Assembly (NCBI RefSeq): GCF_041886205.1
Contig: NZ_CP169029.1
Length of the DNA: 64,000 nucleotides
Reading direction: 5' to 3' (one strand)
From: Escherichia coli
Lineage (GTDB): Bacteria; Pseudomonadota; Gammaproteobacteria; Enterobacterales; Enterobacteriaceae
A program made the translations under genes and the position numbers. A model generated the notes under the pieces. The model was not told the origin of the DNA. It saw only the letters and a list, made by a program, of their open reading frames with translations, and made no database searches. This document shows positions 1 to 64,000 of this stretch, one piece after another. Positions within the stretch are counted from its first letter, which is position 1; each line of letters begins with the position of its first letter.

Positions 1-1
1 A

Positions 2-868
2 GTGCTGATCGCGGTGATTCTGGGCATGGTTGTTTATGGCGTATTTGAAGGTGAAGGCGCTGGTACGCTGGCGAGCACTCGTCCATTCTGGTCTGGCGAT
101 GCGCATGTTATCCCGATGATTACCGGGGCGACAATCCTATGCTTCTCCTTTACCGGCTTTGACGGCATCAGCAACCTGTCGGAAGAAACCAAAGATGCAG
201 AGCGCGTGATCCCGCGTGCGATTTTCCTGACCGCGCTGATTGGCGGCATGATCTTCATCTTTGCAACTTACTTCCTGCAGCTGTACTTCCCGGATATCTC
301 TCGCTTTAAAGATCCGGATGCGTCACAGCCTGAAATCATGCTGTATGTTGCAGGTAAAGCATTCCAGGTTGGTGCGCTGATCTTCTCCACCATTACCGTA
401 CTGGCGTCCGGTATGGCGGCGCATGCAGGCGTTGCGCGTCTGATGTACGTAATGGGGCGTGACGGCGTATTCCCGAAAAGCTTCTTCGGTTATGTACACC
501 CGAAATGGCGTACTCCGGCGATGAACATCATCCTGGTTGGCGCGATTGCCTTGCTGGCAATCAACTTCGACCTGGTAATGGCTACAGCGCTGATCAACTT
601 TGGTGCGTTGGTGGCGTTCACCTTCGTTAACCTGTCGGTCATCTCGCAGTTCTGGATCCGTGAGAAGCGTAACAAGACGCTGAAAGATCACTTCCAGTAT
701 CTGTTCCTGCCGATGTGTGGTGCGCTGACCGTTGGTGCGCTGTGGGTTAACCTGGAAGAAAGCTCAATGGTTCTGGGTCTGATCTGGGCGGCTATCGGTC
801 TGATTTACCTGGCTTGCGTCACCAAGAGTTTCCGTAATCCGGTTCCGCAGTACGAAGACGTAGCGTAA
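2..868 (+). CDS. plaP: Putrescine importer PlaP (APC-family permease), C-terminal part; 5' end lies outside the window
   Basis: ORF open from window start; polytopic membrane protein; synteny upstream of yeeE/yeeD; hairpin plus T-run after the stop. Confidence 0.8.
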
Positions 869-886
869 TCATCTTTTGTAATAATA

Positions 887-924
887 AACCGGAGTCGAAT
901 GAATATTGGGCTCCGGTTTTTTTA
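887..924 (+). terminator. Rho-independent terminator after plaP
   Basis: Stem CCGGAG/CTCCGG followed by a T7-8 run. Confidence 0.7.
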
Positions 925-1046
925 TTCTTTTTTATCGACATCCTCATTAATAACCATTTGTTCTAATTTAGAGAATTTGGTTATTGGTCTGCATTCCACC
1001 AGTCATGAATAATTTCCCTATTAACATTCATCTGGTTAATTAATTT

Positions 1047-2105
1047 ATGTTTTCAATGATATTAAGCGGGCTAATTTGTGGTGCTCTGCTGGGATTTGTC
1101 ATGCAGCGTGGGCGTTTTTGCCTGACAGGTGGTTTTCGCGATATGTATATCGCGAAAAATAATCGCATGTTTTACGCCTTGCTGATTGCAATTTCGGTAC
1201 AAAGCGTGGGGGTTTTTGCGTTAATTCAGGCGGGCCTACTGACTTACGAAGCCGGGGCGTTCCCGTGGCTTGGTACTGTTATAGGTGGGTATATCTTCGG
1301 GCTGGGAATTGTTCTGGCGGGTGGATGTGCCACCGGGACCTGGTATCGCGCGGGTGAGGGATTGATCGGCAGTTGGATCGCGCTTTTCACTTATATGGTG
1401 ATGAGTGCGGTGATGCGTTCTCCACATGTCAGTGGTTTAAATCAAACCTTGCAGCACTACAGTACTGAACATAACTCCATTGCCGAGACGTTTAATCTGT
1501 CTGTGTGGCCGTTGATTGCCGTTTTGCTGGTGATAACTTTCTGGGTGGTGATGAAAGAGTTGAAGAAGCCAAAACTCAAAGTCGCGACCTTACCGCCGCG
1601 CCGAACCGGGATCGCTCATATTCTGTTTGAAAAACGCTGGCATCCCTTTGTCACTGCTGTACTCATCGGTTTGATTGCGCTTTTAGCCTGGCCCCTGAGT
1701 GAAGCAACCGGACGCATGTTTGGGTTAGGAATCACTTCCCCAACGGCCAATATTCTGCAATTTCTGGTCGCGGGTGACGTGAAATACATTAACTGGGGCG
1801 TTTTCCTGGTGTTAGGGATCTTCGTGGGGTCATTTATTGCAGCCAAAGCGAGCCGTGAGTTCCGCGTTCGCGCAGCTGATGCACAAACAACATTACGTAG
1901 CGGGTTAGGTGGTGTACTGATGGGCTTCGGTGCCAGTATTGCAGGTGGTTGCTCTATCGGTAATGGACTGGTTATGACTGCAATGATGACCTGGCAGGGC
2001 TGGATTGACCTTGTATTTATGATTCTCGGAGTCTGGACTGCGTCCTGGCTTGTGTATGTTCGACCGCAGCGTAAGGCGCGACTGGCAACTGCTGCGGCAA
2101 ATTAA
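1047..2105 (+). CDS. yeeE: Thiosulfate transporter YeeE/TsuA (inner membrane)
   Basis: 352-aa polytopic membrane ORF immediately upstream of the TusA-like yeeD; length matches K-12 YeeE. Confidence 0.9.
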   Translation: MFSMILSGLICGALLGFVMQRGRFCLTGGFRDMYIAKNNRMFYALLIAISVQSVGVFALIQAGLLTYEAGAFPWLGTVIGGYIFGLGIVLAGGCATGTWYRAGEGLIGSWIALFTYMVMSAVMRSPHVSGLNQTLQHYSTEHNSIAETFNLSVWPLIAVLLVITFWVVMKELKKPKLKVATLPPRRTGIAHILFEKRWHPFVTAVLIGLIALLAWPLSEATGRMFGLGITSPTANILQFLVAGDVKYINWGVFLVLGIFVGSFIAAKASREFRVRAADAQTTLRSGLGGVLMGFGASIAGGCSIGNGLVMTAMMTWQGWIDLVFMILGVWTASWLVYVRPQRKARLATAAAN

Positions 2106-2118
2106 GTAAGGTGTAAAG

Positions 2119-2346
2119 ATGGCGATTAAAAAGCTGGATGTGGTGACGCAGGTCTGTCCGTTTCCACTCATAGAAGCAAAAGCAGCACTGGCAGGAATGG
2201 CCAGCGGCGATGAGTTGGTAATTGAGTTTGATTGCACCCAGGCAACAGAAGCAATCCCACAATGGGCGGCAGAAGAAGGACATGCCATCACCGATTATCA
2301 GCAGATTGGCGATGCTGCGTGGAGCATCACCGTTCAAAAAGCCTGA
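2119..2346 (+). CDS. yeeD: TusA-like sulfur carrier YeeD/TsuB
   Basis: 75 aa with CPxP motif (VCPFP), 14 nt after the yeeE stop. Confidence 0.9.
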   Translation: MAIKKLDVVTQVCPFPLIEAKAALAGMASGDELVIEFDCTQATEAIPQWAAEEGHAITDYQQIGDAAWSITVQKA

Positions 2347-2388
2347 CCCAACATTGTCCTCCGCCGTATCAGTGGCGGAGGCTTCAAA

Positions 2389-3816
2389 CTAGACGATCTC
2401 TTCCGCGTACTGCCAAAGCGCTTTTAACAGCGCCACTTTTTCTTTATCGTCGGCATACTGCTGCGCCAGCATCTGAATCTCTTCTGCATAGCCTTGTAAA
2501 AACTCGGGTGTGAATACCTGGCGGCGGTGCTCCAGCCAACGTTGCTGCTCGGCATAATCCAGCGTCCCCGGGAAGTTGCGCGCCCGATAATTGAACAACA
2601 GCTTTTCAATCCGTTTATCAACAAAAGTGATATCCAGTGCCGGTAAATTACGCGGCTCGGTTTCCAGCACAATTTTCATTGCTGCACGATCGGCGTCACT
2701 GAAAAAGCCGTTATAAAGCTGTGCATCCACGTTATCTGAAGGCGTAAACGGTTCGGCTTCCGCGAATATCGCCACCACTTTTTCGCGCACTTGCGGATTT
2801 TCACGCAGAATTTTCAGGTTATTGAGGCAATGCTGACGATTAATTCCCAGTCGGTCGGCATCTTCCGGGCGTAGCGTATTCGCCTGGGCCAGCACCGGAC
2901 ATTTATTGATATGCACCAGCTTAACCGGAACGGCGGCGTTATCGCCAAGATCGGTTTTTGCGGTATATAAACGCTCGCGCAATGTGTCGCTATCCAGTTC
3001 CAGTAATGGCGAAATGTCTCCTGCCAAATCCACCATAATTACGGCATTGCGATTTTCAGGATGCCACGCCAGCGGTGCCACCCAGCTGGTATTGCCGCGC
3101 CATGCCCCAAACATTCCGGAAACGTGCACCAGGGGTTTCATCTGCGGAACATCAATCAACGCCATCAGTTTGTGTTTATTACGATGGGTAAAGAGATATT
3201 CAAACAGGCGTGGCTGACGCGTTTTTACCAGTTTCGCCATCGCAATAGTGGCGTACACATCAGCCATCGCATCGTGGGCGTTGCTATGTTCAATTCCATT
3301 CGCTTTGGTTAAATGCTCAAGGCGAAAGCTCGGTAGACCGTCATCATTTTCAGGCCAGTTTATTCCTTCCGGGCGCAGGGCATAACAGGCACGCATAACA
3401 TCCAGTAAATCCCAGCGCGAGTTATCATGCTGCCAGCTCCAGGCGTAAGGATCGTAGAAATTACGATAAAAAACGTTGCGTGTGACTTCGTCGTCGAAAC
3501 GCACATTGTTGTAGCCCAGAATACAGGTCTTCGGTACGTTAAAAAGCGAGTGAATACGGGCGGCAAACGCGGCTTCGTTTTCTCCTTTCGCCCGTGCTTC
3601 CTGCGGGGTAATACCGGTAATTAATACTGCTCCAGGCTGGGGCAAATAGTCATCCGCGGGCTTGCAGTAAAAGACTTCGGGTTCGCCGATGACATTGAAT
3701 TCGTTATCAGTGCGAATGGCTGCGAACTGTGCAGGGCGATCTAACGCGGGGTGCGTTCCAAAGGTTTCGTAATCGTGAAACAAAAAGGTAGATTGTTGCT
3801 TACCGTCATTCATCAT
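2389..3816 (-). CDS. sbcB: Exodeoxyribonuclease I
   Basis: Protein from the internal ATG begins MMNDGKQQSTFLFHDYETFG (475 aa); the track ORF has a 16-codon GTG extension. Confidence 0.92.
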   Translation of the reverse strand: MMNDGKQQSTFLFHDYETFGTHPALDRPAQFAAIRTDNEFNVIGEPEVFYCKPADDYLPQPGAVLITGITPQEARAKGENEAAFAARIHSLFNVPKTCILGYNNVRFDDEVTRNVFYRNFYDPYAWSWQHDNSRWDLLDVMRACYALRPEGINWPENDDGLPSFRLEHLTKANGIEHSNAHDAMADVYATIAMAKLVKTRQPRLFEYLFTHRNKHKLMALIDVPQMKPLVHVSGMFGAWRGNTSWVAPLAWHPENRNAVIMVDLAGDISPLLELDSDTLRERLYTAKTDLGDNAAVPVKLVHINKCPVLAQANTLRPEDADRLGINRQHCLNNLKILRENPQVREKVVAIFAEAEPFTPSDNVDAQLYNGFFSDADRAAMKIVLETEPRNLPALDITFVDKRIEKLLFNYRARNFPGTLDYAEQQRWLEHRRQVFTPEFLQGYAEEIQMLAQQYADDKEKVALLKALWQYAEEIV

Positions 3817-4024
3817 TAGGTTAAATCCGTTATTTCTGCTGTCTGCCAGAGTATCAAATATCACCGTGCTAATCAGCTTTAGCGCGACAATTTGGCAGCG
3901 AGTGACAACAGATCATGTCAGATAAAAATGAGATAGTAGTCACATTTTCTTGCACTTTATTCCAGCCAGTTCATAAGTATTTCCGTAAAAAGAACAGCTA
4001 TTTGAAACACCTGAGGGTTTGCTG

Positions 4025-5191
4025 TTGAAACGCCGTCTTATTATTGCTGCTTCTTTGTTCGTTTTTAATTTATCGTCTGGTTTTGCGGCGGAAAACATTC
4101 CTTTTTCACCTCAGCCTCCAGAGATTCATGCCGGGTCCTGGGTATTGATGGATTACACCACCGGTCAGATTCTCACCGCGGGTAATGAGCATCAACAGCG
4201 CAATCCCGCCAGCCTGACAAAGCTGATGACGGGCTATGTCGTGGATCGCGCTATCGATAGTCATCGCATTACGCCAGACGATATTGTCACCGTGGGGCGT
4301 GATGCGTGGGCGAAAGATAATCCGGTGTTTGTCGGTTCTTCACTGATGTTTTTGAAAGAGGGCGATCGCGTATCGGTACGTGATTTAAGCCGAGGTTTAA
4401 TTGTGGATTCCGGAAATGACGCGTGTGTTGCTCTGGCTGACTATATTGCCGGTGGGCAACGGCAGTTTGTTGAAATGATGAACAACTATGCCGAGAAGCT
4501 GCATCTCAAGGATACGCATTTTGAAACAGTGCATGGTCTGGATGCACCTGGCCAGCATAGCTCGGCTTATGATTTAGCTGTGCTTTCTCGCGCTATCATC
4601 CACGGCGAGCCCGAGTTTTATCATATGTACAGTGAGAAAAGTCTCACCTGGAACGGTATCACCCAGCAAAACCGTAACGGATTATTGTGGGATAAAACCA
4701 TGAATGTTGACGGCCTGAAAACGGGTCATACTTCTGGTGCCGGGTTTAATCTCATTGCTTCGGCTGTAGATGGGCAGCATCGTCTCATTGCAGTGATAAT
4801 GGGGGCTGACAGTGCAAAAGGTCGTGAGGAAGAGGCAAGAAAATTACTGCGTTGGGGGCAACAAAACTTTACTACGGTGCAAATTTTGCACCGTGGGAAA
4901 AAGGTCGGAACGGAACGCATCTGGTATGGCGATAAAGAAAATATCGACCTGGGAACGGAACAAGAGTTCTGGATGGTGCTACCGAAAGCCGAAATTCCAC
5001 ATATCAAAGCCAAATATACCCTTGATGGTAAAGAGCTCACCGCGCCAATTAGCGCCCATCAGCGGGTAGGGGAAATTGAACTTTACGACCGTGATAAACA
5101 GGTGGCGCACTGGCCGCTGGTTACCCTGGAATCTGTCGGGGAAGGCAGCATGTTTTCTCGCCTGAGTGATTATTTCCACCATAAGGCCTGA
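4025..5191 (+). CDS. dacD: D-alanyl-D-alanine carboxypeptidase DacD (PBP6b)
   Basis: Signal peptide; SxxK, SGN and KTG motifs; probable TTG start giving 388 aa. Confidence 0.9.
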   Translation: MKRRLIIAASLFVFNLSSGFAAENIPFSPQPPEIHAGSWVLMDYTTGQILTAGNEHQQRNPASLTKLMTGYVVDRAIDSHRITPDDIVTVGRDAWAKDNPVFVGSSLMFLKEGDRVSVRDLSRGLIVDSGNDACVALADYIAGGQRQFVEMMNNYAEKLHLKDTHFETVHGLDAPGQHSSAYDLAVLSRAIIHGEPEFYHMYSEKSLTWNGITQQNRNGLLWDKTMNVDGLKTGHTSGAGFNLIASAVDGQHRLIAVIMGADSAKGREEEARKLLRWGQQNFTTVQILHRGKKVGTERIWYGDKENIDLGTEQEFWMVLPKAEIPHIKAKYTLDGKELTAPISAHQRVGEIELYDRDKQVAHWPLVTLESVGEGSMFSRLSDYFHHKA

Positions 5192-5274
5192 CCTTTCTTT
5201 GCAGCAGACTGGCAGGAGTGCGAGTCTGCTCGCATAATCAACACTCATTCCTTGTGGTTTTAATATTGCAACTA

Positions 5275-5294
5275 TACTGTATATAAAAACAGTA
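5275..5294 (+). promoter_or_regulatory. LexA box (SOS operator) upstream of sbmC
   Basis: TACTGTATATAAAAACAGTA, a perfect CTGT-N8-ACAG palindrome about 15 nt before the sbmC start. Confidence 0.8.
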
Positions 5295-5308
5295 TTAATG
5301 GAGGCGTC

Positions 5309-5782
5309 ATGAACTACGAGATTAAGCAGGAAGATAAACGTACCGTTGCAGGTTTCCATCTCGTTGGCCCGTGGGAGCAGACGGTAAAGAAAGGTTTTGA
5401 GCAGTTGATGATGTGGGTAGATAACAAAAATATTGTGCCGAAGGAGTGGGTTGCTGTCTATTACGACAATCCAGATGAAACACCCGCCGAAAAATTACGC
5501 TGCGACACCGTCGTGACGGTACCGAATAACTTTACGCTCCCCGAAAACAGTGAGGGCGTCATTCTGACAGAAATTTCAGGTGGTCAGTATGCGGTTGCGG
5601 TGGCTCGTGTAGTCGGTGATGATTTTGCTAAACCCTGGTATCAGTTCTTTAATAGCCTCTTGCAGGACAGTGCTTATGAAATGTTACCAAAGCCCTGCTT
5701 CGAGGTTTATTTGAACAATGGCGCGGAAGATGGGTACTGGGATATCGAAATGTATGTTGCGGTGCAGCCAAAACATCACTAA
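5309..5782 (+). CDS. sbmC: DNA gyrase inhibitor SbmC/GyrI
   Basis: 157 aa; preceded by GGAGG RBS and a LexA box. Confidence 0.9.
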
Positions 5783-5980
5783 TTCATCTCAGGGCGGTGT
5801 GTTAACGCGATGACCACTCTTTTTTTTGAAAGCGAAAAGAGTAAGATGCGCCTTTCAATTTTTTCGCTCCTGCCGGGAAATTACACTGTTCCCGGTTTGT
5901 CCGTCGGATAATTCAGAGGCGCGCCTTCTGGCCGACAGATGAGTTATGAGCGCTTTTAATCTTCATTACGGAGTTTCTGC

Positions 5981-7039
5981 GTGCGTGCCGATAAGTCATT
6001 AAGCCCGTTTGAAATCCGGGTATACCGCCATTACCGCATTGTGCATGGTACTCGGGTCGCGCTGGCATTCCTGCTCACTTTTCTCATTATCCGCCTGTTT
6101 ACTATCCCGGAAAGTACCTGGCCGCTGGTCACCATGGTGGTGATTATGGGGCCAATCTCGTTCTGGGGGAACGTTGTCCCTCGCGCATTCGAACGTATTG
6201 GCGGTACGGTGTTGGGGTCGATTTTAGGTCTTATCGCTCTGCAACTGGAGTTAATCTCGTTACCGCTGATGTTAGTCTGGTGCGCGGCGGCTATGTTTCT
6301 TTGCGGTTGGCTGGCGCTGGGCAAGAAACCGTATCAAGGTTTATTGATTGGGGTGACGCTGGCAATTGTTGTTGGTTCCCCGACAGGTGAAATTAATACG
6401 GCGTTATGGCGAAGCGGCGATGTGATCCTCGGCTCTTTACTGGCAATGTTGTTTACCGGTATCTGGCCACAACGGGCGTTCATCCACTGGCGCATTCAAC
6501 TGGCAAAAAGTCTGACCGAGTATAATCGGGTCTATCAATCTGCATTCTCACCGAACTTACTCGAACGCCCGCGTCTGGAAAGCCATCTACAAAAACTCCT
6601 GACCGATGCCGTGAAAATGCGTGGGCTGATTGCGCCCGCCAGCAAAGAAACCCGTATTCCAAAATCGATATATGAAGGTATCCAGACCATTAATCGCAAT
6701 CTGGTTTGTATGCTGGAGTTGCAAATCAATGCATACTGGGCCACGCGCCCCAGCCATTTCGTGTTATTGAACGCGCAAAAACTTCGTGATACCCAGCATA
6801 TGATGCAGCAAATACTGCTGAGCCTTGTTCATGCGCTGTACGAAGGTAATCCGCAGCCGGTTTTTGCCAATACGGAAAAATTGAACGATGCTGTGGAAGA
6901 GCTGCGTCAGTTGCTGAATAACCACCATGACCTGAAGGTTGTGGAAACACCAATCTATGGTTATGTGTGGCTGAACATGGAAACGGCACATCAGCTTGAG
7001 TTGCTATCGAATCTGATTTGCCGGGCCTTGCGCAAATAA
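5981..7039 (+). CDS. yeeA: Inner membrane protein YeeA (FUSC-like)
   Basis: 352-aa ORF with GTG start, hydrophobic N-terminal half; synteny. Confidence 0.85.
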   Translation: MRADKSLSPFEIRVYRHYRIVHGTRVALAFLLTFLIIRLFTIPESTWPLVTMVVIMGPISFWGNVVPRAFERIGGTVLGSILGLIALQLELISLPLMLVWCAAAMFLCGWLALGKKPYQGLLIGVTLAIVVGSPTGEINTALWRSGDVILGSLLAMLFTGIWPQRAFIHWRIQLAKSLTEYNRVYQSAFSPNLLERPRLESHLQKLLTDAVKMRGLIAPASKETRIPKSIYEGIQTINRNLVCMLELQINAYWATRPSHFVLLNAQKLRDTQHMMQQILLSLVHALYEGNPQPVFANTEKLNDAVEELRQLLNNHHDLKVVETPIYGYVWLNMETAHQLELLSNLICRALRK

Positions 7040-7210
7040 TTCCTGAACTTCAGAATCATCTTGCTGCTGCTTCGATTCAGCAAGGATAAAGGGTATGATA
7101 GTGAAAAGGGATAAAAGCATTGTCATCTGCGGCAGCTATGAGTAATGTTGGCCCTAACGAATAGCGGTTGCTTAAACGAATCCGACTCTCACATTATCAG
7201 GGGTATAAAA

Positions 7211-7540
7211 ATGGAAACTACCAAGCCTTCATTCCAGGACGTACTGGAATTTGTTCGTCTGTTCCGTCGTAAGAACAAACTGCAACGTGAAATTCAGGAC
7301 GTTGAGAAAAAGATCCGTGACAACCAGAAGCGCGTCCTGTTGCTGGACAACCTGAGCGATTACATCAAGCCAGGGATGAGCGTTGAAGCAATCCAGGGCA
7401 TCATCGCCAGCATGAAAGGTGACTATGAAGATCGCGTTGACGATTACATCATCAAAAATGCCGAGCTCTCCAAAGAACGCCGCGATATCTCCAAAAAGCT
7501 GAAAGCTATGGGCGAAATGAAAAACGGCGAAGCGAAGTAA
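7211..7540 (+). CDS. yeeX: DUF496 family protein YeeX
   Basis: 109 aa from internal ATG ([14 protein letters not shown]...); highly charged coiled-coil-like protein. Confidence 0.85.
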
Positions 7541-7640
7541 TTCCCGTTTTATTCAATGAGGGTTGCCCGGCAACCCTCATTGCTCATTGATTCTTATCTG
7601 TGTATCACCGTCATCATTCTCATCTGAGAACCAATCGAAA

Positions 7641-7860
7641 TTAACAACAGCCTTCTTCTGTATGCAGCAAGGCAAAAAGTTCTGTAACTCCATTGTTATT
7701 AACTGCACTGGTTACTAACACGTTGTGCGCTCCAGCTTCCCGTAACCAACTTTTCACCAAAGATATTTGTTCCATGCTGGCTAAATCTGCTTTGGTTACT
7801 ACTCCAATGACCGGGTGATTCATGGCCCGGTAGGGCGTTTTTACCTCTAATTCCTGCTTC
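7641..7860 (-). pseudogene. EutP/PduV-like GTPase C-terminal fragment (yoeF-like remnant)
   Basis: C-terminal about 70 aa (...VIGVVTKADLASMEQISLVKSWLREAGAHNVLVTSAVNNNGVTELF...) resembles the EutP/PduV family; no N-terminal domain; upstream part of the track ORF is antisense to the IS66 remnant. Confidence 0.5.
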
Positions 7861-7861
7861 A

Positions 7862-8053
7862 GCGCTGAGATTCCTGCTTGTTGCCGGAAAAGCAGGCACC
7901 TGCCGTCTGAACGGTATCGATCCGGAAGCGTATCTGCGCCATATTCTGAGCATACTGCCGGAATGGCCCTCCAACCGTGTTGACGAACTCCTGCCATGGA
8001 ACGTAGTTCTCACCAATAAATAAGCGTCAATACGGTGCTCCGTTGACGCTTAC
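7862..8053 (+). mobile_element. IS66-family transposase 3' remnant including the terminal repeat (yoeD-like)
   Basis: Translation ...GIDPEAYLRHILSILPEWPSNRVDELLPWNVVLTNK* matches IS66 TnpC C-termini; ends with ...CGTTGACGCTTAC, resembling the IS66 right inverted repeat. Confidence 0.6.
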
Positions 8054-8072
8054 TTTAATCCGTTTTCTGAGC

Positions 8073-8153
8073 TTAGATTTTTCTGTTCCTACCCAGACCG
8101 TGGATTTGGAATTCATTTTTTGTCAGGTCAATGCTAATCGTTAAAACGGCCAT
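8073..8153 (-). pseudogene. Short ORF with IS110-family-like transposase N-terminus, abutting the IS66 remnant
   Basis: GGAGG RBS then MAVLTISIDLTKNEFQIHG..., reminiscent of IS110/IS1111 transposase N-termini; only 26 codons. Recall-based, weak. Confidence 0.3.
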
Positions 8154-8437
8154 AACGCACCTCCACTGGAAGGTTTATCAGTAATATCCTACCGTTGCTT
8201 CATGGTCGGGGCGTCCATTCCATTATTATCGGTTTTCCTTTCTGTTTATAAATGAAAACGCCAGCTGTATTCAGGCTGGCGTCAGGGGAAATGAAGCCTG
8301 TTGAGTGAGATTCACCGGTTCTGGTGCAGAAGCTGCAGATGGCGCAGGGTAAGGACATCTTCTCTTGCCTGCTTAATACAGGACAACAGTGCTGTTTCTG
8401 TGGTTAATGGTACTATACCCTGCATCACTGCATTGTC

Positions 8438-8632
8438 TTACAGCAACTGGTGAGGGCTGGCATAAGTTGCCGGTGTTTCGGTAGAGTCACGGTCATCCAC
8501 CACGCGGAGTGAATAACCTTTTTCAGCGGCCTTATTAATCAGTTCAGTGATATTAACACCATCAATGTCAACGACAATGTGCCCCATATCCAGCGCCTGT
8601 ACGTTAACGCTGTCGGCTTCCAGTGTCATCAT
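8438..8632 (-). CDS. Hypothetical 64-aa protein in the prophage-remnant segment (possibly YeeW/YpjJ-like)
   Basis: ATG with GGAGG 4 nt upstream; acidic protein MMTLEADSVNVQALDMGHIVVDIDGVNITELINKAAEKGYSLRV...; sits where yeeW would be by synteny but I cannot confirm identity. Confidence 0.45.
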   Translation of the reverse strand: MMTLEADSVNVQALDMGHIVVDIDGVNITELINKAAEKGYSLRVVDDRDSTETPATYASPHQLL

Positions 8633-8756
8633 TTCGCCTCCGGATACTTACCCAGGGTAATGTTATTTACCGTTCTGTAATTGTCGCGGGTCATCAGGCC
8701 GGTCGCCCTGCGAGCCCGGAGGATATCGATGCTGTTTATTAACTGAGAGCGGGTAT

Positions 8757-9460
8757 GGGCGCTGCTTCGCAGACAGGCAGAACTTGATGGTATGCCTGCG
8801 ATCAATGCCAAACGTGTTTACCGGATCATGCGCCAGAATGCGCTGTTGCTTGAGCGAAAACCTGCTGTACCGCCATCGAAACGGGCACATACAGGCAGAG
8901 TGGCCGTGAAAGAAAGCAATCAGCGATGGTGCTCTGACGGGTTCGAGTTCTGCTGTGATAACGGAGAGAGACTGCGTGTCACGTTCGCGCTGGACTGCTG
9001 TGATCGTGAGGCACTGCACTGGGCGGTCACTACCGGCGGCTTCAACAGTGAAACAGTACAGGACGTCATGCTGGGAGCGGTGGAACGCCGCTTCGGCAAC
9101 GATCTTCCGTCGTCTCCAGTGGAGTGGCTGACGGATAATGGTTCATGCTACCGGGCTAATGAAACACGCCAGTTCGCCCGGATGTTGGGACTTGAACCGA
9201 AGAACACGGCGGTGCGGAGTCCGGAGAGTAACGGAATAGCAGAGAGCTTCGTGAAAACGATAAAGCGTGACTACATCAGTATCATGCCCAAACCAGACGG
9301 GTTAACGGCAGCAAAGAACCTTGCAGAGGCGTTCGAGCATTATAACGAATGGCATCCGCATAGTGCGCTGGGTTATCGCTCGCCACGGGAATATCTGCGG
9401 CAGCGGGCTTGTAATGGGTTAAGTGATAACAGATGTCTGGAAATATAGGGGCAAATCCAG
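8757..9460 (+). mobile_element. insD: IS2, 5'-truncated (insD C-terminal about 230 codons plus right terminal repeat)
   Basis: ORF 8792-9448 matches IS2 InsD (…[22 protein letters not shown]…SDNRCLEI); in-frame homology begins about 8757 after a stop; IS2 right end TGGATTTGCCCCTATATTTCCAGACATCTGTTATCACTTA present in reverse complement at 9421-9460. Confidence 0.85.
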
Positions 9461-9792
9461 CCACGAATGCGGATTTGTTTACGGCCTGCCAAGGAGTTGT
9501 CTGTTATCTCTACTCCGGGGATGTCCTGCAAATTATCGGCTATGGAGGCATTGGTGGAGTTCTGCAATGTTTGTTGGTCAATAACCTGTATAGTCGCCGG
9601 GCTTTCCCAAAGGTTGCTTGCCGAACGATTCGTGGTCACGACGAGCGTCTCTTCGTTGCTGATTTTTGTTTCTGAAGAAGTTGCGGTTGCAGTAGAAACT
9701 ATCCCAGAAATGCATAATGACAGAGTGGAAAGGATATAAATTCGACAAGGTATATTATATAACATTTCATCCCTCATTAATACAAAGTACAA
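9461..9792 (-). pseudogene. yoeA: TonB-dependent outer-membrane receptor N-terminal (plug) fragment interrupted by IS2 (yoeA-like)
   Basis: Minus-strand translation ...ETLVVTTNRSASNLWESPATIQVIDQQTLQNSTNASIADNLQDIPGVEITDNSLAGRKQIRIRG is a TonB-box/plug region; reading frame runs into the IS2 end. Confidence 0.7.
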
Positions 9793-9822
9793 ATGATTGC
9801 TGTAATGATAATTATTTTCATT
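9793..9822 (-). promoter_or_regulatory. Fur box at the promoter of the disrupted TonB-dependent receptor
   Basis: AATGATTGCTGTAATGATAATTATTTTCATT closely matches the Fur consensus GATAATGATAATCATTATC. Confidence 0.6.
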
Positions 9823-9971
9823 TATGTTCTCATATATCTATAATTATTGTCATCTTCATAAATTGTAAATATCAAACATTTTTGACCTTAATCATGTTTT
9901 TTGATAGATATTTTACGACTGAACATATCCGTCGTTTCCTCTGACTCGTGTCAGTCGGTCTCTGGTTGTAT

Positions 9972-10010
9972 CCACGGACCGCACTCTTGACATAAGAGTG
10001 CGGTCCGTGG
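9972..10010. repeat. Perfect 17-bp inverted repeat with 5-nt loop
   Basis: CCACGGACCGCACTCTT-gacat-AAGAGTGCGGTCCGTGG; no flanking T-run on either strand. Confidence 0.9.
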
Positions 10011-11436
10011 AAAACGGAGTTGAAAAAATGGTGTCTGAAAGAAGGTACCATCATTGTGATGACAAATACTTTGGCGTGGATAATGTAATTAATTGCTGAA
10101 ATTGACCGTATATGCGGTAAGACTCATATCAGTACCAGGTCCGGTTAATTGCTGATACTAATATAAACTTTTTACAAAAGGATGAATGCAGAAGGTTACT
10201 CTAATGGCCAGAGTGATGACAATGATGGTCAGACGTTGACCTGCAGAAACTGCATTTTAATTGGTCTATAAAGTCTGCAAGAGGAATCAGGGTCAGATCA
10301 GTGAGTCTTATCGCGGCCCGAAGCTATGACTGAAAGAAGGCTGGATACAGAATTGCAACAATTTGGCAATGTCAGAACACAGAAGCTTTGCAAGCAGGTG
10401 AAAGGTTATGTCTAGCAAAAGGAGTATATCAGAATATATCTACTGATGTACAAAACACAACAATAGCTTCATGATATATAAATACGTGATGACGAGTGGT
10501 ACTCCGCATGGTTATTTAACTTCTCAGCACCACTAATGATCCTGAGCAACTTCGTATTTGGGCCATTACCATGGAGTAGAAAGCTGTGTCTGAGAATGCA
10601 GAATTTGAGAAAAGAATTCGCTTTCTTGGAGAGCTTCTGAAAATGGCACGCTAACAACGTTTTGTTAAAAAATGTGAATCACTTGCCGGGGCTGCATTTT
10701 CTATTCGAGGAGAATGTTGACGTAGATATTACAGAAATCTCAGCGCATCAGGATAAACTGCTACCTTAGGTCAACCACCAAAAGAAAATACAATACGTCC
10801 AGTTTGTATGCCTTTAATAACACATCTTCTAAATGTTGAAGAATTATCCCGCCTGCTGAAGAACGTTGCTCTGAGTGTGATAAACCTTTTTATTCTTGAT
10901 GATGTCAGCGAGAAGATGGAATATATCCCCGACTGGGTCGTGGTTACCCGGTTAAACATCTGGTGGCGCTAATAAATCTGGCAAGTCACATTCTGTTGAA
11001 TGCTGTGACAGTGCCTTACCGAGAGAGCGAAATTGTGGTGTTCTAGTGCATAGTCGCCACCATTCCGGATAATTCTATTACGTTGTTTTACAAGTTCTTT
11101 TACAGCGCAGATCTGTCGCTGACGTTGAATCAATAGCCTGGATTTCAGAACACAATGCCCGTTTGCTGGTTGTTCCGGCAGTAGCATTAATTCATTATCT
11201 GAATGAAATGTGTCAATCCACAGAAACCGCTGTCAATGACGCATTTTGTCGGACGTTAACACGAGAAAGTCTGGCTATTCCGTAATGCCATCTTATTTCG
11301 TAATGGATTGAGAATGCTGGATTTTTAATTATATTACGCGCAGTATTAATCGCGTAAATGTTTTGCGGTCAGCAACGGTGGGGGATCCATTGTTCTGTTC
11401 AATGAATACCATCATACATTTGAATCAGGAGTCGGT

Positions 11437-11982
11437 ATGATGATTTTGGTGACGGGGGGCGCACGGAGCGGGAAGAGTCGCCACGCAGAGGCGCTTATTG
11501 GGGACTCTTCACAGGTTCTGTATATCGCTACCTCGCAAATCCTTGATGATGAGATGGCTGCACGGATAGAACATCATCGGCAAGGCCGCCCGGAGCACTG
11601 GCGCACAGTGGAGCGCTGGCAACATCTTGATGAATTAATTCATGCAGACATTAACCCGAATGAGGTTGTGTTGCTTGAATGCGTTACCACAATGGTGACT
11701 AATCTGTTGTTTGATTATGGCGGCGATAAAGACCCTGATGAATGGGATTATCAGGCGATGGAACAGGCGATTAATGCTGAGATTCAGTCGTTGATTGCTG
11801 CCTGCCAACGTTGCCCCGCAAAGGTTGTATTAGTGACTAACGAAGTGGGAATGGGGATTGTGCCGGAGAGTCGTCTGGCACGACATTTTCGTGATATTGC
11901 CGGGCGGGTAAATCAGCAGTTGGCCGCTGCGGCAAATGAAGTATGGCTGGTGGTTTCGGGTATTGGAGTAAAAATCAAATGA
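11437..11982 (+). CDS. cobU: Adenosylcobinamide kinase / adenosylcobinamide-phosphate guanylyltransferase
   Basis: 181 aa, P-loop GGARSGKS; first gene of cobUST; contains a Chi sequence GCTGGTGG. Confidence 0.92.
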
Positions 11983-12722
11983 GTAAATTATTTTGGGCGA
12001 TGCTCTCATTTATTACGCGTCTGCCTGTACCGCGTCGCTGGTCCCAGGGACTGGATTTCGAGCATTATTCTCGCGGTATTATTACTTTTCCTTTGATTGG
12101 ATTATTGCTTGGCGCGATTAGCGGGCTGGTCTTCATGGTGCTGCAGGCATGGTGTGGCGCACCACTGGCGGCACTGTTTAGCGTACTTGTGCTGGTGCTG
12201 ATGACCGGGGGATTCCATCTGGACGGCCTCGCTGATACCTGTGATGGCGTATTTTCTGCACGTAGCCGCGATCGCATGTTGGAAATCATGCGTGATAGCC
12301 GTTTAGGCACCCACGGCGGTCTGGCATTGATTTTTGTGGTACTGGCAAAGATTCTGGTGTTAAGCGAGTTGGCTCTGCGTGGCGAATCGATCCTTGCATC
12401 GCTGGCGGCAGCATGTGCGGTCAGCCGCGGGACTGCCGCATTATTGATGTATCGTCATCGTTATGCGCGGGAAGAAGGGCTTGGCAATGTGTTCATTGGC
12501 AAAATTGATGGGCGACAAACCTGCGTCACACTCGGCTTAGCCGCTATTTTTGCTGCCGTATTATTGCCGGGTATGCATGGTGTGGCTGCTATGGTGGTGA
12601 CGATGGTGGCGATTTTCATCCTCGGTCAGCTTCTCAAACGTACGCTGGGCGGGCAAACGGGCGATACGCTGGGAGCAGCCATAGAGCTTGGTGAACTGGT
12701 CTTCCTGCTGGCACTGCTATAA
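11979..12722 (+). CDS. cobS: Cobalamin-5'-phosphate synthase
   Basis: 247-aa membrane protein from ATG overlapping the cobU stop (ATGA). Confidence 0.9.
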
Positions 12723-12733
12723 AGAGACGTGAG

Positions 12734-13813
12734 ATGCAAATACTTGCCGATTTACTGAATACGATCCCAGCCATCGATTCTACCGCTATGTCGCGTGCAC
12801 AACGGCATATTGACGGGTTACTCAAACCTGTTGGTAGCCTGGGAAAGCTGGAGGTGCTTGCCATACAACTGGCAGGAATGCCGGGGTTGAATGGCATACC
12901 GCATGTGGGCAAAAAAGCGGTACTGGTTATGTGTGCCGATCACGGCGTCTGGGAGGAAGGGGTCGCTATTTCTCCAAAAGAAGTGACAGCCATACAGGCT
13001 GAAAATATGACCCGTGGAACAACCGGCGTGTGTGTGCTGGCAGAACAAGCGGGCGCTAACGTCCACGTAATTGATGTTGGTATTGATACTGCTGAGCCTA
13101 TCCCCGGGCTTATCAACATGCATGTCGCACGAGGTAGCGGCAATATTGCTTCAGCTCCGGCAATGAGTCGCCGTCAGGCTGAAAAGTTGCTTTTGGACGT
13201 CATATGTTATACGCAGGAGCTGGCAAAAAACGGTGTCACGCTGTTTGGTGTAGGTGAACTGGGGATGGCAAACACGACACCGGCAGCAGCAATAGTCAGC
13301 ACAATCACTGGCCGGAATCCTGAAGAAGTGGTTGGGATTGGCGCAAACCTGCCGACAGATAAACTGGCTAATAAAATTGATGTTGTGCGTCGGGCGATTA
13401 CGTTGAATCAACCAAATCCTCAGGATGGTGTTGATGTCCTGGCAAAAGTGGGTGGATTTGATTTGGTCGGAATAGCTGGAGTGATGTTAGGTGCTGCTTC
13501 CTGCGGTTTACCCGTGTTGCTGGATGGATTTCTTTCTTATGCTGCTGCGCTCGCAGCCTGCCAGATGTCTCCTGCGATCAAACCGTATCTCATTCCTTCT
13601 CACCTGTCGGCAGAAAAAGGCGCGCGTATAGCGCTCTCGCATTTGGGGCTGGAGCCTTATCTCAATATGGAGATGCGTTTAGGTGAGGGGAGTGGCGCAG
13701 CTCTGGCGATGCCCATCATCGAAGCTGCCTGTGCGATATACAACAACATGGGCGAACTTGCTGCCAGTAATATTGTTCTACCGGGGAATACGACTTCTGA
13801 TTTGAACAGTTAA
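12734..13813 (+). CDS. cobT: Nicotinate-nucleotide--dimethylbenzimidazole phosphoribosyltransferase
   Basis: 359 aa; completes cobUST. Confidence 0.92.
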
Positions 13814-13877
13814 AAACGAAAAGTCTGATAAAAGCTATACTTAACGGATAGCTTTCGCGGCATAGGAAAGGGACATG

Positions 13878-14810
13878 ATGCGTCGTGTAAATATTCTTTG
13901 CTCATTTGCTCTGCTTTTTGCCAGCCATACTAGCCTGGCGGTAACTTATCCATTACCTCCAGAGGGTAGCCGTTTAGTGGGGCAGTCGTTTACTGTAACT
14001 GTTCCTGATCACAATACCCAGCCGCTGGAGACTTTTGCCGCACAATACGGGCAAGGGTTAAGTAACATGCTGGAAGCGAACCCGGGCGCTGATGTTTTTT
14101 TGCCGAAGTCTGGCTCGCAACTCACCATTCCGCAGCAACTGATTTTGCCCGACACTGTTCGTAAAGGGATTGTTGTTAACGTCGCTGAGATGCGTCTTTA
14201 TTACTACCCACCAGACAGTAATACTGTGGAAGTCTTTCCTATTGGTATCGGCCAGGCTGGGCGAGAAACCCCGCGTAACTGGGTGACTACCGTTGAACGT
14301 AAACAAGAAGCTCCAACCTGGACGCCAACGCCGAACACTCGGCGCGAATATGCGAAACGAGGGGAGAGTTTGCCCGCATTTGTTCCTGCGGGCCCCGATA
14401 ATCCCATGGGGCTGTACGCGATTTATATTGGCAGGTTGTATGCCATCCATGGTACCAATGCCAATTTTGGTATTGGGCTCCGGGTAAGTCAGGGCTGTAT
14501 TCGTCTGCGCAATGACGATATCAAATATCTGTTTGATAATGTTCCTGTTGGGACGCGTGTGCAAATTATCGACCAGCCAGTAAAATACACCACTGAACCA
14601 GATGGCTCGAACTGGCTGGAAGTTCATGAGCCGTTGTCGCGCAATCGTGCAGAATATGAGTCTGACCGAAAAGTGCCATTGCCGGTAACCCCATCTTTGC
14701 GGGCGTTTATCAACGGGCAAGAAGTTGATGTAAATCGCGCAAATGCTGCGTTGCAACGTCGATCGGGAATGCCTGTGCAAATTAGTTCTGGTTCAAGACA
14801 GATGTTTTAA
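13878..14810 (+). CDS. ldtA: L,D-transpeptidase LdtA (ErfK)
   Basis: Signal peptide; YkuD domain with catalytic HGT...SQGCIRL motif. Confidence 0.9.
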
Positions 14811-14833
14811 GAGCGTTGGTAATTAGAAAGCAA

Positions 14834-14860
14834 AAAGCCTGCTAGAAAGCAGGCTTTTTT
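14834..14860 (+). terminator. Rho-independent terminator after ldtA
   Basis: AGCCTGCT-agaa-AGCAGGCT followed by TTTTTT. Confidence 0.75.
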
Positions 14861-14865
14861 GAATT

Positions 14866-14941
14866 TGGCTCCTCTGACTGGACTCGAACCAGTGACATAC
14901 GGATTAACAGTCCGCCGTTCTACCGACTGAACTACAGAGGA
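14866..14941 (-). tRNA. asnV: tRNA-Asn (GUU)
   Basis: Reverse complement equals TCCTCTGTAGTTCAGTCGGTAGAACGGCGGACTGTTAATCCGTATGTCACTGGTTCGAGTCCAGTCAGAGGAGCCA. Confidence 0.95.
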
Positions 14942-14959
14942 ATCGTGTGAACGGGGCGC

Positions 14960-14988
14960 ATATTAATGGCAGTGCATGGTGATGTCAA
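14960..14988 (-). promoter_or_regulatory. Sigma70 promoter of tRNA-Asn (TTGACA-17-TAATAT)
   Basis: Consensus -35 and near-consensus -10 about 18 nt upstream of the tRNA 5' end; GC-rich discriminator. Confidence 0.55.
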
Positions 14989-15196
14989 AGGGTGAAATGC
15001 ATTTTTTTGTTTGTTTGCTGTCAATTTCAACAAAGTGGTGAGCTTTCAATCTTATTGGGTAATGAACCATCGTGGTGCATACCCTCCTTTTATAGGGCAG
15101 GGGAACGCGACAGCTGATTAAAGGAGCAAATGACGAATCTATCATAATCTCTTATTTGACAGTTGGTTAGCTTGTACATCAACACCAAAATAAAAC

Positions 15197-15212
15197 TGGC
15201 AAGCATCTTGCA
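15197..15212 (+). promoter_or_regulatory. Sigma54 (-24/-12) promoter of nac
   Basis: TGGCAAGCATCTTGCA (GG-N10-GC) about 55 nt upstream of nac; NtrC-like element ACCATCGTGGTGCAT about 130 nt further upstream. Confidence 0.6.
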
Positions 15213-15267
15213 ATCTGGTTGTAAGTAATGGCGGCACTTGGGCCGATTCTTAAAAACCGGAGGCAAC

Positions 15268-16185
15268 ATGAACTTCAGACGCCTGAAATACTTCGTAAAA
15301 ATTGTAGATATTGGTAGCCTGACCCAGGCTGCTGAAGTATTGCATATCGCACAACCAGCGCTCAGCCAGCAGGTTGCCACACTGGAAGGTGAGTTAAATC
15401 AACAACTTTTGATCCGTACAAAGCGGGGCGTTACACCAACAGACGCCGGAAAAATTCTCTATACCCATGCGCGGGCCATTTTACGTCAGTGTGAACAGGC
15501 CCAACTGGCGGTGCATAACGTTGGTCAGGCATTATCGGGGCAAGTCTCGATTGGCTTTGCACCAGGAACCGCTGCGTCATCCATCACCATGCCCTTATTA
15601 CAGGCGGTTCGCGCTGAATTTCCGGAGATCGTTATCTATCTTCATGAAAATAGTGGTGCAGTGCTTAACGAAAAATTGATAAATCACCAACTCGATATGG
15701 CGGTGATTTATGAGCATTCCCCTGTGGCTGGTGTATCCAGTCAGGCTTTGCTGAAAGAAGATCTTTTTCTGGTAGGAACTCAAGATTGCCCGGGGCAAAG
15801 CGTTGATGTGAATGCTATTGCGCAAATGAACCTCTTTCTCCCCAGTGATTACAGTGCTATTAGACTTCGTGTTGATGAGGCTTTTTCCCTACGGCGACTC
15901 ACGGCAAAAGTTATTGGTGAAATTGAGTCTATTGCCACGCTTACCGCAGCGATTGCCAGCGGCATGGGCGTTGCAGTATTACCCGAATCGGCCGCGCGTT
16001 CGTTATGTGGCGCAGTAAATGGGTGGATGTCACGCATTACCACTCCTTCCATGAGTCTCTCTTTGTCATTAAATTTACCCGCCAGAGCGAACTTATCGCC
16101 ACAGGCACAGGCAGTGAAAGAGTTGTTAATGTCAGTGATTAGTTCTCCAGTGATGGAAAAAAGGCAGTGGCAATTGGTGAGCTAA
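15268..16185 (+). CDS. nac: Nitrogen assimilation control protein Nac (LysR family)
   Basis: 305 aa from MNFRRLKYFVKIVDIGSLTQAAEVLHIAQPALSQQV; sigma54 promoter upstream. Confidence 0.9.
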   Translation: MNFRRLKYFVKIVDIGSLTQAAEVLHIAQPALSQQVATLEGELNQQLLIRTKRGVTPTDAGKILYTHARAILRQCEQAQLAVHNVGQALSGQVSIGFAPGTAASSITMPLLQAVRAEFPEIVIYLHENSGAVLNEKLINHQLDMAVIYEHSPVAGVSSQALLKEDLFLVGTQDCPGQSVDVNAIAQMNLFLPSDYSAIRLRVDEAFSLRRLTAKVIGEIESIATLTAAIASGMGVAVLPESAARSLCGAVNGWMSRITTPSMSLSLSLNLPARANLSPQAQAVKELLMSVISSPVMEKRQWQLVS

Positions 16186-16286
16186 GTGTTATATCGGGAT
16201 GGAATAAGATGCGGGTTTTTATTATTTGTTATGCCGGGCATTAGACTTTAACAATAACGGGAAATCTGAACTGCCCGGAGTTTACC

Positions 16287-17237
16287 GTGAATTTCCAACA
16301 ACTAAAGATAATCCGCGAGGCTGCACGTCAGGATTACAACCTGACAGAGGTTGCGAATATGCTTTTTACCTCACAGTCAGGCGTCAGCCGTCATATTCGG
16401 GAACTGGAGGATGAACTTGGCATCGAAATATTTGTTCGACGAGGTAAGCGACTGCTGGGCATGACTGAACCGGGCAAAGCATTACTGGTCATTGCAGAAC
16501 GTATTCTGAATGAAGCCAGTAATGTTCGTCGGCTTGCAGACCTGTTTACCAACGATACGTCTGGCGTTCTCACTATTGCAACGACGCATACTCAGGCACG
16601 TTATAGCTTGCCAGAGGTCATTAAAGCTTTTCGCGAACTTTTCCCGGAGGTTCGGCTCGAGCTAATCCAGGGGACGCCACAGGAAATTGCGACATTGTTG
16701 CAAAATGGCGAAGCTGATATTGGTATCGCCAGCGAGCGTTTGAGTAATGACCCGCAGCTCGTCGCCTTCCCGTGGTTTCGTTGGCACCATAGTTTGCTTG
16801 TTCCACACGATCATCCCTTGACGCAAATTTCACCATTGACGCTGGAATCAATAGCGAAGTGGCCGTTAATCACTTACCGACAGGGGATTACGGGGCGCTC
16901 ACGTATTGATGACGCATTTGCCCGCAAAGGTTTGCTGGCAGATATTGTATTAAGTGCGCAGGATTCTGATGTCATTAAAACCTATGTTGCTCTTGGGCTT
17001 GGGATCGGATTAGTTGCCGAGCAATCCAGTGGCGAACAAGAGGAAGAGAATTTAATCCGCCTGGATACGCGGCATCTTTTTGATGCTAATACTGTCTGGT
17101 TGGGACTGAAGCGAGGACAACTTCAGCGTAACTATGTCTGGCGCTTTCTGGAACTTTGTAATGCAGGACTGTCAGTTGAGGATATCAAGCGGCAGGTGAT
17201 GGAAAGCAGTGAAGAGGGAATTGATTATCAGATATAG
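16287..17237 (+). CDS. cbl: LysR-family regulator Cbl (sulfonate utilisation)
   Basis: 316 aa LysR-type protein (MNFQQLKIIREAARQDYNLTEVANMLFTSQSGVSRHIRELE...) immediately after nac. Confidence 0.9.
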   Translation: MNFQQLKIIREAARQDYNLTEVANMLFTSQSGVSRHIRELEDELGIEIFVRRGKRLLGMTEPGKALLVIAERILNEASNVRRLADLFTNDTSGVLTIATTHTQARYSLPEVIKAFRELFPEVRLELIQGTPQEIATLLQNGEADIGIASERLSNDPQLVAFPWFRWHHSLLVPHDHPLTQISPLTLESIAKWPLITYRQGITGRSRIDDAFARKGLLADIVLSAQDSDVIKTYVALGLGIGLVAEQSSGEQEEENLIRLDTRHLFDANTVWLGLKRGQLQRNYVWRFLELCNAGLSVEDIKRQVMESSEEGIDYQI

Positions 17238-17242
17238 CAAAA

Positions 17243-17267
17243 ATCCCGCTATAAAAGCGGGCTTTTC
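17243..17267 (+). terminator. Rho-independent terminator after cbl
   Basis: CCCGCT-ataaa-AGCGGG followed by CTTTTC. Confidence 0.6.
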
Positions 17268-17274
17268 AGGAATT

Positions 17275-17350
17275 TGGCTCCTCTGACTGGACTCGAACCA
17301 GTGACATACGGATTAACAGTCCGCCGTTCTACCGACTGAACTACAGAGGA
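17275..17350 (-). tRNA. asnU: tRNA-Asn (GUU)
   Basis: Sequence identical to the other three tRNA-Asn copies. Confidence 0.95.
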
Positions 17351-17366
17351 ATCGTTGTTGAGGCAC

Positions 17367-17394
17367 ATCTTAACGGCGAAAAATCTTTTGTCAA
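17367..17394 (-). promoter_or_regulatory. Sigma70 promoter of tRNA-Asn (TTGACA-16-TAAGAT)
   Basis: Same architecture as the other asn promoters; lies inside the 5' extension of the yeeO track ORF. Confidence 0.5.
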
Positions 17395-17510
17395 ACCCGA
17401 TTTATAAATTCCCCTACTGTTTGCCGTTTCTATCAACAGTTTGTTGCATTTGCAGACAATTTGTTGGCGAAAATCTTTGCAGCTTTGCTGATTCTCCCTC
17501 ATTATTTGAA

Positions 17511-18998
17511 ATGTGGTTTCACTTTCTGCAATTAAGGTCGGCTTTGAATATCTCCTCTGCTTTACGCCAGGTTGTTCACGGCACTCGCTGGCACGCTAAA
17601 CGCAAGAGCTACAAAGTGTTGTTCTGGCGCGAGATAACCCCGCTTGCTGTTCCTATCTTCATGGAGAATGCCTGTGTCCTGTTGATGGGGGTTCTGAGCA
17701 CTTTTCTGGTCAGCTGGCTGGGAAAAGATGCGATGGCCGGCGTGGGATTGGCGGACAGCTTCAATATGGTCATTATGGCTTTTTTTGCTGCTATCGATCT
17801 TGGTACTACTGTCGTTGTGGCATTTAGTCTCGGTAAGCGGGATCGACGACGAGCGAGGGTGGCGACGCGGCAGTCATTGGTGATCATGACGTTGTTTGCC
17901 GTACTGTTGGCAACGCTTATTCATCATTTTGGCGAACAAATTATTGATTTCGTCGCGGGTGATGCCACGACAGAAGTTAAAGCACTGGCGTTGACTTATC
18001 TGGAGCTGACGGTACTCAGTTATCCAGCAGCTGCCATCACTCTTATTGGTAGCGGGGCACTTCGTGGTGCAGGGAATACGAAAATACCGCTATTGATTAA
18101 CGGTAGCCTGAATATTCTTAATATTATTATTAGCGGCATATTGATTTACGGCCTTTTCTCCTGGCCGGGACTGGAATTTGTCGGGGCAGGGCTGGGTTTA
18201 ACCATTTCTCGTTATATTGGCGCAGTTGCAATTTTGTGGGTGCTGGCGATTGGTTTTAATCCTGCGCTAAGGATTTCGTTAAAGAGCTATTTTAAACCGC
18301 TGAATTTTAGCATTATCTGGGAAGTCATGGGGATTGGTATTCCCGCGAGTGTCGAATCAGTGTTATTTACCAGTGGTCGGTTATTAACCCAAATGTTCGT
18401 TGCCGGGATGGGGACCAGTGTTATTGCCGGAAATTTTATCGCGTTTTCAATTGCGGCTCTTATCAACTTACCCGGAAGTGCGCTCGGCTCTGCTTCTACG
18501 ATCATTACAGGCCGAAGGTTGGGGGTAGGGCAGATAGCGCAAGCAGAGATTCAGTTGCGGCATGTGTTCTGGCTTTCCACTCTTGGATTAACGGCCATCG
18601 CCTGGCTAACGGCTCCCTTTGCCGGGGTTATGGCATCGTTTTACACCCAGGATCCACAGGTTAAACATGTCGTTGTGATTCTGATTTGGCTAAATGCTTT
18701 ATTTATGCCTATTTGGTCCGCCTCATGGGTGCTACCCGCTGGATTTAAAGGTGCTCGTGATGCCCGTTACGCCATGTGGGTTTCGATGTTGAGCATGTGG
18801 GGTTGTCGGGTTGTAGTCGGTTATGTGCTGGGAATCATGCTTGGCTGGGGTGTGGTTGGTGTCTGGATGGGAATGTTTGCCGACTGGGCTGTGCGGGCCG
18901 TGCTGTTTTACTGGCGAATGGTTACTGGACGTTGGCTATGGAAATACCCTCGACCCGAGCCGCAAAAGTGTGAAAAAAAGCCAGTTGTGTCGGAATAA
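17511..18998 (+). CDS. yeeO: MATE-family efflux transporter YeeO
   Basis: Track ORF is 547 aa; proposed start at internal ATG (MWFHFLQ...) gives about 495 aa and avoids the asnU promoter; 12-TMS MATE topology. Confidence 0.8.
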   Translation: MWFHFLQLRSALNISSALRQVVHGTRWHAKRKSYKVLFWREITPLAVPIFMENACVLLMGVLSTFLVSWLGKDAMAGVGLADSFNMVIMAFFAAIDLGTTVVVAFSLGKRDRRRARVATRQSLVIMTLFAVLLATLIHHFGEQIIDFVAGDATTEVKALALTYLELTVLSYPAAAITLIGSGALRGAGNTKIPLLINGSLNILNIIISGILIYGLFSWPGLEFVGAGLGLTISRYIGAVAILWVLAIGFNPALRISLKSYFKPLNFSIIWEVMGIGIPASVESVLFTSGRLLTQMFVAGMGTSVIAGNFIAFSIAALINLPGSALGSASTIITGRRLGVGQIAQAEIQLRHVFWLSTLGLTAIAWLTAPFAGVMASFYTQDPQVKHVVVILIWLNALFMPIWSASWVLPAGFKGARDARYAMWVSMLSMWGCRVVVGYVLGIMLGWGVVGVWMGMFADWAVRAVLFYWRMVTGRWLWKYPRPEPQKCEKKPVVSE

Positions 18999-19051
18999 AC
19001 GACAAAATGCAGATTATTTCAGCAAACGATTTCAAATTTAAAAAACAGGCT

Positions 19052-19080
19052 TTGACATTGTGGGTGGGCATCGCTAATAT
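19052..19080 (+). promoter_or_regulatory. Sigma70 promoter of tRNA-Asn (TTGACA-17-TAATAT)
   Basis: CTTTGACATTGTGGGTGGGCATCGCTAATAT, 18 nt upstream of the tRNA. Confidence 0.6.
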
Positions 19081-19098
19081 TCGCCTCGTTCTCACGAT

Positions 19099-19174
19099 TC
19101 CTCTGTAGTTCAGTCGGTAGAACGGCGGACTGTTAATCCGTATGTCACTGGTTCGAGTCCAGTCAGAGGAGCCA
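19099..19174 (+). tRNA. asnW: tRNA-Asn (GUU)
   Basis: 76-nt tRNA-Asn sequence ending ...GAGGAGCCA. Confidence 0.95.
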
Positions 19175-19235
19175 AATTTTAGTTTTGAGACATCTCTATG
19201 AGTCTCAAAACAGTTAAAAAATAAAAATTATTTTT

Positions 19236-19271
19236 ACCCGGTTACCTTGTAAAAAAGTGACCGGGTTTTTT
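19236..19271 (+). terminator. Terminator candidate downstream of tRNA-Asn
   Basis: ACCCGGT...ACCGGGT stem followed by TTTTTT; an additional 10-bp hairpin lies at 19184-19213. Confidence 0.5.
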
Positions 19272-19626
19272 GATTTCTGTGTTTCGTGCGCTTAATCGAG
19301 TCTCACGCTTCAGTGAGCAAATTGTCCCTCCCCAACAGACATCACGATTCGCAAGGTCAAAAACTCTGTTCCATGAAGTACCGTACAAAGATAAAGAGAA
19401 AAATGCCTTATGCGGGATGTCGCTATCGCGTCTTTATCGGGAAACTATGCGTAATTGCCACTTTGCCTTCTGTAATCAGAAAAAGAAGAACTGGAATTTT
19501 AATAAATATTATTTCTCTGGGAACGGGGGGGTATAATCAATATGACGAGTTGAATATTATATTTTTTATAAGAATTATATGAGATTAAAGAAATCTGCCG
19601 TAAAGACAGATTTCTTTAAAAGATAA

Positions 19627-20343
19627 TTAGAGATTTGCGACGTTATGATAAACTTTTTGTACATCGTCGTCATCTTCAAGGGCATCAACAAGCCCTTCAA
19701 AGATTTCTAAATCTTCTGGGGAAAGCTCAACTTCAGATTGAGCAATCATTTCTAATTCTGTTGTTGAGAACTCAGTGATTCCAGCTGCTTTTAGAGCCGC
19801 GATTCCTTTATGAAGGTCAGTAGGTTCAGTATAAATAACAATGTTACCTTCTTCTTCAGTCACATCACGAACATCAACTTCAGCTTCAAGTAAAATTTCA
19901 AAAATATGGTCAGGGTCTGTCCCTTTAAATACAATCACACCCGTATTGTCAAACATATAGCTGACAGAACCTGCCGCTCCGATATTGCCGCCTTTTTTAT
20001 TGAAAATTGTGCGAACGTTAGCAATCGTACGGTTAACATTTGAAGTCAATGTCTCGGCGATAATCATTGAGCCATTAGGACCAAAGCCTTCATAACGTCC
20101 CTGCACGAACGTTTCATCTCCGCCGCCTTTGGCTTTATCAATTGCTTTATCAATAACGTGCTTTGGAACTTGTGCCTGCTTTGCACGTTCAATAACGAAT
20201 TTTAAAGATGTGTTTAATTCTGGATCGGGTTCACCTTGTTTAGCAGCAGCATAGATTTCTACACCGAATTTTGCATAAATTTTAGACGTTGCACCGTCTT
20301 TAGCCGTTTTTTTAGCAACAATATTGGCCCATTTACGTCCCAC
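19627..20343 (-). CDS. yeeN: YebC/PmpR-family transcriptional regulator YeeN
   Basis: 238 aa beginning [27 protein letters not shown]... Confidence 0.9.
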
Positions 20344-20685
20344 TGGAATGATCTCCTCGAAAATTTATTTACATTACTGGTAAATCGTTAACATGTGTTA
20401 ATTCAGCATATTATATCATAACAGGAAAAATCTCGTCTATTAGAAATAAAAATATTCTAAAGCCATAATCTTATATTTAATTTTATAAAAACTTATATTG
20501 TTGGCGGGATTTTTTATAATTGTGTTTTGAAAGCATACTTGCTTTTAATATGTGGAAATCATTAAGACGATAATAAAACTCGTATCCGCCCAAGGAAGCA
20601 AACAGCCCACGATTATTGCAGGCTATTTGCCAGGTGTCTTACTTACTCCTTCACATCTATTTCTGATAAGAAGGTTCAGAACTTA

Positions 20686-22140
20686 TTATCGGAACGGCGG
20701 CTCATTAAAGGTTCGTAATTTACGCGAATGCAGTCGGTCGCCTTCTGCGCGCAGCAAATCGATCGCCCGAATGCCAATTTGCAGATGTTCGGAAATAGCG
20801 CCTTCATAAAAACGGTTAGCCTGGCCGGGAAGTTTAATCTCGCCATGCAACGGTTTATCTGAAACACACAGTAGTGTCCCGTATGGCACGCGGAAACGAT
20901 ATCCTTGCGCGGCAATGGTTGCACTTTCCATATCAATTGCTACGGCCCGGCTTAAGTTAAAACGAAGTGCAGAAGCTGAGTAACGTAATTCCCAGTTCCT
21001 GTCATCTGTGGTTACCACAGTACCAGTACGTAGCCGCTGTTTGACTTCCTCACCGGGCCTGCCGCTCACCAGCTTGGTGGCGTCATAAAGCGCACGTTGC
21101 ACTTCAGCAATGCTCGGAATAGGAATATCGGGCGGCAGAACCGCATCAAGAACGTGGTCATCGCGTAAATAAGCGTGTGCAAGTACATAATCGCCAATGG
21201 CCTGACTTTCACGTAATCCGCCACAGTGACCAATCATCAACCAGACATCCGGGCGTAGCACTGCCAGATGATCGCAGATGGTTTTAGCATTTGACGGTCC
21301 CACGCCAATATTCACCAGAGTAATACCCTGACCATCGGCGGTAATTAAATGCCATGCTGGCATCTGATGTTTTTTCCATGCAAGGTCGGAAATGGCTTCT
21401 TCTGGCGCTTCGGTTTCGGCGGTGATCCAGTTCCCGCCAGCACAAGAAAGGGCAATGTAGGGACTATCAGGATCGAGGATCTGGCTGCATCCCCAACGAA
21501 CGAATTCATCCACATAACGTGTGTAGTTGGTAAACAAGACGAACGGCTGAAAATGTTCAACTGGCGTACCGGTATAATGGCGCAACCGTGCGAGGGAAAA
21601 ATCGACGCGGCGCGCATCAAAATGCGATAGCGGGGAGAATTCAGTTGGATGATAAATGCCGTCTGCAGTTTCATCGCCAATTTGCGCCAGTTCTGTTGTC
21701 GGGAAGTAGCGAGTTAACCCAGCGCTCATTGAGCGATCAAGTGTCAATTCAGAGCCATCGATGACATAAGGATAAGGGATTTCATGCTGCGAGGGTTGCA
21801 CTGAGATATGCGCACCATAATCCTGATACAGCAACGTAAGTTGTTCATTAAGATACGAACGAAAGAGAGTAGGGCGAGTAATCGTGGTGGTGTAGCTGCC
21901 TGCGTGGGTAAAGCGACCAAATGCGCGCGTTTTGGGGGGATTGGTTGTGCTACCGTCCCAGGTTACGGTCAGTGATGGATAGACAAAAAGACCTTGTTTG
22001 CGGGCGTTTTCATCAGGTAATTCGCCACTTGTAATATAGTTGCCAATGGCGTTGCGTAATGCGACTACAGATTGCTCATACAGCGCGTCGAGTTTATCCA
22101 GTGCCTGAGCTGGGGTCAGGCCGGAGCCCTTATTATTCAT
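20686..22140 (-). CDS. amn: AMP nucleosidase
   Basis: 484 aa from internal ATG (MNNKGSGLTPAQALDKLDALYEQ...); the track ORF's 52-codon extension overlaps shiA. Confidence 0.9.
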   Translation of the reverse strand: MNNKGSGLTPAQALDKLDALYEQSVVALRNAIGNYITSGELPDENARKQGLFVYPSLTVTWDGSTTNPPKTRAFGRFTHAGSYTTTITRPTLFRSYLNEQLTLLYQDYGAHISVQPSQHEIPYPYVIDGSELTLDRSMSAGLTRYFPTTELAQIGDETADGIYHPTEFSPLSHFDARRVDFSLARLRHYTGTPVEHFQPFVLFTNYTRYVDEFVRWGCSQILDPDSPYIALSCAGGNWITAETEAPEEAISDLAWKKHQMPAWHLITADGQGITLVNIGVGPSNAKTICDHLAVLRPDVWLMIGHCGGLRESQAIGDYVLAHAYLRDDHVLDAVLPPDIPIPSIAEVQRALYDATKLVSGRPGEEVKQRLRTGTVVTTDDRNWELRYSASALRFNLSRAVAIDMESATIAAQGYRFRVPYGTLLCVSDKPLHGEIKLPGQANRFYEGAISEHLQIGIRAIDLLRAEGDRLHSRKLRTFNEPPFR

Positions 22141-22241
22141 GTGTGTCTCCTGTTCCATACAATTACCGCACATCCGATAGTATGTCACAGAAATGTGAAA
22201 CAAAAGTGTAAGGCGAAGATCGGATGATCTTCGCCAGGCTA

Positions 22242-23558
22242 TCAAGCGCGTTGACTGTCTTTCATCAACAAAGCGGTCATTGCGGAAATCAGGCATCCAG
22301 CCAGCAAATAAATGGCGACGCTATGCCAGTTCCCGGCAAAGTAAGTGATGAGTGCAGCGGCAATAAAAGGTGTAAATCCACCGCCAACCACACTGGCAAC
22401 CTGATAACCGACTCCAGCGCCACTATAGCGATAACTGGCACCAAACATTTCGGTAAACATCGGTTGTTGCACACACACCACCATGTCATGCGCAATGTTT
22501 GCCAGCATTATGGAGAAGAAAACTATCCAGAAAATAGATTGTGCTTCAAGCGCCATAAAGAAAGGAAATGCGCTCAACGTTCCGATTAACGTACCTGTGA
22601 TATAAACCCTACGGCGACCAAAACGATCGGCAAGCCAGGCAAAACAGGGAATTGTCAGGCAGCTTAATCCACCTACCAGCAAACCAATATTAAGGAAAAG
22701 TTCGCGCGGTAGCCCCATATTCTGGGTTGAATAATTAAGTGCAAAGGCAGTAACGATGTACATCGTCAGCAATTCGCACAGTCGTAGCGCAATAATCTTC
22801 AGGAAAGCACCGGGATGTCGTAACAGCGCTTCGATAACCGGGATGCGTTTTTTCGCGGCAGCTTGATAATGTTGCTGTTGTTCAAATTCCGCGGACTCCT
22901 CCATGCCATTGCGCACCCACAATGCTCCCAGTACCAGTACGATGCTAAACAGGAAAGGAATGCGCCAGCCCCAGCTTAAAAACTGTTCGTCAGTCGTCAT
23001 CATACTGATCAATGAAACCAGTCCGGTTGAAAGCAGTAAACCTACACCGTAGCCAACTTGTACACCGCTACTGTAAAAGGCTTTTTTATTTTTCGGTGCA
23101 CTTTCAACGGAAAGCAACGCCGCGCCTCCCCATTCGCCGCCGACTGCAAATCCCTGAATGGCACGCAGTGTCACCAGCAAAATAGGTGCCCACCACCCAA
23201 TGGTCGAGAATGAAGGAAGAATACCAATCAAGGCTGTCGCGATGCCCATCATCCAGACGGTCAGCATTAACATGCGCTTACGTCCCAGTCGGTCGCCAAA
23301 GTGACCGAAAATGACACCGCCGAGCGGACGGAAAAGAAATCCGACGCCAAAGGTAGCAAATGCGGCGAGCGTTCCCATCGCCGGGCTTACTTGCGGGAAA
23401 AACTCGCGATTAAACACCAGTGCGGCGGTGATGCCATAGAGTAAAAAATCATACCAGTCGACGACGGCACCAGCGAAGCTGCCTAACGCAGCTCGTCGGG
23501 CGCGACTTAACGAAAGCGTCCCTTCATCGGGACGAGTGGAGATGAGCGTGGAGTCCAT
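22242..23558 (-). CDS. shiA: Shikimate:H+ symporter ShiA (MFS)
   Basis: 438-aa MFS transporter (MDSTLISTRPDEGTLSLSRARRAALGSFAGAVVDWYDFLLYG...). Confidence 0.9.
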   Translation of the reverse strand: MDSTLISTRPDEGTLSLSRARRAALGSFAGAVVDWYDFLLYGITAALVFNREFFPQVSPAMGTLAAFATFGVGFLFRPLGGVIFGHFGDRLGRKRMLMLTVWMMGIATALIGILPSFSTIGWWAPILLVTLRAIQGFAVGGEWGGAALLSVESAPKNKKAFYSSGVQVGYGVGLLLSTGLVSLISMMTTDEQFLSWGWRIPFLFSIVLVLGALWVRNGMEESAEFEQQQHYQAAAKKRIPVIEALLRHPGAFLKIIALRLCELLTMYIVTAFALNYSTQNMGLPRELFLNIGLLVGGLSCLTIPCFAWLADRFGRRRVYITGTLIGTLSAFPFFMALEAQSIFWIVFFSIMLANIAHDMVVCVQQPMFTEMFGASYRYSGAGVGYQVASVVGGGFTPFIAAALITYFAGNWHSVAIYLLAGCLISAMTALLMKDSQRA

Positions 23559-23872
23559 AATGATCCTGTTTGTACTGTCTTTTTATAATTAGTATGGAAA
23601 AGGTAACTCACATTGCCGTCGATCTATAAACGAACCTTATGAGACTACCTCGACAGAGCGCATCTGCAAATGATTTTATGGCTGATTAGCGGCAACATGA
23701 AAAATTCGATGGAAGATGAAAGCGCAGGAGTTGCTGGTGTTGTTTAAGGATTAAGCAGAGGACCCACAGGTTAGAGATATGAAACATAAAAGTCCGCATA
23801 TGCACAAAATGGCACCCTGATGAGTCTGATAGACTGCATTGCATTATAACCAGTAGGGAGGCGAGGTTAGGT

Positions 23873-23945
23873 ATGTTTTTAGCATCATTGTTGAGACGTA
23901 TTGCATTTAGTTACTACGATTATAAAGCTTATAATTTCAATATTG
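23873..23945 (+). pseudogene. yeeL: yeeL N-terminal 24 codons, separated from the rest by the IS66-family insertion
   Basis: ATG at 23873 with upstream AGGGAGG; frame continues across the 8-bp target duplication into the glycosyltransferase ORF at 26645. Confidence 0.5.
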
Positions 23946-23998
23946 GTAACCGGCTCATTTAAACCGTCTGGTCTGTTTCCTCCGGCTCTACAAAAATA

Positions 23999-24676
23999 AT
24001 GTCCATCATTTTTAATGGACACTATCGTATGAAACACCGGACCTGGATCACTGAAGCTTTACGTCTTCACTTTGAAGAACATTTACCCCGGGTTGTGGCC
24101 GGGCGTCGCCTGGGTGTACCAAAATCAACAGTTTGTAGTATGTTCGTGCGCTTTCGGAGAGCTGGCCTTTCGTGGCCTTTGCCCGCAGGCATGTCGGAGC
24201 AGGAACTTGATGCCTGCCTTTACGGACAATTTTCCACGGTACCAGTCGTACGTCCTGAAAGCACCGTTATATCCGAAGCCCCCGTGGTAAAAAAACGTCC
24301 CCGGCGGCCCAACTTCCCTTATGAGTTTAAAATCGCCTTAGTGGAGCAGTCACTGCAGCCCGGAGCCTGTGTGGCGCAGATCGCCCGGGAAAACGGAATC
24401 AACGATAACCTGCTCTTCAACTGGCGCCATCAATACCGGAAAGGTGGCCTGCTGCCTTCCGGAAAAAATATGCCGGCACTGCTTCCCGTGACGTTAACGC
24501 CGGAGCCGGATAATAAAATCCCGGCCCCCGCACAGGAACCAGAGCAGATAAATACACCGTCCGACAGTCTGTGTTGTGAGCTGGTTCTGCCGGCCGGAAC
24601 TCTCAGGCTTAAAGGTAAACTGACGCCGGCGTTATTACAGACACTTATCCGCGAAATAAAAGGGAGCAGCCACTGA
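23999..24676 (+). CDS. IS66-family accessory protein (TnpA-like, HTH); start codon uncertain
   Basis: C-terminal half ...GACVAQIARENGINDNLLFNWRHQYRKG... resembles IS66 Orf1; stop overlaps the next start (ATGA). Confidence 0.7.
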   Translation: MSIIFNGHYRMKHRTWITEALRLHFEEHLPRVVAGRRLGVPKSTVCSMFVRFRRAGLSWPLPAGMSEQELDACLYGQFSTVPVVRPESTVISEAPVVKKRPRRPNFPYEFKIALVEQSLQPGACVAQIARENGINDNLLFNWRHQYRKGGLLPSGKNMPALLPVTLTPEPDNKIPAPAQEPEQINTPSDSLCCELVLPAGTLRLKGKLTPALLQTLIREIKGSSH

Positions 24677-25023
24677 TGATATCTCTCCCTGCAGGTTCGC
24701 GTATCTGGCTGGTTGCAGGTATCACCGATATGCGAAATGGCTTTAACGGCCTGGCATCAAAAGTTCAGAACGTCCTGAAGGATGACCCGTTCTCCGGACA
24801 CCTGTTCATCTTCCGCGGACGCCGGGGTGACCAGATAAAAGTGTTGTGGGCTGACAGTGACGGACTGTGCCTCTTCACCAAACGCCTGGAGCGGGGCCGC
24901 TTCGTCTGGCCAGTCACCCGTGACGGCAAGGTGCACCTTACTCCGGCTCAGTTATCCATGCTTCTTGAAGGTATCAACTGGAAGCACCCGAAACGAACGG
25001 AACGCGCTGGAATCCGCATATAA
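24676..25023 (+). CDS. tnpB: IS66-family TnpB
   Basis: 115 aa: MISLPAGSRIWLVAGITDMRNGFNGLASKVQNVL... Confidence 0.85.
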   Translation: MISLPAGSRIWLVAGITDMRNGFNGLASKVQNVLKDDPFSGHLFIFRGRRGDQIKVLWADSDGLCLFTKRLERGRFVWPVTRDGKVHLTPAQLSMLLEGINWKHPKRTERAGIRI

Positions 25024-25042
25024 CCCGTTGTAAAGTGAGGAT

Positions 25043-26614
25043 ATGGACACCTCACTTGCTCATGAGAACGCCCGCCTGCGGGCACTGTTGCAGACGCAAC
25101 AGGACACCATCCGCCAGATGGCTGAATACAACCGCCTGCTCTCACAGCGGGTGGCGGCTTATGCTTCCGAAATCAACCGGCTGAAGGCGCTGGTTGCGAA
25201 ACTGCAACGTATGCAGTTCGGTAAAAGCTCAGAAAAACTTCGTGCAAAAACCGAACGGCAGATACAGGAAGCACAGGAGCGAATCAGCGCACTTCAGGAA
25301 GAAATGGCGGAAACGCTGGGTGAGCAATATGACCCGGTACTGCCATCCGCCCTGCGCCAGTCTTCAGCCCGTAAACCGTTACCGGCCTCACTTCCCCGTG
25401 AAACCCGGGTTATCCGGCCGGAAGAGGAATGCTGTCCTGCCTGTGGTGGTGAACTCAGTTCTCTGGGATGTGATGTGTCAGAGCAACTGGAGCTTATCAG
25501 CAGCGCCTTTAAGGTTATCGAAACACAACGTCCGAAACAGGCCTGTTGCCGGTGCGACCATATCGTGCAGGCACCAGTACCTTCAAAACCCATTGCACGC
25601 AGTTATGCCGGAGCGGGGCTTCTGGCCCATGTTGTCACCGGGAAATATGCAGACCATCTGCCGTTATACCGCCAGTCAGAAATATACCGTCGTCAGGGAG
25701 TGGAGCTGAGCCGTGCCACACTGGGGCGCTGGACAGGTGCTGTTGCTGAACTGCTGGAGCCGCTGTATGACGTCCTGCGCCAGTATGTGCTGATGCCCGG
25801 TAAAGTCCATGCTGATGATATCCCCGTCCCGGTCCAGGAGCCGGGCAGCGGTAAAACCCGGACAGCCCGGCTGTGGGTCTACGTCCGTGATGACCGTAAC
25901 GCCGGTTCACAGATGCCCCCGGCGGTCTGGTTCGCGTACAGTCCGGACCGGAAAGGTATCCATCCACAAAATCACCTGGCCGGTTACAGCGGTGTGCTTC
26001 AGGCCGATGCTTACGGTGGTTACCGGGCGTTATACGAATCCGGCAGAATAACGGAAGCCGCGTGTATGGCTCATGCCCGGAGAAAAATCCACGATGTGCA
26101 TGCAAGAGCGTCCACCTACATCACCACGGAAGCCCTGCAGCGTATCGGTGAACTGTATGCCATCGAGGCAGAGGTCCGGGGCTGTTCAGCAGAACAGCGT
26201 CTGGCGGCAAGAAAAGCCAGAGCCGCGCCACTGATGCAGTCACTGTATGACTGGATACAGCAACAGATGAAAACACTGTCGCGTCACTCAGATACGGCAA
26301 AAGCGTTCGCATACCTGCTGAAACAGTGGGATGCACTGAACGTGTACTGCAGTAATGGCTGGGTGGAAATCGACAACAACATCGCAGAGAACGCCTTACG
26401 GGGAGTGGCCGTAGGCCGGAAAAACTGGATGTTCGCGGGTTCCGACAGCGGTGGTGAACATGCGGCGGTGTTGTACTCGCTGATCGGCACATGCCGTCTG
26501 AACAATGTGGAGCCAGAAAAGTGGCTGCGTTACGTCATTGAACATATCCAGGACTGGCCGGCAAACCGGGTACGCGATCTGTTGCCCTGGAAAGTTGATC
26601 TGAGCTCTCAGTAA
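25043..26614 (+). CDS. IS66-family transposase TnpC
   Basis: 523 aa with leucine-zipper N-terminus, CxxC zinc-finger motifs and DDE core; C-terminus [16 protein letters not shown]. Confidence 0.9.
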
Positions 26615-26644
26615 ATATCAATACGGTTCTGACGAGTCGCTTAC

Positions 26645-27632
26645 CAATATTGAAAAAACAGACTTTGTTGTCATCCATATTCCCGATCAGATTGGCGATG
26701 CTATGGCCATCTTTCCTGTTATTCGGGCGCTTGAATTGCATAAAATTAAGCATCTTTTAATTGTAACGTCGACAATTAATTTAGAAGTCTTTAATGCGCT
26801 TAAACTTGAACAGACTAAATTAACATTAGTCACAATGACTATGCAGGATCACGCAACATTAAAAGAAATAAAAGATTTAGCAAAGAACATAACACAGCAA
26901 TACGGTACGCCGGATCTTTGCATTGAGGGGATGCGTAAAAAGAACCTGAAAACGATGTTATTTATCAGTCAGTTGAAAGCAAAAACGAATTTTCAGGTTG
27001 TTGGTATAACCATGAATTGCTTCTCCCCTTTGTGCAAGAACGCGTCCCGTATGGATCAGAAACTCCGGGCTCCCGTACCTATGACATGGGCATTTATGAT
27101 GCGTGAGGCGGGTTTTCCAGCAGTCAGGCCAATATATGAATTGCCACTAAGTGAGGATGTACTCGATGAGGTGCGCGAGGAAATGCGATCGTTAGGATCT
27201 TACATTGCGTTCAATTTAGAAGGTAGCTCGCAGGAACGTACATTTTCATTATCGATTGCAGAAAATCTAATAGCAAAAATTTAAAGTGAAACAGATATAC
27301 CAATAGTGATCGTTCATGGACCCAAAGGTGAAGATAAAGCCAGGGCATTAGTGGATTGTTATAATAATGTCTACCGTTTATCCTTACCACCCTCGATTAA
27401 ACGTTCAGCAGCAATCATAAAAGATGCTTATATCGCAATAACTCCTGACACCTCAATATTACATATGGCAAGTGCCTATAATACCCCTGTTGTTGCAATT
27501 TATGCTGATTACAAAACGCGATGGCCCGCAATGGCCGATGTCTCGGAGTCAGTCGTCGTTGGGCAAAAAATTGACAATATAAGTCTGGATGAATTCGCAA
27601 AGGCATTAAAAAGTGTTTTGGCGAGAATATGA
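26645..27632 (+). pseudogene. yeeL: Glycosyltransferase family 9 (heptosyltransferase-like) pseudogene: IS-interrupted plus in-frame TAA
   Basis: N-terminus ...KTDFVVIHIPDQIGDAMAIFPVIRAL; C-terminal ...ITPDTSILHMASAYNTPVVAIYA motif; track ORFs 26703-27284 and 27306-27632 are in the same frame separated by TAA at 27282. Confidence 0.75.
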
Positions 27633-27842
27633 GACAGTACTTATGCATAGTAATGCCGATCTGTTATGAACGGTGGTGTCATCAATACTCTGAGGCTGGT
27701 CAATCATCACAGAAAACCAGCCTTTAGATCAAAGCAGTACTCACCGAAAATGATCATAGTCACATCGAACGCGATTCTGGCGGTGCCGCATTTTTATTTA
27801 TTCATTTTCTGTGAGAGAAGGGCTAGTTCTGTAGAGGGAATG

Positions 27843-27874
27843 TAAAAAAGAGTGCCCCGAATGGAACACTCTTT
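27843..27874 (-). terminator. Rho-independent terminator after yeeJ
   Basis: AGAGTGTTCC...GGGGCACTCT hairpin followed by T6 on the minus strand. Confidence 0.6.
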
Positions 27875-27893
27875 AAGAAATTATAACGGAAAA

Positions 27894-34970
<7,077 letters not shown>

Positions 34971-35283
34971 GCTTACCTTCCCTGAACGAGCTAACATAAA
35001 TGCGCCCTTTCTAGCACAGCGAAAAAATGTAAATACTGATAGCAATATGATTGAAAATTAATAACTTTTCGTTAGGCAGTTTTGGGTGTGAGTTGCAAGA
35101 GGGGAGACTACTGAATAACTCAAGTTTTATAATCGAGGGGAAAATGGTGATGGCGTTCATAGCAAAACGCCCTCAACCATAAAGGTCGAGGGCGCTTAAG
35201 ATGTTAAAAACCCGCTATCCGTTAAAAAACAATGTTCAACTAAGGTCAGTGACATTGCGCTAAAAAAGCGAATTATTAGAATT

Positions 35284-35359
35284 TGGCTCCTCTGACTGGA
35301 CTCGAACCAGTGACATACGGATTAACAGTCCGCCGTTCTACCGACTGAACTACAGAGGA
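35284..35359 (-). tRNA. asnT: tRNA-Asn (GUU)
   Basis: Identical 76-nt tRNA-Asn sequence. Confidence 0.95.
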
Positions 35360-35377
35360 ATCGTGTGAACGGGGCGA

Positions 35378-35406
35378 ATATTACTTAGCGGTACCTTGTC
35401 TGTCAA
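35378..35406 (-). promoter_or_regulatory. Sigma70 promoter of tRNA-Asn (TTGACA-17-TAATAT)
   Basis: Same architecture and flank (AATCGTGTGAACGGGGCG) as the asnV promoter. Confidence 0.55.
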
Positions 35407-35459
35407 CACTAAATTTCATAAGTCATTTCAATTGGTTAATTAATCTGCAAAGTTGTTAA

Positions 35460-36257
35460 TTAATGAACATTCGTCGCCGAAAACGAGTCTGTATCATTAG
35501 CGTGATGCAGTCTCTGCAAAGGATCTTGTTGATAAAATTGGCAGAAACGTTGCCACAATGAAGGGAAACGAGGAGCAAAAAGTTCTGGGGCGCTAAAGAA
35601 ATATTCAGAAAGTACGGCAAAACATTCAGCAGGATCGCTGGCTGCATAAGCATCAATGCTCGCCGCATTCTCGCCAACCAATTCGATTTCTTCCTGAATG
35701 TTGTTCATTGCAGCATGAAGATCGTGTTCCCAGCCAGCAACCTCACGCAACGGAATAAAGGGAACTCCGCTGGCGCGATCGCCGTTACGGGTGTCCAGCT
35801 TATGAGCGACTTCATGAATAATCAGGTTAAAACCAGAAGCATCAAAAGAATCTTGTATATCCAACCAGTTCAAAACGATAGGCCCTTGCTGCCAGCTCTG
35901 ACCTGACTGAACAATACGTTGGTTATGCACCAGACCGATATCGTCTTCCCATTCATCATCGACCACAAATGGCGCAGGATAAATTAAGACTTCATGAAAA
36001 CCATCCAGCCATTCCAGTCCTAACTCCAGAACGGGTAGGCAAAATAGAAGTGCTATCCGGCAGCTTCTTAATGAATCCAGTTCAAAGCCCTGTAAAGGAA
36101 CAAGCCGCTTTTGCTGTAAAAAACGTTCGGCAAGAGTGACTAATTTGCTTTGTTCCTGTTCCGTCAGACACGTTAAAAGGGGGATCGATAGTGCTTCCTG
36201 CCAGGGAAGGGCAGTTTGATGTGCTGATTCTTGTACTTTCCAGGGCCACTTAATCAT
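35460..36257 (-). CDS. mtfA: Mlc titration factor A (zinc-dependent peptidase family)
   Basis: 265 aa from [19 protein letters not shown]...; HEVAH zinc motif. Confidence 0.88.
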
Positions 36258-36350
36258 CGTTTTGCTCGCAAACTCGTCACTTGAACAAAATTGCACGGAC
36301 AGGGACTGTTAAAATGCCAAATTTCCTGGCATCATGGCAACCATCTGAAC

Positions 36351-36440
36351 GGAGAGATGCCGGAGCGGCTGAACGGACCGGTCTCGAAAACCGGAGTAGG
36401 GGCAACTCTACCGGGGGTTCAAATCCCCCTCTCTCCGCCA
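36351..36440 (+). tRNA. serU: tRNA-Ser (CGA)
   Basis: GGAGAGATGCCGGAGCGGCTGAACGGACCGGTCTCGAAAACCGG...CTCTCCGCCA; long variable arm, anticodon loop CUCGAAA. Confidence 0.93.
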
Positions 36441-37009
36441 CTTTATCAATGACTTATCTCCCGACTTCCCGCCTTGCTTTTCCTAAACAGAACAATCGTA
36501 GAATATTCTTGAAGGGTTAGATCGTCACTGTTTTCTGTTCGATACTGTGACATTCAGCACTTGATTCGCTATGGATCTGACAGGAAGCTTTCGAGCGAAA
36601 ATGTGCAGTTATTCAGTCGTTTTCTTATCGCTCACCATTATTCTTTTAGACATTCATCCTATGAAACTGCCGCAAAGTTGGTGGTGGGAACTGAAGTTGC
36701 GTAGAGAAGGGTTCAATAATTGAGTCAAAAAAGGAACGCGGCCGTCAGATTAAAGCCGCGGGACAAAGTCCATAATTTCCAAGAGTTGTTGAATTTCCCA
36801 GCTTTTTTGAAAGCCTTTGTATCACACTAACAAGTAAAAAAGGTTTAAATACCAAAATTAACCTGTATTTTTGATAAGTCTTACCATTGTACGATTTACA
36901 CAGTTTCTGCTCCTCCTTGTTGATAGTGGAAAGGGTGCATTGTGCACTTGCGTAAACATTTATGACGCGTTGATGTCCATGGTTCACATTTCCTTGTCAG
37001 GGGATCGAC

Positions 37010-37540
37010 TTATTTGCGGCGAGGCATCATTCGTAACAGAGTATTATCTTTCTGAATGTAGTGATGAAAGAGTGCTGCGCCAGCGTGAGCTGCGATTAAA
37101 AAGTAACCTATATTTGCCCAGGTTTCGTGAATATTTTTTATCAGTGCTTTAATTTCGCTGTTTGGGGTAACAAAGGGAGACACATTGAAACCAAGGAAAC
37201 TCCACGATTTTCCACTGTAAGCCATCAAAGCAATCCCCAGCAGAGGAAGTGCAAGGAAGGTTATATAAAGCATGATGTGCATTAGCGAAGCCGCTTTCAT
37301 TTGCCAGGCAGGTGGCGGTGGCACAATAGAAGGATCACTATAACGGTGTTTTATAATCAGGCGTGAAAACATTAACACCCAAACGAATATACCCGCATTG
37401 TAATGTGTTTCTCGCATCAGCAGATAAGTACTACTACCTTTAGGAAACCAGCCACGGAGTTCCATCGCGGCATAGGTTATTGCAACGAAAAGCAGCGTTA
37501 TCCAATGTAAATAAATTTGAGTTTTTGAGAATCGGTTCAT
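37010..37540 (-). CDS. yodB: Cytochrome b561 homolog YodB
   Basis: 176 aa from MNRFSKTQIYLHWITLL...; four-helix di-heme topology with conserved His. Confidence 0.85.
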   Translation of the reverse strand: MNRFSKTQIYLHWITLLFVAITYAAMELRGWFPKGSSTYLLMRETHYNAGIFVWVLMFSRLIIKHRYSDPSIVPPPPAWQMKAASLMHIMLYITFLALPLLGIALMAYSGKSWSFLGFNVSPFVTPNSEIKALIKNIHETWANIGYFLIAAHAGAALFHHYIQKDNTLLRMMPRRK

Positions 37541-37883
37541 TTTTGTAGCTCCTGTAATTTTTACAGTCAAGCTATCCCACGAACCTTAAAAATTCCTTAT
37601 ACAGATGTGGTTTTAAGAATTTGTTATTTAAAAAATTGATAGTGCACATTGTAACCAGCCAATATAAGCAATGGCGTGAGCACAGGTATCTTTCTCTGTT
37701 GGCCGTATTGTGTATGGAATCCGTTATTGGTTAACTCAATGCGGGTTAGCTTATTTAATATACAGACACGTCATAGTGATGAGCGTGTCTGTAGCTAGCT
37801 TGCGTTCAGTGGCGTTTGTGGATGGACCAGTGGTAGTTATGATGACTTACTAAAGCGGCATCGAGGCGTTATCATGAGAATAC

Positions 37884-38534
37884 TCAATGAGACATCATTT
37901 CCTCGACCACTTCTTCGCTACTCAACTGATATGGATAAAACGTTGGCCAGTTTTCCATTTCATTTAATAAAGATTGCTGTGAATCATTACCCATAAAAAT
38001 GTGAAAATGAGATGATTTTCGTGGTGCAATTATATGATCGCTAAATTGTATATATTTAGGGGCTTTGCTTTTAGGATCTTTACATTCGAATAAGTAACGA
38101 ACGCCTTTCTTACCTGATTTGTAAGTGAGTATTTTGTATCCATCGTAATCATATTTACAGGATGTTGTTTCATTATTTCTATGGAATTCAACAATGCCGT
38201 CCTCAATGCCAATCATCTCGATATCTGTCGCATAACCTTTGTGATAATAATCTTTAATTTCAGCAAATGTTTTGGTTTTATCTGCATCCGCTTTCTTCTG
38301 AAAGACGGGGCCAAGTTTGCCACTTTGCAGTAAAGGATAAACGGATTGCCAGACTCCATCCCAGTCACTGAGCGTTCGGTTTTGTACATTGGCATCATCA
38401 AAAACACCATTAGCAGCTTTTTGTTCGACCTCTGTTAAGGGTTTGCCGTGTGAGTGATGACCATGCGAAAAGGCAGGAGCGCTAACAATAAAGACACCTA
38501 AAGCAACAGCCAGTTTGTGAAGACGAATCGCCAA
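37884..38534 (-). CDS. zinT: Periplasmic zinc/cadmium-binding protein ZinT
   Basis: Signal peptide then HGHHSHG metal-binding stretch; probable TTG start 7 nt after GGAGG; Zur box upstream. Confidence 0.88.
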
Positions 38535-38564
38535 AACAGTTTCCTCCAGAGTCATTGTATATGA

Positions 38565-38590
38565 TGTGTAATGTTATATTGTAACATATG
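38565..38590 (-). promoter_or_regulatory. Zur box in the zinT promoter
   Basis: GTGTAATGTTATATTGTAACATAT, a palindrome close to the Zur consensus. Confidence 0.6.
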
Positions 38591-38725
38591 ACAAAATGCA
38601 ACAACTCTTAGGAGATGAGAGCATAGTTTTCTCAGGTGTATTTATCTATCTTATTGAAATAAAATGAATTATGTTGATAATTTGAGGTTGATGACAAACG
38701 AAACATAACCTGATGTGATCTGCGC

Positions 38726-38758
38726 AGGCCGGACAGGGCGCTCGCGCCGCATCCGGCA
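38726..38758. repeat. REP (repetitive extragenic palindrome) element
   Basis: GCCGGACAGGGCGCTCGCGCCGCATCCGGC, typical REP sequence. Confidence 0.7.
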
Positions 38759-38790
38759 GGGATAACGCGTACTTTGTCGGCAATATGAAG

Positions 38791-39426
38791 TTATACAGAT
38801 AATTTGTTGTGAACCTGCTTGCGTAACCGGTTAAAAAGGGAACGCAACTTCTTATACCGTAAGGCTAAAAGCAGTACAGCCAGCCCAGCGTAGATGAGCG
38901 GCTGCGGTGAAATAATCTTCACTGACCACAGATAATGTATTGGGGCCAGGATCGCGACAAGATAGACGAAATTATGCAACTGTTGCCAGTGCTTGCCGAG
39001 TTTTCGCTGCATCGCCTGGGTTGAAGTAAACGCTAAAGCAAGCAAAATAACCCAGCTGATAATTCCTAACGTTAAATAAGGCCGGGTAATTAACTCCTTG
39101 CCTAATAACGCCAGATTATTCACGCCCAGCTCCAGCAATGCGTAACTGGTTAAATGCAGTGTCGCCCAGGCAAAGCACCATAAGCCTAACAGGCGGCGAG
39201 TGCGTATCAATAACGGCTGTTTTGCGTAGCGTGCCAGAGGTGTGATTAACAAGGTCGCCAGCAAAAATTTCAGTGCAGTGCGACCGGTAAAATGCTGAAT
39301 ATCTTTCACCGGATCGGCACCCAGTCCACCGTGATTGATCGCCCAGACCAGCCAGAGAAACGGCAACAATCCGGCAAGATGCAGGCAAACTTTCAGCCAT
39401 GTCACCTGTTTTGCTGTCAGACGCAT
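38791..39426 (-). CDS. msrQ: Methionine sulfoxide reductase heme-binding subunit MsrQ (YedZ)
   Basis: 211-aa membrane protein directly downstream of msrP. Confidence 0.9.
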
Positions 39427-40434
<1,008 letters not shown>

Positions 40435-40539
40435 TCATCACACTTTTTTGTCGTTAGCCAGCAAGAGCCGTTTACTGTTAATCTGTCAGGGAGTGTCCTC
40501 CCTAACAGTAGCAGAGATCTGCTTTTACATATTTATGCT

Positions 40540-40953
40540 TTAACTGCCACGATAGGTTGAATACCCATATTGGCTAAGTAATAAAGGCACATGATAATGC
40601 TCGTTCACTTTATTAATATGAAATTCAACGGGGATCTCAGGGAAGAAACTTTCAAGATTTTGTTTCTTGAAATAGTCCCCGGTTTTAAATACGACACGGT
40701 AATCGCCCGTAGTTGCAGTTTGCTCGGGCCACAGTGCCTTAATTCGTCCATCCTTATCTGTTTTGGCGGTATTAAGTTGTAACCAGCCGTTATCCGCCTT
40801 CTTTTCAAGAGTGACTGTCACGTCAGCAGCGGGTTTTCCGGTTTGCTGGTTCAAAATGTGCACGCTAAGAATGTTTTGTTGTGCGGCATAAACCAAAGAA
40901 GGTAATGAAAATGCTGCCGTTGCTACCGAGAGTACTAAATAACGCTTTAACAT
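40540..40953 (-). CDS. hiuH: 5-hydroxyisourate hydrolase (transthyretin-like) HiuH
   Basis: 137 aa with signal peptide and C-terminal YRGS motif. Confidence 0.88.
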
Positions 40954-41021
40954 GTTTATATCCTTGTCATGTGAATGAGTTTTGAGGATAGCGAAAAAGC
41001 GGCCAGGGTAACCTTACAGCA

Positions 41022-41039
41022 GCATTACAATTTTGTAAT
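41022..41039. promoter_or_regulatory. HprR box palindrome in the hiuH-hprR intergenic region
   Basis: CATTACAATTTTGTAATG, perfect palindrome. Confidence 0.55.
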
Positions 41040-41085
41040 GAACCAGGCTGTTTCTATAACATATGATTTATGGCATATTATTTTC

Positions 41086-41757
41086 ATGAAGATTTTACTT
41101 ATTGAAGATAATCAAAGGACCCAGGAGTGGGTAACGCAGGGGCTTTCCGAAGCGGGTTATGTCATTGATGCCGTTTCTGATGGCAGAGATGGGCTTTATC
41201 TTGCGCTGAAGGATGATTATGCATTGATCATTCTGGATATTATGCTTCCGGGTATGGATGGCTGGCAGATCTTACAAACGTTAAGAACAGCAAAGCAAAC
41301 CCCTGTTATTTGCCTTACTGCAAGGGATTCTGTCGATGACAGAGTCAGAGGGCTGGACAGTGGAGCAAATGATTATCTGGTAAAACCTTTTTCATTTTCT
41401 GAGTTGCTGGCAAGGGTTCGGGCACAATTAAGGCAACATCACGCTTTGAATTCAACATTAGAAATCAGTGGCTTAAGAATGGACTCTGTTAGTCAAAGTG
41501 TGAGCAGGGACAATATCAGTATTACACTGACGCGCAAGGAGTTTCAGTTACTTTGGCTACTGGCCTCCAGAGCTGGCGAAATTATACCCAGAACGGTTAT
41601 TGCGAGTGAAATTTGGGGAATCAACTTTGATAGTGATACCAATACGGTGGATGTCGCCATTCGCAGGCTCCGCGCAAAAGTTGATGATCCTTTTCCTGAA
41701 AAGCTAATCGCCACAATCCGGGGGATGGGCTATTCATTCGTAGCGGTAAAAAAATAA
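41086..41757 (+). CDS. hprR: Two-component response regulator HprR (YedW), OmpR family
   Basis: 223 aa from MKILLIEDNQRTQEWV...; the track ORF's 37-codon upstream extension would include the HprR box. Confidence 0.88.
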   Translation: MKILLIEDNQRTQEWVTQGLSEAGYVIDAVSDGRDGLYLALKDDYALIILDIMLPGMDGWQILQTLRTAKQTPVICLTARDSVDDRVRGLDSGANDYLVKPFSFSELLARVRAQLRQHHALNSTLEISGLRMDSVSQSVSRDNISITLTRKEFQLLWLLASRAGEIIPRTVIASEIWGINFDSDTNTVDVAIRRLRAKVDDPFPEKLIATIRGMGYSFVAVKK

Positions 41758-43115
41758 TGAAAAGATTATCTATAACCGTCCGTTTAACCTTGCTTTTTAT
41801 ATTGCTGCTGTCTGTTGCTGGCGCTGGAATTGTATGGACTCTCTATAATGGCCTGGCAAGTGAGTTGAAATGGCGCGATGATACAACACTCATTAACCGG
41901 ACAGCGCAGATCAAGCAGTTGTTAATTGATGGGGTAAATCCAGATACGTTACCTGTGTACTTTAACCGGATGATGGATGTTAGTCAGGATATCTTGATCA
42001 TTCATGGTGATGGCATCAATAAAATTGTTAACCGGACGAATGTCAGTGATGACATGTTAAATAACATACCTGCTAGTGAGACAATCAGCGCAGCTGGCAT
42101 TTACAGAAGCATTATTAATGATACAGAGATAGATGCTTTACGAATTAATATTGATGAAGTTTCGCCATCATTAACGGTTACTGTGGCTAAATTGGCTTCA
42201 GCCAGACATAACATGCTTGAACAGTATAAAATTAATAGCATTATAATTTGCATTGTCGCCATTGTACTTTGCTCAGTATTAAGTCCGCTGTTAATCAGAA
42301 CGGGATTACGAGAGATCAAAAAGTTGAGTGGTGTAACGGAAGCGCTGAATTATAACGATAGCCGGGAGCCTGTTGAGGTTAGCGCATTACCGAGAGAACT
42401 AAAACCTCTTGGGCAGGCGTTGAATAAAATGCATCAAGCCTTAGTCAAAGATTTTGAACGCCTAAGTCAATTTGCTGACGATCTCGCTCATGAACTTAGA
42501 ACGCCCATTAATGCATTACTGGGTCAGAATCAGGTTACGCTCAGTCAAACCAGAAGTATCGCTGAATATCAAAAAACAATTGCCGGAAACATTGAAGAGC
42601 TGGAAAATATTTCGCGGTTAACAGAGAACATACTGTTTCTTGCCCGGGCAGATAAAAACAATGTTTTGGTAAAACTGGACTCGCTTTCTCTCAATAAGGA
42701 AGTCGAAAATTTGTTGGACTATCTTGAATATCTTTCAGACGAGAAAGAGATTTGCTTTAAGGTCGAGTGCAATCAGCAAATCTTTGCGGATAAAATTTTA
42801 CTGCAACGAATGCTATCGAATCTTATTGTTAATGCCATTAGATATTCACCAGAAAAATCGCGTATTCATATAACCAGTTTTCTTGATACCAACGGTTCTC
42901 TTAATATTGATATCGCCAGTCCTGGAACGAAAATACATGAGCCTGAAAAACTCTTCCGTAGATTTTGGCGGGGAGATAATTCGCGTCATTCCGTAGGTCA
43001 GGGACTTGGTCTTTCTTTAGTCAAAGCGATTGCCGAATTACACGGGGGAAGTGCTACGTATCACTATCTCAATAAGCATAATGTGTTCCGGATTACGTTA
43101 CCGCAAAGAAATTAA
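41757..43115 (+). CDS. hprS: Sensor histidine kinase HprS (YedV)
   Basis: 452 aa, two TM segments, HAMP, H-box (LAHELRTP) and ATPase motifs; start overlaps the hprR stop. Confidence 0.9.
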   Translation: MKRLSITVRLTLLFILLLSVAGAGIVWTLYNGLASELKWRDDTTLINRTAQIKQLLIDGVNPDTLPVYFNRMMDVSQDILIIHGDGINKIVNRTNVSDDMLNNIPASETISAAGIYRSIINDTEIDALRINIDEVSPSLTVTVAKLASARHNMLEQYKINSIIICIVAIVLCSVLSPLLIRTGLREIKKLSGVTEALNYNDSREPVEVSALPRELKPLGQALNKMHQALVKDFERLSQFADDLAHELRTPINALLGQNQVTLSQTRSIAEYQKTIAGNIEELENISRLTENILFLARADKNNVLVKLDSLSLNKEVENLLDYLEYLSDEKEICFKVECNQQIFADKILLQRMLSNLIVNAIRYSPEKSRIHITSFLDTNGSLNIDIASPGTKIHEPEKLFRRFWRGDNSRHSVGQGLGLSLVKAIAELHGGSATYHYLNKHNVFRITLPQRN

Positions 43116-43222
43116 CATAGGGCTTCAGTACGCCATAAATCAACCATGAAAAAACGCAGCCACGTCGTGAGTACTAACGCAGCTGCGATTGATTATGCGC
43201 TTACATTCAAACGTAACAGGGA

Positions 43223-44074
43223 TTAACCCGCGTAAGCTGCCAGCATTTCCTGCGCCGCCAGTTTACCCAACGCATTCGCTGCGAAAGGACTGTCGCCGGT
43301 GAGAACTTTACGGTCCTTATGTACTCGCCCGGTGATGTCGTCATTAATAATGTTCATGCCCATTTTCTTCAGCTCTTCGCCGAAGTACCAGGTGAGATGA
43401 CCCGGCATATAGCCTATCTCTGGCGTTTGTTTGTCTGCGGCGTCTGGGAATGCGCAAATGGAATAACCATTCAGTGGGTTATCGCCGTGGCGAAGCGCCA
43501 GAAAAGCCGCCGGGCCGTGGCAAAGGGAGATAACAAAACGGTCATTTTTGATTGCCCACTGTAAAGCAGCAGCCACGTCCTGGCTTTCTGGTAAACCAAT
43601 AAGTGCGCCATGACCACCAGGAACAAAGATTGCTGCATATTCGCTATCAGCGTTGAGGCTGGCGACAACATCCGCGAGTTTCTTCGGATTGCGGAACAAC
43701 GATTTATGCTGCTCAAAGAATGGCATTACTTTTTCATCTTTGTGCGGCATAGCCCAGTATTCAAACTTGGTCATCAGACCGGAAATGGTCGCCACTTCGA
43801 ATTCGAAACCTGCAGCATGGAGATGATACAACGGCAGCAACGTTTCAATCGGATGGTTACCAGTCGAGAACAGTTTTCCGTTATCGGTCGGCAAATAACG
43901 TTCGTCCGCGGCGATCACCAGAATTTTATGCTTACCGCGATACGGTTTTGGATAGTCCACGCCATCAAGATCAGAGACGGGACTGGTATATTGGCTAAGC
44001 GAATATTCTGAAGGGAAGAATGCATTATCTTCAGCAATATCGACCTGCGGATTTTTACTTGTTTGAACAGTCAT
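43223..44074 (-). CDS. hchA: Hsp31 glyoxalase / protein deglycase HchA
   Basis: 283 aa DJ-1/PfpI family with catalytic Cys in ...ISLCHGPAAF... Confidence 0.9.
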   Translation of the reverse strand: MTVQTSKNPQVDIAEDNAFFPSEYSLSQYTSPVSDLDGVDYPKPYRGKHKILVIAADERYLPTDNGKLFSTGNHPIETLLPLYHLHAAGFEFEVATISGLMTKFEYWAMPHKDEKVMPFFEQHKSLFRNPKKLADVVASLNADSEYAAIFVPGGHGALIGLPESQDVAAALQWAIKNDRFVISLCHGPAAFLALRHGDNPLNGYSICAFPDAADKQTPEIGYMPGHLTWYFGEELKKMGMNIINDDITGRVHKDRKVLTGDSPFAANALGKLAAQEMLAAYAG

Positions 44075-44585
44075 AGTGTATTCCTTATTGTTGCTTAGTT
44101 AGGGTAGTCACTATATTTGCGACTGAGCTGGTCGCTATTTTTAACCAGGCTGGAAAATTGAGTCAATATATCGAAAGCGGTAGTCGGCGGGTGTAAGTAT
44201 GTAATGATGATGCTGCACTGGTGTTGAATATTATTCACGCCAAATTTTCCTTATTGAGCAACGTCGTCGCAAGTGGCCTCAATGATTTTAGACCATTATC
44301 AGAGGTACGGGGCGGCGGGGAGAGATTTAGTGCTGTGGAATATTGTGGTGCTGATGAATATTTATATCCCGGATTGGTAGAGAAAAAGCTTATTTCATGC
44401 ACTATTTTTGCAAATATTTCTATATGGGAAGCGTGTTTGTTACGGGTTAATTCATCAGAATGTGCATTTGGGGTGTTGGCTGGAAGAGTCGCTGGTAGAT
44501 GTTATTGTGCCAGCAGGGGCAGGGTAAGGTACTGTATCGATATGCTTTGGCAATTGCATGTGCCGCAGATGGAGATGAAATGCCA

Positions 44586-44623
44586 ATAAAAAAGCCTGAG
44601 TTCGATGAGGGACGAACTCAGGC
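44586..44623 (-). terminator. Rho-independent terminator after the yedS-like porin gene
   Basis: GCCTGAGTTCG...CGAACTCAGGC hairpin followed by a T-run on the minus strand. Confidence 0.75.
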
Positions 44624-44666
44624 TAGTGTTAAGTTTTACAGTAACACGCCGCAGCGCGTTGGCTGA

Positions 44667-45881
44667 TTAGAACTGGTAGACTAAGCCCACAGCAACGATG
44701 TCATCGGTAGCGATGCCGTTGTTTGCGTAGAAGTCATCGTCGTTGTCCAGCAGGTTGATTTTGTAATCAACATAGGTGGACATGTTTTTGTTAAAGTAAT
44801 AGGTTGCACCAACCTCAACGTATTTAACCAGATCTTTATTGGTATAATGATAATTACCATTGTTGTACATTTCTTGACCACCTAAATCCTTACCTTTAGA
44901 TTGGAGGTAAGCAATTGAAGGACGCAGGCCGAAATCAAATTGGTACTGAGCAACAACTTCAAAGTTCTGAGTTTTGTTAGCGATACCACCGCCGCCAAGT
45001 TTCCCATCGGCTGAATGAGAGTCGCTGCTACCATAAGCGGTCATATTGCGAGTCTCTGCATACATTGCTGCTAAATATACATTGTTGGCATCGTATTTAG
45101 CACCAACAGTCCACGCTTCTGCAGTACCACCACCTGCATAGCTATTACCATAGAAATGATTGCCATCTCCATACCCACGAGCAGCTTGGTTATTGGAACG
45201 GTCAGAATTAGAGTAAGCAGCACCCAGACTTAAACCGAAGTCGAAGTCGTAGGAAGTAGACATACCGAAACCATCGCCATTTTCTTTAGCAAGGCTACGG
45301 CCATCTCCGCTGCCAGATCCTTCTTGGCCAAAGAGACTGTCACTGCCACTTTCATTATTACTCTGATATTGCAGCGCAAAGTTCAAGCCATCAACCTGAC
45401 CAAAGAAGCCATTGTTACGGTAGGTTGCAACACCGTTGGTACGACCGTTCATGAAATTGTCGGCACCAGCATAGGTATCGCCACCAAATTCTGGCAGCAT
45501 ATCGGTCCATGCTTCGATGTCATATACGACACCGTAGTTACGACCATAATCGAAAGTACCATTCTGACCAAAACCTAAACCTGCGAAAGCCAGACGGGTA
45601 GCAGAGTTATCTCCATCGCCTTCTGTGCCATTTGCTTGCAGGTTGTATTCCCACTGACCATAACCAGTGAACTGGTCAGCGATCTGAGTTTCACCTTTGA
45701 AACCGATACGGGCATATGACTTGTCGCCATCGCTGCCGGCATCATCAGAGAAGTAGTGCAGGCCCGCTACTTTTCCGTACAAATCCAGTTTATTACCATC
45801 TTTATTATAGATTTCAGCCGCATTTGCTGCGCCAGCAACTAATAACGCCGGGACCAGCATTGCCAGAACTTTTCTTTTCAT
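44667..45881 (-). CDS. yedS: OmpC/OmpF-family general porin, apparently intact (yedS-like)
   Basis: Signal peptide [22 protein letters not shown]-terminal [17 protein letters not shown] and C-terminal ...VGLVYQF typical of enterobacterial porins; Gly/Asp/Ser-rich loops; start placed at the internal ATG. Confidence 0.8.
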
Positions 45882-46192
45882 TATGTATTCCCTTGTGATT
45901 ATAATCTTCATGAATATATCAATAAGTGCCGTTATCCAAAAAAAAGCACATTTGGATACTATTCTATGAAGTTCATTTTATTTTAAGGATTACATGTAAC
46001 AAATGTATTTAAAAGATTTCAAAATGTTTCTAATCTATTTAATATAATTCAGGATTATGAATTCTAAATATAAATATTCATGAAAATTATAAATGTATAT
46101 CAATATGTTATGAGTTGAGCGGAAGCATAGGGGGTATCAATGATTGTTGCGCCAAACGGCTGGTGTGATCACGCGCACATTAATGAAGGCAT

Positions 46193-46285
46193 AAAAAAAA
46201 GCCGGCATCATGCCGGCCCAAAAAATATAAACAAGACGATAAAAGGCTAATAACGGAAGCATCATGACACAGAATAATAAAAAGG
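46193..46285 (-). ncRNA. rseX: Candidate small RNA (RseX-like), defined by a minus-strand intrinsic terminator
   Basis: GCCGGCATGATGCCGGC hairpin followed by T8 on the minus strand at about 46193-46217; no ORF upstream on that strand; 5' end not determined. Confidence 0.35.
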
Positions 46286-46429
46286 TATAATTGTAATCAG
46301 TGCTAATATATTGATTGAATGAATTAATAAAGCCGATCTCAAAGATAAATAAAATCGCTCAAAACGATTTTTCCTGTATTCACTGCCGTTGCGCAAAAAT
46401 TATCTATTTGTTCAAAAAATGAGTGAGTC

Positions 46430-46813
46430 TTGACTGGCTCATCCAATGTGGAAAAATGTGACTTTTATCACATAATAGTACTAAGTCTGAATTTTCCGGG
46501 TTATCTCAAAATGGAATACGGTTCGACAAAGATGGAAGAGAGACTCTCTCGCAGCCCTGGCGGCAAACTGGCTTTGTGGGCTTTCTATACATGGTGTGGC
46601 TATTTCGTCTGGGCAATGGCGCGTTACATCTGGGTGATGAGCCGGATCCCCGATGCCCCCGTGTCGGGATTTGAAAGCGATTTAGGTTCTACCGCGGGAA
46701 AGTGGTTAGGGGCACTGGTCGGCTTTTTATTTATGGCTCTGGTCGGGGCATTGTTAGGTAGCATTGCCTGGTACACTCGGCCTCGTCCCGCACGTAGCAG
46801 ACGCTATGAATAA
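46430..46813 (+). CDS. yedR: Inner membrane protein YedR (start codon uncertain)
   Basis: Small protein with two predicted TM helices; track start is TTG, an alternative GTG is 6 codons downstream. Confidence 0.75.
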   Translation: MTGSSNVEKCDFYHIIVLSLNFPGYLKMEYGSTKMEERLSRSPGGKLALWAFYTWCGYFVWAMARYIWVMSRIPDAPVSGFESDLGSTAGKWLGALVGFLFMALVGALLGSIAWYTRPRPARSRRYE

Positions 46814-46852
46814 AAACTGCTAAGGTTGCGACTCTTTGGCAACGGAGCGCGT

Positions 46853-47548
46853 ATGGACTTACAACACTGGCAGGCACAGTTCGAAAACTGGTTGAAAAAC
46901 CATCATCAGCACCAGGACGCGGCCCATGACGTGTGTCATTTTCGTCGCGTCTGGGCTACGGCACAGAAGCTGGCGGCAGATGATGACGTCGATATGCTGG
47001 TGATTTTAACCGCCTGTTATTTCCACGATATTGTGAGCCTGGCGAAAAATCATCCGCAACGGCAGCGTTCTTCAATCCTGGCGGCAGAAGAGACGCGTCG
47101 CCTGCTCCGTGAAGAGTTCGTGCAATTTCCGGCGGAGAAAATCGAGGCCGTTTGTCATGCCATTGCCGCTCACAGTTTCAGCGCGCAAATCGCCCCCTTA
47201 ACAACGGAAGCTAAAATCGTCCAGGATGCGGATCGGCTGGAAGCCCTGGGGGCGATTGGCCTGGCGCGCGTGTTTGCCGTTTCAGGGGCATTGGGCGTGG
47301 CGCTGTTTGATGGCGAAGATCCGTTCGCACAGTATCGCCCGCTTGATGATAAACGCTACGCGCTGGATCATTTCCAGACTAAGTTGCTGAAGCTACCGCA
47401 AACCATGCAAACCGCAAGAGGCAAGCAGCTGGCGCAGCACAACGCGCATTTTTTAGTCGAGTTTATGGCGAAGCTCAGTGCCGAACTGGCGGGGGAGAAT
47501 GAAGGTGTCGATCACAAGGTGATAGATGCGTTTTCACCCGCGGGCTGA
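46853..47548 (+). CDS. yedJ: HD-domain phosphohydrolase YedJ
   Basis: 231 aa from [14 protein letters not shown]...; HD motif (CYFHDIV). Confidence 0.85.
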
Positions 47549-47614
47549 GCGCGTGGCCCTAAATGGCTGTAATTATGTTAACCTGTCGGCCATCTCAGAT
47601 GGCCGGTTAAATCT

Positions 47615-49033
47615 ATGCAGGAAAATATATCAGTAACCGATTCATACAGCACCGGGAATGCCGCACAGGCAATGCTGGAGAAACTGCTGCAAATTTATGA
47701 TGTTAAAACGTTGGTGGCGCAGCTTAATGGTGTAGGTGAGAATCACTGGAGCGCGGCAATTTTAAAACGTGCGCTGGCGAATGACTCGGCATGGCACCGT
47801 TTAAGTGAGAAAGAGTTCGCCCATCTGCAAACGTTATTACCCAAACCACCGGCACATCATCCGCATTATGCGTTTCGCTTTATCGATCTATTCGCCGGAA
47901 TTGGCGGCATCCGTCGCGGTTTTGAATCGATTGGCGGACAGTGCGTGTTTACCAGCGAATGGAACAAACATGCGGTACGCACTTATAAAGCCAACCATTA
48001 TTGCGATCCGGCGACGCATCATTTTAATGAAGATATCCGCGACATCACCCTCAGCCATAAAGAAGGCGTGAGTGATGAGGCGGCGGCGGAACATATTCGT
48101 CAACACATTCCTGAACACGATGTTTTACTGGCCGGTTTCCCTTGTCAGCCATTTTCGCTGGCTGGCGTATCGAAAAAGAACTCGCTCGGGCGGGCGCACG
48201 GTTTTGCCTGCGATACCCAGGGCACGCTGTTTTTTGATGTGGTGCGCATTATCGACTCGCGTCGTCCGGCGATGTTTGTGCTCGAAAACGTCAAAAACCT
48301 GAAAAGCCATGACCAGGGTAAAACGTTCCGCATCATCATGCAGACGCTGGACGAACTGGGCTATGACGTGGCTGATGCAGAAGATAACGGGCCGGACGAT
48401 CCGAAAATCATCGATGGCAAACATTTTCTGCCGCAGCACCGTGAACGCATCGTGCTGGTGGGTTTTCGTCGCGATCTTAATCTGAAAGCCGATTTTACTC
48501 TGCGTGATATCAGCGAATGTTTCCCTGCACAGCGAGTGACGCTGGCGCAGCTGCTGGACCCGATGGTCGAGGCGAAATATATCCTGACGCCGGTGCTGTG
48601 GAAGTACCTCTATCGATATGCGAAAAAACATCAGGCGCGCGGTAACGGCTTCGGTTATGGAATGGTTTATCCGAACAATCCGCAAAGCGTCACCCGTACG
48701 CTGTCTGCGCGTTATTACAAAGATGGCGCGGAAATTTTAATCGATCGCGGCTGGGATATGGCCACGGGTGAGAAAGACTTTGACGATCCGCTGAATCAGC
48801 AACATCGTCCACGTCGGTTAACGCCTCGGGAATGCGCGCGCTTAATGGGTTTTGAAGCGCCGGGAGAAGCGAAATTCCGCATTCCGGTTTCGGACACTCA
48901 GGCCTATCGCCAGTTCGGTAACTCGGTGGTCGTGCCGGTCTTTGCCGCGGTGGCAAAACTGCTTGAGCCAAAAATCAAACAGGCGGTGGCGTTGCGTCAG
49001 CAAGAGGCACAACATGGCCGACGTTCACGATAA
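47615..49033 (+). CDS. dcm: DNA-cytosine C5-methyltransferase Dcm (CCWGG)
   Basis: 472 aa with motif I FAGIGG, catalytic PCQPFS, ENV motif. Confidence 0.93.
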
Positions 49034-49484
49034 GGCCACTCGCAGCAAAAATATGCGCGCGATTGCCACGCGTGATACGGCGATAGAGAAGCGCCTCGCC
49101 AGTCTGTTAACCGGGCAGGGCCTGGCGTTTCGCGTTCAGGACGCCAGTCTGCCCGGACGCCCGGATTTTGTCGTTGATGAATATTGTTGCGTGATATTTA
49201 CCCACGGCTGCTTCTGGCATCATCATCACTGCTATCTGTTTAAAGTGCCTGCGACTCGAACCGAATTCTGGCTGGAGAAGATAGGTAAAAATGTTGAACG
49301 CGATCGCCGCGATATCAGTCGTTTGCAGGAACTCGGCTGGCGCGTATTGATTGTCTGGGAGTGTGCATTACGTGGGCGCGAGAAGCTGACGGATGAAGCG
49401 CTTACCGAGCGTCTGGAAGAGTGGATCTGCGGCGAAGGTGCCAGCGCGCAGATCGACACGCAGGGGATTCATTTACTCGCTTGA
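49014..49484 (+). CDS. vsr: Very-short-patch repair endonuclease Vsr
   Basis: 156 aa from [29 protein letters not shown]...; start overlaps the last 20 nt of dcm in another frame. Confidence 0.92.
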
Positions 49485-50393
49485 TGCGTCCTGAATAACT
49501 GGCGCAACTACGGGTTTTGCCGGGAAGAGATATATTCCCAACGTGACCAGTACCACCGCGAAGACAATTACGCCGAGCGCCAGCCATTCAATCTTCGACA
49601 GCGTTTCGCCACCCAGTCCCGTACCCAGCAAGACCGCGACCACCGGGTTAACGTAGGCGTAGCTGGTGGCGAGAGCCGGACTGACGTTGCGGATTAAATA
49701 CATATAAGCGTTAATGGCGATAATCGAACCAAACAGCGCCAGATAGCCGACCGCAAGGAAGCCTGAAAGGGAAGGGAGCGCCGTCAGTTTTTCACCCGCA
49801 ATCATCGACGCAATCATTAACACCACGCCTGCCGCCAGCATCTCAATCGCACCCGCCATCATCCCTACAGGTAATGTAATGCGCGAGCCATAAACCGAGC
49901 CAAACGCCCAGCTAATCGAGCCGATTAAAATCAGAATCGCGCCCCATGGATTGCCGCTTAAGTTTCCACCGCTATTGAGCATGATGATTCCGGCAAGCCC
50001 AATGGCGATACCCACCCATTCCAGTTTGCGAGTTTTAATGCCAAACAGGCGGCTGAAGCACAGGGTAAAAAGGGGCACGGTTGCAACCACTACGGCGGCG
50101 ATGCCGGAAGGAACATTTTGATGTTCGGCAACCGTCACCATGCCATTACCGACAGCCAGCAATAACAGGCCAATCAGCGCGGCATTGAGCAGCGGACGTA
50201 GCGGGGGGAGTTTGTGTCCGCGCAGTAGCAAAAATGCCAGCAATAAAATACCGGCTGCCAGGAATCGAACGCCCGCCATCATTAACGGAGGCCAGCTTTC
50301 CACGCCAATCCGAATGACAAAATAGGTTGAGCCCCAAATGATATACAACGCAAACAGCGCGCCAAAAAGCGGTAACAACTGGCGGAAACGCAT
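49473..50393 (-). CDS. yedA: EamA/DMT-family transporter YedA
   Basis: 306 aa, 10-TMS EamA-type membrane protein. Confidence 0.85.
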   Translation of the reverse strand: MRFRQLLPLFGALFALYIIWGSTYFVIRIGVESWPPLMMAGVRFLAAGILLLAFLLLRGHKLPPLRPLLNAALIGLLLLAVGNGMVTVAEHQNVPSGIAAVVVATVPLFTLCFSRLFGIKTRKLEWVGIAIGLAGIIMLNSGGNLSGNPWGAILILIGSISWAFGSVYGSRITLPVGMMAGAIEMLAAGVVLMIASMIAGEKLTALPSLSGFLAVGYLALFGSIIAINAYMYLIRNVSPALATSYAYVNPVVAVLLGTGLGGETLSKIEWLALGVIVFAVVLVTLGIYLFPAKPVVAPVIQDASSE

Positions 50394-50565
50394 AATCCCT
50401 CACGGCTGAAATAAAAAGGTGGTTCATAGTAAACGTGAAAATCATTCTGCTGGCGAGAGATATAATTGCACTTGATTGTTAAATAAATGTTGACCTGTGA
50501 AGCAAGTATCAGAGCTGCCGTTTTTGCTTCATACTTACACCCTTCAACAATAAAAATGAGAGGGA

Positions 50566-51483
50566 ATGCTTTTGGCCGGGAGTAGTTTACTGACGTTGCT
50601 CGATGATATCGCCACACTGCTGGACGATATCTCCGTGATGGGCAAACTGGCGGCGAAGAAAACCGCCGGTGTATTAGGGGATGACTTATCGCTCAATGCG
50701 CAACAAGTTTCAGGCGTGCGGGCCAACCGGGAACTTCCCGTGGTCTGGGGCGTGGCGAAAGGTTCGCTGATCAATAAAGTGATTCTGGTGCCGCTGGCGC
50801 TGATCATCAGTGCGTTTATCCCGTGGGCGATTACGCCACTGTTGATGATTGGCGGCGCGTTTCTCTGCTTTGAAGGGGTAGAGAAAGTGCTGCATATGCT
50901 GGAGGCGCGTAAACATAAAGAAGATCCGGCGCAGAGTCAGCAGCGTCTGGAGAAGCTGGCGGCGCAGGATCCGCTGAAGTTTGAAAAGGACAAAATAAAA
51001 GGGGCGATTCGTACCGATTTTATATTGTCTGCGGAAATCGTCGCCATCACGCTGGGGATTGTGGCAGAAGCGCCGTTGCTTAATCAGGTGCTGGTGCTTT
51101 CAGGCATCGCGCTGGTAGTGACCGTGGGCGTCTACGGTCTGGTAGGGGTTATCGTTAAGATTGATGACCTGGGGTATTGGCTGGCGGAAAAATCCAGCGC
51201 GCTGATGCAGGCATTAGGTAAAGGGTTATTGATCATTGCGCCCTGGTTGATGAAAGCGTTATCGATTGTCGGCACGCTGGCGATGTTCCTCGTCGGCGGC
51301 GGGATTGTGGTACATGGTATTGCGCCGTTGCATCACGCCATTGAACATTTCGCCGGGCAGCAAAGTGCAGTGGTGGCGATGATATTACCGACTGTTTTAA
51401 ATCTGATTCTTGGATTTATCATCGGCGGCATCGTGGTGCTGGGAGTGAAAGCCGTAGCGAAAATGCGCGGTCAGGCACATTAA
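50566..51483 (+). CDS. yedI: DUF808 inner membrane protein YedI
   Basis: 305-aa membrane protein; synteny. Confidence 0.85.
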
Positions 51484-51561
51484 TACTCGCACAGGCTATT
51501 ATGCAAAATTCGCCATCTTCAACTAAGGTGAACAAGTTTCACTCGAAAAAAGGAGGCGAGT

Positions 51562-51744
51562 ATGAGCTTTATGGTTAGTGAGGAAGTTACGGTTAAAGAG
51601 GGCGGCCCGCGGATGATTGTCACTGGATACTCCAGCGGTATGGTTGAGTGTCGTTGGTATGACGGGTACGGGGTCAAGCGGGAAGCTTTTCATGAAACCG
51701 AGCTTGTTCCGGGGGAGGGGCGTCGTTCTGCGGAAGAAGTTTGA
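51562..51744 (+). CDS. yodC: Small protein YodC
   Basis: 60 aa (MSFMVSEEVTVKEGGPRMIVTGYSSGMVECRWYDGYGVKREAFHETELVPGE...) with RBS. Confidence 0.8.
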   Translation: MSFMVSEEVTVKEGGPRMIVTGYSSGMVECRWYDGYGVKREAFHETELVPGEGRRSAEEV

Positions 51745-51914
51745 AAGGGTATCATTAACACCAGGCCGGATCACATCCGGCCTGGTGTGCCAATGCCTGC
51801 AATGAATGATAGTCGCGTCTTATCATGCCACCATTATAAAATTATCGCTGTTTTGCGGTACGTTATCGCCGGGTTATGCCAGAATCATAAAAAAGCAGGT
51901 TGGGAGTCGTCAGG

Positions 51915-54439
<2,525 letters not shown>

Positions 54440-54618
54440 TTACCAGGATGATTCTCAAAACAGCACAAATAATCAAAGATGATTTTTTCGGGAGCGATCC
54501 CGTTGACGCCAGAGCCACCAAGGGGTGACGCACGTCACATTTCTATTCATAAGTAGCGTTAATCATTCATATCGCGAATATTTTCTTGTCAGCGAAAAAA
54601 ATTGCGGATAAGGTGATG

Positions 54619-54705
54619 AACACATCAGATTTCCTGGTGTAACGAATTTTTTAAGTGCTTCTTGCTTAAGCAAGTTTCATCCCGACCCCCTCAGGGTCGG
54701 GATTT
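54619..54705 (+). ncRNA. dsrA: DsrA small regulatory RNA
   Basis: AACACATCAGATTTCCTGGTGTAACGAATTTTTTAAGTGCTTCTTGCTTAAGCAAGTTTCATCCCGACCCCCTCAGGGTCGGGATTT matches my recollection of DsrA, including the terminator stem-loop. Confidence 0.9.
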
Positions 54706-54718
54706 TTTTATTGTGCAT

Positions 54719-54946
54719 TCAACGATTCACTTCAGAGACGCTGAAGTCATGAATATCCAGTTCGAAGGCATCCGCCAATTCACGCCATGTATGATATTCA
54801 CGTCCATCGACGCTAACGTGTTCAGAATCGTTCTGGCTGCGATGAACTTCGCTTTCGCTAATTTCATTGATCGCCGCCAGCAGGGCATCGACATCGACGC
54901 TGACCTCACGTTTTGCGGTATCGCTGTACTCTTTTGCGGTTTTCAT
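54719..54946 (-). CDS. yodD: Stress-induced small protein YodD
   Basis: 75 aa from MKTAKEYSDTAKREVSVDVDALLAAINEISESEVHRS... Confidence 0.8.
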   Translation of the reverse strand: MKTAKEYSDTAKREVSVDVDALLAAINEISESEVHRSQNDSEHVSVDGREYHTWRELADAFELDIHDFSVSEVNR

Positions 54947-55018
54947 CATCTTTCCTCGCAACCGTTACTCTGTTGTTGCCGCCAGTCGTTAAGTCCGCCT
55001 GGCATCTCTTAAGTATAG

Positions 55019-55297
<279 letters not shown>

Positions 55298-55340
55298 TCT
55301 TATTCAGCCTGACTGGTGGGAAACCACCAGTCAGAATGTG

Positions 55341-55964
55341 TTAGCGCATGTTGACAAAAATACCATTAGTCACATTATCCGTCAGTCGGACGACATGGTA
55401 GATAACCTGTTTATTATGCGTTTTGATCTTACGTTTAATATTACCTTTATGCGATGAAACGGTCTTGGCTTTGATATTCATTTGGTCAGAGATTTGAATG
55501 GTTCCCTGACCTGCCATCCACATTCGCAACATACTCGATTCGGTTCGGCTCAATGATAACGTCGGCATATTTAAAAACGAGGTTATCGTTGTCTCTTTTT
55601 TCAGAATATCGCCAAGGATATCGTCGAGAGATTCCGGTTTAATCGATTTAGAACTGATCAATAAATTTTTTCTGACCAATAGATATTCATCAAAATGAAC
55701 ATTGGCAATTGCCATAAAAACGATAAATAACGTATTGGGATGTTGATTAATGATGTGCTTGATGTGCTGACTGTTAGAAGCATCATGGATGAAACAGTCC
55801 TCATTAATAAACACCACTGAAGGGCGCTGTGAATCACAAGCTATGGCAAGGTCATCAACGGTTTCAATGTCGTTGATTTCTCTTTTTTTAACCCCTCTAC
55901 TCAACAGATACCCGGTTAAACCTAGTCGGGTGTAACTACATAAATCCATAATAATCGTTGACAT
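55341..55964 (-). CDS. rcsA: Capsule synthesis regulator RcsA (LuxR/FixJ-type)
   Basis: 207 aa with C-terminal LuxR-type HTH. Confidence 0.9.
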
Positions 55965-56206
55965 GGCATACCCTCACTCAATGCGTAACGATAATTCCCC
56001 TTACCTGAATATTTCATCATGACTAAACGGAACAACATGGGTCACCTAATGCGCCACTCTCGCGATTTTTCAGGCGGACTTACTATCCCGTAAAGTGTTG
56101 TATAATTTGCCTGGAATTGTCTTAAAGTAAAGTAAATGTTGCGATATGTGAGTGAGCTTAAAACAAATATTTCGCCGCAGGAGTATCCTGGAAGATGTTC
56201 GTAGGT

Positions 56207-56238
56207 ATTATTTTTCGGATAATCCTTAGGATAACATG
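56207..56238 (-). promoter_or_regulatory. RcsAB box in the rcsA promoter
   Basis: Reverse complement reads TTATCCTAAGGATTATCCGAAAAATAA, which resembles the RcsAB box. Confidence 0.55.
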
Positions 56239-56253
56239 ATAAACGTTACGGAA

Positions 56254-57039
56254 TTATATTAATGGCAATTCACTAATAATATCAGCCAGCAAATTAAAAA
56301 TTTCACTGAATAAATGTTCGCAAAAAGGCGCAATTAACGGCATTAATGCCGCCATTAAAGAGATACCGACAGTCAGAGTTAATGGAAATCCAATAACAAA
56401 AATGGATAATTGCGGGGCCATACGATTCAGTAAACCTAATGCCAGATTCAGGGTCAGCAGCAGAGTAATGAGCGGTAACGCCAGCATCAGCCCGTTAAGG
56501 AAAATCAAACTCCCTGCTTTGGTGAGTGCCAGAAACGCATTGCTGTTCAACGGTTCGCCACCAATTGGCAGGGTGTGAAAGGTATCGACCAGCAGTGAAA
56601 TTAACCATAAATGACCGTTAAATGTCAGGAACAGCAATAACGCCAGCATATCCATGATACGCGCTAAAACGGGCATATTGAGATGGCTGGCCGGATCGAC
56701 AAACGTCGCAAATGACAGCCCCATTTGCAGGCCGATAATTTCGCCAGCGGTTCGCACAGCGGCAAAGGCAAATTGCATGGTAAAACCAAGCGCAATGCCG
56801 ATCAGGATCTGCTGCACGGCCAGCCACAGAGCAAAGAACGAAAAAACAGGAACATCGTTGGCAGGTAATGATGGGGCAATTGCGAACGTGATCATCATTG
56901 CCAGACCCAGTTTTACCCGTTTCGGCACGCTGCGTTCGCTCAGAATTGGCGCGGTAGAAATGAGCGCCAGCACGCGCAGTAACGGCCAGAAGTAGAGGCT
57001 TAACCAGGATAGCCATTGTTCGCTTGTCACCTGCAACAT
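56254..57039 (-). CDS. fliR: Flagellar export apparatus protein FliR
   Basis: 261 aa from [21 protein letters not shown]... Confidence 0.9.
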
Positions 57040-57046
57040 AGTACGG

Positions 57047-57316
57047 CTACCCGATGATATACGGCAGGTTAGCGAACAAGGTGCGGACGTAATCCAGCAA
57101 CAGATTGAGCATCCACGGTCCGGCAATAATAATGGCAATAAATACGGCGATGATTTTTGGAATAAACGACAGCGTCATTTCGTTGATCTGGGTGGCGGCT
57201 TGCAAAATACTGATGATAAGGCCCGTGACCAGCGCCACCAGCAACAGCGGGGCAGCCAGTGCCAGCGCGACTTTCATCGCTTCAGTCCCCATCATCATGA
57301 CCGATTCAGGTGTCAT
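57047..57316 (-). CDS. fliQ: Flagellar export apparatus protein FliQ
   Basis: 89 aa. Confidence 0.92.
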
Positions 57317-57325
57317 TTTGCCTCA

Positions 57326-58063
57326 CTAGCTGTAAAAGCTCTGCGCCAGCGAACCGACCAGCAATTGCCAGCCATCCACCAGTACAAACAGCATCAGTTT
57401 AAAGGGCAGAGCAATTGTGGCTGGGGGAACCATCATCATCCCCAATGCCATCAACACGCTGGCAATCACCAGGTCGATAATCAAAAAAGGAATGAAAATC
57501 GTGAAGCCTATCTGAAATGCGGTTTTCAACTCGCTGGTCACGTAGGCCGGGAGCAAAATGCGCATCGGCACAGCTTCAGGTCCCTGCAACGGGCCAGTAT
57601 TCGCCAGTCTGGCAAACAACCCTAAATCCGCCTCACGGGTCTGACGCAGCATAAACTCACGCAGCGGCTGCGCCCCTTTTTCCAGCGCCTCCTGCATTGA
57701 TATTTTCTCTTCGCTGAATGGCTGGTACGCATCGACATAAATTTTATCGATCACCGGCGACATAATAAAAAAGGTCAAAAACAGCGCCAGTCCCAGCAAT
57801 ACCTGGTTAGGTGGCGCGGAGGGTGTTCCCAACGCGTTACGCAATAAACCAAAAACAATGATGATGCGGGTGAAACTGGTCATCATCAGTAAAATTGCCG
57901 GAATAAACGTCAACGAGGTGATGAACACCAGCGTTTGCACCGGGAGCGACCAGCTTTGTCCACCGCCAGGCAGCGGCTGGCTGGTGATACCCGGCAGTTG
58001 CGCGAAGGCGAGGGGCGTAACCAGCCAGAGAAGGACAGGTGCGACAGACAACAAACGACGCAT
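57326..58063 (-). CDS. fliP: Flagellar export apparatus protein FliP
   Basis: 245 aa with signal peptide. Confidence 0.92.
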
Positions 58064-58428
58064 CAGGATCTCCCGCTACGCTTAAGCAAGTTTTTCATAA
58101 CCGACTGAAAATCGGTCTGCGGTATCTCTTCCGTTGGTGCTGAAGGGGGAAGTTTATGCAGCAGATTGATTTGCCCTGCGGTAACGCCGAGCACCAGCCG
58201 TGCATCTTCCACATCGACCACCACAACCCGTTCACGCGCGCCCAGTGAAGCACTGGCGCTAATTTTCAGACCGTTAACGCCAGTGCGTTTAGGGGCAAAT
58301 CCCAGCCGTTTTACCAGCCAGGCAGCAGCGAGGATCAGGGCAATAATGGCGATGAGTGCGCCGCTCACCTGCAGCAGTGGCGCAGCAGATACCGGCGCGG
58401 AAGATTGCACAGTAGCGTGGTTATTCAT
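58063..58428 (-). CDS. fliO: Flagellar protein FliO
   Basis: 121 aa ([42 protein letters not shown]...); stop overlaps fliP start. Confidence 0.88.
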
Positions 58429-58430
58429 CA

Positions 58431-58844
58431 CTAACGGCTCAGGCGACGCATCCGCTCAGACGGAGTAATGATATCGGTGATCCGCACGCCATATTTATCA
58501 GCGACTACGACAACTTCGCCCTGAGCAATTAAATAACCGTTGATCAGAATATCCAGCGGTTCGCCCGCCAGACCGTCCAGCGCCACGACGGACCCTTGCG
58601 TCAGACGCAATAACTCTTTGATGGTCATTCGTGTGCGGCCCAGCTCGACGGTCAGCTTGACCGGAATATCCATAATCAGGTCGATATCCTGCAACGTTCC
58701 GCTGACATCACCACCGCCAAATTGCTGGAACACCGCGTCGGCAGCGCTTTTGCTGCTGCTTGATTTTTGTTCGCTCAACGCTTCAGCCCACAGATCGTCC
58801 ATTGCGCCGTTGTTGTCATCGGCCGGATTATTCATGTCACTCAT
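58431..58844 (-). CDS. fliN: Flagellar motor switch protein FliN
   Basis: 137 aa. Confidence 0.92.
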   Translation of the reverse strand: MSDMNNPADDNNGAMDDLWAEALSEQKSSSSKSAADAVFQQFGGGDVSGTLQDIDLIMDIPVKLTVELGRTRMTIKELLRLTQGSVVALDGLAGEPLDILINGYLIAQGEVVVVADKYGVRITDIITPSERMRRLSR

Positions 58845-59845
58845 TTGGGCTGTTCCTCGTTCAGAGAATTTAAAATCGGGTTAATCAAATGTTCTATCCG
58901 TAACGCATACTGACCGTTGAGAGTGCCGTACTGACTGGTCAGCACCGGGACGCCGTCAACATGGGCGATGATGCGGTCGGGTTTTTCTATCGGCAGGACG
59001 TCACCGGGTTTCAGTTTTAAAATCTGCGACAGGCGTAGCGAGATATCGGCAAAGTTGGCGACCAGCTCCAGCTGTGAATGCTGCACCTGGCGCACCAGGT
59101 TATCGCGCCAGTTCTGATCTTCATTACGCGAGTTTTCCAGCGGCGGGTTAACCAACAATTCCCGTAGCGGCTCGATCATGCTGAATGGCAGGCAGATATT
59201 AAATTCGCCGGTCAGGTTGCCAATCTCCACATGGAACGGCGTGTTAACCACAATGTCGTTCGGCGAGGTGGTGATATTGGTAAATTTCACCTGCATTTCC
59301 GAACGCACGTACTCAACTTCCAGCGGATTAATCGCCTTCCATGCGTCGCTATAGCCTTCTAACGCCAGTTTCAACATGCGGTTGATGACGCGCTGTTCGG
59401 TATGGGTAAACTCGCGACCTTCCACTTTGGTCGGGAAGCGTCCATCGCCGCCAAACAGGTTATCCACGGCGATAAACACCAGACTCGGCGAGAACACCAC
59501 CAGCCCTGTGCCGCGCAGCGGTTTCAGATGGATAAGGTTCAGGTTGGTCGGCACCGGCAGGTTGCGGGCAAATTCATGGTACGGCTGAATGCGGATGGCC
59601 CCGACGGTAATATCCGGGCTACGGCGCAGCAGGTTGAACAGCCCCATACGAAAATGGCGAGCAAAGCGCTCATTAATGATTTCCAGCGCCTGCAAACGTT
59701 CGCGCACAACCCGTCGTTGGGTATTCGGATCGTACGGACGAATGTCACTTTCGCCGCTAACACTGGCTGTCGGTTCGTCTTTGACTTCGCTGTCACCATT
59801 CAACAGCGCATCAATTTCAGCTTGAGAAAGAATACTATCGCCCAT
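58841..59845 (-). CDS. fliM: Flagellar motor switch protein FliM
   Basis: 334 aa from MGDSILSQAEIDALLNGD... Confidence 0.92.
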   Translation of the reverse strand: MGDSILSQAEIDALLNGDSEVKDEPTASVSGESDIRPYDPNTQRRVVRERLQALEIINERFARHFRMGLFNLLRRSPDITVGAIRIQPYHEFARNLPVPTNLNLIHLKPLRGTGLVVFSPSLVFIAVDNLFGGDGRFPTKVEGREFTHTEQRVINRMLKLALEGYSDAWKAINPLEVEYVRSEMQVKFTNITTSPNDIVVNTPFHVEIGNLTGEFNICLPFSMIEPLRELLVNPPLENSRNEDQNWRDNLVRQVQHSQLELVANFADISLRLSQILKLKPGDVLPIEKPDRIIAHVDGVPVLTSQYGTLNGQYALRIEHLINPILNSLNEEQPK

Positions 59846-59849
59846 GTCG

Positions 59850-60314
59850 TTATCGCAGAATAAAAGCGGTATACAGCACGTCGGTGACATCCTGTTTCGG
59901 TTGCCCGGCAACAAGCGGGGTGGAAAGCGTGGTTTTAATCTCGGCAATCAGGTTTTTCTTGCCTTCTTCTGTCGCCAGTACGGCAGCATCCTGACGCGAA
60001 AACAGTAACAGCAAACGGCTACGGACTTCCGGCAAATACTCACTCAGCCGCGAGCGGGTAGCTTCATCTTTCAGGCGCAGGGTTATGCCGATATACAGCA
60101 CGCGATCCGCATCGCCCAAATTGACCGTGAAGGTATCCAGCGCATAGAAGACCGGTGAGGGCACGACGCGTTGCTGCGCTTTGTCTTCAGCGGCAACCTG
60201 ATGCGAATGCCAGTAGCTGTAACCTGCGCTGGCACAGGCCGCGAGGGTAATGAATACCAGAATCGGGATCCAAAGCGATCGCTTGCTTTTCTTGCTTATC
60301 GCGTAATCAGTCAT
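59850..60314 (-). CDS. fliL: Flagellar basal-body-associated protein FliL
   Basis: 154 aa, single TM. Confidence 0.9.
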
Positions 60315-60418
60315 GTGTTGCGGTCTTCCTGTGTCGCTACTGCTTATCGGCTAATTATCCTGCGTCTTGAGCGCAACAAAGCGGGGAAAAGACGCGGATT
60401 ACGGTGCTACCTCTGACG

Positions 60419-61546
60419 TTAGGCGAAAATATCAACGCCGCTGTTGCCTGTTACGCGCCCTTGTAAAGAGACGGGAACCGGAAGCGTATCGTCTTCTTCC
60501 CCCGCCAGAGGTTCATGGTTTACTGTGCGTTGGCTTTGCTGTTGTTGGGAAGCGGCCTGCTGCTGACCACTAAAGCTTTCGCCACTGATGTTGCTTTGCC
60601 CTAACTGAATGCCACTTTCGGCCAGCTGCGTACGCAGTACCGGCAGCGCAGCTTCCAGGGCGGCGCGTACATGCTGATGCGGTGAAACCATCTGGATTTG
60701 CGCCTGGTTATCATCCACTTTGAGGGAGATTTGCACTTCACCTAAATCCTGCGGGTGCAGACGCAACTCTGCACTTTGCTGCCCCTGGCGGGTGAACAGC
60801 GAAATATGCTGGCTTAATGATTGTTGCCATTCGTGAGAACCCAGCGGTGCACTCAAAACAGGCGCGGCGACGGTGGGCAGTGGCTGTGTCTGGTGTGGAG
60901 TAATTAGCGGGCTGGCGGCAGCGGTCACCGGTGACGGTGTGCTGATGACTTCCGCTTTACTCTGGGCTTCTGCTACCAGCGGTGTTAATGGCTGAGCTGG
61001 CGTGCCGGGGGCATCATCAGGCTGTGCTGTTGTGAGTTGCGCAGAAGTCAGTTTTGTGAAGAGCGTTGGTTTCTCTGCCGGTAACACGGTTGACGGCACA
61101 TCAGTCACTTTGGGCGTATTGTCAAAACCCGGCAACATCGCAAAAAGGGCGCTCAGGCTTGCGGTGACGTCTTCATTCAGATCATCCGCTTTTTCGTCTT
61201 TTGTCGTATTTTTGTCAGCCACCGCAGCCAACGTCATCGTCTGAGCGGTGGTTAACGGTGTTGATGTGGATTGTTCGTCGTTGATGACAGGCAGTGTTTC
61301 ATCCACAGGGATCAGTAAATCCGCTTGGTGCGCGTCGGCAAGAATATCGCTGATCAGCGGCTCGCCTTTTGTCGTGGGCTTATCTGTTGTCACCAGCAAC
61401 TGGGGGGCCGCTTTGTCGGTTGTTGCCTCGCCTGTTAATGCTTCGCTCAACAACGCGAGAAAATCTTGTGCAGCATCGCTGGCTTTGCCGCCAGGCAATG
61501 TGGTGGTGTCAACGTCGGCGGTAATCAAGGGCGCTAAGCGAATCAT
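60419..61546 (-). CDS. fliK: Flagellar hook-length control protein FliK
   Basis: 375 aa, Pro/Thr/Ala/Gln-rich. Confidence 0.9.
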
Positions 61547-61986
61547 TCAGGTTTCCTCATGGCGGCGCGCTGGGCGAACTCATCCATCTTTTTCTGATCG
61601 AGGCGGTTTTCTGCAAGCAGTGCCGCCGTGGATTGCCGTTCCTGCAGTGTCTGCCAGGCCTGCAAACGTTGTTTCTTTTCTCGCCAGCTGTTCAGGGCAA
61701 GGTCAACTTTCTGCGTCCACTGATTAAGTTGCTGGCGATGCTGAGTAATGGCTTTTTCCAGCGTCTGGATAAACTGCTGATAGTTGATCCAGCGGTTGCT
61801 GGTCATCCCGGCACTCATATCGCTGTTGAGGTTATTGCGATATTCATTCTGATAATCGATCAGCATTTTGAGCTGTTCTTCCGCCTGCTGACATCCGCGA
61901 CGCATTTCACCCAGCAGGCGCGCGGCATCCTCTACCTCTTTTTCTGCCAGATCTTTCAGGGTCGCCAGCGCGCCATGTTCTGTCAT
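61543..61986 (-). CDS. fliJ: Flagellar export chaperone FliJ
   Basis: 147 aa coiled-coil. Confidence 0.9.
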
Positions 61987-62004
61987 CTGCCGTTATCTCC
62001 TGGG

Positions 62005-63378
62005 TTATGACACTGTCGGGAAAATACGCTCCAGCCCCTGGAGAGACGCTTCCCAGTCCGCGCGTTCAAAAATGCCTTGTTGCAAATAGCCCTCCAGCTG
62101 CGGCCACAGGGCGATGGCTTTGTCGAGCATCGGATCGCTGCCTTTGGCATACGCGCCGACGCTAACCAGATCGCGGTTACGCTGAAAACTCGACAACAGC
62201 TGTTTGAAGGTGCGCACTCGCGCGTAATGTTGCTCACTGATCAACGCCGTCATTGCGCGGCTGATCGACGCTTCAATATCGATAGCCGGATAGTGCCCGG
62301 CTTCCGCCAGTCGGCGAGACAGCACAATGTGACCGTCGAGGATTGCCCGCGCGGAGTCGGCAATGGGGTCCTGCTGGTCATCGCCTTCAGTGAGCACGGT
62401 ATAAAACGCGGTAATCGATCCGCCGCCGCTAATGCCATTTCCGGCACGCTCGACCAGTGCCGGTAATTTGGCAAACACCGACGGGGGATAACCTTTAGTG
62501 GCGGGTGGTTCGCCAATCGCCAGCGCAATTTCACGCTGGGCCATCGCGTAGCGGGTGAGGGAGTCCATAATCAGCAACACATGCTGACCACGATCGCGAA
62601 AATCTTCGGCAATGCGCGTGGCATAGGCGGCACCCTGCATTCGCAGGAGAGGAGAGACATCCGCCGGAGCGGCAATCACCACGGAGCGTGCACGCCCTTC
62701 GGCACCGAGGATATTCTCAATAAAATCTTTTACTTCGCGTCCGCGTTCACCAATCAAACCCACGACAATGACATCGGCGCGGGTGTAACGTGCCATCATC
62801 CCCAGCAGCACACTTTTACCAACGCCGGACCCGGCAAACAGCCCCATACGCTGCCCACGCCCAACGGTAAGCAGGGCATTGATTGGGCGCACGCCGGTGT
62901 CCAGCACATGTTCAATCGGTGTACGTTGCAACGGGTTAAATGGCGGGGTAATCAGCGCACCGGTTTCCGTCGTATCGGGGGAGGGGAGGCCATCGAGCGG
63001 TTTACCGCTGCCGTCCAGAACGCGACCTAATAACGCCGGACCGAGCGGCAACTGCTTGCCGCTTTGCAGTCCTTCAGCCGAAATGTTTTTGGCATAAACC
63101 CGCGCGCCGGGCAGGACACCTTCGACTTCCTCCAGCGGCATTAAAAACAGCCGTTGACCGTTAAAGCCAACGACTTCGCTTTCTACTTCGTGCGTTTCGC
63201 TGCCGTTCTGGCGCTCAATGACACAGGTTGCGCCGAGCGGCAATTGTAATCCGGTGGCTTCCAGCACCAGCCCGGTAGCGCGGGTTAATCTCCCGTAGCG
63301 ACGTACCGCAGGCAACTGCGCCATTTTGGCTTCAAAGTTATCCAGCGTGGTTAGCCAGCGAGTCAGGCGCGTGGTCAT
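62005..63378 (-). CDS. fliI: Flagellum-specific ATP synthase FliI
   Basis: 457 aa with Walker A GSGVGKS. Confidence 0.95.
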
Positions 63379-64000
63379 TACACCACTCCTGGTGCTGCCA
63401 GACGGCAGAGTTCTTGCCAGCGAGTGGCGACACTGGCGTCGAGATCGCCTTCATCGGCGGAGACTTTGCAACCGCCAGGATGGAGTGTGGGATCGCCCCG
63501 CAACCGCCAGCCATGCAAACTTAAGGTAGCGCCGAGCATATCATCCACACGTTGCAGATCATCCGGGTGCACGCGCAGCTGTGGTTTACCGCTGAATAAC
63601 GGTTCTTGCTGCAACAACTGTTGGATCTGTTTGATCAGTGCCGAGTTATCCACTGTTGGCGTCTGACCGATCACCTGACGTGCCGCCTCCAGCGCCATCT
63701 GCATCAGGCGCGAAGCAATCACACTATCAAGCGCATCAAGGGTAGTTTGAAATTCGCTGACCAGTTGCTGCATCCGGGCATGAATTGGCGCTTGTTGAGA
63801 CTTCGCCTCTGCCAGACCTTGCTCCAGCCCCCGGGCCAGTCCTTCCTGATAGCCCTGCTCATGACCTTGCTGGCGACCTTCGGCAATCCCCGCCTGATAA
63901 CCTTGCTCATGGGCCTGCATTTGCAGTTGCGCCAGTTGCTGCTCAAGGCTGGGTTCGGCCTCTTCAATGATGGTTTCTTCCGGCTCGACCATGGGCACAA
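63378..64000 (-). CDS. fliH: Flagellar assembly protein FliH; N-terminus lies beyond the window end
   Basis: ORF open to the window edge; start-stop overlap with fliI. Confidence 0.85.

Follow-up and report, generated by a model that had tools for sequence, protein, structure and literature searches.

Published regulation of sbmC and of promoters with the same LexA box

The closest described counterpart of the site analysed here is the promoter of sbmC (gyrI) in Escherichia coli K-12, where the UV-induced genes sbmC and umuD carry the same upstream 20-mer, TACTGTATATAAAAACAGTA (PMC3009722 Table 4). The umuDC operator, which is among the strongest chromosomal LexA sites, is therefore letter for letter the sbmC box, although it serves another gene in another promoter context and has no CRP-S site. 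Induction by AZT was reported as 5.7-fold for K-12 sbmC, with a dependence on LexA cleavage (lexA3) of 9.5-fold and a heterology index (HI) of 2.8, while umuD was induced 56-fold (PMC11228462 Table 1). The HI published for umuD in the same source, 2.1, differs from that of sbmC despite the identity of the two 20-mers (PMC3009722), a gap which may come from scoring that depends on the flanks or on the orientation of the site. In Salmonella, the response of sbmC to nalidixic acid was a 3.55-fold induction, and the gene carries a single box, of HI 6.32 (PMC8072944 Table 1).

Other regulators have also been described for this promoter. By qPCR, K-12 sbmC was found to depend on CRP, cAMP and Sxy, through a class I mechanism (PMC1635313); according to the same study, sbmC has no homologue in H. 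influenzae and its Sxy dependence was predicted from the CRP-S motif alone. The core of this 22-bp CRP-type motif, TGCGA-N6-TCGCA with C6 and G17 and thus TGCGA in the place of TGTGA, is shared with the CRP-S promoters of ppdD and yrfD, whereas sbmC is additionally gated by LexA. Biphasic and possibly alternative-sigma behaviour of the sbmC promoter has been reported (PMC5999292), and H-NS and RpoS are named as regulators of sbmC in the title of Oh et al. 2001, as cited in PMC6231494.

Organization of the sbmC locus

The window, i.e. the whole 64 kb stretch of DNA that was analysed, carries sbmC on the + strand at 5309..5782, encoding a DNA gyrase inhibitor of 157 aa. The assignment is based on the open reading frame, on the RefSeq annotation and on an equivalog HMM, NCBIfam NF007451 (SbmC), which was matched over residues 1-157/157 with 303.2 bits (cut-off 179, E 4e-91). 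The gene upstream, on the same strand, is dacD (4025..5191; NF008489 equivalog, 846 bits), with its stop codon 83 nt upstream of the operator. The RefSeq annotation gives dacD a length of 1167 nt, and the mechanically called open reading frame begins at 4019. The gene order sbcB–dacD–sbmC–yeeA is the standard one, and RefSeq likewise places sbmC between dacD and yeeA. A stretch of 201 bp over the dacD–sbmC junction was matched in 5417 of 5426 complete E. coli genomes, with 95–100% identity, and about 290 E. coli genomes have no contiguous match across the dacD–sbmC spacer. A Shine-Dalgarno sequence, GGAGG, is situated at 5300..5304 (+ strand), 4 nt 5' of the ATG; it is invariant or nearly so across the orthologues, and GGGGG replaces it in some E. 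coli strains.

Past the dacD stop codon a stem-loop can be folded at 5200..5234 (+ strand), with an MFE of -22.9 kcal/mol and a z-score of -3.84 in comparison with shuffled sequences. Its 3' arm overlaps the CRP-S site, and no T-run follows it. In Leclercia the stem shows an apparently compensatory change, with GCAGGCT/AGCCTGC compared with GCAGACT/AGTCTGC. The stretch 4900..6100 had no match in Rfam at E<=1, so that no known RNA element could be assigned to the conserved spacer. Over 5150..5350, the window differs from ATCC 8739 only by one T in the T-run past the dacD stop. This run (5193..5200) reads CTTTCTTTG here, one T fewer than the CTTTCTTTTG found in 9/9 other sampled E. coli sequences, and either a rare variant or a sequencing error in the homopolymer may account for the shorter form.

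With regard to the wider surroundings, the first 25 kb of the window match E. coli chromosomes at 99.4%, in two to three pieces, and the matching strains have annotated IS elements. Four tRNA-Asn(GTT) genes (14866, 17275, 19099 and 35284) and one tRNA-Ser(CGA) gene (36351) are located within 14866..36440 of the window.

Identification and scoring of the LexA box

The letters at 5275..5294 read TACTGTATATAAAAACAGTA. This is the LexA operator (SOS box) of sbmC, an imperfect palindrome of the gammaproteobacterial CTG-N10-CAG type, and its end is 14 nt upstream of the sbmC ATG at 5309; the core CTGT-N8-ACAG occupies 5277..5292. The K-12 sbmC box is identical and has the same 14 nt to the ATG, the same dacD and yeeA neighbours and, upstream, the same CRP-S site. 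Only single-base differences were seen in the flanks (A at 5265 here, T in K-12; T at 5296 here, C in K-12).

In comparison with the consensus TACTG(TA)5CAGTA, 18 of the 20 positions of the box agree. Both arms, TACTGTAT and ACAGTA, are perfect, and the two mismatches are in the spacer, where positions 12 and 14 are A and not T. No other sequence in the 64 kb window comes within three mismatches of this consensus, and such a match was found in 0 of 100 dinucleotide-preserving shuffles. The core alone is less specific, with two copies in the window against 0.62 expected; the second copy, at 26182, falls outside the eight top matrix scores of the window.

The scores were obtained from leave-one-out log-odds matrices built on 18 published E. 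coli LexA sites (PMC3009722 Table 4). With sbmC left out of the matrix, its box reached 27.94 of a possible 28.64 bits, and with both sbmC and umuD left out it reached 26.96 of 28.20 bits. The scores of the 18 known sites extend from 15.7 to 27.9 bits, and the sbmC box ranks first or second. It also lies above the best score of every shuffled window (n=200; mean 14.3, sd 2.1, max 22.6). The HI computed for the box was 0.58-0.95, which is not comparable with the published HI of 2.8 owing to a different training set.

The earlier note had described the box as a perfect LexA operator and had proposed a weight-matrix score as a check, a low value of which would have spoken against it. The score proved to be close to the maximum. 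The description holds in that the site is genuine and top-scoring and that both arms are perfect; taken over the full consensus it is too strong, the box agreeing at 18/20 positions with spacer positions 12 and 14 off consensus.

The next unrelated matrix hit of the window, TCTTGTATATCCAACCAGTT at 35851..35870, scored 18.6 bits. It has no CTG, it lies inside a minus-strand open reading frame of 278 aa and its score exceeds the mean of the shuffles but stays within their range; it was rejected as a LexA site and is most likely due to chance.

Conservation of the box in E. coli and related genera

The window was aligned with nine sampled E. coli sequences whose box is free of insertions. Positions 1-19 of the box are invariant and position 20 is A or G, and in the same alignment the flanking spacer varies at 5265, 5267, 5272 and 5296 as well as in the Shine-Dalgarno sequence. 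For the comparison across genera, 69 loci encoding SbmC relatives were sampled, with one genome per species. In 63 of the 69 species the LexA matrix gave a site with a score of 15 bits or more, the end of which is separated from the sbmC ATG by 14-24 nt, and the control stretches of the same 69 loci gave a maximum of 7.4 bits. Among 64 distinct promoters the invariant box positions are T4, G5, A7, C16, A17 and G18. Judged from these alignments, the sbmC box is under strong purifying selection.

The sbmC boxes of Salmonella, Citrobacter, Enterobacter, Kluyvera, Klebsiella and Raoultella are found in the same place relative to the Shine-Dalgarno sequence and the ATG, with ACAGT invariant and with a CRP-type site upstream. 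In Salmonella and Citrobacter the box reads CACTGTATATAAATACAGTG, the spacer and outer bases of which are unlike those in the window, and in Klebsiella and Raoultella it is located 20-24 nt from the ATG. The two half-sites do not behave alike. The C of the left CTG is retained in only 48% of the 64 promoters, being replaced by G in the Enterobacter clade (TAGTG) and by A in the Klebsiella/Raoultella clade (ATATG or GCATG). Enterobacter, Lelliottia, Leclercia, Klebsiella and Raoultella have a left half-site without the canonical CTG, whereas the right half-site ACAGT is invariant in these genera. The drift of the left half-site may reflect its double duty as a -10 hexamer, and this difference between an invariant right half-site and a drifting left one is a small comparative point of interest for the Enterobacteriaceae.

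One sampled strain, Escherichia sp. MOD1-EC7003, has the LexA box deleted (…aacatactg|attggaggcgtcATG), over a part equivalent to about 5280..5297 of the window. Its sbmC match covers residues 1-82 only, which suggests a decay of both operator and gene in this lineage.

Promoter architecture

The -10 region can be placed at 5273..5280 (+ strand), either as TATACT (5273..5278, with a C before it at 5272) or as TACTGT (5275..5280); both hexamers overlap the left arm of the box. A candidate -35 hexamer, TTGTGG, is found at 5252..5257 (+ strand), with a spacer of 15 bp to TATACT and of 17 bp to TACTGT. The first combination would have a short spacer and the second a weak -10 hexamer. A TTGNNG element 15-18 bp upstream of the hexamer is conserved in Escherichia, Citrobacter, Salmonella, Enterobacter and Kluyvera. 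Transcription would start in the zone 5283..5288 (+ strand), which is inside the operator, at box positions 9-14.

Three independent, indirect lines of evidence bear on this placement. Firstly, the box is preceded at -3, -2 and -1 by T, T and A in 84%, 94% and 83% of 64 distinct orthologous promoters. This TTA falls outside the LexA consensus, and other E. coli LexA sites do not conserve it; together with A at box position 2 (80%) and T at position 4 (100%) it gives TA-N-A-N-T across the genera. Secondly, the CRP-S site TGCGAGTCTGCTCGCA (TGCGA-N6-TCGCA; PMC1635313) is situated at 5219..5234. Its centre, at 5226.5, precedes the box by 48.5 nt here and by 48.5–51.5 nt in the main clade. Since a class I site is centred at −61.5, the transcription start is expected at box positions 11-14, which in the window corresponds to about 5288. 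Thirdly, the 5' end of the UV-induced K-12 transcript was mapped on tiling arrays 100 nt past AGGCCTGACC, i.e. at about 5283 of the window (PMC3009722 Table 8, 7-nt probe spacing). All three lines agree with a -10 hexamer on the left arm and a start inside the box, and the overlap of box and -10 region noticed in the earlier note is supported by them as a probable arrangement. The transcription start site supplement of Kim et al. 2012 has only one start in this region, with two reads, 571 nt upstream and within dacD; for a promoter under repression this carries no information.

The CRP-S core itself is well conserved. Among 66 orthologous promoters it matches TGYGA-N6-TCRCA exactly in 52 and with at most one mismatch in 62, and the TGCGAGTCTGCTCGCA palindrome is conserved across about 20 genera. 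In Klebsiella and Raoultella the CRP-type site has the form TGTGA-N6-GCACA and lies 35.5-37.5 nt from the box, a class II-like spacing. Two other assignments of this block were considered and rejected. As a second -10 (TGCGA...TCGCA/CATAAT), it is accounted for by the published CRP-S site (PMC1635313). As a terminator hairpin, it forms a structure that is thermodynamically real, but the block is conserved even where the 5' arm is lacking, as in Salmonella and Kluyvera.

Proposed mode of regulation

The stretch 5275..5294 is the textbook SOS box of sbmC, already characterised in K-12. It very probably serves the sbmC (gyrI) promoter as its canonical LexA operator, lying over the predicted -10 region and start and placing the gene under a LexA gate. 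A LexA dimer would bind both half-sites of the 20-bp box, TACTGT and ACAGTA, and as the box would span the -10 hexamer and the transcription start, RNA polymerase would be kept off the promoter. We infer occlusion as the route of repression from this geometry, as we do the exact -10 hexamer and start position. After DNA damage, activated RecA would lead to self-cleavage of LexA and the operator would be vacated, upon which transcription of sbmC would begin, its leader being very short (about 20-25 nt). LexA would be the gate and not the only input: class I activation at the CRP-S site by CRP-cAMP together with Sxy would also be needed, and according to the literature the promoter depends on sigma-S as well. 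These additional inputs would account for the roughly tenfold lower induction of sbmC, compared with umuDC, from an identical box.

The earlier note's main claim, that sbmC here retains SOS regulation, is well founded in so far as the box is identical to that of K-12, a full-length sbmC follows it and LexA-dependent induction has been published for K-12; what the window itself contributes is the cis-element. All textbook elements of the promoter (LexA operator, CRP-S site and Shine-Dalgarno sequence) are unaltered, and SOS and competence/starvation control of the gyrase inhibitor is therefore to be expected in this strain, as in K-12. This can be of some relevance to how well gyrase poisons, for instance microcin B17 and quinolones, are tolerated.

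A different weighting of the inputs, with an intact operator but a functionally minor SOS control and with expression set mainly by CRP-cAMP/Sxy and by sigma-S/H-NS, is unlikely. The tenfold weaker induction of sbmC (5.7-fold, against 56-fold for umuD with the identical 20-mer) and the modest 3.55-fold response in Salmonella would fit it, as would the reported stationary-phase and biphasic behaviour and the naming of H-NS and RpoS in the title of Oh et al. 2001. However, a LexA-cleavage dependence of 9.5-fold is not minor, and the box is under strong purifying selection. Control by several inputs is moreover compatible with a real LexA gate, and in this form the proposal refines the LexA-gated promoter and does not contradict it.

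It is considerably less probable that transcription starts from an upstream promoter with CATAAT at 5233..5238 as its -10, in which case the LexA box would lie about 35-55 nt past the start and act as a roadblock. The sigma-70 consensus scan of 5100..5950 called no + strand promoter over the box; its hits were a minus-strand TTAATA-16-TATAGT and, on the + strand, exactly this upstream combination, CTGGCA-18-CATAAT, with 9/12 positions, and the CA-TAAT block is strongly conserved across genera. That conservation is, however, explained by the block being the right half of the CRP-S site (TCGCA/TCACA) with its adjacent bases. The class I mechanism (PMC1635313) puts the start about 61.5 nt past the CRP-S centre, inside the box, and the UV-induced 5' end at about 5283 is more than five probe spacings away from 5245. 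An upstream start would also leave the conservation of TTA just 5' of the box unexplained.

That the box is a chance AT-rich palindrome, or is conserved solely as a promoter element or hairpin with no role for LexA, is hardly credible: the region is AT-rich, the single-stranded box can form a weak hairpin (-6 kcal/mol) and the left arm doubles as the -10, but the box score was reached by no shuffle, the right arm ACAGT is without a promoter role and yet invariant over about 20 genera with the CTG-N10-CAG spacing kept, and LexA-cleavage-dependent induction is published for the identical site (PMC11228462).

Mobile elements at LexA boxes

In E. coli 97.3, a group II intron adjoins the sbmC leader exactly at the edge of the box, and the 5' end of the intron adjoins a different LexA box, which comes from a prophage-like region. 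The intron is 1909 nt long and matches Rfam group-II-D1D4-6 with 186.6 bits; the protein encoded by it has an RT domain, and no endonuclease domain was detected in it. It is present at 267 places in 215 of the 5426 E. coli genomes, mostly on plasmids. In 9/9 sampled copies the insertion point of the intron separates positions 19 and 20 of a strong LexA box. The empty sites reconstructed for the sampled introns scored 20.7–28.3 bits, whereas a score of at least 20 bits was reached by only 20 of 89,636 20-mers in the sampled intron loci. The boxes that are occupied are those of chromosomal umuDC, of plasmid umuD and Y-family polymerase operons and of genes of S24 peptidases. At least seven distinct boxes are occupied, which indicates independent insertions.

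In five assemblies of four E. coli strains, searches with chimeric junction queries located the intron in this very sbmC operator, both flanks being intact; the 3' junction of the intron with the sbmC operator was found in seven genomes. The sbmC box in the window is empty of the intron. We regard it as reasonably probable that the operator is, in addition, a homing site of an endonuclease-less group II intron which specifically recognises strong LexA boxes and inserts at TACTG-N10-CAGT^A/G, a site unoccupied here. As part of the same reading, and with equal confidence, insertion in some contexts (sbmC and chromosomal umuDC) would put the retroelement downstream of an SOS-controlled promoter. 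A literature search for group II introns together with the SOS box or LexA returned no description of such targeting, which may have been published elsewhere. If it is indeed unreported, LexA boxes would represent a new target class for bacterial retroelements, and the position downstream of an SOS promoter could offer a route for SOS control of intron expression.

A different type of element was observed in E. coli FCI29, where an ISEc53 (ISL3-like) interrupts the sbmC LexA box within its AT-rich spacer, after the equivalent of about 5288. This insertion splits the operator and parts sbmC from its promoter.

Follow-up and report, generated by a model that had tools for sequence, protein, structure and literature searches.

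A worn CP4-44 right end in Escherichia coli in which one internal deletion probably joined cbtA to the interior of IS2

How did the 3.9 kb between tmaR/yeeX (end 7540) and cobU (start 11437) come to hold a run of gene and insertion sequence fragments at the site that CP4-44 occupies in K-12? Our window, the whole 64,000-nt stretch of E. coli DNA analysed, was initially read as carrying a graveyard of mobile-element remains in place of the prophage. We consider it about 90% probable that the locus is instead the worn right end of CP4-44, in which one internal deletion joined cbtA to the interior of IS2 at a short repeat, and that the endpoint in cbtA is a recurrent one.

Colinearity with CP4-44 of K-12

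The features of the locus and its flanks are as follows.

7211..7540, plus strand: tmaR (yeeX), left chromosomal flank; annotated as tmaR/DUF496 in D2, TOK-001, BL21 and K-12, colinear.
7554..7582, unstranded: terminator-like hairpin after tmaR, a perfect 14-bp inverted repeat with a 1-nt loop (repeat search, 100% complementary).
7641-7823, minus strand: yoeF, the last 60 codons of a gene for an EutP/PduV-family GTPase; matches NCBIfam TIGR02528 at positions 87-141 of 142, E=4.9e-11; annotated likewise in D2 and K-12.
7886-8023, element end to 8053, plus strand: yoeD, last 45 codons of an IS66-family TnpC, with the right end of the element; Pfam DDE_Tnp_IS66_C (PF13817), E=6.1e-16.
8054..8311, minus strand: putative 5' end of an IS110-family transposase gene with the leader before it, truncated at 8053/8054 where the IS66 end begins; colinear with ST540.
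8073-8153, minus strand: 26-codon ORF, putative start of the IS110-family gene; ST540 counterpart at the same place.
8312..8404, minus strand: DUF957 gene fragment, C-terminal 30 codons; a DUF957 pseudogene is annotated colinearly in D2, TOK-001 and BL21.
8438-8632, minus strand: yeeW (DUF5983), intact 64-codon CP4-44 gene; Pfam DUF5983_N, E=8.9e-29; annotated as yeeW in K-12 and D2.
8629-8755, minus strand: cbtA 3' remnant, codons 84-124 and stop; colinear with K-12 cbtA; Pfam CbtA_toxin positions 81-112 of 112, E=7e-9.
8750..8764, unstranded: putative deletion joint, a 15-nt stretch, CGGGTATGGGCGCTG, at a 13/15 match of cbtA (CGGGTACAGGCGCTG) and insD (base-level three-way comparison).
8756..9460, plus strand: right part of IS2, insD codons 70-301 (frame kept from 8750 as far as the stop at 9448), followed by the right inverted repeat, which ends at 9460; 99.9% identical to K-12 IS2F from IS2 position 622 to 1331; NCBIfam PRK09409 (IS2 TnpB) residues 70-301 of 301, E=1e-167.
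9461-9765, minus strand: yoeA fragment 1, N-terminal plug of a TonB-dependent receptor, adjoining the IS2 end; NCBIfam TonB-receptor N-terminal matches, E=6e-12, and the K-12 annotation of yoeA::IS2F.
9766..11436, unstranded: left end of CP4-44 as K-12 annotates it, with remnants of the pseudogenes yoeH, yoeG and yeeH; apart from the 1.2-kb IS5H it aligns colinearly with K-12 (99.9-100%); pseudogenes annotated in D2.
~10945-11133, unstranded: IS4-family fragment within the CP4-44 left end (D2 pseudogene annotation).
~11142-11285, unstranded: cobalamin-gene fragment within the CP4-44 left end (D2 pseudogene annotation).
11437..11982, plus strand: cobU, right chromosomal flank; annotated in all relatives examined.

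In K-12 MG1655, CP4-44 (NC_000913.3 2,066,020-2,078,748) lies at the same site, between yeeX and cobU, and both of its ends are retained in the window at near identity (right 99.4%, left 99.9-100%). Against the reverse complement of K-12 (K12rc), window 7000-8764 corresponds to 3429-5193 (99.4% identity), 8750-11046 to 13351-15647 (99.9%) and 11043-12000 to 16843-17800 (100%), so that the gene order yeeH, yoeG, yoeH, yoeA::IS2F ... yeeW, yoeD, yoeF is common to both at 99.4-100%. Just two differences separate them: IS5H is absent, its CTAG target standing empty at 11043-11046, and 8,172 bp reaching from inside insD to inside cbtA are missing. The tmaR side is 99.9% identical to D2, TOK-001 and BL21 and 99.4% identical to K-12.

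The first-pass annotation had correctly recognized the position as the CP4-44 site, and profile searches and the annotation of relatives recovered all the elements it had listed at about the places it gave. What did not survive is the idea of a graveyard that replaced the prophage, because the locus is a single-deletion derivative, set apart from K-12 by the cbtA-to-insD deletion and the absence of IS5H alone. The interval 8054-8755 is contiguous native CP4-44 sequence (99.4% vs K-12), an outcome that the annotation itself had named as telling against its reading; the full-length IS2 and IS66 elements that it had named alongside were not found, both pieces being partial. Its statement that flu, cbeA and yeeP are gone was right, but not that none of the cargo is present, since the DUF957 fragment, yeeW and the cbtA 3' end remain. 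An ORF that it had left as 64 aa long exists and is yeeW, and to its list we add the cbtA 3' end at 8629-8755.

Several of the fragments are short. The EutP/PduV gene has no complete P-loop GTPase domain, only model positions 87-141 of 142 being matched; ST540 carries a longer, 121-aa form of yoeF. About 160 bp of the IS66 element are left (7895-8053), with tnpA, tnpB, the rest of tnpC and a full pair of terminal repeats missing and the TnpC fragment matching weakly in NCBIfam (E=0.05); its end at 8053 is what we take to be an IS66-type GTAAGCG terminus. The IS66 piece is absent from ST540, where homology ends at 7894 and restarts at 8054, and it therefore took the place of ~1.3 kb there. The 26-aa IS110 peptide, with 26 codons remaining, had no NCBIfam match and was assigned by colinearity with the annotated ST540 gene (L012 919-1947), which is frameshifted and near full-length. 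No known RNA family was found in 7000-12000 (Rfam). The K-12 annotation counts yoeF, yoeD, yeeW, IS2F, yoeA, yoeH, yoeG and yeeH as CP4-44, and IS2 interrupts yoeA at the identical point in K-12; an uninterrupted yoeA exists in L027. The EutP, IS66, IS110 and yoeA::IS2 features are old and common to K-12, and so not local events.

The joint between cbtA and insD

The missing block is NC_000913.3 2,069,645-2,077,816 (K12rc 5185-13356), which in K-12 holds 5' cbtA, cbeA, yeeT, yeeS, yeeR, flu, isrC, yeeP, yoeA fragment 2 and the left 626 bp of IS2F. Because the cargo genes flu, yeeP, yeeR, yeeS, yeeT, cbeA and full cbtA all fall inside it, the locus is a CP4-44 remnant and not a complete CP4-44.

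At the joint itself, the cbtA sequence is CGGGTA-CA-GGCGCTG and that of IS2F insD, which lies in the same orientation, is CGGGTA-TG-GGCGCTG. The joint keeps the IS2 version of the two central bases, and the exchange is therefore confined to the exact 6 nt CGGGTA (8750-8755). On one side the last 126 nt of cbtA are kept and its first 83 codons are gone, the CbtA_toxin match being found on a chimeric ORF (8629-8811); of the type IV toxin-antitoxin system, residues 84-124 of the 124-residue toxin are encoded and cbeA is deleted. On the other side IS2 lacks positions 1-621, that is, the left inverted repeat (IRL), insC, the frameshift region and the first 69 insD codons. Of the 5-bp target duplication, which is GCCAC at both IS2 ends in K-12, the right copy (9461-9465) alone survives, and this IS2 copy is a non-autonomous fragment. 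Alignment with K-12 thus bears out the initial suggestion that IS2 was cut internally by a secondary deletion, with the breakpoint inside insD, and the proposed breakpoints at about 8053, 8757 and 9460 were right to within a few bases, IS2 homology beginning at 8750-8756.

How might this arrangement have arisen? We infer a deletion, not an insertion, from an ancestor that would have had either the K-12-type arrangement or the already shortened form of TOK-001, in which the same flanks enclose cbtA, cbeA, yeeT and a complete IS2. A single internal block (8,172 bp relative to K-12; 2,268 bp relative to TOK-001) may have been lost via RecA-independent joining at the short imperfect repeat, leaving a dead stub of the toxin gene, an IS2 that is one-ended and immobile, and no Ag43. 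Older than this deletion are yoeF, the IS66 end, the IS110 start and yoeA::IS2, all common to K-12. The ancestor itself was not observed, and none of the sequenced genomes is separated from the window by just this deletion. The closest sequenced arrangement is that of E. coli D2 (NZ_CP010137.1), with flanks 99.94-99.97% identical, the identical cbtA endpoint and a joint that enters IS2 203 bp further in (TA/ACGGAGAG, the slash marking the joint). Among 5,426 complete E. coli genomes the D2 joint occurs in D2 only and the window joint in none. With D2 arranged in this way, either order of events, or independent origins, is possible.

The 15-mer has only one copy inside the window. Chance would be expected to give about one 13/15 match between cbtA and IS2, so the window joint by itself calls for no special mechanism.

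A recurrent endpoint in cbtA

Is the cbtA endpoint then simply an accident? Some 40 distinct joints, in at least three chromosomal islands, keep cbtA up to exactly this TA, and about a dozen lie elsewhere. Our first joint searches could detect joints at this TA only, but when chimeric ORFs were censused blind to position, 43 distinct contexts adjoined residue T84 and ~12 lay elsewhere, residue 83 of those at T84 being always NNT-encodable. In this protein census one dinucleotide thus takes up about three in four of the joints across 120 nt, a stretch with only 6 TA steps (P ~1e-19). Fifteen joint types were verified at the DNA level in complete genomes and contigs, in the yeeX, tRNA-Phe and pitB/yghD islands; 14 keep the cbtA 3' side, and PSJ-16 keeps the opposite side, with cbeA, beginning at the same TA, at which a 400-bp cbeA-cbtA fusion also breaks. 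Joint partners share 2-6 nt of microhomology, which reached at least 4 nt in five of the ten joints with known native partners (P ~2e-4). The IS2 copy of the 15-mer was itself a breakpoint in four independent cases, including BL21 vs REL606. Of 17 plasmid copies of cbtA, 15 are intact and two are broken elsewhere in the gene; IMG/VR yielded nothing in pattern scans, and a scan for IS2 cut at the hot spot turned up none in the GTDB representative genomes; and in a census of InsD chimeras the best 120 proteins listed were almost all full-length copies.

The endpoint in cbtA is probably not random; deletions in the cbtA gene family end there recurrently and with base precision. The hot spot, written as CGGGTAYRGGCGCTG or, in shorter form, GGGTA, suggests a sequence-directed DNA end at cbtA that is joined by microhomology: an end ...CGGGTA-3' would form repeatedly and be joined wherever 2-6 nt of microhomology are available, the near-identical IS2 15-mer being the best partner available to it. 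Going further, we propose, at evenly balanced odds, a fragile point CGGG^TA (best CGGGTA-YR-GGCGCTG) at which a putative nick, break or replication arrest recurs, an undescribed base-precise engine that would prune CbtA-type toxin genes and IS2 copies. That it would be active at several islands, and recent enough to have acted in the BL21 laboratory lineage, we hold with the same half-confidence.

Could IS2 transposase have made the deletion instead, either as an adjacent deletion or by using an internal TGGGCGCTG... as a cryptic left end? The retained IS2 part does begin with TG, like IS3-family ends, and BL21, ST540 and PSJ-16 are broken at that internal point too. An adjacent deletion truly mediated by an IS, however, leaves the element whole, whereas this IS2 has lost its left end; its right flank (yoeA, GCCAC) is unaltered, which rules out re-insertion; the cbtA site has no TG and yet breaks in a lineage without IS2 in yoeA; microhomology at joints is not expected from transposase strand transfer; and similarity to the IS2 inverted repeats is, by inspection, weak. 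We regard this explanation as unlikely.

Selection or sampling, rather than mutation bias, might also yield a shared endpoint, given that loss of cbeA with an intact cbtA should be harmful, so that deletions removing cbeA must disable cbtA and endpoints inside it would be favoured, and given the position to which the first searches were tuned. Selection cannot, however, tell this TA from its neighbours, the three-quarters share persisted in the position-blind census, and both PSJ-16 and the cbeA-cbtA fusion use the same TA, making this account quite improbable. That CP4-44 was absent and the interval filled independently with unrelated fragments has in its favour four IS families present as fragments (IS66, IS110, IS2 and, further right, IS4), but it is refuted by the colinearity with K-12, by the presence of yeeW and the cbtA 3' end, and by the IS66, IS110, EutP and yoeA::IS2 pieces being identical in K-12, and we give it very little credence. 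Least credible of all is a mis-join during assembly, for which cbtA-family genes and IS2 are admittedly multi-copy repeats, since many finished genomes match the flanks colinearly, genomes that different laboratories finished independently have equivalent joints, and dozens of B-strain assemblies share the BL21-type joint.

Other readings of the hot spot were set aside. A partner-site motif, TA/ACGRAR, was seen in matches ranked by their extension into the D2 joint, and we judge it mostly ascertainment bias because joints found outside that ranking lack it. An IS110/bridge-RNA-type site-specific element does not fit, the ISSfl8 target in DUF4942 (GATAAGATGAAA^CCCCCAC) being unrelated to the hot-spot motif, and ISSfl8 is not the source of the window's IS110 remnant, which is a different element. 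The kept cbtA end is no mobile-unit terminus, having no matching inverted repeat and, beyond the commonest joint, ordinary chromosomal genes. Secondary structure was rejected as a cause, DNA folding at the hot spot being no different from that of shuffled sequence (z = -0.45 and -0.49). Restriction-type, gyrase, topoisomerase I, Chi, integron secondary-site, IS200/IS605-like and IS2-end similarities gave, by eye, no convincing fit.

Significance and comparison with known systems

The locus itself is ordinary, a further stage in the decay of a cryptic prophage that is already well known. At this site the strain has neither Ag43 (flu) nor the CbtA/CbeA module, and the joint is a marker private to this strain. 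The recurrent endpoint could be of greater importance than the locus. Bacterial deletion endpoints are usually regarded as IS-driven, homology-driven or random, and a cbtA dinucleotide spike, with an IS2 15-mer behaving alike, would imply a specific DNA lesion or arrest at the sequence. Since K-12 has both 15-mers, 8.2 kb apart in direct orientation, the process is directly testable there.

BL21(DE3), compared with REL606, offers a parallel: during the laboratory history of E. coli B, a deletion of 1,344 bp cut IS2 in yoeA at the same internal point (CGG/TATGGGCGCTG). Unlike in the window, its left partner is a zinc-ribbon gene and not cbtA, and its joint lacks the TA microhomology. Our literature searches turned up no description of the cbtA hot spot. 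Deletion hot spots were reportedly described at the replication-arrest site terB by Bierne, Ehrlich and Michel in EMBO J in 1991. Unlike terB, cbtA has no known Ter site, Tus-like binding site or other signal for arrest, and none was detected there; what the cbtA endpoint has in common with terB-type hot spots, and with RecA-independent short-homology deletion or alternative end-joining in E. coli, is that a single fixed end is joined to many different partners by way of a few homologous bases.

The yeeX-cobU locus compared with CP4-44 of K-12

Reading the ORFs of the window places the locus between the end of tmaR/yeeX at 7540 and the start of cobU at 11437. When 7540-11440 was compared by megablast with 5,426 complete E. 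coli genomes, there was no single-piece colinear match to its arrangement; the nearest arrangements were those of D2 (95% covered), the E. coli B strains (92%) and TOK-001 (100%, with additional internal DNA), and all pieces could be named from the annotations of those relatives and of K-12 MG1655. An Rfam search found no RNA family in the locus.

Fragments identified in the locus, in order
yoeF, an EutP/PduV C-terminus (TIGR02528, E=4.9e-11)
IS66 TnpC C-terminus (Pfam PF13817, E=6e-16)
Start of an IS110-family gene, near full length at the same place in ST540
DUF957 fragment, named from annotations of relatives
yeeW, first annotated as a 64-aa ORF (DUF5983_N, E=9e-29)
Last 126 nt of cbtA (CbtA_toxin positions 81-112 of 112, E=7e-9, in the chimeric ORF 8629-8811)
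IS2 from position 622 through its right inverted repeat (IS2 TnpB residues 70-301 of 301, E=1e-167)
yoeA fragment 1, interrupted by IS2 identically to K-12, with the GCCAC target duplication

The reverse complement of the K-12 region is colinear with the window in pairwise BLAST.

Pairwise BLAST of the window and the reverse complement of the K-12 region
Window 7000-8764; K-12 3429-5193; 99.4%
Window 8750-11046; K-12 13351-15647; 99.9%
Window 11043-12000; K-12 16843-17800; 100%

Only two differences separate the locus from CP4-44, the cryptic prophage that K-12 carries at this site: an internal block and IS5H are both missing. The IS5H target, CTAG at 11043-11046, is empty, and the IS5 insertion is therefore K-12-specific relative to the window strain. 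The missing block measures 8,172 bp (NC_000913.3 2,069,645-2,077,816) and, by the K-12 annotation, holds the first 83 codons of cbtA, cbeA, yeeT, yeeS, yeeR, flu, isrC, yeeP and yoeA fragment 2, together with the IS2 left end, insC and the 5' part of insD. The first-pass annotation had correctly listed the fragments and three breakpoints, had attributed the truncation of IS2 to a secondary deletion, as we also find, and had noted the absence of flu, cbeA and yeeP, all of which lie in the deleted block. Its overall interpretation, that debris had replaced CP4-44, does not hold, however: the locus is CP4-44 minus one block, and 8054-8755, whose ORFs had been considered unrelated, belongs to the native cargo of CP4-44. 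An intermediate state exists in TOK-001, where the same flanks enclose a frameshifted cbtA, cbeA, yeeT, a yeeS stub, yoeA fragment 2 and a complete IS2; the difference between this state and the window is 2,268 bp. We conclude that the window locus derives from a known cryptic prophage by a private deletion, and is as such ordinary.

Three smaller observations concern this region. Window 7895-8311 shows nested decay: an IS66-family right end, running to 8053, lies within an IS110-family gene, in its 5' part. Relative to ST540, the IS66 piece takes the place, between 7894 and 8054, of ~1.3 kb that comprises most of the IS110 gene and the 5' portion of the EutP-like gene. At 9971-10011, between yoeA and what remains of yoeH, there is a ~41-nt imperfect inverted repeat, found in K-12 too, whose self-complementarity in BLAST is 90%. 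In window 12000-36000, around yeeJ or its neighbours, ~11% has no equivalent in K-12-like genomes, which match the rest at 99.9%.

The cbtA-insD joint

At the joint cbtA reads ...GAGAG CGGGTA CA GGCGCTG AATCC... and insD reads ...ATCGT CGGGTA TG GGCGCTG CTTCG..., a match of 13/15. Because the window reads CGGGTA TG GGCGCTG, the exchange is placed within the six exact bases 8750-8755. A 120-nt probe spanning the joint was found in none of the 5,426 genomes.

The 15-mer at window 8750-8764 corresponds to IS2 positions 622-636, and the internal IS2 point CGGG^TATGGGCGCTG has been a breakpoint four times independently, in the window and in three other contexts (loci L003/L004, L012 and L023).

Other contexts of the IS2 point
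BL21(DE3) vs REL606: breakpoint of a 1,344-bp deletion in the laboratory B lineage
ST540: joined to an IS1 interior
PSJ-16: IS2 left side retained and joined to yeeT at the exact TA of another cbtA joint

Four events are thin evidence that the 15-mer is a recurrent breakpoint.

A recurrent endpoint in cbtA

D2 likewise keeps cbtA to the same CGGGTA, followed by IS2 from position ~831, and six further genomes retain cbtA to exactly ...GAGAGCGGGTA before differing DNA begins.

Partners of cbtA at the shared endpoint
ET729: IS110 gene interior
ZF34: DMT transporter gene, 34 kb distant
E3: IS66 tnpC interior
ST540: sequence upstream of a Hha-family gene
DLI.5a: zinc-ribbon gene
ARS-C301: cbeA, 400 bp distant

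In E3 the cbtA copy lies in a tRNA-Phe island and is another paralogue, with 88% identity. Pattern scans, whose sole requirement was a non-native base after TA, added three joint types from metagenome contigs; one was found again in GTDB genomes, and one, in the pitB/yghD island, is present in 20 complete genomes. Two more types were confirmed at the DNA level, one of them in a lineage without IS2 in yoeA, and PSJ-16 retains the opposite side of cbtA, beginning at the same TA. Native partner sequences have RTA at the joint wherever recoverable, and 5/10 joints with a recovered native partner have at least 4 nt in common with cbtA GGGTA (P ~2e-4). In all, ~40 independent joints on at least three chromosomal islands retain cbtA to the same TA (codon 83/84), a tally covering window 8750-8755 and loci L001, L006-L008, L012-L023 and L025-L028.

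Since early searches could detect only joints at this TA, the census was made blind to position, on the basis that gene callers render cbtA stubs as chimeric ORFs. Searching proteins with CbtA residues 76-124 as query gave 116 short proteins, among which true chimeras adjoin T84 in 43 distinct contexts (~38 without frameshift variants and near-duplicates); ~12 start elsewhere in CbtA, including three at I94 (GGATA|TC) and one or two at T75 (CGGTA|C). Only six TA steps fall within codons 60-100, and the excess at one has P ~1e-19. Residue 83 is NNT-encodable in every T84 chimera, as expected if the T of TA is always kept.

The minor sites, I94 (proteins P0093, P0094, P0096) and T75 (P0015), are likewise at TA steps within G-rich sequence. 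P0015 and P0094 have a common partner end (...AETTLT) at two different cbtA positions, so that this partner, too, may end at a fixed point. In NEB Turbo (L024, NZ_CP053605.1, ~1624-1911), a K-12 laboratory derivative, a 144-bp in-frame tandem duplication within cbtA has its boundary 2-4 nt right of the TA, near the site and not at it. In one lineage a group II intron reverse transcriptase gene (L026, 1-1177; RVT_N, RVT_1, GIIM, HNH) lies ~1.8 kb from a cbtA joint; it is absent from L025 despite the same joint and is therefore probably unrelated. ML35 (L022, 2220-3576) has an intact IS110-family ISSfl8 inserted at GATAAGATGAAA^CCCCCAC of a DUF4942 gene; E3 has no interruption at this site, and ISSfl8 may thus specifically target this island gene.

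Possible origins of the endpoint

What process could yield joints with one fixed end, many partners and 2-6 nt of microhomology, at several loci and with either side of the site usable? We infer the repeated formation of a DNA end with its terminus at the TA, which could be via a nick, a break or arrest of DNA synthesis; such an end would then be joined by microhomology. Retention of the TA on both products, in few cases, is compatible with a 2-nt 3'-staggered break. At least one of the cbtA/IS2 endpoint events is recent. Selection against orphan toxin genes would account for endpoints lying in cbtA, but not for their single-base precision. Use of a cryptic end by the IS2 transposase is unlikely, because joints carry microhomology and arise in a lineage whose yoeA is without IS2. 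On testing, we rejected a partner-site motif, local hairpins, an IS110-type element and a hidden mobile unit. We found no prior description of a recurrent cbtA endpoint in the literature; it is this endpoint that raises the interest of the locus, being both unexpected and directly testable in K-12.

Follow-up and report, generated by a model that had tools for sequence, protein, structure and literature searches.

An acidic 64-aa ORF in E. coli is yeeW, a truncated DUF5983 allele and probably a promoter-less relic of a decaying island

By its sequence matches, the 64-aa ORF found on the minus strand between two insertion-sequence fragments in this E. coli DNA is the already annotated gene yeeW, known rather than new. 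In the window, by which we mean the whole 64,000-nucleotide stretch that was analyzed, yeeW is truncated and likely a relic without a promoter of its own, stranded when the decaying island around it suffered a further deletion. Such an "orphan" state is ordinary, the locus being in decay in many E. coli lineages. The features discussed are collected in Table 1.

Table 1. Features in and around the yeeW locus, in window coordinates.
Feature	Position	Strand	Description
EutP/PduV-family fragment (yoeF)	7641..7823	-	CP4-44 debris beside yeeW
IS66-family transposase C-terminal fragment (yoeD in K-12)	7886..8023	+	RefSeq annotation of identical locus, by offset
Terminator-like hairpin	8250..8282	-	ACGCCAGC..GCUGGCGU then UUUUCAUUU; RNA fold -17.8 kcal/mol, z=-3.7
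DUF957 gene remnant	8312..8428	-	In-frame internal deletion, ~27 aa lost; RefSeq annotation of identical locus
yeeW ORF	8438..8632	-	64 aa; DUF5983 N-terminal domain aa 1-51 and 13-aa tail predicted disordered
cbtA 3' remnant	8629..8755	-	Last 41 codons (T84-K124) and stop; aligned to K-12/TOK-001 cbtA, tblastn
Shine-Dalgarno GGAGG	8637..8641	-	4 nt before first ATG, 7 nt before second; inside cbtA codons P-E-A
Deletion junction cbtA'/IS2'	8750..8764		Exact 6-bp CGGGTA (8750-8755) within imperfect 15-bp match
5'-truncated IS2	8756..9459	+	~704 of 1331 bp: 3' part of insD and one terminal repeat
yoeA 5' fragment (TonB-dependent receptor plug domain)	9460..9765	-	Maps to K-12 yoeA fragment 1
Sigma-70-like promoter-match cluster	9805..9875	-	Upstream of yoeA'; consensus scan, pattern match only

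The Pfam family PF25638 (DUF5983_N) matches the 64-aa ORF over its entire profile (positions 1-56 of 56) with 99.5 bits against a cut-off of 27 (E=7.8e-29). In BLASTP, K-12 YeeW (b2006) is identical to the window protein at 63 of 64 positions, N38K being the one difference (98.4% over 64 aa, E=3e-46), and WP_000988599.1, encoded in strains D2 and TOK-001, is identical at all 64. The DNA from 8040 to 8760 is 99.6-99.9% identical to loci that RefSeq annotates as "yeeW: DUF5983 family protein". Of 5426 complete E. coli genomes, 4943 have a match to this segment, and in 3796 the match spans at least 80% of the query. The exact window protein is found on at least 1000 public contigs, as is the K-12 variant; the two share one 90% cluster and go by the names YEEW_ECOLI, CP4-44 prophage, and DUF5983 family protein in public collections. 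The gene is annotated both in K-12 and by PGAP. In K-12 MG1655, yeeW is the last gene of the cryptic element CP4-44, and its neighbours yoeD, yoeF, tmaR (yeeX), yeeA, and sbmC are those found in the window. An earlier note on this DNA, made from the letters without database searches, had guessed a CP4-44 yeeW-type gene from synteny, which the BLASTP match and the RefSeq naming bear out.

The same note proposed YpjJ and YkfH for comparison with the ORF, and these two names were mistaken. Both are DUF987 paralogues of YeeT, with 64-66% identity among the three, and none of the three matched the yeeW ORF by BLASTP even at E<=100; hhalign gave YeeT a probability of 0.8% against the YeeW N domain. 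Like YeeW, they are small proteins of one island family (CP4-44, CP4-57, CP4-6), but they are encoded upstream of the antitoxin rather than downstream of the toxin. A search of NCBIfam returned only a sub-threshold chance match to archaeal ribosomal protein P1, scoring 12.9 bits where the cut-off is 100, which probably explains the odd JGI name "ribosomal protein L12E...". In the literature, yeeW is listed as uncharacterised (PMC11551758) and as the last gene of yeeRST-cbeA-cbtA-yeeW (PMC11551758; PMC7660256). Our literature search found no functional study of yeeW or DUF5983, only lists, adjacency statements, and GWAS or transposon-screen tables, and no published yeeW phenotype.

The protein translated from the window is MMTLEADSVNVQALDMGHIVVDIDGVNITELINKAAEKGYSLRVVDDRDSTETPATYASPHQLL, which starts with MM, and the minus strand ahead of the gene reads CCGGAGGCGAA-ATG-ATG. 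The product is acidic, with a pI of 4.3 and 11 D/E against 4 K/R residues. The sequence thus agrees with the earlier description of an acidic 64-aa ORF whose ATG-ATG start lies 4 nt past a GGAGG, the gene being on the minus strand, and its placement between an IS66-family transposase fragment and a 5'-truncated IS2 is confirmed. The ribosome binding site had been called strong. The GGAGG is indeed present but is no independent signal, as it sits in the last codons of cbtA (..YPEAK*) and is part of an ATGA overlap. The ORF had also been described as the only clean one between 8054 and 8756; it is the longest, yet seven further ORFs of 31-52 aa overlap that segment, among them the DUF957 remnant at 8312-8428.

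To place the 64-aa form within its family, we surveyed DUF5983 loci with one genome per species. The 33 loci are all from Enterobacterales, 32 of them from outside E. coli, and include Escherichia albertii, Salmonella, Klebsiella, Enterobacter, Citrobacter, Yersinia, Hafnia, Edwardsiella, Erwinia, Serratia, and Arsenophonus. The DUF5983 N domain is encoded directly after CbtA in 33 of 33. In about 24 of the 33 the ORF is about 163 aa long with both an N and a C domain, and most of these start in an ATGA overlap. A purine-rich, Shine-Dalgarno-like stretch precedes the ATGA-type overlap in most of the 32 non-E. coli loci. Together, the overlap and the purine-rich stretch form a layout usually read as translational coupling; the coupling itself is putative. 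A reconstruction of the E. coli 042 paralogue across its IS2 insertion likewise gives 163 aa, with PF25638 and PF19419 both present. Other full-length examples are L0008 in a LEE-adjacent element, orf54 in the Shigella SRL island, and orthologues in Salmonella, Klebsiella, Yersinia, Erwinia, and others. Like YeeW, the full-length proteins carry the PF25638 N domain and are encoded directly after cbtA with an overlapping start and a DUF957 gene downstream. Unlike YeeW, they have the C domain PF19419 and are under purifying selection. Comparison of these loci showed the ancestral or normal gene order to be cbtA, an overlapping 163-aa two-domain DUF5983 gene, and then a DUF957 gene.

In pairwise comparisons of the long forms, the N and the C domain each have a dN/dS of 0.16 and the linker has 0.4-0.5; therefore the full-length gene is real and constrained. 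The residues H75, D80, S127, and W163 of the C domain are invariant. An AF2 model of the 163-aa protein built from a 37-sequence alignment has a mean pLDDT of 86, about 97 in the C domain and about 80 in the N domain. Searches of PDB sequences with the 163-aa protein and with the family profile returned nothing meaningful. The family is small: at E<=1e-3, a search of 1.84 billion representatives gives 219 clusters, and many of these are fragments or frameshifted. Published accounts place DUF5983 always downstream of CbtA (PMC10790755; bioRxiv 10.64898/2026.06.09.728211), and PMC6980539 is among the sources that give only adjacency statements or lists. Across Enterobacterales the intact gene is thus conserved and under purifying selection, its start codon overlapping the stop of cbtA, and it encodes a confidently predicted fold that has no solved relative. 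Studies of CbtA and CbeA should use a full-length DUF5983 allele and not K-12 yeeW, which is without the conserved C domain.

YeeW can be aligned to the long form only through ...GYSLRVVDDRDST (about residue 51), and the roughly 330 bp coding for the C domain are absent from the yeeW locus. PF19419 has no match in the 64-aa ORF, and by tblastn the C domain is nowhere in the 64-kb window. These alignments showed YeeW to be a truncated allele made of the N domain and a tail, without the C domain. Modelled alone with AF2, YeeW forms a beta-hairpin and a helix, with a pLDDT of about 89 over residues 1-48 that falls below 50 in residues 49-64. The best Foldseek match of this model in the PDB has an E of 0.56, PADLOC gave no matches, and PHROGs gave weak matches only, to families of unknown function.

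Besides the CP4-44 site, other islands have short alleles of 64-68 aa with the identical tail. These include an island near cadC and another near rpoD, which retain an intact cbtA and an intact 65-aa DUF957 gene; one short-allele sequence is labelled Klebsiella. The 39-nt tail is identical in 7 short alleles and their N domains differ by up to 17 nt. An identical tail on diverged N domains indicates a single origin of the short allele with later spread by recombination. No match to the 39-nt tail turned up when long-form loci were searched for its source. The dN/dS of the N domain is 0.65 in the short alleles against 0.16 in the long forms, a comparison in which the short-allele value comes from 7 alleles of 54 codons, with recombination among paralogous islands as a confounder. 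It suggests relaxed constraint on the short alleles, as far as few, short, and probably recombinant sequences can be read.

Downstream of yeeW, the DUF957 gene is also damaged, as judged against the intact 65-aa DUF957 genes of E. coli 042 and of two other islands (L041, L046). The two genes are in the same frame with one TAA between them (window 8312-8437, minus strand; L041/L046 3205-3423). Some database variants are without this stop and encode fusions of the N domain with the DUF957 remnant of 106-108 aa (P0002, P0041, P0117). The hairpin at 8250-8282 is conserved in sequence in the E. coli 042 paralogue and is the probable 3' end of a cbtA-yeeW-DUF957 transcription unit.

The toxin gene had been taken as missing, which is correct for most of cbtA and for all of cbeA, but the last 41 codons of cbtA and its stop were kept. 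The remnant ends in ..K-Y-P-E-A-K-stop, and its TGA overlaps the yeeW start as ATGA. Against K-12, positions 7000-8764 align to the yeeA...cbtA side and 8750-10500 to the IS2/yoeA side, with a 15-bp overlap. Between the BLAST segments on either side of 8750-8764, 8172 bp of K-12 are missing. They hold the left IS2 with insC, yoeA fragment 2, yeeP, isrC, flu, yeeR, yeeS, yeeT, and cbeA, as well as the first 83 codons of cbtA. K-12 YeeW thus resembles that of the window in its chromosomal site beside yoeD/yoeF/tmaR(yeeX)/yeeA, in the ATGA overlap with the cbtA stop, in the GGAGG, and in the DUF957 remnant downstream. In K-12, however, cbtA, cbeA, and the upstream operon are intact, whereas in the window the end of cbtA is fused to the truncated IS2. 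The IS2 remnant is without insC and the other end, is 99.9% identical to K-12 IS2F (L002 2942-3651), and holds an ORF in the insD frame at 8792-9448.

None of the 5426 complete E. coli genomes has the exact cbtA'/IS2' junction of the window in one piece. The nearest is that of strain D2, which is 100% identical over the aligned 96% of 7000-12000, a 203-bp gap excluded. Its junction (L004 2937-2976) has the same cbtA breakpoint, joined to IS2 203 bp deeper (window 8959). TOK-001 is the closest genome that retains the intervening genes, and the window is without 2268 bp of its sequence. The TOK-001 island is already without flu and yeeR and retains yeeT-cbeA-cbtA-yeeW, with cbtA frameshifted by a 1-nt deletion at nt 221 (L051 1830-2203). 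When the D2, TOK-001, and window junctions are compared, they look like stepwise decay. A cbtA frameshift at the CP4-44 site was seen in several unrelated strains (L051 1830-2203; L001 3590-3963; L042, L044, L045) with yeeW intact; other islands (L041, L046) carry an intact cbtA. Since the frameshift is common at this site, the toxin was probably inactive already before it was removed jointly with the antitoxin. By tblastn, the 64-kb window holds no other copy of CbtA or CbeA.

As the junction lies inside IS2 and not at an IS end, the deletion looks like microhomology-mediated illegitimate recombination. An adjacent deletion mediated by the IS2 transposase was considered and rejected, the junction being at a microhomology within the element.

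The remaining cbtA frame runs into the antisense IS2 up to a TTG at 8811 that is without a Shine-Dalgarno. With only this start available, translational coupling of yeeW to cbtA has presumably been lost in the window, leaving yeeW dependent on its own Shine-Dalgarno. A consensus scan of the minus strand from 9800 to 8632 found no sigma-70-like sites, and no minus-strand terminator is predicted between the same positions. Within 8000-10100, all the minus-strand promoter-like sites that lie upstream of yeeW are in the cluster at 9805-9875, ahead of the yoeA 5' fragment, which is itself upstream of yeeW on the same strand. With no nearer promoter-like site and no intervening terminator, read-through from yoeA' is the only evident transcript route, and we infer that a yeeW transcript would arise only in this way, across the antisense IS2. 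The sequence GAAAATAATTATCATTACA (window 9801-9819, minus strand), upstream of the yoeA 5' fragment, matches the Fur-box consensus by eye at 14 of 19 positions; a Fur-box consensus search allowing up to 3 mismatches found none. If that site is real, read-through into yeeW would be iron-regulated. Rfam found nothing relevant in 7000-10500.

The alignments show a deletion that runs from cbtA into the interior of the IS2 within yoeA; lost with it are cbeA, 83 codons at the start of cbtA, and the operon upstream. What is left is yeeW with only the tail of cbtA that bears its Shine-Dalgarno. It would have lost its native promoter and the translating ribosomes formerly delivered by cbtA, and could be expressed only by yoeA' read-through, initiating at its own GGAGG. 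Most likely, yeeW is now a slowly decaying passenger without a remaining role and not an orphaned antitoxin. Against its being a relic, thousands of genomes and several island sites keep the short ORF intact, in some cases beside an intact cbtA and DUF957 gene, and such wide retention could be a sign of selection and not of youth. The N domain is also predicted to fold on its own. In Serratia sp. DD3, the C domain has an ORF of its own that takes the place of yeeT between yeeS and cbeA, and after cbtA a single ORF joins the N domain to DUF957 (L037, L038; 1202-1582, 2489-2845). An N domain without a covalently linked C domain means that an N-only protein is not necessarily dead.

These same points bear on the strongest rival, namely that the small acidic N-only YeeW still has a function and, its own toxin lost, acts in trans, for example by binding or modulating paralogous CbtA-family toxins or together with DUF957. 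The reading has some appeal: the ORF with its good Shine-Dalgarno is intact in most E. coli, the N domain is an autonomous fold by prediction, and E. coli genomes typically hold at least two cbtA-yeeW-like places. In our sample the N domain occurs only beside CbtA (33 of 33), with five C-domain-only relatives in contexts free of CbtA, and Serratia sp. DD3 provides both a natural N::DUF957 fusion and a separate C domain. Set against these are the dN/dS of about 0.65 in short alleles compared with 0.16 in long forms, the predicted disorder of the tail, the internal deletion of the adjoining DUF957 gene, the failure of our scan to find a promoter of its own, and a window that holds no other CbtA or CbeA copy. 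YeeW also has no similarity to CbeA and no published phenotype. On balance we consider a trans-acting role unlikely, and the passenger without a role is preferred.

A more elaborate form of this idea is more doubtful still. The N+C and N+DUF957 fusions suggest joint action by the N domain, the C domain, and DUF957. It is conceivable, though improbable, that the three form an accessory module of CbtA-type loci in which N-only YeeW serves as a trans-acting adaptor, for example binding CbtA-family toxins or DUF957. Such an adaptor could be of use after loss of its own toxin because of the paralogous islands in the same genome.

The earlier note had raised the possibility that the ORF is the orphaned partner of a deleted toxin, kept for that reason. 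Its basis is adjacency, as yeeW comes directly after the toxin gene with overlapping start and stop. The established antitoxin is CbeA, whose antitoxin activity has been demonstrated; none has been for YeeW. CbeA/YeeU-family type IV antitoxins share the cbtA operon with yeeW, but they are encoded upstream of the toxin and are unrelated in sequence, hhalign giving CbeA against YeeW a probability of 0.2%. The toxin and antitoxin were moreover deleted together, so no addiction pressure is left, and at CP4-44 yeeW often persists beside a frameshifted cbtA, so that retention is not tracking a live toxin. In K-12, the two other CbtA-family loci (ykfI and ypjF) have no yeeW-like gene after the toxin. 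A survey of toxin-antitoxin systems does name DUF5983 as the downstream "partner" of CbtA, on adjacency alone (PMC10790755). Given the lack of similarity to CbeA and the listing of YeeW as uncharacterised, we regard retention as an orphaned antitoxin-like partner as very improbable. That the ORF is a chance open frame in non-coding DNA between two IS fragments can be dismissed: 1239 of 2000 shuffles (62%) of the 703-bp segment 8054-8756 contain an ORF of at least 64 aa, so that yeeW counts as a real gene by homology and not by length, but its Pfam score far above the cut-off, a frame conserved across Enterobacterales with a dN/dS of 0.16 in full-length orthologues, and its annotation in K-12 and by PGAP exclude it.

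More distant relatives, which either consist of just the C domain or join it to another N domain, lie in accessory regions of conjugative elements and plasmids. In our sample, five C-domain-only relatives have no CbtA nearby (L049/L050 5001-5312; L005 852-1421; L047 5001-5567; L006 102-404). One distant relative adjoins DUF932, a NikA-like protein, and a relaxase, another adjoins an SLT lytic transglycosylase, and one is on a plasmid with an IncFII RepA. A relative in an ICE, between ArdC and UvrD/TraI_2, overlaps the end of a DUF1281 gene by 4 bp, which echoes the cbtA overlap. The context suggests for the intact DUF5983 protein an accessory role in the establishment regions of mobile elements, with expression alongside the gene upstream.

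Other observations concern the neighbourhood. In some islands an ORF of 214-227 aa without a Pfam match lies between the DUF987 gene and cbeA (L041 1475-2119; L042 1474-2157); CP4-44 of K-12 has no such ORF. A preprint reports an association between carbapenem phenotypes and IS insertions in the interval from yeeW to yeeX (bioRxiv 10.1101/527788). Bins labelled Segatella copri, Lachnospiraceae, and Collinsella, and the assembly Chryseobacterium sp. 18061, carry Enterobacterales cbtA-DUF5983 modules (L008, L010-L012, L027, L028). One of these, L028, has the same gene layout and the same translated DUF5983 protein as L029 from Citrobacter sp. 18056. The modules in these odd taxa are probably due to contamination or mislabelling in public records.

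Follow-up and report, generated by a model that had tools for sequence, protein, structure and literature searches.

The 5' end of the Escherichia coli pseudogene yoeA, very probably a decayed copy of the heme receptor gene hma, with a surviving Fur-box promoter

Several overlapping Fur boxes that cover the -10 and -35 elements of a sigma-70 promoter, just upstream of a gene for a TonB-dependent receptor, are found at the fhuA, fepA, cirA, fiu and fecA promoters, and the same arrangement has been described for yoeA of Escherichia coli K-12. Shultzaberger et al. reported that the predicted sigma-70 promoter of yoeA, whose -10 element was placed 48 bases upstream of the start, is overlapped by two Fur sites of 27.4 and 9.0 bits (PMC1807945). 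Chen et al. (2007) identified the yoeA cluster as the strongest predicted Fur cluster in E. coli K-12 (27.4 bits, 12 sites in 95 bp, position -48), unusually dense in comparison with the classical receptor promoters, and it was gel-shifted by Fur (PMC2189734). A Fur ChIP-exo peak in iron-replete K-12 (P66, 2066589-2066610) was attributed to b1995/yoeA by Gao et al. (2023), who state that Seo et al. had found it as well, and a second K-12 peak (P65) was assigned to yoeH (PMC10164565 supplement). Beauchene et al. included yoeA among the known Fur-repressed operons with changed transcript levels (PMC4676285), and yoeA is also a member of the Fur-2 iModulon. Unlike the classical receptor genes, yoeA is dead, so that its regulation has no transport output: in the annotation of K-12 MG1655 it is a pseudogene (b4582, formerly b1995/b1998) of the CP4-44 region, listed as a 'gene fragment 1' of 306 bp followed by IS2F.

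The second system to which the present locus has to be compared is hma (c2482), the first gene of PAI-cobU in UPEC. It is functional in heme uptake and serves as a vaccine antigen, and in strain CFT073 c2482/hma was induced 14.8-fold in urine and was also induced in vivo (PMC2736566). The use of heme has been tied, in general terms only, to 'a surface-exposed Tyr' (PMC3832793). A review places PAI-CFT073-cobU, carrying the 'Hma, Fbp system', at 2322324-2365760 (PMC7545054).

The window analyzed here is a stretch of 64,000 nucleotides of an E. coli chromosome, and the locus of interest lies in it between tmaR/yeeX (7145-7540) and cobU (from 11437), where the surrounding 4.5 kb share at least 99% identity with thousands of E. 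coli genomes. We interpret the region, with a probability of roughly 0.93, as the 5' end of the pseudogene yoeA, a decayed copy of the heme receptor gene hma that has kept its Fur promoter (Table 1). A preliminary description, made from the sequence itself, had proposed a Fur-box promoter left driving a fragment of a TonB-dependent receptor; it had missed the named pseudogene yoeA, the published Fur site, the UPEC heme receptor gene hma as the intact gene, and yeeW as the open reading frame of 64 aa that it had listed downstream. The yoeA promoter and its control by Fur have been described previously and represent an ordinary case of regulatory DNA surviving the decay of a gene; the sole unrecorded detail is a strain-specific IS2-cbtA fusion that has placed yeeW downstream.

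Table 1. Coordinates of the features discussed in the text (window numbering; promoter-like sites are consensus matches).
Feature	Position	Strand	Description
yoeA fragment 1	9460..9765	-	first 102 codons of an hma-type TonB-dependent receptor; signal peptide, TonB box ETLVVTT, first half of plug
Continuation of the yoeA frame into the IS2 end	9373..9459	-	28 IS2-derived codons and stop, giving a 130-aa hybrid ORF
IS2 remnant	8750..9459	+	right 710 of 1331 bp; 3' part of insD and right inverted repeat
cbtA 3' remnant (toxin gene)	8629..8764	-	fused to IS2; cbtA match reaches 8764, IS2 identity from 8750
yeeW (DUF5983), the ORF of 64 aa	8438..8632	-	Pfam DUF5983_N, E = 7.8e-29; annotated yeeW in strains D2 and TOK-001
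Cluster of overlapping Fur boxes	9801..9857		consensus scoring; equivalent to the K-12 Fur cluster at -48 of yoeA
Promoter-like site for yoeA	9811..9840	-	-35 TAGATA, 18-nt spacer, -10 AATAAT; consensus scan
Alternative yoeA promoter-like site	9833-9805	-	-35 ATGAGA, 17-nt spacer, -10 TATCAT; consensus scan

The reading frame of yoeA opens with an ATG at 9765-9763 on the minus strand, preceded by a Shine-Dalgarno motif (GAGGG, 9775-9771), and its N-terminus, MLYNIPCRIYILSTLSLCISGIVSTATA, appears signal-peptide-like on inspection of the translation alone and is followed by the TonB box. Pfam Plug (PF07715) matches the fragment with E = 1e-7 (32.9 bits against a cut-off of 23.9) over profile positions 4-52 of 107, the plug domain being halved by IS2. 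The 22-stranded beta-barrel (PF00593) with its C-terminal aromatic residue is missing, as the coding sequence runs into IS2. Because this sequence stops at codon 102 and a barrel is present only in the intact 715-aa orthologue, the window carries a fragment of a receptor gene and not a receptor; functional heme uptake is likewise beyond a fragment in which the barrel is missing, as is most of the plug with residue 126. The stop codon of the hybrid yoeA-IS2 frame is located at 9373, and more than 1000 contigs carry exactly this 130-aa sequence under the name 'Protein YoeA'. The proposal that IS2 cuts the receptor is correct, but the length of about 110 codons given for the remaining part is not, since the annotated gene has 102 codons; the higher figure corresponds to a count from an upstream in-frame TTG at 9792 (111 codons).

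An intact TonB-dependent receptor of 715 aa (WP_000966628.1; C_RS11765 in CFT073), which is encoded next to cobU in CFT073, UTI89 and ATCC 25922, begins with exactly the 102 residues of yoeA. From the IS2 insertion point up to cobU, the window and the CFT073-type locus share 98.9% DNA identity. Sequence (102/102 aa) and synteny, i.e., the place next to cobU, both establish orthology to the receptor of CFT073. The preliminary description had suggested an alignment to intact receptors and would have abandoned its reading if no similarity appeared; the complete identity, together with the Pfam Plug match, settles the assignment of the fragment to the TonB-dependent receptors. The two loci differ in that the UPEC gene encodes a complete plug and beta-barrel and is iron-induced, whereas the window holds only the fragment.

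The intact protein is closest to the NCBIfam TonB-hemin subfamily (229 bits against a curated cut-off of 316.85), and it is almost certainly the UPEC heme receptor Hma (c2482), an assignment based on island coordinates and locus-tag offset, not on a deposited Hma sequence. The intact receptor gene spans 2322324-2324471 in CFT073, and its first base, 2322324, is the one at which PAI-CFT073-cobU starts. Further, fyuA is c2436 and corresponds to C_RS11540, and the intact receptor is found 45 tags later, which leads to about c2481-c2482, an offset that is one short for c2482. Residue 126 of this receptor is a tyrosine. Hagan and Mobley in 2009 reportedly found Tyr-126 to be needed by Hma for heme use. 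The only other receptor in the cobU island, C_RS11950, was also considered as Hma and was rejected, given that it would be approximately c2518 and has Arg rather than Tyr at residue 126. The 'hma' PCR primers listed in Table 1 of PMC6202021 matched neither of the TonB-dependent receptors of the CFT073 PAI-cobU, even at two mismatches, and the reverse primer encodes a ...TRYQW C-terminus as opposed to ...GFVWNF in the intact receptor; the primers were therefore judged unreliable as a test of identity, and the island coordinates and tag offsets were used instead. The names in the protein-cluster source were generic ones for TonB-dependent receptors, with no 'Hma' among them, and a literature search for 'yoeA' together with 'hma' returned no paper with both terms. 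A second TonB-dependent receptor (721 aa) of the CFT073 cobU island (L006 33305-35470; CFT073 2355304-2357469) and the FecCD-type ABC transporter adjacent to it presumably represent the 'Fbp system' of reviews and are absent from the window.

Upstream of the yoeA start, the core 7-1-7 Fur box TGATAATTATTTTCA at 9806-9820 (TGAAAATAATTATCA on the coding strand) agrees with the consensus TGATAATNATTATCA at 13 of 14 positions, with one mismatch, and its center precedes the ATG by 48 nt. No other match to this consensus occurs in the 64 kb at up to two mismatches, for which 0.22 matches are expected. When all 19-mers of the window were scored against GATAATGATAATCATTATC, the highest score was obtained at 9801-9819 (15/19); a search with the 19-mer consensus at up to three mismatches gave no match, as the site carries four. 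Further overlapping or adjacent sites are present at 9807-9825 (14/19), 9833-9851 (13/19) and 9839-9857 (14/19), and Fur boxes overlap the hexamers of both candidate minus-strand promoters, which are consensus matches only. The near-consensus Fur box that had been reported directly upstream of the receptor start is thereby confirmed, and it is the best Fur match in the window.

The Fur-box stretch (9801-9857) is identical to that of K-12, the single base difference in the 230 bp upstream of yoeA being located at 9799, outside the boxes, and after coordinate conversion peak P66 corresponds to positions 9814-9835 of the window, inside the cluster. The promoter region as a whole is 97% conserved across the window, K-12 and CFT073. 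In CFT073 the hma Fur box occupies the same position (L005 6255-6269) and is a perfect 7-1-7 palindrome, TGATAATAATTATCA, whereas the yoeA-pseudogene sequences examined (window and K-12) differ from the UPEC box by one T-to-A change in the core. For CFT073, too, a Fur ChIP-exo peak was reported under iron-replete conditions (P85), 58-70 bp upstream of C_RS11765 (Gao et al., 2023; PMC10164565 supplement). The K-12 box with its one substitution still belongs to the strongest-scoring Fur cluster of the K-12 genome and is still bound by Fur. The preliminary description had named a lack of Fur binding or of an iron-responsive transcript as the observation that would speak against it; because the published K-12 data cover the identical Fur-box stretch, this objection fails, with gel shift, ChIP-exo, the list of Fur-repressed operons and the Fur-2 iModulon all at hand for the same sequence.

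Farther upstream, at 9971-10011, there is a perfect inverted repeat of 18 nt with a 5-nt loop (TCCACGGACCGCACTCTT / AAGAGTGCGGTCCGTGGA). It is located about 205 bp upstream of the yoeA ATG, in the interval that separates the pseudogene yoeH from the Fur cluster. The repeat lacks a following T-run on both strands, and an Rfam scan of 7000-11600, which includes it, gave no match. Converted to window coordinates, peak P65 falls at about 9949-9977, beside this repeat.

On its other side, the yoeA fragment abuts an IS2 remnant that is 100% identical to the right 710 bp of K-12 IS2F, and the IS2 right end meets the fragment exactly as in K-12 yoeA (b4582). The junction noticed earlier is thus real, with a correction of one nucleotide, given that IS2 ends at 9459 rather than 9460. 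A complete IS2 (IS3 family, 1331 bp) is not present. Because the left inverted repeat, insC and the 5' part of insD have been deleted, the remnant is unable to move on its own, and in strain D2 it is annotated as an incomplete integrase-core pseudogene. At the junction of IS2 with cbtA (8750-8764), approximately 15 bp are common to both partners, imperfectly, and yeeW, which is encoded on the strand of yoeA, follows downstream at a distance of 828 nt from the yoeA-IS2 junction. The undeleted precursor is seen in strain TOK-001, where the truncated yoeA and yeeW are separated by a full IS2, yoeA fragment 2, yeeT, cbeA and cbtA, and 2268 bp that are present there are missing from the window (the 2.3-kb deletion); strain D2 has a related IS2-cbtA junction from which a further 203 bp are missing.

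Compared to K-12, the window therefore shares the place next to cobU, the 306-bp fragment 1, the insertion point and orientation of IS2 and the identical cluster of Fur boxes. It differs in that K-12 has kept the whole IS2, yoeA fragment 2 and the rest of CP4-44 (yeeP, flu ... cbtA), whereas in the window only 710 bp of IS2 remain and run directly into the 3' end of cbtA. A further element, IS5H, is inserted upstream in K-12, near yoeG. Its insertion point corresponds to about 11043-11046 of the window, between yoeG and yeeH, and the element is absent from the window and from most other strains.

Of 5426 complete E. coli genomes, 2186 have promoter and fragment together. The initial 600 bp of the gene are present in 2110 genomes, with 1552 of them uninterrupted at codon 102 and approximately 558 stopping exactly at this codon, as K-12 does. 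The intact gene is found next to cobU in B2, O157 and other lineages. In roughly 2100 genomes, conservation of the promoter with its Fur boxes is about 99%, both where the gene is intact, as that of the virulence-associated heme receptor hma, and where it is cut. A few genomes are uninterrupted at codon 102 and end near nt 495, which is the point of the K-12 C-terminal deletion, and their existence suggests that the 3' deletion of the gene preceded the insertion of IS2. The order of decay would then have been the loss of the 3' part, the insertion of IS2 after codon 102 and the 2.3-kb IS2-cbtA deletion, by which the left half of IS2 would have been removed.

In the ancestral gene, a sigma-70 promoter would have been overlapped by the cluster of Fur boxes, so that iron-bound Fur would occupy the cluster and block RNA polymerase, and the promoter would fire under iron limitation. 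Given that the promoter, the Fur boxes, the ribosome-binding site and the first 102 codons are untouched, Fur is expected to bind still and iron starvation to give a transcript still. Fur binding in vitro and in vivo, as well as Fur-dependent RNA levels, are known from the literature on the identical K-12 sequence (PMC2189734; PMC10164565; PMC4676285), and we infer that this regulation extends to the strain of the window. The transcript could encode only an exported hybrid of 130 aa with the signal peptide, the TonB box, half of the plug and 28 IS2-derived residues, which cannot act as a receptor because it has no beta-barrel. As to the extent of the transcript, the sequence points to Rho-dependent termination before yeeW as the likely outcome, because about 740 nt of untranslated RNA with C-rich, G-poor stretches would follow the stop codon.

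It is conceivable that the promoter owes its appearance of a Fur target to the composition of horizontally acquired DNA, in which a match without regulatory meaning could arise by chance. The stretch from 9767 to 9900 has a GC content of only 22% and the Fur consensus is itself AT-rich. Of 5000 dinucleotide-preserving shuffles of this local stretch, however, 15 reached the 13/14 core and 59 a score of 15/19, and 14 contained at least four sites with 13/19 or better, so that core and site both exceed what chance would give; moreover, binding of Fur to the identical sequence of K-12 has been observed both in vitro and in vivo. On the basis of the shuffles together with the published gel shift and ChIP-exo data we reject this explanation, which is hardly credible. 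A more specific doubt concerns the direction in which the cluster acts, since it might mainly serve a divergent promoter directed rightward to yoeH and cobU rather than yoeA. The best promoter-like site of the region (10/12; -35 TTTTCA, 18 nt, -10 TATAAT) does lie on the plus strand inside the Fur cluster, at 9815-9844, and the separate peak P65 was assigned to yoeH. Nevertheless, for about 1.6 kb downstream the plus strand offers only pseudogene fragments (yoeH, yoeG and pieces of IS4 and cbi). The main site is attributed to the yoeA/hma promoter in the published model as well as in the ChIP-exo assignment, and in UPEC the intact gene is under iron control. We consider it improbable that the cluster mainly serves this direction, and even then the divergent promoter would supplement the reading as a decayed hma with its own Fur promoter and not replace it. 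A divergent Fur-controlled transcript from 9815-9844 is possible as such.

The orphaned promoter might also have been co-opted, in that transcripts made under iron starvation would pass through the IS2 remnant into the cbtA remnant and yeeW and bring yeeW under iron regulation. The direction of such read-through was described correctly in the earlier account, into the IS2 remnant and toward the ORF of 64 aa. The truncated yoeA, the cbtA remnant and yeeW all lie on the minus strand, and any such transcript would be antisense to the truncated insD and sense for the cbtA remnant and yeeW. No intrinsic-terminator-like site was found on this strand between 9460 and 8438, and the yeeW ORF is intact with a GGAGG upstream. 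Against co-option, the untranslated RNA after the stop at 9373 shows C/G ratios of about 1.9-2.0 at 9475-9372 and 8968-8891, which would favor Rho-dependent termination. IS2 is classically polar in one orientation, which also counts against it. The IS2-cbtA junction of the window was found in none of the 5426 complete E. coli genomes, so that nothing suggests selection for the arrangement. As judged from these sequence features, co-option appears unlikely. It is quite doubtful that yeeW would have come under one of the strongest Fur promoters of E. coli as part of a new iron-starvation transcript, or that the exported 130-aa hybrid with its TonB box would be made under iron limitation and compete with genuine receptors for TonB.

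The interpretation as a decayed hma has a value for annotation: in commensal and laboratory E. coli, the only gene controlled by this strong, experimentally verified Fur site is dead, and the site is not to be taken as a sign of iron uptake. It provides a clean example of regulatory DNA outliving its gene, and the relation between yoeA and hma explains why 'YoeA' is encountered in UPEC proteomics and in lists of the Fur regulon. Enrichment of 'YoeA' in vesicles of UPEC strain 536 has been reported (PMC6598517), and this protein is probably intact Hma that was identified through the K-12 YoeA database entry. As for the strain-specific link to yeeW, it is a minor curiosity.

Several other gene remnants are found at the borders of the region. 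Upstream of cobU there are fragments of an IS4-family transposase and of a 'cobalamin biosynthesis protein'. At the opposite end, directly after tmaR, a C-terminal PduV/EutP fragment (7641-7997, minus strand; Pfam E = 6e-13), which is a CDS of 183 bp in the annotation of other strains, is adjoined by a transposase fragment and a DUF957 fragment, and it looks like a relic of a pdu microcompartment operon beside the cob genes.

Follow-up and report, generated by a model that had tools for sequence, protein, structure and literature searches.

Organization of the locus

The DNA analysed here is a 64,000-nucleotide stretch from Escherichia coli, referred to below as the window, in which the promoter region of a TonB-dependent receptor gene is separated from cobU by a segment (9830-11430) that a sequence-only reading had taken for eroded, horizontally acquired DNA and a plausible site for small RNAs or very small proteins. 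Its features, in window coordinates, are the following.

ATG at 9765, minus strand: yoeA, a TonB-dependent receptor gene, interrupted by IS2 in this genome
9766-9860, no strand: Fur-box cluster and yoeA promoter region (limits approximate, deduced from published data)
9793-9943, minus strand: native upstream DNA of the receptor gene (plasmid homology)
9815-9844, plus strand, facing yoeH and cobU: sigma-70 promoter-like TTTTCA-18-TATAAT, 10 of 12 consensus matches, overlapping the Fur boxes
9971-10011, no strand: perfect inverted repeat (18-bp arms, 5-nt spacer) at the point where the IS1111-family relic is broken off on its left
9978-10139, plus strand: relic of the 3'-terminal 54 codons of a DEDD transposase gene of the IS1111 family (IS110 superfamily), K-12 yoeH (tblastn)
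10140-10398, plus strand: relic of an IS1111 3' non-coding region (alignment with the corresponding regions of five elements of the family)
10393-10475, plus strand: IS66-family tnpB relic, 3' end only, residues ~101-126 (DNA identity and tblastn)
10447-10475, plus strand, facing cobU: promoter-like site (promoter scan, which also gave 9815-9844)
10508-10951, plus strand: relic of tnpC codons 1-151, covering the leucine zipper and zinc finger and making up most of K-12 yoeG (tblastn)
10586-10654, plus strand: 22-codon GTG ORF, in frame with the IS66 TnpC relic and probably not a gene
10808-10972, plus strand: 54-codon ORF, probably an accidental chimera, annotated by PGAP in some genomes as 'hypothetical protein' WP_001128468.1
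10945-11133, plus strand: 63 codons from the interior of an IS4-family DDE transposase gene, broken by one in-frame stop (protein identity)
11141-11285, plus strand: 3'-terminal third of a truncated ORF resembling cbiG (pseudogene, 'cobalamin biosynthesis protein') and the first DNA that is ancestral rather than part of the island
11286-11436, plus strand: cobU leader, with promoter-like TTGAGA-16-TATATT at 11308-11335 and Shine-Dalgarno AGGAG at 11427-11431

The homologies, junction positions and genome distribution given below come from this analysis; Fur binding, RNA polymerase binding and the yoeH RNAs are from the literature.

At the left edge, two repeats resemble Fur boxes: ATAATTATTTTCAT (9808-9821) and ATAATTATTGTCAT (9840-9853). 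The cluster upstream of yoeA (12 sites in 95 bp, centred at -48 and confirmed by gel shift) is, at 27.4 bits, the joint strongest of the predicted E. coli Fur clusters, tying with that of gpmA (Chen et al. 2007, PMC2189734), and it is from the published -48 centre that it is located in the window. Regulation of yoeA by Fur is also on record elsewhere (PMC4676285, PMC10164565). The hexamers at 9815-9844 are the same as those that Shimada et al. (2014), from genomic SELEX with RpoD holoenzyme, give for a constitutive promoter named 'yoeH', which they flag for H-NS (PMC3946193). Window positions 9460-9943 are 99.4% identical to plasmid pWP4-S18-ESBL-07_1 over the start and upstream sequence of a receptor gene that is intact there (715 aa), the homology stopping at 9943, where the plasmid has an IS3-family element; the receptor is also intact beside the same stretch in strains N54, GN04171 and O157. 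The arms of the inverted repeat a little further on (9971-9988 and 9994-10011) are 100% complementary, each strand translates to one and the same transposase motif and, since no T-run flanks it, it is not an intrinsic terminator.

Composition and coding content

That the segment is AT-rich relative to the cob genes is borne out: its GC content is 0.401 against 0.505 for cobU, 0.535 for cobS and 0.511 for cobT. The low value is real and not extreme, ranking 41st lowest among 1248 segments of 1601 bp in the window (mean 0.484, sd 0.043), with values down to 0.37 at about 19000. As had been read from the letters, no ORF exceeds 75 codons; the longest from start to stop within 9830-11430 has 72 aa, and an ORF of 75 aa (9717-9944) starts outside. 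Shuffling of the segment gave a longest ORF of 76 +/- 19 aa, with 52% of shuffles (n=300) equalling or exceeding the observed length, so that the ORF content is as expected for non-coding sequence of equal composition. Pfam gave no match in the six reading frames of 9793-11436 with stops masked, and the sole Rfam match (E <= 1) was a chance microRNA on the palindrome. Recognition of the insertion sequence relics came solely from DNA and tblastn comparison with annotated plasmids together with a protein search.

Fragments of three insertion sequences

The yoeH relic is 46% identical to residues 284-337 of the 339-aa transposase of an intact IS1111-family element, L007 (tblastn, E 1.6e-8), with two in-frame stops, and that transposase in turn matches the NCBIfam model NF033542, 'IS110 family RNA-guided transposase', at E 1.5e-99. 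To the left of about 9978 there is no IS1111 transposase homology at either the DNA or the protein level; a complete DEDD (RuvC-like) transposase of about 330-350 aa is absent, and only the counterpart of residues 284-337 is left.

The 3' non-coding region of IS1111-family elements encodes a guide, the seekRNA (Siddiquee et al. 2024, PMC11187229), and the core of the non-coding relic, 10214-10376, is homologous to the domain that does so. A covariance model, built from five IS1111-family elements only, found a single match in the 64-kb window, at 10214-10376 on the plus strand, over the full length of the model (66.9 bits, E 2e-16); the training sequences themselves score 140-170 bits. The relic keeps 35 of the 41 consensus pairs and an intact element 40; the folding energy of the relic (z +0.77) is no better than that of shuffles, against z -1.85 for the intact element, and some helices keep their pairing via changes on both sides relative to it. 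That the domain is still recognised over its full length was counted against absence of function. Rfam also fails to match intact IS1111-family elements, and its negative result is therefore uninformative on the relic. At 64% identity to the nearest intact element found, the relic derives from a different member of the family. In the intact element the guide loop ATCTGCT|CTGGAGA matches the flanks of that element; a search by analogy for the original target of the relic, using its guide loop, gave no candidate in the sequences searched. Among eight genomes there is one variable site in 10163-10415, and a SNP-free run of 189 bp is not unusual (P ~0.3 by our estimate of chance expectation); polymorphism in these eight genomes offers too few sites for selection tests on the RNA core or the ORFs.

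Homology to the right end of IS1111 stops at about 10398, the terminal ~17 bp with the right subterminal repeat being gone: where intact L007 has GGATGCGTTCAT, the window has IS66 tnpB sequence. A true insertion junction at about 10412 had been considered, and three-way comparison instead placed the crossover at 10393-10398, with the IS terminus missing. As the left end is absent too, the pair of ends of an IS1111 element is not there. What is shared with IS1111 elements of the ISEc11 type is a transposase C-terminal motif, the downstream non-coding region and its conserved helices; compared with intact elements, the left end is lost along with five-sixths of the transposase gene and the final ~17 bp, which include the right subterminal repeat, stops have come into the codons, and the RNA domain has lost pairs and stability.

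From 10393 to 10944 there is 71% nucleotide identity to positions 3001-3571 of a plasmid-borne IS66-family sequence (L006; E 9e-77), and GCAGG is common to the two sides of the IS1111/IS66 crossover. TnpB residues 107-124 match 10412-10465 (tblastn), and the tnpC relic is 47% identical to TnpC residues 1-151 (tblastn, E 1.4e-23). Its ancestral path requires at least three frame changes (10508 to ~10705, ~10690 to 10787, 10840-10884, 10889-10951) and meets several stops. The order of an IS66 element, tnpB 3' end, spacer and tnpC start, is retained; tnpA, the 5' part of tnpB, the DDE domain (residues 178-459 of the intact protein) and the ends are absent, so that the element is far from complete.

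The third fragment has 68-74% amino acid identity to residues ~167-229 of four IS4-family transposases (P0009, P0010, P0012, P0013; E 1e-23 to 1e-26), of which P0012 matches NCBIfam NF033592 and the Pfam families Nterm_IS4 and DDE_Tnp_1. PGAP labels it an IS4 family transposase with an internal stop and both termini missing. Its 63 residues align around the start of the DDE domain as in IS4 transposases, amounting to about one-seventh of such a protein and cut at both ends at junctions that are not IS termini; of a full IS4 transposase with Nterm_IS4, a complete DDE domain and terminal inverted repeats, the remainder is gone.

The K-12 counterpart and other arrangements

Apart from IS5H, window positions 8750-13000 are 99.9-100% identical to E. 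coli K-12, with 2 mismatches in 2297 bp over 8750-11046 and 100% identity over 11043-13000. The counterpart there is the cobU-proximal end of the cryptic prophage CP4-44, whose annotated end maps to about 11181, with the pseudogenes yoeH (b4641), yoeG (b4640) and yeeH (b4639) falling at 9981-10139, 10508-11040 and 11047-11133, the latter two present in the window as exact copies. In K-12, IS5H (target 11043-11046) separates yoeG from yeeH; the window is without it. The IS2 in yoeA of the window is truncated, like that of E. coli B, and position 10135 is C in the window, differs in K-12 and is T in six other strains. The stretch is, then, already known and ordinary, K-12 annotation having it as pseudogenes. 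No product is entered there for any of the three; on the similarities set out above, yoeH is the C-terminus of an IS1111-family transposase, yoeG the N-terminus of IS66 tnpC joined to an IS4 fragment, and yeeH the remaining IS4 fragment. The only new detail is what appears, by homology, to be a recognisable but degraded seekRNA relic.

To the right of the transposase fragments, homology to pdu-positive E. coli starts at 11141. In those strains a complete 145-aa cbiG-like ORF follows pocR and a cobalamin riboswitch, and residues 1-118 of that ORF match the N-terminus of cobalt-precorrin 5A hydrolase CbiG (NF004463, E 4e-19). The idea, suggested by the Salmonella operon, that the remnant is the 3' end of cbiP was dropped, the NCBIfam comparison giving likeness to the CbiG N-terminus instead. 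Positions 11141-11436 are collinear with the 3' third of that ORF and its spacer to cobU; in place of the riboswitch, pocR and the first ~90 codons of the ORF stands the island. No cobalamin riboswitch (Rfam family RF00174) was matched in 8500-12500 at E up to 1. The cobU promoter-like site has 10 of 12 consensus matches in the promoter scan, and Shimada et al. (2014, PMC3946193) give these hexamers for a constitutive promoter of cobUST.

The locus is arranged in three ways: pdu-pocR-riboswitch-cbiG'-cobU, pduV' joined directly to cobU, and island-cobU. The sequence from about 11250 on is common to all three, and the left boundaries of the island vary by strain and coincide with other IS elements, e.g. 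IS3, IS66 and IS5/ISKpn26. Coverage of at least 80% of the whole stretch is found in 2789 of 5426 complete E. coli genomes, and of the IS1111 relic in 2836 genomes; the IS4 relic is present at an identity of at least 95% in 3656 records. The 24-mer across the IS4/cbiG' junction had no match in a scan of one genome per species.

Junctions and proposed origin

Of the four junctions, none is at an IS terminus. That at ~9978 falls inside the IS1111 transposase gene and that at 10393-10398 some 17 bp short of the IS1111-family right end; at 10945-10951 tnpC codon ~150 is joined to IS4 codon ~167, and at 11140/11141 IS4 codon ~229 to the cbiG-like ORF. Such positions mark them as deletion scars, and the deletions were probably successive. 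The stretch is thus very probably a non-functional, decaying mosaic of deletion-trimmed IS1111, IS66 and IS4 fragments at the edge of an island, abutting what is left of a cob leader. The earlier view of the DNA as eroded and horizontally acquired fares well, with ~1.16 kb (9978-11140) consisting of truncated, frameshifted and stop-riddled pieces of three insertion sequences at the margin of a variable island, one that some E. coli lack. A conserved intergenic sequence free of transcripts and of coding homology would have spoken against it; transcripts have been published for the region, and transposase homology is present.

In the scheme that we favor, the stretch, at the cobU-proximal edge of the island called CP4-44 in K-12, would have working elements at its two ends only. 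The left one would be the Fur-repressed promoter of yoeA, a gene intact in many strains and IS2-broken here; the right one would be the sigma-70 promoter with its ribosome-binding site, on which cobUST now depends because the first promoter, controlled by pocR and the riboswitch, was displaced by the island. The interior has promoter-like sites because it is AT-rich, and it would be transcribed at a low level on both strands and held in check by H-NS, Rho and RNase III. We infer, rather than demonstrate, that the interior is without function. A phenotype may count against this: deletion of yoeH was among 24 knockouts with raised ofloxacin tolerance (PMC12363166) and, if the effect is specific, yoeH has some activity. 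The stretch as such matters little, being a textbook case of island-edge decay in which IS pile-up is followed by deletion trimming, and the survivors would be the elements required by the genes on either side: for the receptor a promoter under Fur control, for cobUST a replacement promoter.

Possible roles of the interior

Could the interior serve as an extended cis-regulatory leader, its relic promoters reading through to cobUST, possibly in part under Fur or H-NS control? Both 9815-9844 and 10447-10475 have the orientation of cobU and appear among published binding sites of RpoD holoenzyme (PMC3946193). Between them and cobU the only terminator-like feature is one weak hairpin, at 10242-10254. 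Several promoters were reportedly described for E. coli cobUST by Lawrence and Roth (1995), which was counted in favor of such a leader. However, K-12 has a 1.2-kb IS5 at 11043-11046, between the interior sites and cobU, and yet its cobUST is functional; many strains that are without most of the stretch keep the proximal promoter at 11308-11335, and Rho would be able to act on 1.5 kb of untranslated read-through RNA. A leader role is unlikely, though of the alternatives to a decaying mosaic it survives best.

With regard to RNA, northern blots revealed a species of ~150-200 nt antisense to yoeH, and a sense transcript is depicted with earlier work cited for it, so that transcripts are reported on both strands (PMC6847712). 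Might the yoeH segment then be a functional non-coding RNA, either one of a regulatory sense/antisense pair or a seekRNA relic exapted to engage IS1111-family transposases in trans? The full-length match to the seekRNA model and the partial retention of pairing through two-sided changes are in keeping with the latter, as are the presence of IS1111-family elements on E. coli and Shigella plasmids and the report that seekRNA is not strictly limited to closely related transposases (PMC11187229). Against both versions, the antisense RNA is Rho-ended, degraded by RNase III, visible in an RNase III mutant only, and presented by its discoverers as pervasive transcription, not as a regulator (PMC6847712). 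The relic has 6 of 41 consensus pairs broken, folds no better than shuffles, scores less than half of what active copies do, and has neither a right end with its subterminal repeat nor a cognate transposase at the locus; it also has no Rfam family match, though Rfam misses intact elements too. Of the features of a small-RNA gene, promoter-like sites are present, and an Rfam match, a notable intrinsic terminator and excess folding stability are not. We regard a functional RNA here as very unlikely. The suggestion that the region might house sRNAs holds to the extent that yoeH transcripts and a degraded seekRNA homologue do exist, and not in the sense of regulators.

Less probable still, by a little, is the specific proposal that the sense yoeH transcript may carry a full-length, mutated IS1111 seekRNA that still binds plasmid-borne transposases and so acts as a decoy or misdirects recombination. 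If true, about half of E. coli genomes would have a chromosomal 'fossil guide RNA' of the bridge-RNA type with residual activity.

It is highly improbable that one or more of the short ORFs (10808-10972, 10586-10654 and a 35-codon ORF at 10662-10769) is a real small-protein gene born from IS debris. In favor, the 54-codon ORF is unbroken in all eight genomes compared and is annotated by PGAP as a hypothetical protein in some genomes, E. coli B being one, and the 22-codon ORF has GGAG 9 nt before its GTG. However, each of the three is a piece of the decayed reading path of IS66 tnpC. The 22-codon product, MSENAEFEKRIRFLGELLKMAR, aligns in frame with TnpC residues 27-48, MAENAELQNRIRILEEQMKLAR. 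The 54-codon ORF has no Shine-Dalgarno-like motif upstream, spans a deletion junction and follows the ancestral TnpC frame over 10889-10951 only; along 10840-10884 the ancestral path runs in another frame (RIIPPAEERCSECDK against KVIPADEERCPECNE), and the final codons are out of frame within the IS4 fragment. It has three variable sites among the eight genomes, with no sign of purifying selection and no statistical power to see one. ORF lengths are those of random expectation, and the homologues found are at the same locus except for one chimeric fusion. Judged from these alignments, the two candidates that had been put forward as small proteins would be leftovers of a pseudogene, frameshifted tnpC pieces of chance length.

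Despite the K-12 annotation that puts the stretch inside 'cryptic prophage CP4-44', there is next to no chance that it is degraded bacteriophage DNA, since 9793-10944 showed no similarity to 50,697 phage records other than one of 2.5 kb, itself resembling E. coli DNA, to which 182 bp match at 100%, and the recognisable coding remnants are all of transposases.

Reading the stretch as insertion sequence debris has two practical consequences for annotation. The 54-codon 'hypothetical protein' of automatic pipelines would be an accidental ORF, and the K-12 names mask the nature of two of the pseudogenes, yoeG apparently being two unrelated transposase fragments and yoeH being accompanied by the seekRNA relic.

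A mosaic of transposase relics

The stretch at 9830-11430, between the receptor gene yoeA and cobU, is a real feature and is eroded acquired DNA, as the sequence-only reading had guessed: it consists largely of truncated, stop-bearing fragments of IS1111-, IS66- and IS4-family elements. That reading had also described it as AT-rich and without credible ORFs, and so it is, with a GC content of 0.401 against 0.505-0.535 for the cob genes and a window mean of 0.484 (just 41 of 1248 same-length windows are this low or lower), and with ORF lengths that match those of shuffles, the longest inside being 72 aa versus 76 +/- 19 aa for shuffled versions of the stretch. A Pfam search of all six frames of the stretch gave no match. 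Comparison with annotated plasmids together with protein search identified the relics listed here; a tblastn search of the kind proposed for decayed genes detected transposase relics, e.g. that of the IS1111 family (E 1.6e-8).

Annotation of the stretch in K-12 already exists: there it forms three pseudogenes (yoeH, yoeG, yeeH) at the end of 'cryptic prophage CP4-44' nearest to cobU, and to its left lie IS2 and the disrupted receptor gene, yoeA. Transcripts of the stretch have also been published before. What is added here is finer dissection only: yoeG combines two fragments that are unrelated, and yoeH comes with the degraded relic of a seekRNA.

Relics in the stretch
9978-10139, plus strand: IS1111-family transposase, last 54 residues, two stops, 46% identity, E 1.6e-8
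10140-10398, plus strand: homology to the 3' non-coding region of the IS1111 family
10393-10944, plus strand: IS66 family, 71% DNA identity; tnpB 3' end and tnpC residues 1-151
10945-11133, plus strand: IS4-family transposase, 63-residue internal fragment, 68-74% identity, one stop
from 11141, plus strand: cbiG-like ORF remnant, collinear with pdu-positive E. coli, 3' third of the ORF kept

The IS1111-family relic and its seekRNA remnant

The reference for this relic is a 339-aa protein, 'IS110 family RNA-guided transposase', and the 3' non-coding region of the family encodes a seekRNA directing target choice (Siddiquee et al., PMC11187229). A covariance model trained on five other IS1111-family elements, with the window excluded, found a single match in 64 kb, at 10214-10376 (plus strand; 66.9 bits, E 2e-16, full model length). 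The copy is degraded: its score is less than half that of active copies, it retains 35 of 41 consensus pairs (the intact element has 40), and it folds no better than shuffles (z +0.77 versus -1.85 for the intact element).

An intact IS1111-family element (L007, 1889-3315) lies within the tnpC of an IS66-family element, and its subterminal repeats are ATGAACGCATCC and GGATGCGTTCAT. The loop in its non-coding region, ATCTGCT|CTGGAGA at 3154-3167, consists of the complement of the right flank and then a copy of the left flank, in agreement with the guide logic published for seekRNAs.

A perfect inverted repeat (9971-10011; 18-bp arms, 5-nt spacer) coincides exactly with the left breakpoint of the relic in the window. 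Translation of either strand gives one transposase motif, seen as TALLT.ECGPW and TALLCQECGPWI; the repeat possibly came from a template-switch event. In strain B771 an IS3-family element adjoins at 9978, within the left arm.

The IS66- and IS4-family relics and the short ORFs

The 151 TnpC residues show 47% amino-acid identity (E 1.4e-23), and the ancestral reading path shifts frame at least 3 times and meets several stops. Both ORFs named in the sequence-only reading are present, of 54 codons ending at 10972 and of 22 codons at 10586-10654, though not as the small-protein candidates proposed there, being pieces of decayed tnpC. The shorter is TnpC residues 27-48, in frame; the longer is in mixed frames, since 10889-10951 keeps the ancestral frame, 10840-10884 does not, and the end within the IS4 fragment is again out of frame. 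No Shine-Dalgarno motif precedes this longer ORF. Its three variable sites among eight genomes show no bias and are too few for any test to have power. Both candidates are artefacts that the decay of a transposase gene has left behind. The exact 54-aa ORF forms part of a 141-aa ORF (P0001) in other genomes, where it is fused to a fragment that, by eye, resembles an integrase/recombinase C-terminus, and this fusion shows a further left boundary near 10808-10829.

GenBank 'Campylobacter phage B14' (MG065683.1, 2504 bp) matches 10763-10944 at 100% over 182 bp, which suggests that this record contains E. coli DNA. Some 800 E. coli records have just an ~80%-identical copy of the IS4-family fragment (10945-11140), and that copy lies in a different part of the chromosome (in one MG1655 derivative, near 2.58 Mb), so a paralogous IS4-family relic exists elsewhere.

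Junctions

None of the four junctions falls at an IS terminus, and the mosaic probably arose from a cluster of insertion sequences cut back by successive deletions.

Junctions of the mosaic
~9978: inside the IS1111-family transposase gene
10393-10398: ~17 bp before the IS1111-family right end, 5 bp being common with IS66 tnpB
10945-10951: tnpC codon ~150 to IS4 codon ~167
11140/11141: IS4 codon ~229 to the cbiG-like ORF

Functional ends and transcription

Among the predicted E. coli Fur clusters tabulated by Chen et al. 2007 (PMC2189734), the one upstream of yoeA is joint strongest (27.4 bits, equal with gpmA); it comprises 12 sites within 95 bp, positioned at -48, and was confirmed by gel shift. 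The gene yoeA is under Fur regulation (PMC4676285, PMC10164565), and two Fur-box-like repeats lie at 9808-9821 and 9840-9853. The TonB-dependent receptor that yoeA encodes is broken by IS2 in the window (part at 9460-9792) and in K-12. Many strains have it intact, among them N54, GN04171 and O157 (715 aa, beside this IS-relic block), and an intact copy also lies on an IncF/IncI plasmid (L015, 2159-4306).

RpoD holoenzyme binding has been reported for the 'yoeH' (H-NS flagged), 'yoeG' and cobUST promoters (Shimada et al. 2014, PMC3946193), which fall at 9815-9844, 10447-10475 and 11308-11335; a promoter scan recovers the first and last. Northern blots revealed an RNA of ~150-200 nt antisense to yoeH, seen only without RNase III activity, with Rho termination at iRAP#6850 and ~700 nt long with bicyclomycin; a sense yoeH transcript was also depicted, after earlier work (Magan et al. 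2019, PMC6847712). Given these RNAs and the RpoD binding, the region is transcribed, in a manner that resembles the pervasive transcription of AT-rich acquired DNA, and we infer that its interior is without function. The yoeH deletion was among mutants with raised ofloxacin tolerance in one knockout screen (PMC12363166), a weak sign of yoeH function.

Distribution and arrangements of the locus

The source of the window is E. coli. From K-12 MG1655 it differs at 2 of 2297 bases in 8750-11046 and at none in 11043-13000, the sole structural difference being IS5H, present in K-12 at 11043-11046. One of those two differences is at the yoeH codon of base 10135, which is C in the window and T in six other strains compared. 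Comparison with other E. coli genomes, as had been proposed, finds the stretch variable: 9700-11500 is present at least partly in 5404 of 5426 complete genomes and at 80% coverage or more in 2789. For the IS1111 relic, coverage reaches 80% or more in 2836 of the 5426, and the IS4 relic occurs at 95% identity or more in 3656 records. The PGAP annotation of E. coli B agrees with that of K-12, running from a piece of the receptor gene through a 'hypothetical protein' of 54 aa, a fragment labelled 'IS4 family transposase' that contains an internal stop and another labelled 'cobalamin biosynthesis protein' to cobU.

The locus has three arrangements: pdu-cob, minimal pduV'-cobU and island-cobU. The pdu-positive order is pocR, a cobalamin riboswitch, a 145-aa ORF resembling the CbiG N-terminus, and cobU; in two such loci (L003 and L005, both 5342-6172) there are no other cbi genes and the 145-aa ORF directly precedes cobUST. 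In the minimal type (L004, 5830-6190) the cobU leader follows straight on from a pduV fragment, window position 7815 being joined to 11250. Where the relic block stops on its left varies in other strains, and these limits coincide with IS3, IS66 or IS5-type elements.

The segment 9793-10944 also occurs, at 99% identity, in several PLSDB 'plasmids' of 0.4-4.9 Mb, including one under the name Klebsiella pneumoniae; these are probably chromosomes or chromosomal pieces misfiled as plasmids. The cobUST leader common to all locus types has a short palindrome, TTACGCG-N10-CGCGTAA (11335-11360), directly after the -10 hexamer; it may form a hairpin or serve as a binding site.

Follow-up and report, generated by a model that had tools for sequence, protein, structure and literature searches.

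A perfect 18-bp inverted repeat beside yoeA/hma of Escherichia coli is an RNA stem-loop at a strong transcript 3' end

Introduction

RNA hairpins without a U-tract are poor terminators for the RNA polymerase of E. coli, and the loops of REP elements are sites in which IS1397 inserts. Stable stem-loops that lack a U-rich tail, lie directly upstream of steady-state 3' ends and shield the RNA from PNPase and RNase II have been described (Dar and Sorek 2018, NAR 46:6797). The element analysed here, a perfect palindrome located beside the yoeA/hma receptor gene of E. coli, is of an ordinary kind, and is not a recombination or repressor site. Two independent 3'-end maps place RNA ends there, so that in vivo the palindrome is present as an RNA stem-loop at a strong 3' end. 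It had not been described as such before, although its 3' end already appears in two public data sets and elements of this kind are familiar.

The palindrome and its predicted fold

The window, i.e., the whole 64,000-nt stretch of DNA that was analysed, contains at 9971-10011 an inverted repeat of 41 nt in total, whose two arms of 18 nt each are 100% complementary and are separated by a 5-nt spacer:

9971-9988, + strand: left (5') arm, TCCACGGACCGCACTCTT
9989-9993, + strand: spacer or loop, GACAT, the point of IS2 insertion in strain KE51
9994-10011, + strand: right (3') arm, AAGAGTGCGGTCCGTGGA

An earlier note on this DNA, made from the letters alone, had reported a perfect inverted repeat of 17 bp; the repeat is indeed perfect and its stem is one base pair longer per side (18 bp), about twice the usual length of the stem in intrinsic terminators. 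It exceeds in length all other perfect inverted repeats of the window, the next longest measuring 14 nt, and a search of the window with the 17-mer arm, no mismatch being allowed, returned only the two positions of the palindrome itself; with up to three mismatches, shuffled sequences gave 0.13 matches on average. We estimate at ~1e-5 the chance that 64 kb of sequence contain a short-looped hairpin of 18 perfect base pairs.

Folding of the flanks on both strands, a check that the earlier note had proposed, yielded strong structures in either case: in a 131-nt context the + strand RNA folds with -58 kcal/mol (z = -6.8) and the - strand RNA with -51.4 kcal/mol (z = -7.3), none of 200 shuffled sequences folding as well on either strand. 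On account of the length of its arms, of its uniqueness in the window and of its fold compared with that of the shuffles, the palindrome is real and far above chance expectation. In the predicted fold of the + strand RNA a G.U pair within the spacer closes a 3-nt loop and brings the stem to 19 bp, and the hairpin is prolonged at its base:

9955-10023, + strand: predicted basal extension of the hairpin, 9955-9964 pairing with 10015-10023 in both the MFE and the centroid fold

This extension would sequester the GGAG at 10016-10019. A perfect 5-bp hairpin, CTGACTCGTGTCAG, is found at 9941-9954, 17 nt upstream of the palindrome and in the same predicted transcript.

A terminator scan reported nothing at the palindrome on either strand because neither strand has a T-run after the stem; the sequence 3' of the stem, GGAAAACGGAG, contains fewer than the ~5 or more U within 8 nt that are taken as the criterion. 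The earlier assertion that this is not a classical intrinsic terminator is thus right as far as form is concerned, the U-tract being absent, and the hairpin nevertheless defines a 3' end. An Rfam scan of 8500-11800 (E <= 10) produced only chance hairpin matches, with no family reaching its gathering threshold; the best matches were of the generic hairpin sort, with mir-5444 at 21.5 bits against a threshold of 90 and E = 0.59.

Genomic setting

The window is a piece of the E. coli chromosome corresponding to the reverse complement of K-12 around cobU, and the 601 bp surrounding the palindrome agree at 99.8% with those of numerous strains, among them K-12 MG1655 and O157:H7. Window coordinates equal 2078400 minus the U00096.3 coordinate, a relation that was derived from sequences printed in two published tables and calibrated with the printed thrL and asnU sequences. 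The palindrome lies ~180 bp upstream of a pseudogene and 1.4 kb before cobU:

9373-9792, - strand: yoeA, TonB-dependent receptor pseudogene, N-terminal fragment cut by IS2

The IS2 that interrupts yoeA is recognised by its InsD ORF at 8792-9448. The counterpart of yoeA in Nissle 1917 and further B2 strains (hma) is intact and encodes 715 aa resembling the haem receptor PhuR along the full length; we take this intact receptor to be Hma, the haem receptor of uropathogens (c2482 of CFT073).

On the + strand, ~1.4 kb without supported genes separate the palindrome from cobU-cobS-cobT on its right, and in this interval the RefSeq annotation places an IS4 fragment and a cbi remnant. Ten stop-to-stop frames of 9900-11420 had no NCBIfam match and no credible Pfam match, and neither a regulator or recombinase gene nor a recognisable remnant of one was found in the same interval. 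A published gene table assigns the K-12 pseudogene yoeH (G0-16656, 159 nt) to 2068261-2068419, i.e., window 9981-10139, so that this label overlaps the right half of the palindrome. On both strands of 9981-10139 no open frame was found under the label; yoeH is named a transposase pseudogene in one paper, and no similarity to transposases is detectable in the same 159 nt.

Elsewhere in the window, yeeX/tmaR (7145-7540, + strand) and its perfect 14-bp hairpin (7554-7582) adjoin the remnant of the yeeP GTPase (7641-7997, - strand). About 8.1 kb of the CP4-44 element of MG1655 (flu to yoeF) are missing from the window, as is the IS5 copy that K-12 carries near cobU; the strain is therefore K-12-like and not MG1655.

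Promoter and Fur box

Upstream of the palindrome two overlapping signals were recognised:

9815-9844, + strand: sigma-70 promoter TTTTCA-18-TATAAT ('yoeH' promoter), from a promoter scan, 10/12 matches
9801-9819, strand not assigned: core box of the cluster of Fur sites at yoeA/hma, 15/19 consensus matches by eye

The promoter is divergent from yoeA/hma and the Fur box overlaps its -35 hexamer. By genomic SELEX with the RpoD holoenzyme the same hexamers were assigned to 'yoeH' (44.55 min) as its constitutive RpoD promoter, with an H-NS flag (Shimada 2014, PMC3946193); the same work lists a yoeG promoter, TGTACA-17-CATGAT (window 10447-10475), and a cobUST promoter, TTGAGA-16-TATATT (window 11308-11335). 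From the promoter match and from the binding of polymerase in vitro we infer a transcription start near 9851, which would put the hairpin at about +120 to +160. As to the Fur sites, the yoeA cluster, with 27.4 bits and 12 sites in 95 bp, is the strongest predicted in the genome and its binding by Fur was confirmed by gel shift (Chen 2007, PMC2189734); the coordinate given for it, 2066611 in U00096.2, corresponds to about window 9812.

Four clustered positions within 9801-9860 distinguish the B2-type haplotype from that of the K-12 type. In the B2 type the -35 sequence TTTTCA is replaced by TTATCA and the -10 sequence TATAAT by TGTGAT; thus the B2 strains, having an intact hma, combine a better Fur box with a worse + strand promoter, whereas the strains with the pseudogene have a strong divergent promoter. 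As judged from the hexamers, TGTGAT should weaken the promoter in B2 strains, so that the transcript bearing the hairpin may be haplotype-specific.

Published RNA ends and transcription beyond the hairpin

The palindrome coincides with ends that are present in published maps:

10006-10018, + strand: published RNA 3' ends (Adams 2021, supp. 1; TRS, supp. Data 2 and 3)

The Term-seq data of Adams 2021 (PMC7815308) contain a 3' end at 2068394 (-), corresponding to window 10006 and therefore lying inside the 3' arm, which is classed as 'orphan' and beside which the sequence of this hairpin is printed; the position occurs three times in a file spanning three growth conditions, with scores of 122,542 and 280,326 among the rows listed. 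These are higher than the scores of neighbouring mRNA ends, in one sheet than that of the yeeX mRNA end. The TRS data (2023, PMC10687069) have a peak at 2068393 (window 10007), also inside the 3' arm, and peaks at 2068382/2068383 (window 10018/10017), which fall 6-7 nt after the stem; the hairpin itself is printed there with -36.6 kcal/mol and a 'Max U-tract' of 2. In the Adams 2021 and TRS 2023 listings no 3' end was found on the opposite strand at the palindrome. A 'strong RNA structure' had been among the candidates of the earlier note, and these Term-seq and RNAtag-seq ends on the window + strand bear it out. The RNA that ends at the hairpin is an abundant, unnamed transcript beside yoeA/hma.

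Further signals lie downstream:

10485, + strand: weak Rho-termination region (Adams 2021, PMC7815308, supp. 2: 2067915 (-), score 1.79, p = 7.8e-5)
10423-10452, - strand: promoter-like site for an antisense RNA to yoeH, from a promoter scan

The Rho region at 10485 is on the strand of the hairpin RNA, ~470 nt downstream of the hairpin, and the published maps also list 3' ends of this strand near 10324 and near 10587; some transcription therefore passes the hairpin. On the opposite strand, an antisense RNA to yoeH that starts ~200 nt upstream and is ended by Rho at iRAP#6850 was reported to be visible solely in a mutant of RNase III, since it forms a duplex with the sense transcript of yoeH (Magan 2019, PMC6847712). 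The Rho region listed at 2068161 (+), i.e., window 10239 (-), with a score of 4.0 (Adams 2021, PMC7815308, supp. 2) fits this antisense RNA. Between 10002 and 10450 the strands are asymmetric, the + strand being G-rich (C/G 0.41-0.85) and the - strand RNA consequently C-rich, which fits the published Rho-dependent antisense end at ~10239 (-). Two inverted matches, 10047-10063 / 10213-10229 (15/17) and 10114-10126 / 10302-10314 (12/13), are found downstream of the palindrome; they are un-nested, the first is marginally above chance by a rough estimate, and both fall within the region of overlap of the published sense and antisense RNAs.

Small open reading frames

Just downstream of the hairpin lies a short frame that had already attracted attention:

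10028-10099, + strand: 23-aa ORF, MVSERRYHHCDDKYFGVDNVINC, ATG at 10028, GGAG at 10016-10019, 8-nt spacer

The earlier note had placed this 23-codon ORF, with a GGAG ribosome binding site, 12 nt downstream; the GGAG is present, the distance of the ATG from the arm being instead 17-18 nt. In the predicted fold the GGAG is paired in the basal extension of the hairpin and the ATG lies within the next small hairpin. As to the conservation of the frame, whose examination had been recommended, both the 23-aa form and a 33-aa form starting at GTG are absent from a collection of 15 billion proteins, and the two haplotypes differ in the 23-aa ORF by one synonymous and one non-synonymous change. The mapped 3' ends being at or before the ribosome binding site, the abundant RNA lacks this ORF; apart from the ribosome binding site nothing speaks for the ORF, and we find no reason to assume that it is translated.

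The description of the palindrome as ORF-free is accurate in the sense that no ORF with family support is present and inaccurate in that a 60-aa ORF of the - strand (9872-10054) runs across it. This ORF is a 'hypothetical protein' in many E. coli genomes (e.g., ECP_1993 of strain 536), forms a cluster of 36 members, lacks support from any protein family and probably reflects an error of gene calling.

Distribution, variation and insertions

A 51-nt query with the palindrome at its centre matched 2755 of 5426 complete E. coli genomes, 2211 of them over the full length, and the palindrome has been lost in about half of the genomes of the species. A search elsewhere in this and other genomes, which the earlier note had advised, returned a single E. 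coli locus only; the two 'places' per genome that such a search yields arise because the palindrome matches its own sequence on either strand. It is therefore not the interior of a known repeat family, which the note had named as a refuting finding. No copy was found in phage genomes or viral contigs, and the plasmid matches consist of four E. coli records of 0.18-4.9 Mb, sizes that suggest chromosomal or mis-assigned DNA. A metagenome scan with the arm gave 78 loci, in which all two-arm matches have E. coli flanks and the single-arm matches are either chance occurrences of the 17-mer in unrelated contigs, mostly from soil, or E. coli copies disrupted by IS3. Upstream of hma orthologues at 15 loci (66-78% amino-acid identity) of seven genera, namely Kluyvera, Citrobacter, Raoultella, Enterobacter, Klebsiella, Providencia and Izhakiella, no comparable hairpin was found at that position, and the Fur-box region is all that these loci share with the upstream DNA of E. 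coli. The palindrome is thus confined to E. coli and, given this distribution, is neither a member of a repeat family nor a conserved control region of hma.

The K-12-like and B2-like haplotypes differ at ~10 of 690 positions around the palindrome and at none within 9845-10057; since only ~0.6 substitutions would be expected in the hairpin, this identity is uninformative as to selection. The sole population variant found, C9982T, occurs in 5/5 sampled genomes of the 98% class, which probably represent one lineage because all share one receptor allele. C9982T keeps a U.G pair in the + strand RNA and creates an A.C mismatch in the - strand RNA, a weak hint that the + strand RNA might matter.

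Insertions have struck the palindrome more than once. In O26-type strains, amounting to several hundred genomes, an IS3 copy ends (…GGGTAGGATCA) right next to position 9979, the sequence to the left having been replaced, whereas strain KE51 carries a complete IS2 in the loop with the target duplication TGACA. The break of homology at 9978/9979 is the end of IS3 and thus reflects insertion into the palindrome and not an att junction. The 41-bp palindrome (9971-10011; loci L006, 5648-7045, and L002, 5950-6040) was struck independently by these two IS3-family elements and may be a hairpin or cruciform hotspot for their insertion.

Some origins were considered and discarded. Nothing identifies the palindrome as an IS or transposon end or as the scar of a junction, IS2 and IS3 having inserted into it with their own ends; an origin from a mobile element is contradicted by the lack of any match in phages or viruses and by plasmid matches limited to the four E. 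coli records; and membership of REP/BIME, ERIC or MITE families, which are defined by many copies, is at odds with the finding of one locus per genome.

How the 3' end is formed

The explanation that we favour, with a probability of roughly 0.6, is that a U-tract-less RNA stem-loop sets or protects 3' ends, these arising through exonuclease trimming back to the hairpin. Transcription of the window + strand (the minus strand of K-12) would begin at the sigma-70 'yoeH' promoter within the Fur-box cluster, and the palindrome, ~120-160 nt into the transcript, would fold into its 18-19-bp stem-loop and fix the steady-state 3' end. Longer transcripts would be ended or cut downstream of the hairpin, candidate events being the weak Rho site at ~10485, RNase III acting on the sense/antisense duplex at ~10240-10440 and other endonuclease cuts; exonucleases would then trim in the 3'-to-5' direction until stopped at the hairpin, the product being an abundant RNA of ~155-165 nt. 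The structure, its occurrence as a single copy at one locus and, from the literature, polymerase binding at the promoter and the RNA 3' ends are shown; both the start of transcription and trimming, as opposed to termination, are steps that we infer. The effect of the hairpin may be incidental rather than selected because the element is confined to E. coli and resides in decaying, horizontally acquired DNA. Against trimming stand the weakness of the nearest Rho region on the same strand (score 1.79) and the location of the 10017-18 cluster, whose distance of 6-7 nt from the stem is that expected for release at a true terminator. Moreover, the ~450 nt downstream are G-rich on the + strand (C/G 0.41-0.85), so that a rut-like C>G tract is missing, contrary to the pattern of Dar and Sorek. 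A double cut of the hairpin by RNase III is disfavoured, no 3' end having been reported in the 5' arm.

For these reasons, namely the G-rich downstream sequence, the weak Rho region and the ends at release distance, a non-canonical factor-independent terminator or attenuator is retained as the main rival, unlikely as we judge it to be. The long GC-rich hairpin would in this case stop RNA polymerase 6-8 nt past the stem, end most 'yoeH' transcripts and insulate the downstream DNA and cobUST. The ends at 10017-18 are at the canonical distance of 6-7 nt, the peak is far stronger than the downstream 3' ends, no rut-like tract follows and the hybrid at the release point (GGAAAACGG) has four weak rA:dT pairs; yet the U-tract is absent, the longest U run being 2 (TRS table, PMC10687069), transcription reaches at least 10485 and the dominant Adams peak at 10006 is inside the stem, resembling nibbling rather than release. 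The poor termination at U-tract-less hairpins by the E. coli polymerase, which is established knowledge, likewise speaks against it. A different proposition, somewhat doubtful but to be reckoned with, is that the palindrome is a functionless accident, e.g., a template-switched quasi-palindrome or an IS scar, and that the 3' ends are a by-product of spurious transcription of foreign, H-NS-bound AT-rich DNA. It accords with the confinement to E. coli, with a stretch made of pseudogene fragments (the IS4 fragment, the cbi remnant, 'yoeH' and 'yoeG'), with the loss of the palindrome from about half of the genomes without obvious consequence and its disruption by IS3 or IS2 in others, with the degraded promoter of B2 strains and with the H-NS flag of the promoter region (Shimada 2014, PMC3946193). 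The perfect 18-bp match in both haplotypes argues against drift, but weakly, as only ~0.6 substitutions are expected; furthermore, such an accident concerns origin and selection, not mechanism, and is compatible with trimming back to the hairpin.

Two further readings attribute a dedicated function to the locus. That the ~155-165-nt RNA is an unannotated E. coli-specific small RNA, with the hairpin as its terminator or stabiliser, acting in cis (on hma/yoeA or by insulating cobUST) or as a regulator in trans, is improbable. Such an RNA would be made divergently from hma, from a promoter within the strongest predicted Fur-box cluster of the genome; it is encoded in decaying foreign DNA, and the B2 strains with intact hma have a changed -10 in its promoter. 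Still more remote is a site acting at the DNA level, whether as the operator of some hma/yoeA regulator or as a remnant of recombination or attachment at the edge of the CP4-44/hma island, even if the dyad symmetry is perfect, the palindrome is ~180-220 bp upstream of the hma start and a large group of genomes shows a break of strain-to-strain homology at 9978/9979. This breakpoint is the end of an IS3 copy in the left arm, the hma orthologues of the seven other genera keep the Fur box without the palindrome, no phage, viral contig or true plasmid was found to carry it, and 9900-11420 holds no regulator or recombinase gene or remnant. To our knowledge, the half-sites of known operators are far shorter than 18 bp. 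The recombinase or repressor site put forward in the earlier note accordingly finds no support, there being no such gene nearby and no conservation with hma in other genera, nor does the relic attachment site, its breakpoints being IS3 and IS2 insertions and the element being absent from phages and mobile elements.

Comparison with known systems

If the favoured explanation is true, it changes little: one unusually long example is added to the 3'-end stem-loops without a U-tract, and an 'orphan' Term-seq peak of E. coli K-12 is explained. The analysis also draws attention to an abundant unnamed transcript next to a virulence-associated receptor gene under Fur control and to a palindrome that displays independent strikes by two IS3-family elements.

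Like the class described by Dar and Sorek, the palindrome gives a stable stem-loop without a U-rich tail or an upstream A-tract, with precise 3' ends at or just after the stem and with transcription going on beyond it. Unlike that class, it has a stem of 18-19 bp and about -37 kcal/mol, much longer than typical, it is followed by G-rich and not C-rich sequence, the weak Rho region being 470 nt away, and it is found ~120-160 nt into a non-coding or pseudogene transcript and not at the 3' end of a gene. With canonical intrinsic terminators it shares a GC-rich hairpin and one cluster of 3' ends 6-7 nt after the stem, differing from them in the lack of a U-tract, in a stem about twice the usual length and in the existence of read-through transcripts. 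The REP/BIME elements, which are imperfect to perfect palindromes, resemble it in the capacity to block 3' exonucleases and in having an IS3-family element in the loop, whereas the present palindrome is single-copy and has no sequence relationship to repeats of the window or of E. coli genomes. Finally, the yeeX/tmaR hairpin (7554-7582), with its perfect 14-bp stem, weak U-tail and published 3' end at 2078989, also marks a strong 3' end, but it follows a real gene, whereas the palindrome follows a leader-like RNA only.

Follow-up and report, generated by a model that had tools for sequence, protein, structure and literature searches.

A non-coding control region shared with the tRNA-Asn gene asnU probably underlies the annotated 5' end of Escherichia coli yeeO

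Mis-annotation of start codons through choice of the longest open reading frame is a classic problem, and many starts in E. coli K-12 were revised between 2006 and 2014 (PMC4909307). The yeeO gene resembles such cases: the longest frame with a Shine-Dalgarno (SD)-like sequence was chosen, the resulting extension has no homologs and overlaps the regulatory DNA of a neighbour, and relatives are annotated with a shorter protein. It differs from them in that two annotations (547 and 495 aa) compete while a third start (TTG, 484 aa) is favoured here, and in that a tRNA acceptor end, read in antisense, supplies the fortuitous SD. The promoter of that tRNA gene, asnU, is built like the sigma-70 promoters of stable RNAs (tRNA/rRNA), a class subject to stringent and growth-rate control, with a near-consensus -35 element, a 16-nt spacer, a G+C-rich discriminator, a short leader and an A/T-rich tract above the -35 element, a design common to the four asn genes. 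Ahead of yeeO lies a palindrome of the form published for KdgR/PlaR (IclR-family) operators of the pectin/hexuronate regulon at kdgT, kdgK, kduID, eda and yiaK-plaR, placed over the -10 element and +1 as expected for a repressor; the targets of that regulon are sugar-acid catabolic genes, whereas yeeO encodes a MATE exporter of flavin and toxic metabolites. The YeeO protein is an equivalog-level match to the EmmdR/YeeO MATE transporters (NCBIfam NF007562; EmmdR of Enterobacter cloacae), scoring 906 bits against a cutoff of 465, with two MatE stretches (194 bits). The 484-aa form shows no differences from this family, and its cytoplasmic N-terminus of ~28 aa falls in the range of solved MATE transporters (13–36 residues before the TM1 motif, compared with 91, 39 and 28 in the 547-, 495- and 484-aa models), whereas the 547-aa form adds 63 residues that lack a counterpart.

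In the window, the 64,000-nt stretch of E. coli DNA analysed here, asnU, encoding tRNA-Asn(GUU), occupies 17275–17350 on the minus strand (ARAGORN; Rfam tRNA 72.6 bits). A terminator scan placed its intrinsic terminator, a hairpin (CCCGCTTTTATAGCGGG) with a T-run after it, at 17245–17261 on the minus strand; the same hairpin also lies directly past the cbl stop on the plus strand. The open reading frame list gives yeeO on the plus strand from TTG 17355 to 18998 (547 aa), and this TTG (17355–17357) is also the start of the K-12 model, b1985 of NC_000913.3 (1644 nt/547 aa); a yeeO length of 1644 nt is likewise listed for U00096.2 (PMC3415461). PGAP instead gives 495 aa in other strains, from the in-frame ATG 17511. 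The annotation conflict is thus real. The original prediction that the 547-codon frame starts next to the 5' end of tRNA-Asn was confirmed, with a gap of 4 nt between the two. A 53-aa minus-strand frame (17341–17502) reaches into the tRNA, and we took it to be spurious. We put at about 80% the probability that 17351–17543 is a non-coding divergent control region containing the yeeO promoter and an operator, and that YeeO is translated from TTG 17544 as a protein of 484 aa.

A consensus scan of 17150–17750 returned a single sigma-70-like site, on the minus strand, with the arrangement TTGACA-16 nt-TAAGAT (10/12 matches). Its -35 hexamer lies at 17389–17394 and its -10 hexamer at 17367–17372, both past 17355 and therefore inside the 547-codon frame, as had been predicted. 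When the four tRNA-Asn genes of the window were aligned upstream, all had an invariant TTGACA, TAAnAT, a G+C-rich discriminator and a short leader in identical register, and because the same elements recur in this way in all four we assigned the site to asnU. The TTGACA is invariant in the four paralogous promoters and in 53 species, and the hexamers, the 16-nt spacing and the leader-compatible position of the asnU site are those of a sigma-70 promoter conserved across these species. Asn pre-tRNA leaders measure 6–8 nt (PMC7049720 Table 1), and the asnU 5' leader would occupy 17351–17358 with transcription expected to start at 17356–17358. An A/T-rich tract at 17397–17417 on the minus strand, about -40 to -60 of asnU, may be an UP element; tracts were likewise placed in asnV, asnW and asnT. 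These three genes have TAATAT as the -10 hexamer rather than TAAGAT, and the asnU leader region is 2 nt shorter. Under a 547-aa reading of yeeO, the asnU promoter DNA would double as coding sequence.

The extension was examined in a comparison set of 53 orthologous yeeO loci, each with the same divergent tRNA-Asn neighbour. The 547 frame was open to its start in 11 of the 53 loci and closed by stops or frameshifts in the other 42; the closed loci include closely related Citrobacter, E. albertii and Salmonella, and the frame is broken in most genera. The K-12 RefSeq model, in which TTG 17355 initiates a 547-aa YeeO and the transcript arises from within asnU antisense or by cbl read-through, gains from the frame being open, at equal length, in Escherichia and six Citrobacter species. 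However, 6.7% of dinucleotide shuffles of 17355–17543 were open across all 63 codons, and the openness of the frame is not beyond chance. Substitutions between the window and one Citrobacter locus (L011) were distributed over the three codon positions as 11/10/14 in the extension and 70/22/254 in the gene body, with amino acid identities of 65% and 87%, respectively (chi-square p = 2.8e-6), and an Escherichia locus (L003) gave the same contrast (p = 1.2e-8). Amino acid identity in the extension (60–65%) was not above nucleotide identity (74–78%). Per-column variability by codon position was 0.24/0.22/0.22 for 17355–17510 and 0.27/0.21/0.21 for 17511–17543, changing to 0.17/0.11/0.34 after 17544 and to 0.05/0.02/0.39 from TM1 on, and 3-periodic conservation begins exactly at 17544. 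Family profiles give a similar boundary: the match to NF007562 begins at residue 67 of the 547-aa form, in which TTG 17544 is residue 64, and those to PDB homologs and Pfam MatE at residues 92 and 100, respectively, while residues 1–63 are covered by no model or homolog from NCBIfam, Pfam or the PDB.

The remaining evidence for initiation at TTG 17355 comes from its surroundings. An SD-like GAGGA 5 nt upstream pairs at -6.0 kcal/mol, but this motif is the complement (antisense) of the invariant tRNA-Asn 5' end, and an 11-bp hairpin (-13.1 kcal/mol, z = -3.0) encloses the TTG in its 5' arm. Kim et al. (2012) reported an E. coli 5' end at 2057895(-), window position 17330, which is 25 nt above the 547 start; however, it comprised 7 reads where the mean was 108, it maps to the antisense strand of a tRNA that is extremely abundant, no promoter-like sequence precedes it, and that study assigned transcription start sites (TSSs) solely upstream of annotated starts. 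A transcript of this kind would also run head-on into the asnU promoter. The comparative data largely refute the 547-aa model, which we consider extremely improbable. Judged from these comparisons, residues 1–63 would not be coding, and 17351–17543 would be a control region shared by yeeO and asnU. That the frame is open in Escherichia and some Citrobacter would be a chance event, and it was presumably picked in annotation because it is the longest and is preceded by the fortuitous SD. The original prediction had called the 547-codon model a start-codon annotation problem, and the broken frame in 42 of 53 loci and substitutions without codon bias bear this out.

We then considered the position at which coding would begin. 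Neither the 547 start nor ATG 17511 is conserved among the 53 orthologous loci. The codon at 17544–17546 is TTG in 54/54 loci, whereas adjacent Leu codons vary freely, and among all 80 loci TTG is found at this position in 69 and one codon upstream in nine more. Ortholog alignment and pairing energy identified an SD-like AAGG at 17534–17537 on the plus strand, 6 nt ahead of the TTG; its AGG is kept in 48 of 54 loci and displaced by 1 nt in the others. The pairing energy is -5.9 kcal/mol, as against +0.4 kcal/mol at ATG 17511, a modest SD in that ~9% of random positions pair equally well, and in the predicted 5' UTR the SD and TTG are unpaired only ~35–47%. A lineage labelled E. coli (L007) carries a TAA in place of CAA 17529, between ATG 17511 and TTG 17544, and its gene body is under purifying selection (21/6/132). 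The TTG is already the annotated start in E. albertii, Pluralibacter and one NCBI E. coli cluster (P0003). Other downstream starts were rejected as unconserved: GTG at codon -3 (18/54), TTG at codon -2 (9/54) and ATG at codon -16 (3/54). Conservation, periodicity and family profiles together suggest that YeeO translation most likely starts at the conserved TTG 17544, giving a 484-aa MATE transporter encoded by 17544–18998 on the plus strand, and we infer that this start is used in E. coli. The TetRP and TRAINSPOTTER supplements contained no yeeO initiation or TSS entry for E. coli, and the Cappable-seq supplements no coordinates for the region.

Ortholog conservation also points to a yeeO promoter upstream of this start. 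The proposed -35 element, TTGCAG at 17477–17482 on the plus strand, is essentially invariant across species, and the proposed -10 element, CATTAT at 17500–17505 on the same strand, is conserved as CATnAT; the 17-nt spacer between them is constant in length and variable in sequence. TTGCAG has 3/6 consensus matches and was missed by the consensus scan. In S. Typhimurium 4/74, dRNA-seq gave a single yeeO TSS, 2093547(-), which falls on the third base of the ATG annotated at 2093549 (PMC4643027 supplement) and 158 nt downstream of the position equivalent to the 547 start. The -10 element fits this TSS geometrically: the S. enterica sequence reads TTGCAG-17 nt-CATTAT-6 nt-G(+1), as for a sigma-70 promoter. 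For E. coli, the conserved blocks around a variable spacer of fixed length suggest a sigma-70 yeeO promoter, with transcription probably starting at ~17511–17513. A TTGAAA at 17506–17511 was rejected as the -35 element, since no acceptable -10 lies at 16–18 nt and the SD would precede the start. The Kim 2012 files held no Klebsiella TSS for KPN_02447, and the yeeO/asnU locus is unmentioned in the RpoD SELEX paper. An Rfam scan of 17200–17700 (E <= 1) recovered the tRNA alone; the 5' region of yeeO matched no riboswitch or leader family.

Over the yeeO -10 element and +1, at 17504–17524, lies a palindromic operator of the KdgR/PlaR type, ATtTGAAATgtgGTTTCAcTT, identified by conservation and by its match to the published box. 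It fits the published PlaR box ATnTGAAACnnnGTTCAnTT, is the sole such site in the window, and compared with ATnTGAAACnnnGTT(T)CAnTT has one half-site mismatch (T for C). The operator recurs with at most one mismatch and at a fixed distance from TTG 17544 in 62 of 80 loci. The yeeO/asnU spacer was among the two strongest PlaR peaks in genomic SELEX, with binding in vitro (PMC6958661), and yeeO is a predicted member of the KdgR regulon (Rodionov 2004, as cited in PMC6127512). KdgR is predicted to bind at this operator, through which yeeO would be repressed in vivo. In the literature on the regulon we found no report of yeeO derepression in kdgR or plaR mutants.

The ATG at 17511–17513 on the plus strand, from which PGAP starts the 495-aa protein, lies inside this operator and at the expected yeeO TSS. 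An internal ATG had been put forward in the original prediction as the remedy for the overlong frame, and by the PGAP model E. coli initiates here from a TSS slightly upstream, or leaderless, with TTG 17544 as Leu-12. As a start codon ATG is stronger than TTG, both PGAP and the Salmonella annotation use this ATG, and it is usable in 22 of 53 loci, namely all E. coli-clade loci, most Citrobacter, S. enterica, Kluyvera and Klebsiella. The stretch from the -10 element to the ATG is one T longer in E. coli than in Salmonella, which makes a start at A17511, and hence a leaderless AUG mRNA, geometrically possible. However, the ATG is without SD pairing, the Salmonella TSS falls on the third base of its equivalent, and in 31 of 53 loci, including E. 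albertii and the E. coli-labelled lineage, it is absent, in another frame or closed off by a stop downstream. The next 11 codons show the flat variability given above for 17511–17543 and 45% amino acid identity to Citrobacter. As the operator half-site TGAAAT-G includes the ATG, this codon would be kept at the DNA level whatever the frame. This remedy is probably wrong, and we regard initiation at ATG 17511 in place of TTG 17544 as unlikely. We likewise consider it unlikely that a leaderless AUG 17511 is used beside TTG 17544 in E. coli, giving two YeeO isoforms.

With TTG 17544 as the start, the region would operate as follows. On the minus strand, the asnU promoter with its G+C-rich discriminator would direct transcription from ~17356–17358, giving a leader of 6–8 nt. 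On the plus strand, a weak sigma-70-type promoter would start yeeO transcription at ~17511–17513, and an IclR-family repressor on 17504–17524 would cover the -10 element and +1 and block RNA polymerase. The yeeO mRNA would have a leader of ~31 nt with the AAGG SD, followed by TTG 17544 and translation of the 484-aa transporter.

The two core promoters do not overlap; they stand back-to-back with ~82–83 bp between the -35 boxes and ~155 bp between the start sites, and nothing in these data indicates the interference between yeeO and asnU that had been raised as a possibility. A related proposal is that the divergent promoters are coupled, with the strong growth-rate-controlled asnU promoter modulating yeeO, or yeeO modulating asnU, by way of common upstream sites or transcription-induced supercoiling. 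The tRNA 5' end and the YeeO TM1 motif are 273–275 nt apart in 45 of 53 species and 268–278 nt apart in 52 of 53, the DNA between the -35 boxes is more conserved than third codon positions (variability 0.30 vs 0.375), and an RpoS-holoenzyme SELEX peak lies at ~17493, all of which would fit coupling. However, the core elements are separate, with 82 bp between the -35 hexamers, and the block of yeeO promoter, operator and TTG is equally conserved where the tRNA neighbour is missing (Buttiauxella, Chimaeribacter and Enterobacillus). We found no expression data on coupling in the literature and consider it quite unlikely. It is compatible with the control region and TTG start favoured here rather than an alternative to them, and if true would tie YeeO export to translational demand.

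The yeeO start is an ordinary annotation problem whose components were already known, and its value is practical rather than conceptual. The K-12 reference labels as coding 189 bases of regulatory DNA that contain the promoters of both the tRNA gene and yeeO, together with a repressor site for which binding has been observed experimentally. Binding peaks and start sites mapped here are consequently classed as intragenic or internal (PMC5493296, PMC4643027) or mis-assigned (PMC3415461), and clones built on the 547- or 495-aa models would add 63 or 11 non-native residues to the YeeO N-terminus. With the start moved to TTG 17544, the E. coli annotation would agree with that of E. albertii and other genera. 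If the whole frame of the 1644-nt model were deleted, the asnU -10 and -35 elements and the operator would be lost too, and one of the four tRNA-Asn genes would probably fall silent.

The gene order in the window is that of the nac-cbl-asnU-yeeO-asnW region of E. coli, and positions 8750-23945 are 99.9% identical to MG1655 (MG1655 coordinate = 2077201 minus window coordinate). ARAGORN placed the tRNA-Asn(GUU) gene asnU at 17275-17350 on the minus strand, and the mechanical ORF list gave a plus-strand yeeO frame of 547 aa from a TTG (17355..18998), so that 4 bases lie between the tRNA 5' end and the frame, a gap of the size given in the original prediction. The same 547-aa form is annotated for b1985 yeeO in the RefSeq record NC_000913.3 (2058203..2059846, NP_416491.3), and PGAP-annotated strains carry yeeO from ATG 17511 (495 aa, WP_001323172.1). 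The conflict between the start annotations is real and still current. In strain EC21GDE043 (L001 1-538, NZ_CP099721.1), the annotation treats cbl, which has an internal stop, as a pseudogene, and an IS1A insertion splits yeeO in strain BUCT2930 (H1, NZ_CP059723.1).

The coding status of the extension (17355-17543) was analyzed in the yeeO loci of 80 species, each represented by one genome; 53 of these loci have a divergent upstream tRNA-Asn at nearly the same distance. The frame was open back to the 547-aa start in only 11 of these 53 (Escherichia clades, six Citrobacter and Klebsiella), and stops or frameshifts closed it in 42, including sister Citrobacter species, E. albertii and Salmonella. 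Between the window and a Citrobacter locus with an open frame (L011), changes at codon positions 1/2/3 numbered 11/10/14 in the extension, where 65% of the amino acids are identical, and 70/22/254 in the gene body, where 87% are (chi-square p=2.8e-6); for Escherichia locus L003 the counts were 6/4/1 in the extension and 18/8/138 in the gene body (p=1.2e-8). Column variability per codon position was flat in 17355-17510 (0.24/0.22/0.22) and 17511-17543 (0.27/0.21/0.21) and became 3-periodic only after 17544 (0.17/0.11/0.34, then 0.05/0.02/0.39). Dinucleotide shuffling of this T-rich segment left all 63 codons open in 6.7% of cases, so no special cause has to be invoked for the open frame. No profile or homologue covers the extension: the YeeO/EmmdR equivalog NCBIfam NF007562 matches from residue 67, the PDB homologues from 92 and Pfam MatE from 100. 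The Shine-Dalgarno (SD) sequence before TTG 17355 (GAGGA, -6.0 kcal/mol) is merely the complement of the tRNA 5' end, and this TTG is located in an 11-bp hairpin (-13.1 kcal/mol, z=-3.0). Judged by these comparisons, the extension is non-coding, and the start-codon annotation problem raised by the original prediction is confirmed by the broken frame in 42 of the 53 loci and the non-coding-like substitutions.

The sole datum fitting the 547-aa model is a 5' end reported by Kim et al. 2012 (PMC3415461) at U00096.2 position 2057895, minus strand in K-12; in window coordinates this is 17330, which precedes TTG 17355 by 25 nt. Only 7 reads support this end, the mean being 108; it is antisense to the tRNA, within that gene, and no promoter-like sequence precedes it. 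TSSs in that study were assigned only upstream of annotated starts, and a true TSS at ~17512 could therefore not have been assigned to yeeO. The 17330 end is probably noise that stems from an abundant RNA, the tRNA, together with the overlong gene model, and the 547-aa form of YeeO is almost certainly wrong. The 11-bp inverted repeat (17352-17379) spans the asnU leader and -10 region and, as plus-strand RNA, gives a hairpin followed by AAAAAUCUUUU; such a structure could halt or structure transcripts running antisense through asnU towards yeeO.

The asnU promoter lies within the long yeeO frame, as had been proposed. A consensus scan of 17150-17750 revealed a single sigma-70-like site, on the minus strand, with TTGACA at 17394-17389, a 16-nt spacer and TAAGAT at 17372-17367. 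The window has four tRNA-Asn genes, asnV (14866-14941), asnU (17275-17350), asnW (19099-19174) and asnT (35284-35359), and alignment of their upstream regions showed an invariant TTGACA, TAAnAT, a G+C-rich discriminator and a short leader, all in register, and the asnU promoter blocks are the best conserved part of the interval in the 53 species (variability 0.12). Published Asn pre-tRNA leaders are 6-8 nt long (PMC7049720 Table 1), which would place the asnU start at 17356-17358, overlapping the proposed TTG at 17355-17357. The similarity upstream of asnV, asnU and asnW reaches past the core promoter (e.g., CAGCAAAC and TGTTGA), consistent with duplicated promoter-plus-upstream modules, and two tRNA-Asn genes bracket yeeO in many genera. 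Of the 9 differences from MG1655 in 12.9 kb, two (17404 and 17415) are located in the 156-nt extension; relative to asnU they occupy promoter positions of about -46 and -57, in an A/T-rich UP-like zone, and both would be non-synonymous if the long frame were read (F->Y, N->Y).

We further examined ATG 17511, the internal start favored by the original prediction, with the loci right-aligned on the TM1 motif WREITPLAVP. Only 22 of 53 loci had the ATG in frame with open sequence behind it; it was followed by a stop in 9 (e.g., TAA at the CAA codon in the E. coli-labelled lineage L007), out of frame in 17 owing to a 1-nt indel further downstream, and missing in 5. No SD pairing was detected at this codon (+0.4 kcal/mol). 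Its conservation at the DNA level is explained by its position inside ATtTGAAATgtgGTTTCAcTT (17504-17524), an operator-like sequence matching the published PlaR box ATnTGAAACnnnGTTCAnTT, which, according to its authors, resembles the KdgR box (PMC6958661). This is the only PlaR-box-type site within the 64-kb window, and 62 of 80 loci, including those of genera without the tRNA neighbor, have it with no more than one mismatch and at an unchanged distance from the coding region. The yeeO/asnU spacer is among the two strongest PlaR genomic-SELEX peaks (PMC6958661), and comparative genomics had earlier placed yeeO in the predicted KdgR regulon (Rodionov et al. 2004, as cited in PMC6127512). Usable in 22 loci only, lacking an SD and lying inside an operator, ATG 17511 is probably not the yeeO start either.

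Cross-species conservation also outlined a putative plus-strand yeeO promoter, with near-invariant -35 (TTGCAG, 17477-17482) and -10 (CATnAT, 17500-17505) blocks separated by 17 nt of constant length and freely variable sequence, the signature of a promoter spacer. The frame-shifting indels between species all fall at 17525-17533, within the would-be 5' UTR. For S. Typhimurium 4/74 the evidence is direct: the dRNA-seq TSS table of PMC4643027 contains a single yeeO TSS, minus-strand position 2093547, which it classes as 'Internal' to SL1990 (2092092..2093549). This position corresponds to base three, the G, of the ATG annotated as start. In S. enterica the order is TTGCAG-17 nt-CATTAT-6 nt-G(+1), and AAGG and TTG come 31 nt later. 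By conservation, E. coli transcription would be expected from 17511-17513; the operator at 17504-17524 would then extend over the -10 and +1, the usual repressor arrangement. An RpoS-holoenzyme SELEX peak 'inside yeeO' at 2057732 (PMC5493296) would map to ~17493 if given in U00096.2 numbering, at a resolution too low to separate the two promoters. Under the 495-aa model, it is possible that the E. coli transcript starts on A17511 and yields a leaderless AUG, as E. coli has one T more after the -10 than Salmonella; we found no E. coli TSS or initiation data for yeeO, a poorly expressed gene.

The codon at 17544-17546 is TTG in 54 of 54 aligned loci, among nearby Leu codons that vary (TTA, CTN, TTG). 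It is preceded at 6 nt by AGG in 48 of them and 1 nt off in the remainder, and its SD pairing is -5.9 kcal/mol. No other conserved start-capable codon lies between it and TM1 in these loci. In the full set, TTG is present in 69 of 80 loci and one codon upstream in 9 more (Pantoea, Pectobacterium and Edaphovirga). The resulting 484-aa protein has 28 residues before the TM1 motif, within the 13-36 of solved MATE transporters, and this TTG is already the annotated start in E. albertii (P0022, MNISAALRH...), Pluralibacter (P0115) and one NCBI E. coli cluster (P0003, MNISSALRQ...). We put the probability that TTG 17544, not ATG 17511, is the main yeeO start in E. coli at roughly 0.8. All elements at yeeO/asnU belong to known types, and most have been described before; the addition made here is that the 547- and 495-aa models now in use for E. 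coli are probably both wrong, with TTG 17544 (484 aa) as the probable conserved start. For U00096.2, yeeO is listed as 1644 nt (PMC3415461); a whole-ORF deletion on this model (17358-18977) would remove the asnU promoter and the KdgR/PlaR operator, and an expression clone would add 63 non-native residues. The rare TTG start is kept across Enterobacterales, out to Pantoea and Pectobacterium (including loci L070-L081), which suggests selection for weak translation initiation of the YeeO exporter.

On the promoter INTERFERENCE question, the asnU and yeeO core promoters do not overlap: they stand back to back, with -35 hexamers 82 bp and start sites ~155 bp apart. The yeeO promoter/operator/TTG block is equally conserved in loci without the tRNA, and the suggested interference between the two promoters is unsupported. 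The divergent region (17351-17625; loci L003-L069) is 273-275 nt long in 45 of 53 species and 268-278 nt in 52, a near-fixed length despite ~25% nucleotide divergence across genera, and the part between the two -35 boxes is more conserved than third codon positions (variability 0.30 vs 0.375). This constancy and conservation leave room for promoter coupling.

Relative to MG1655 the window is a mosaic, with the 99.9%-identical segment and one of 98.3% identity (26645-64000) separated by 23945-26645; the first 8.7 kb (1-8750) could not be matched to the corresponding segment of K-12, and the window lacks IS5H at ~11045 (11043-11046). At 18175 the MG1655 base G is replaced by A in the window, so that codon 211 of YeeO (484-aa numbering), within the motif PGLGFVGAG, specifies Glu instead of Gly. 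The variant was in no complete E. coli genome searched (best identity over 17200-19200, 99.8%), and the affected Gly is present in every homologue inspected; 18175 A may be a damaging private YeeO allele.
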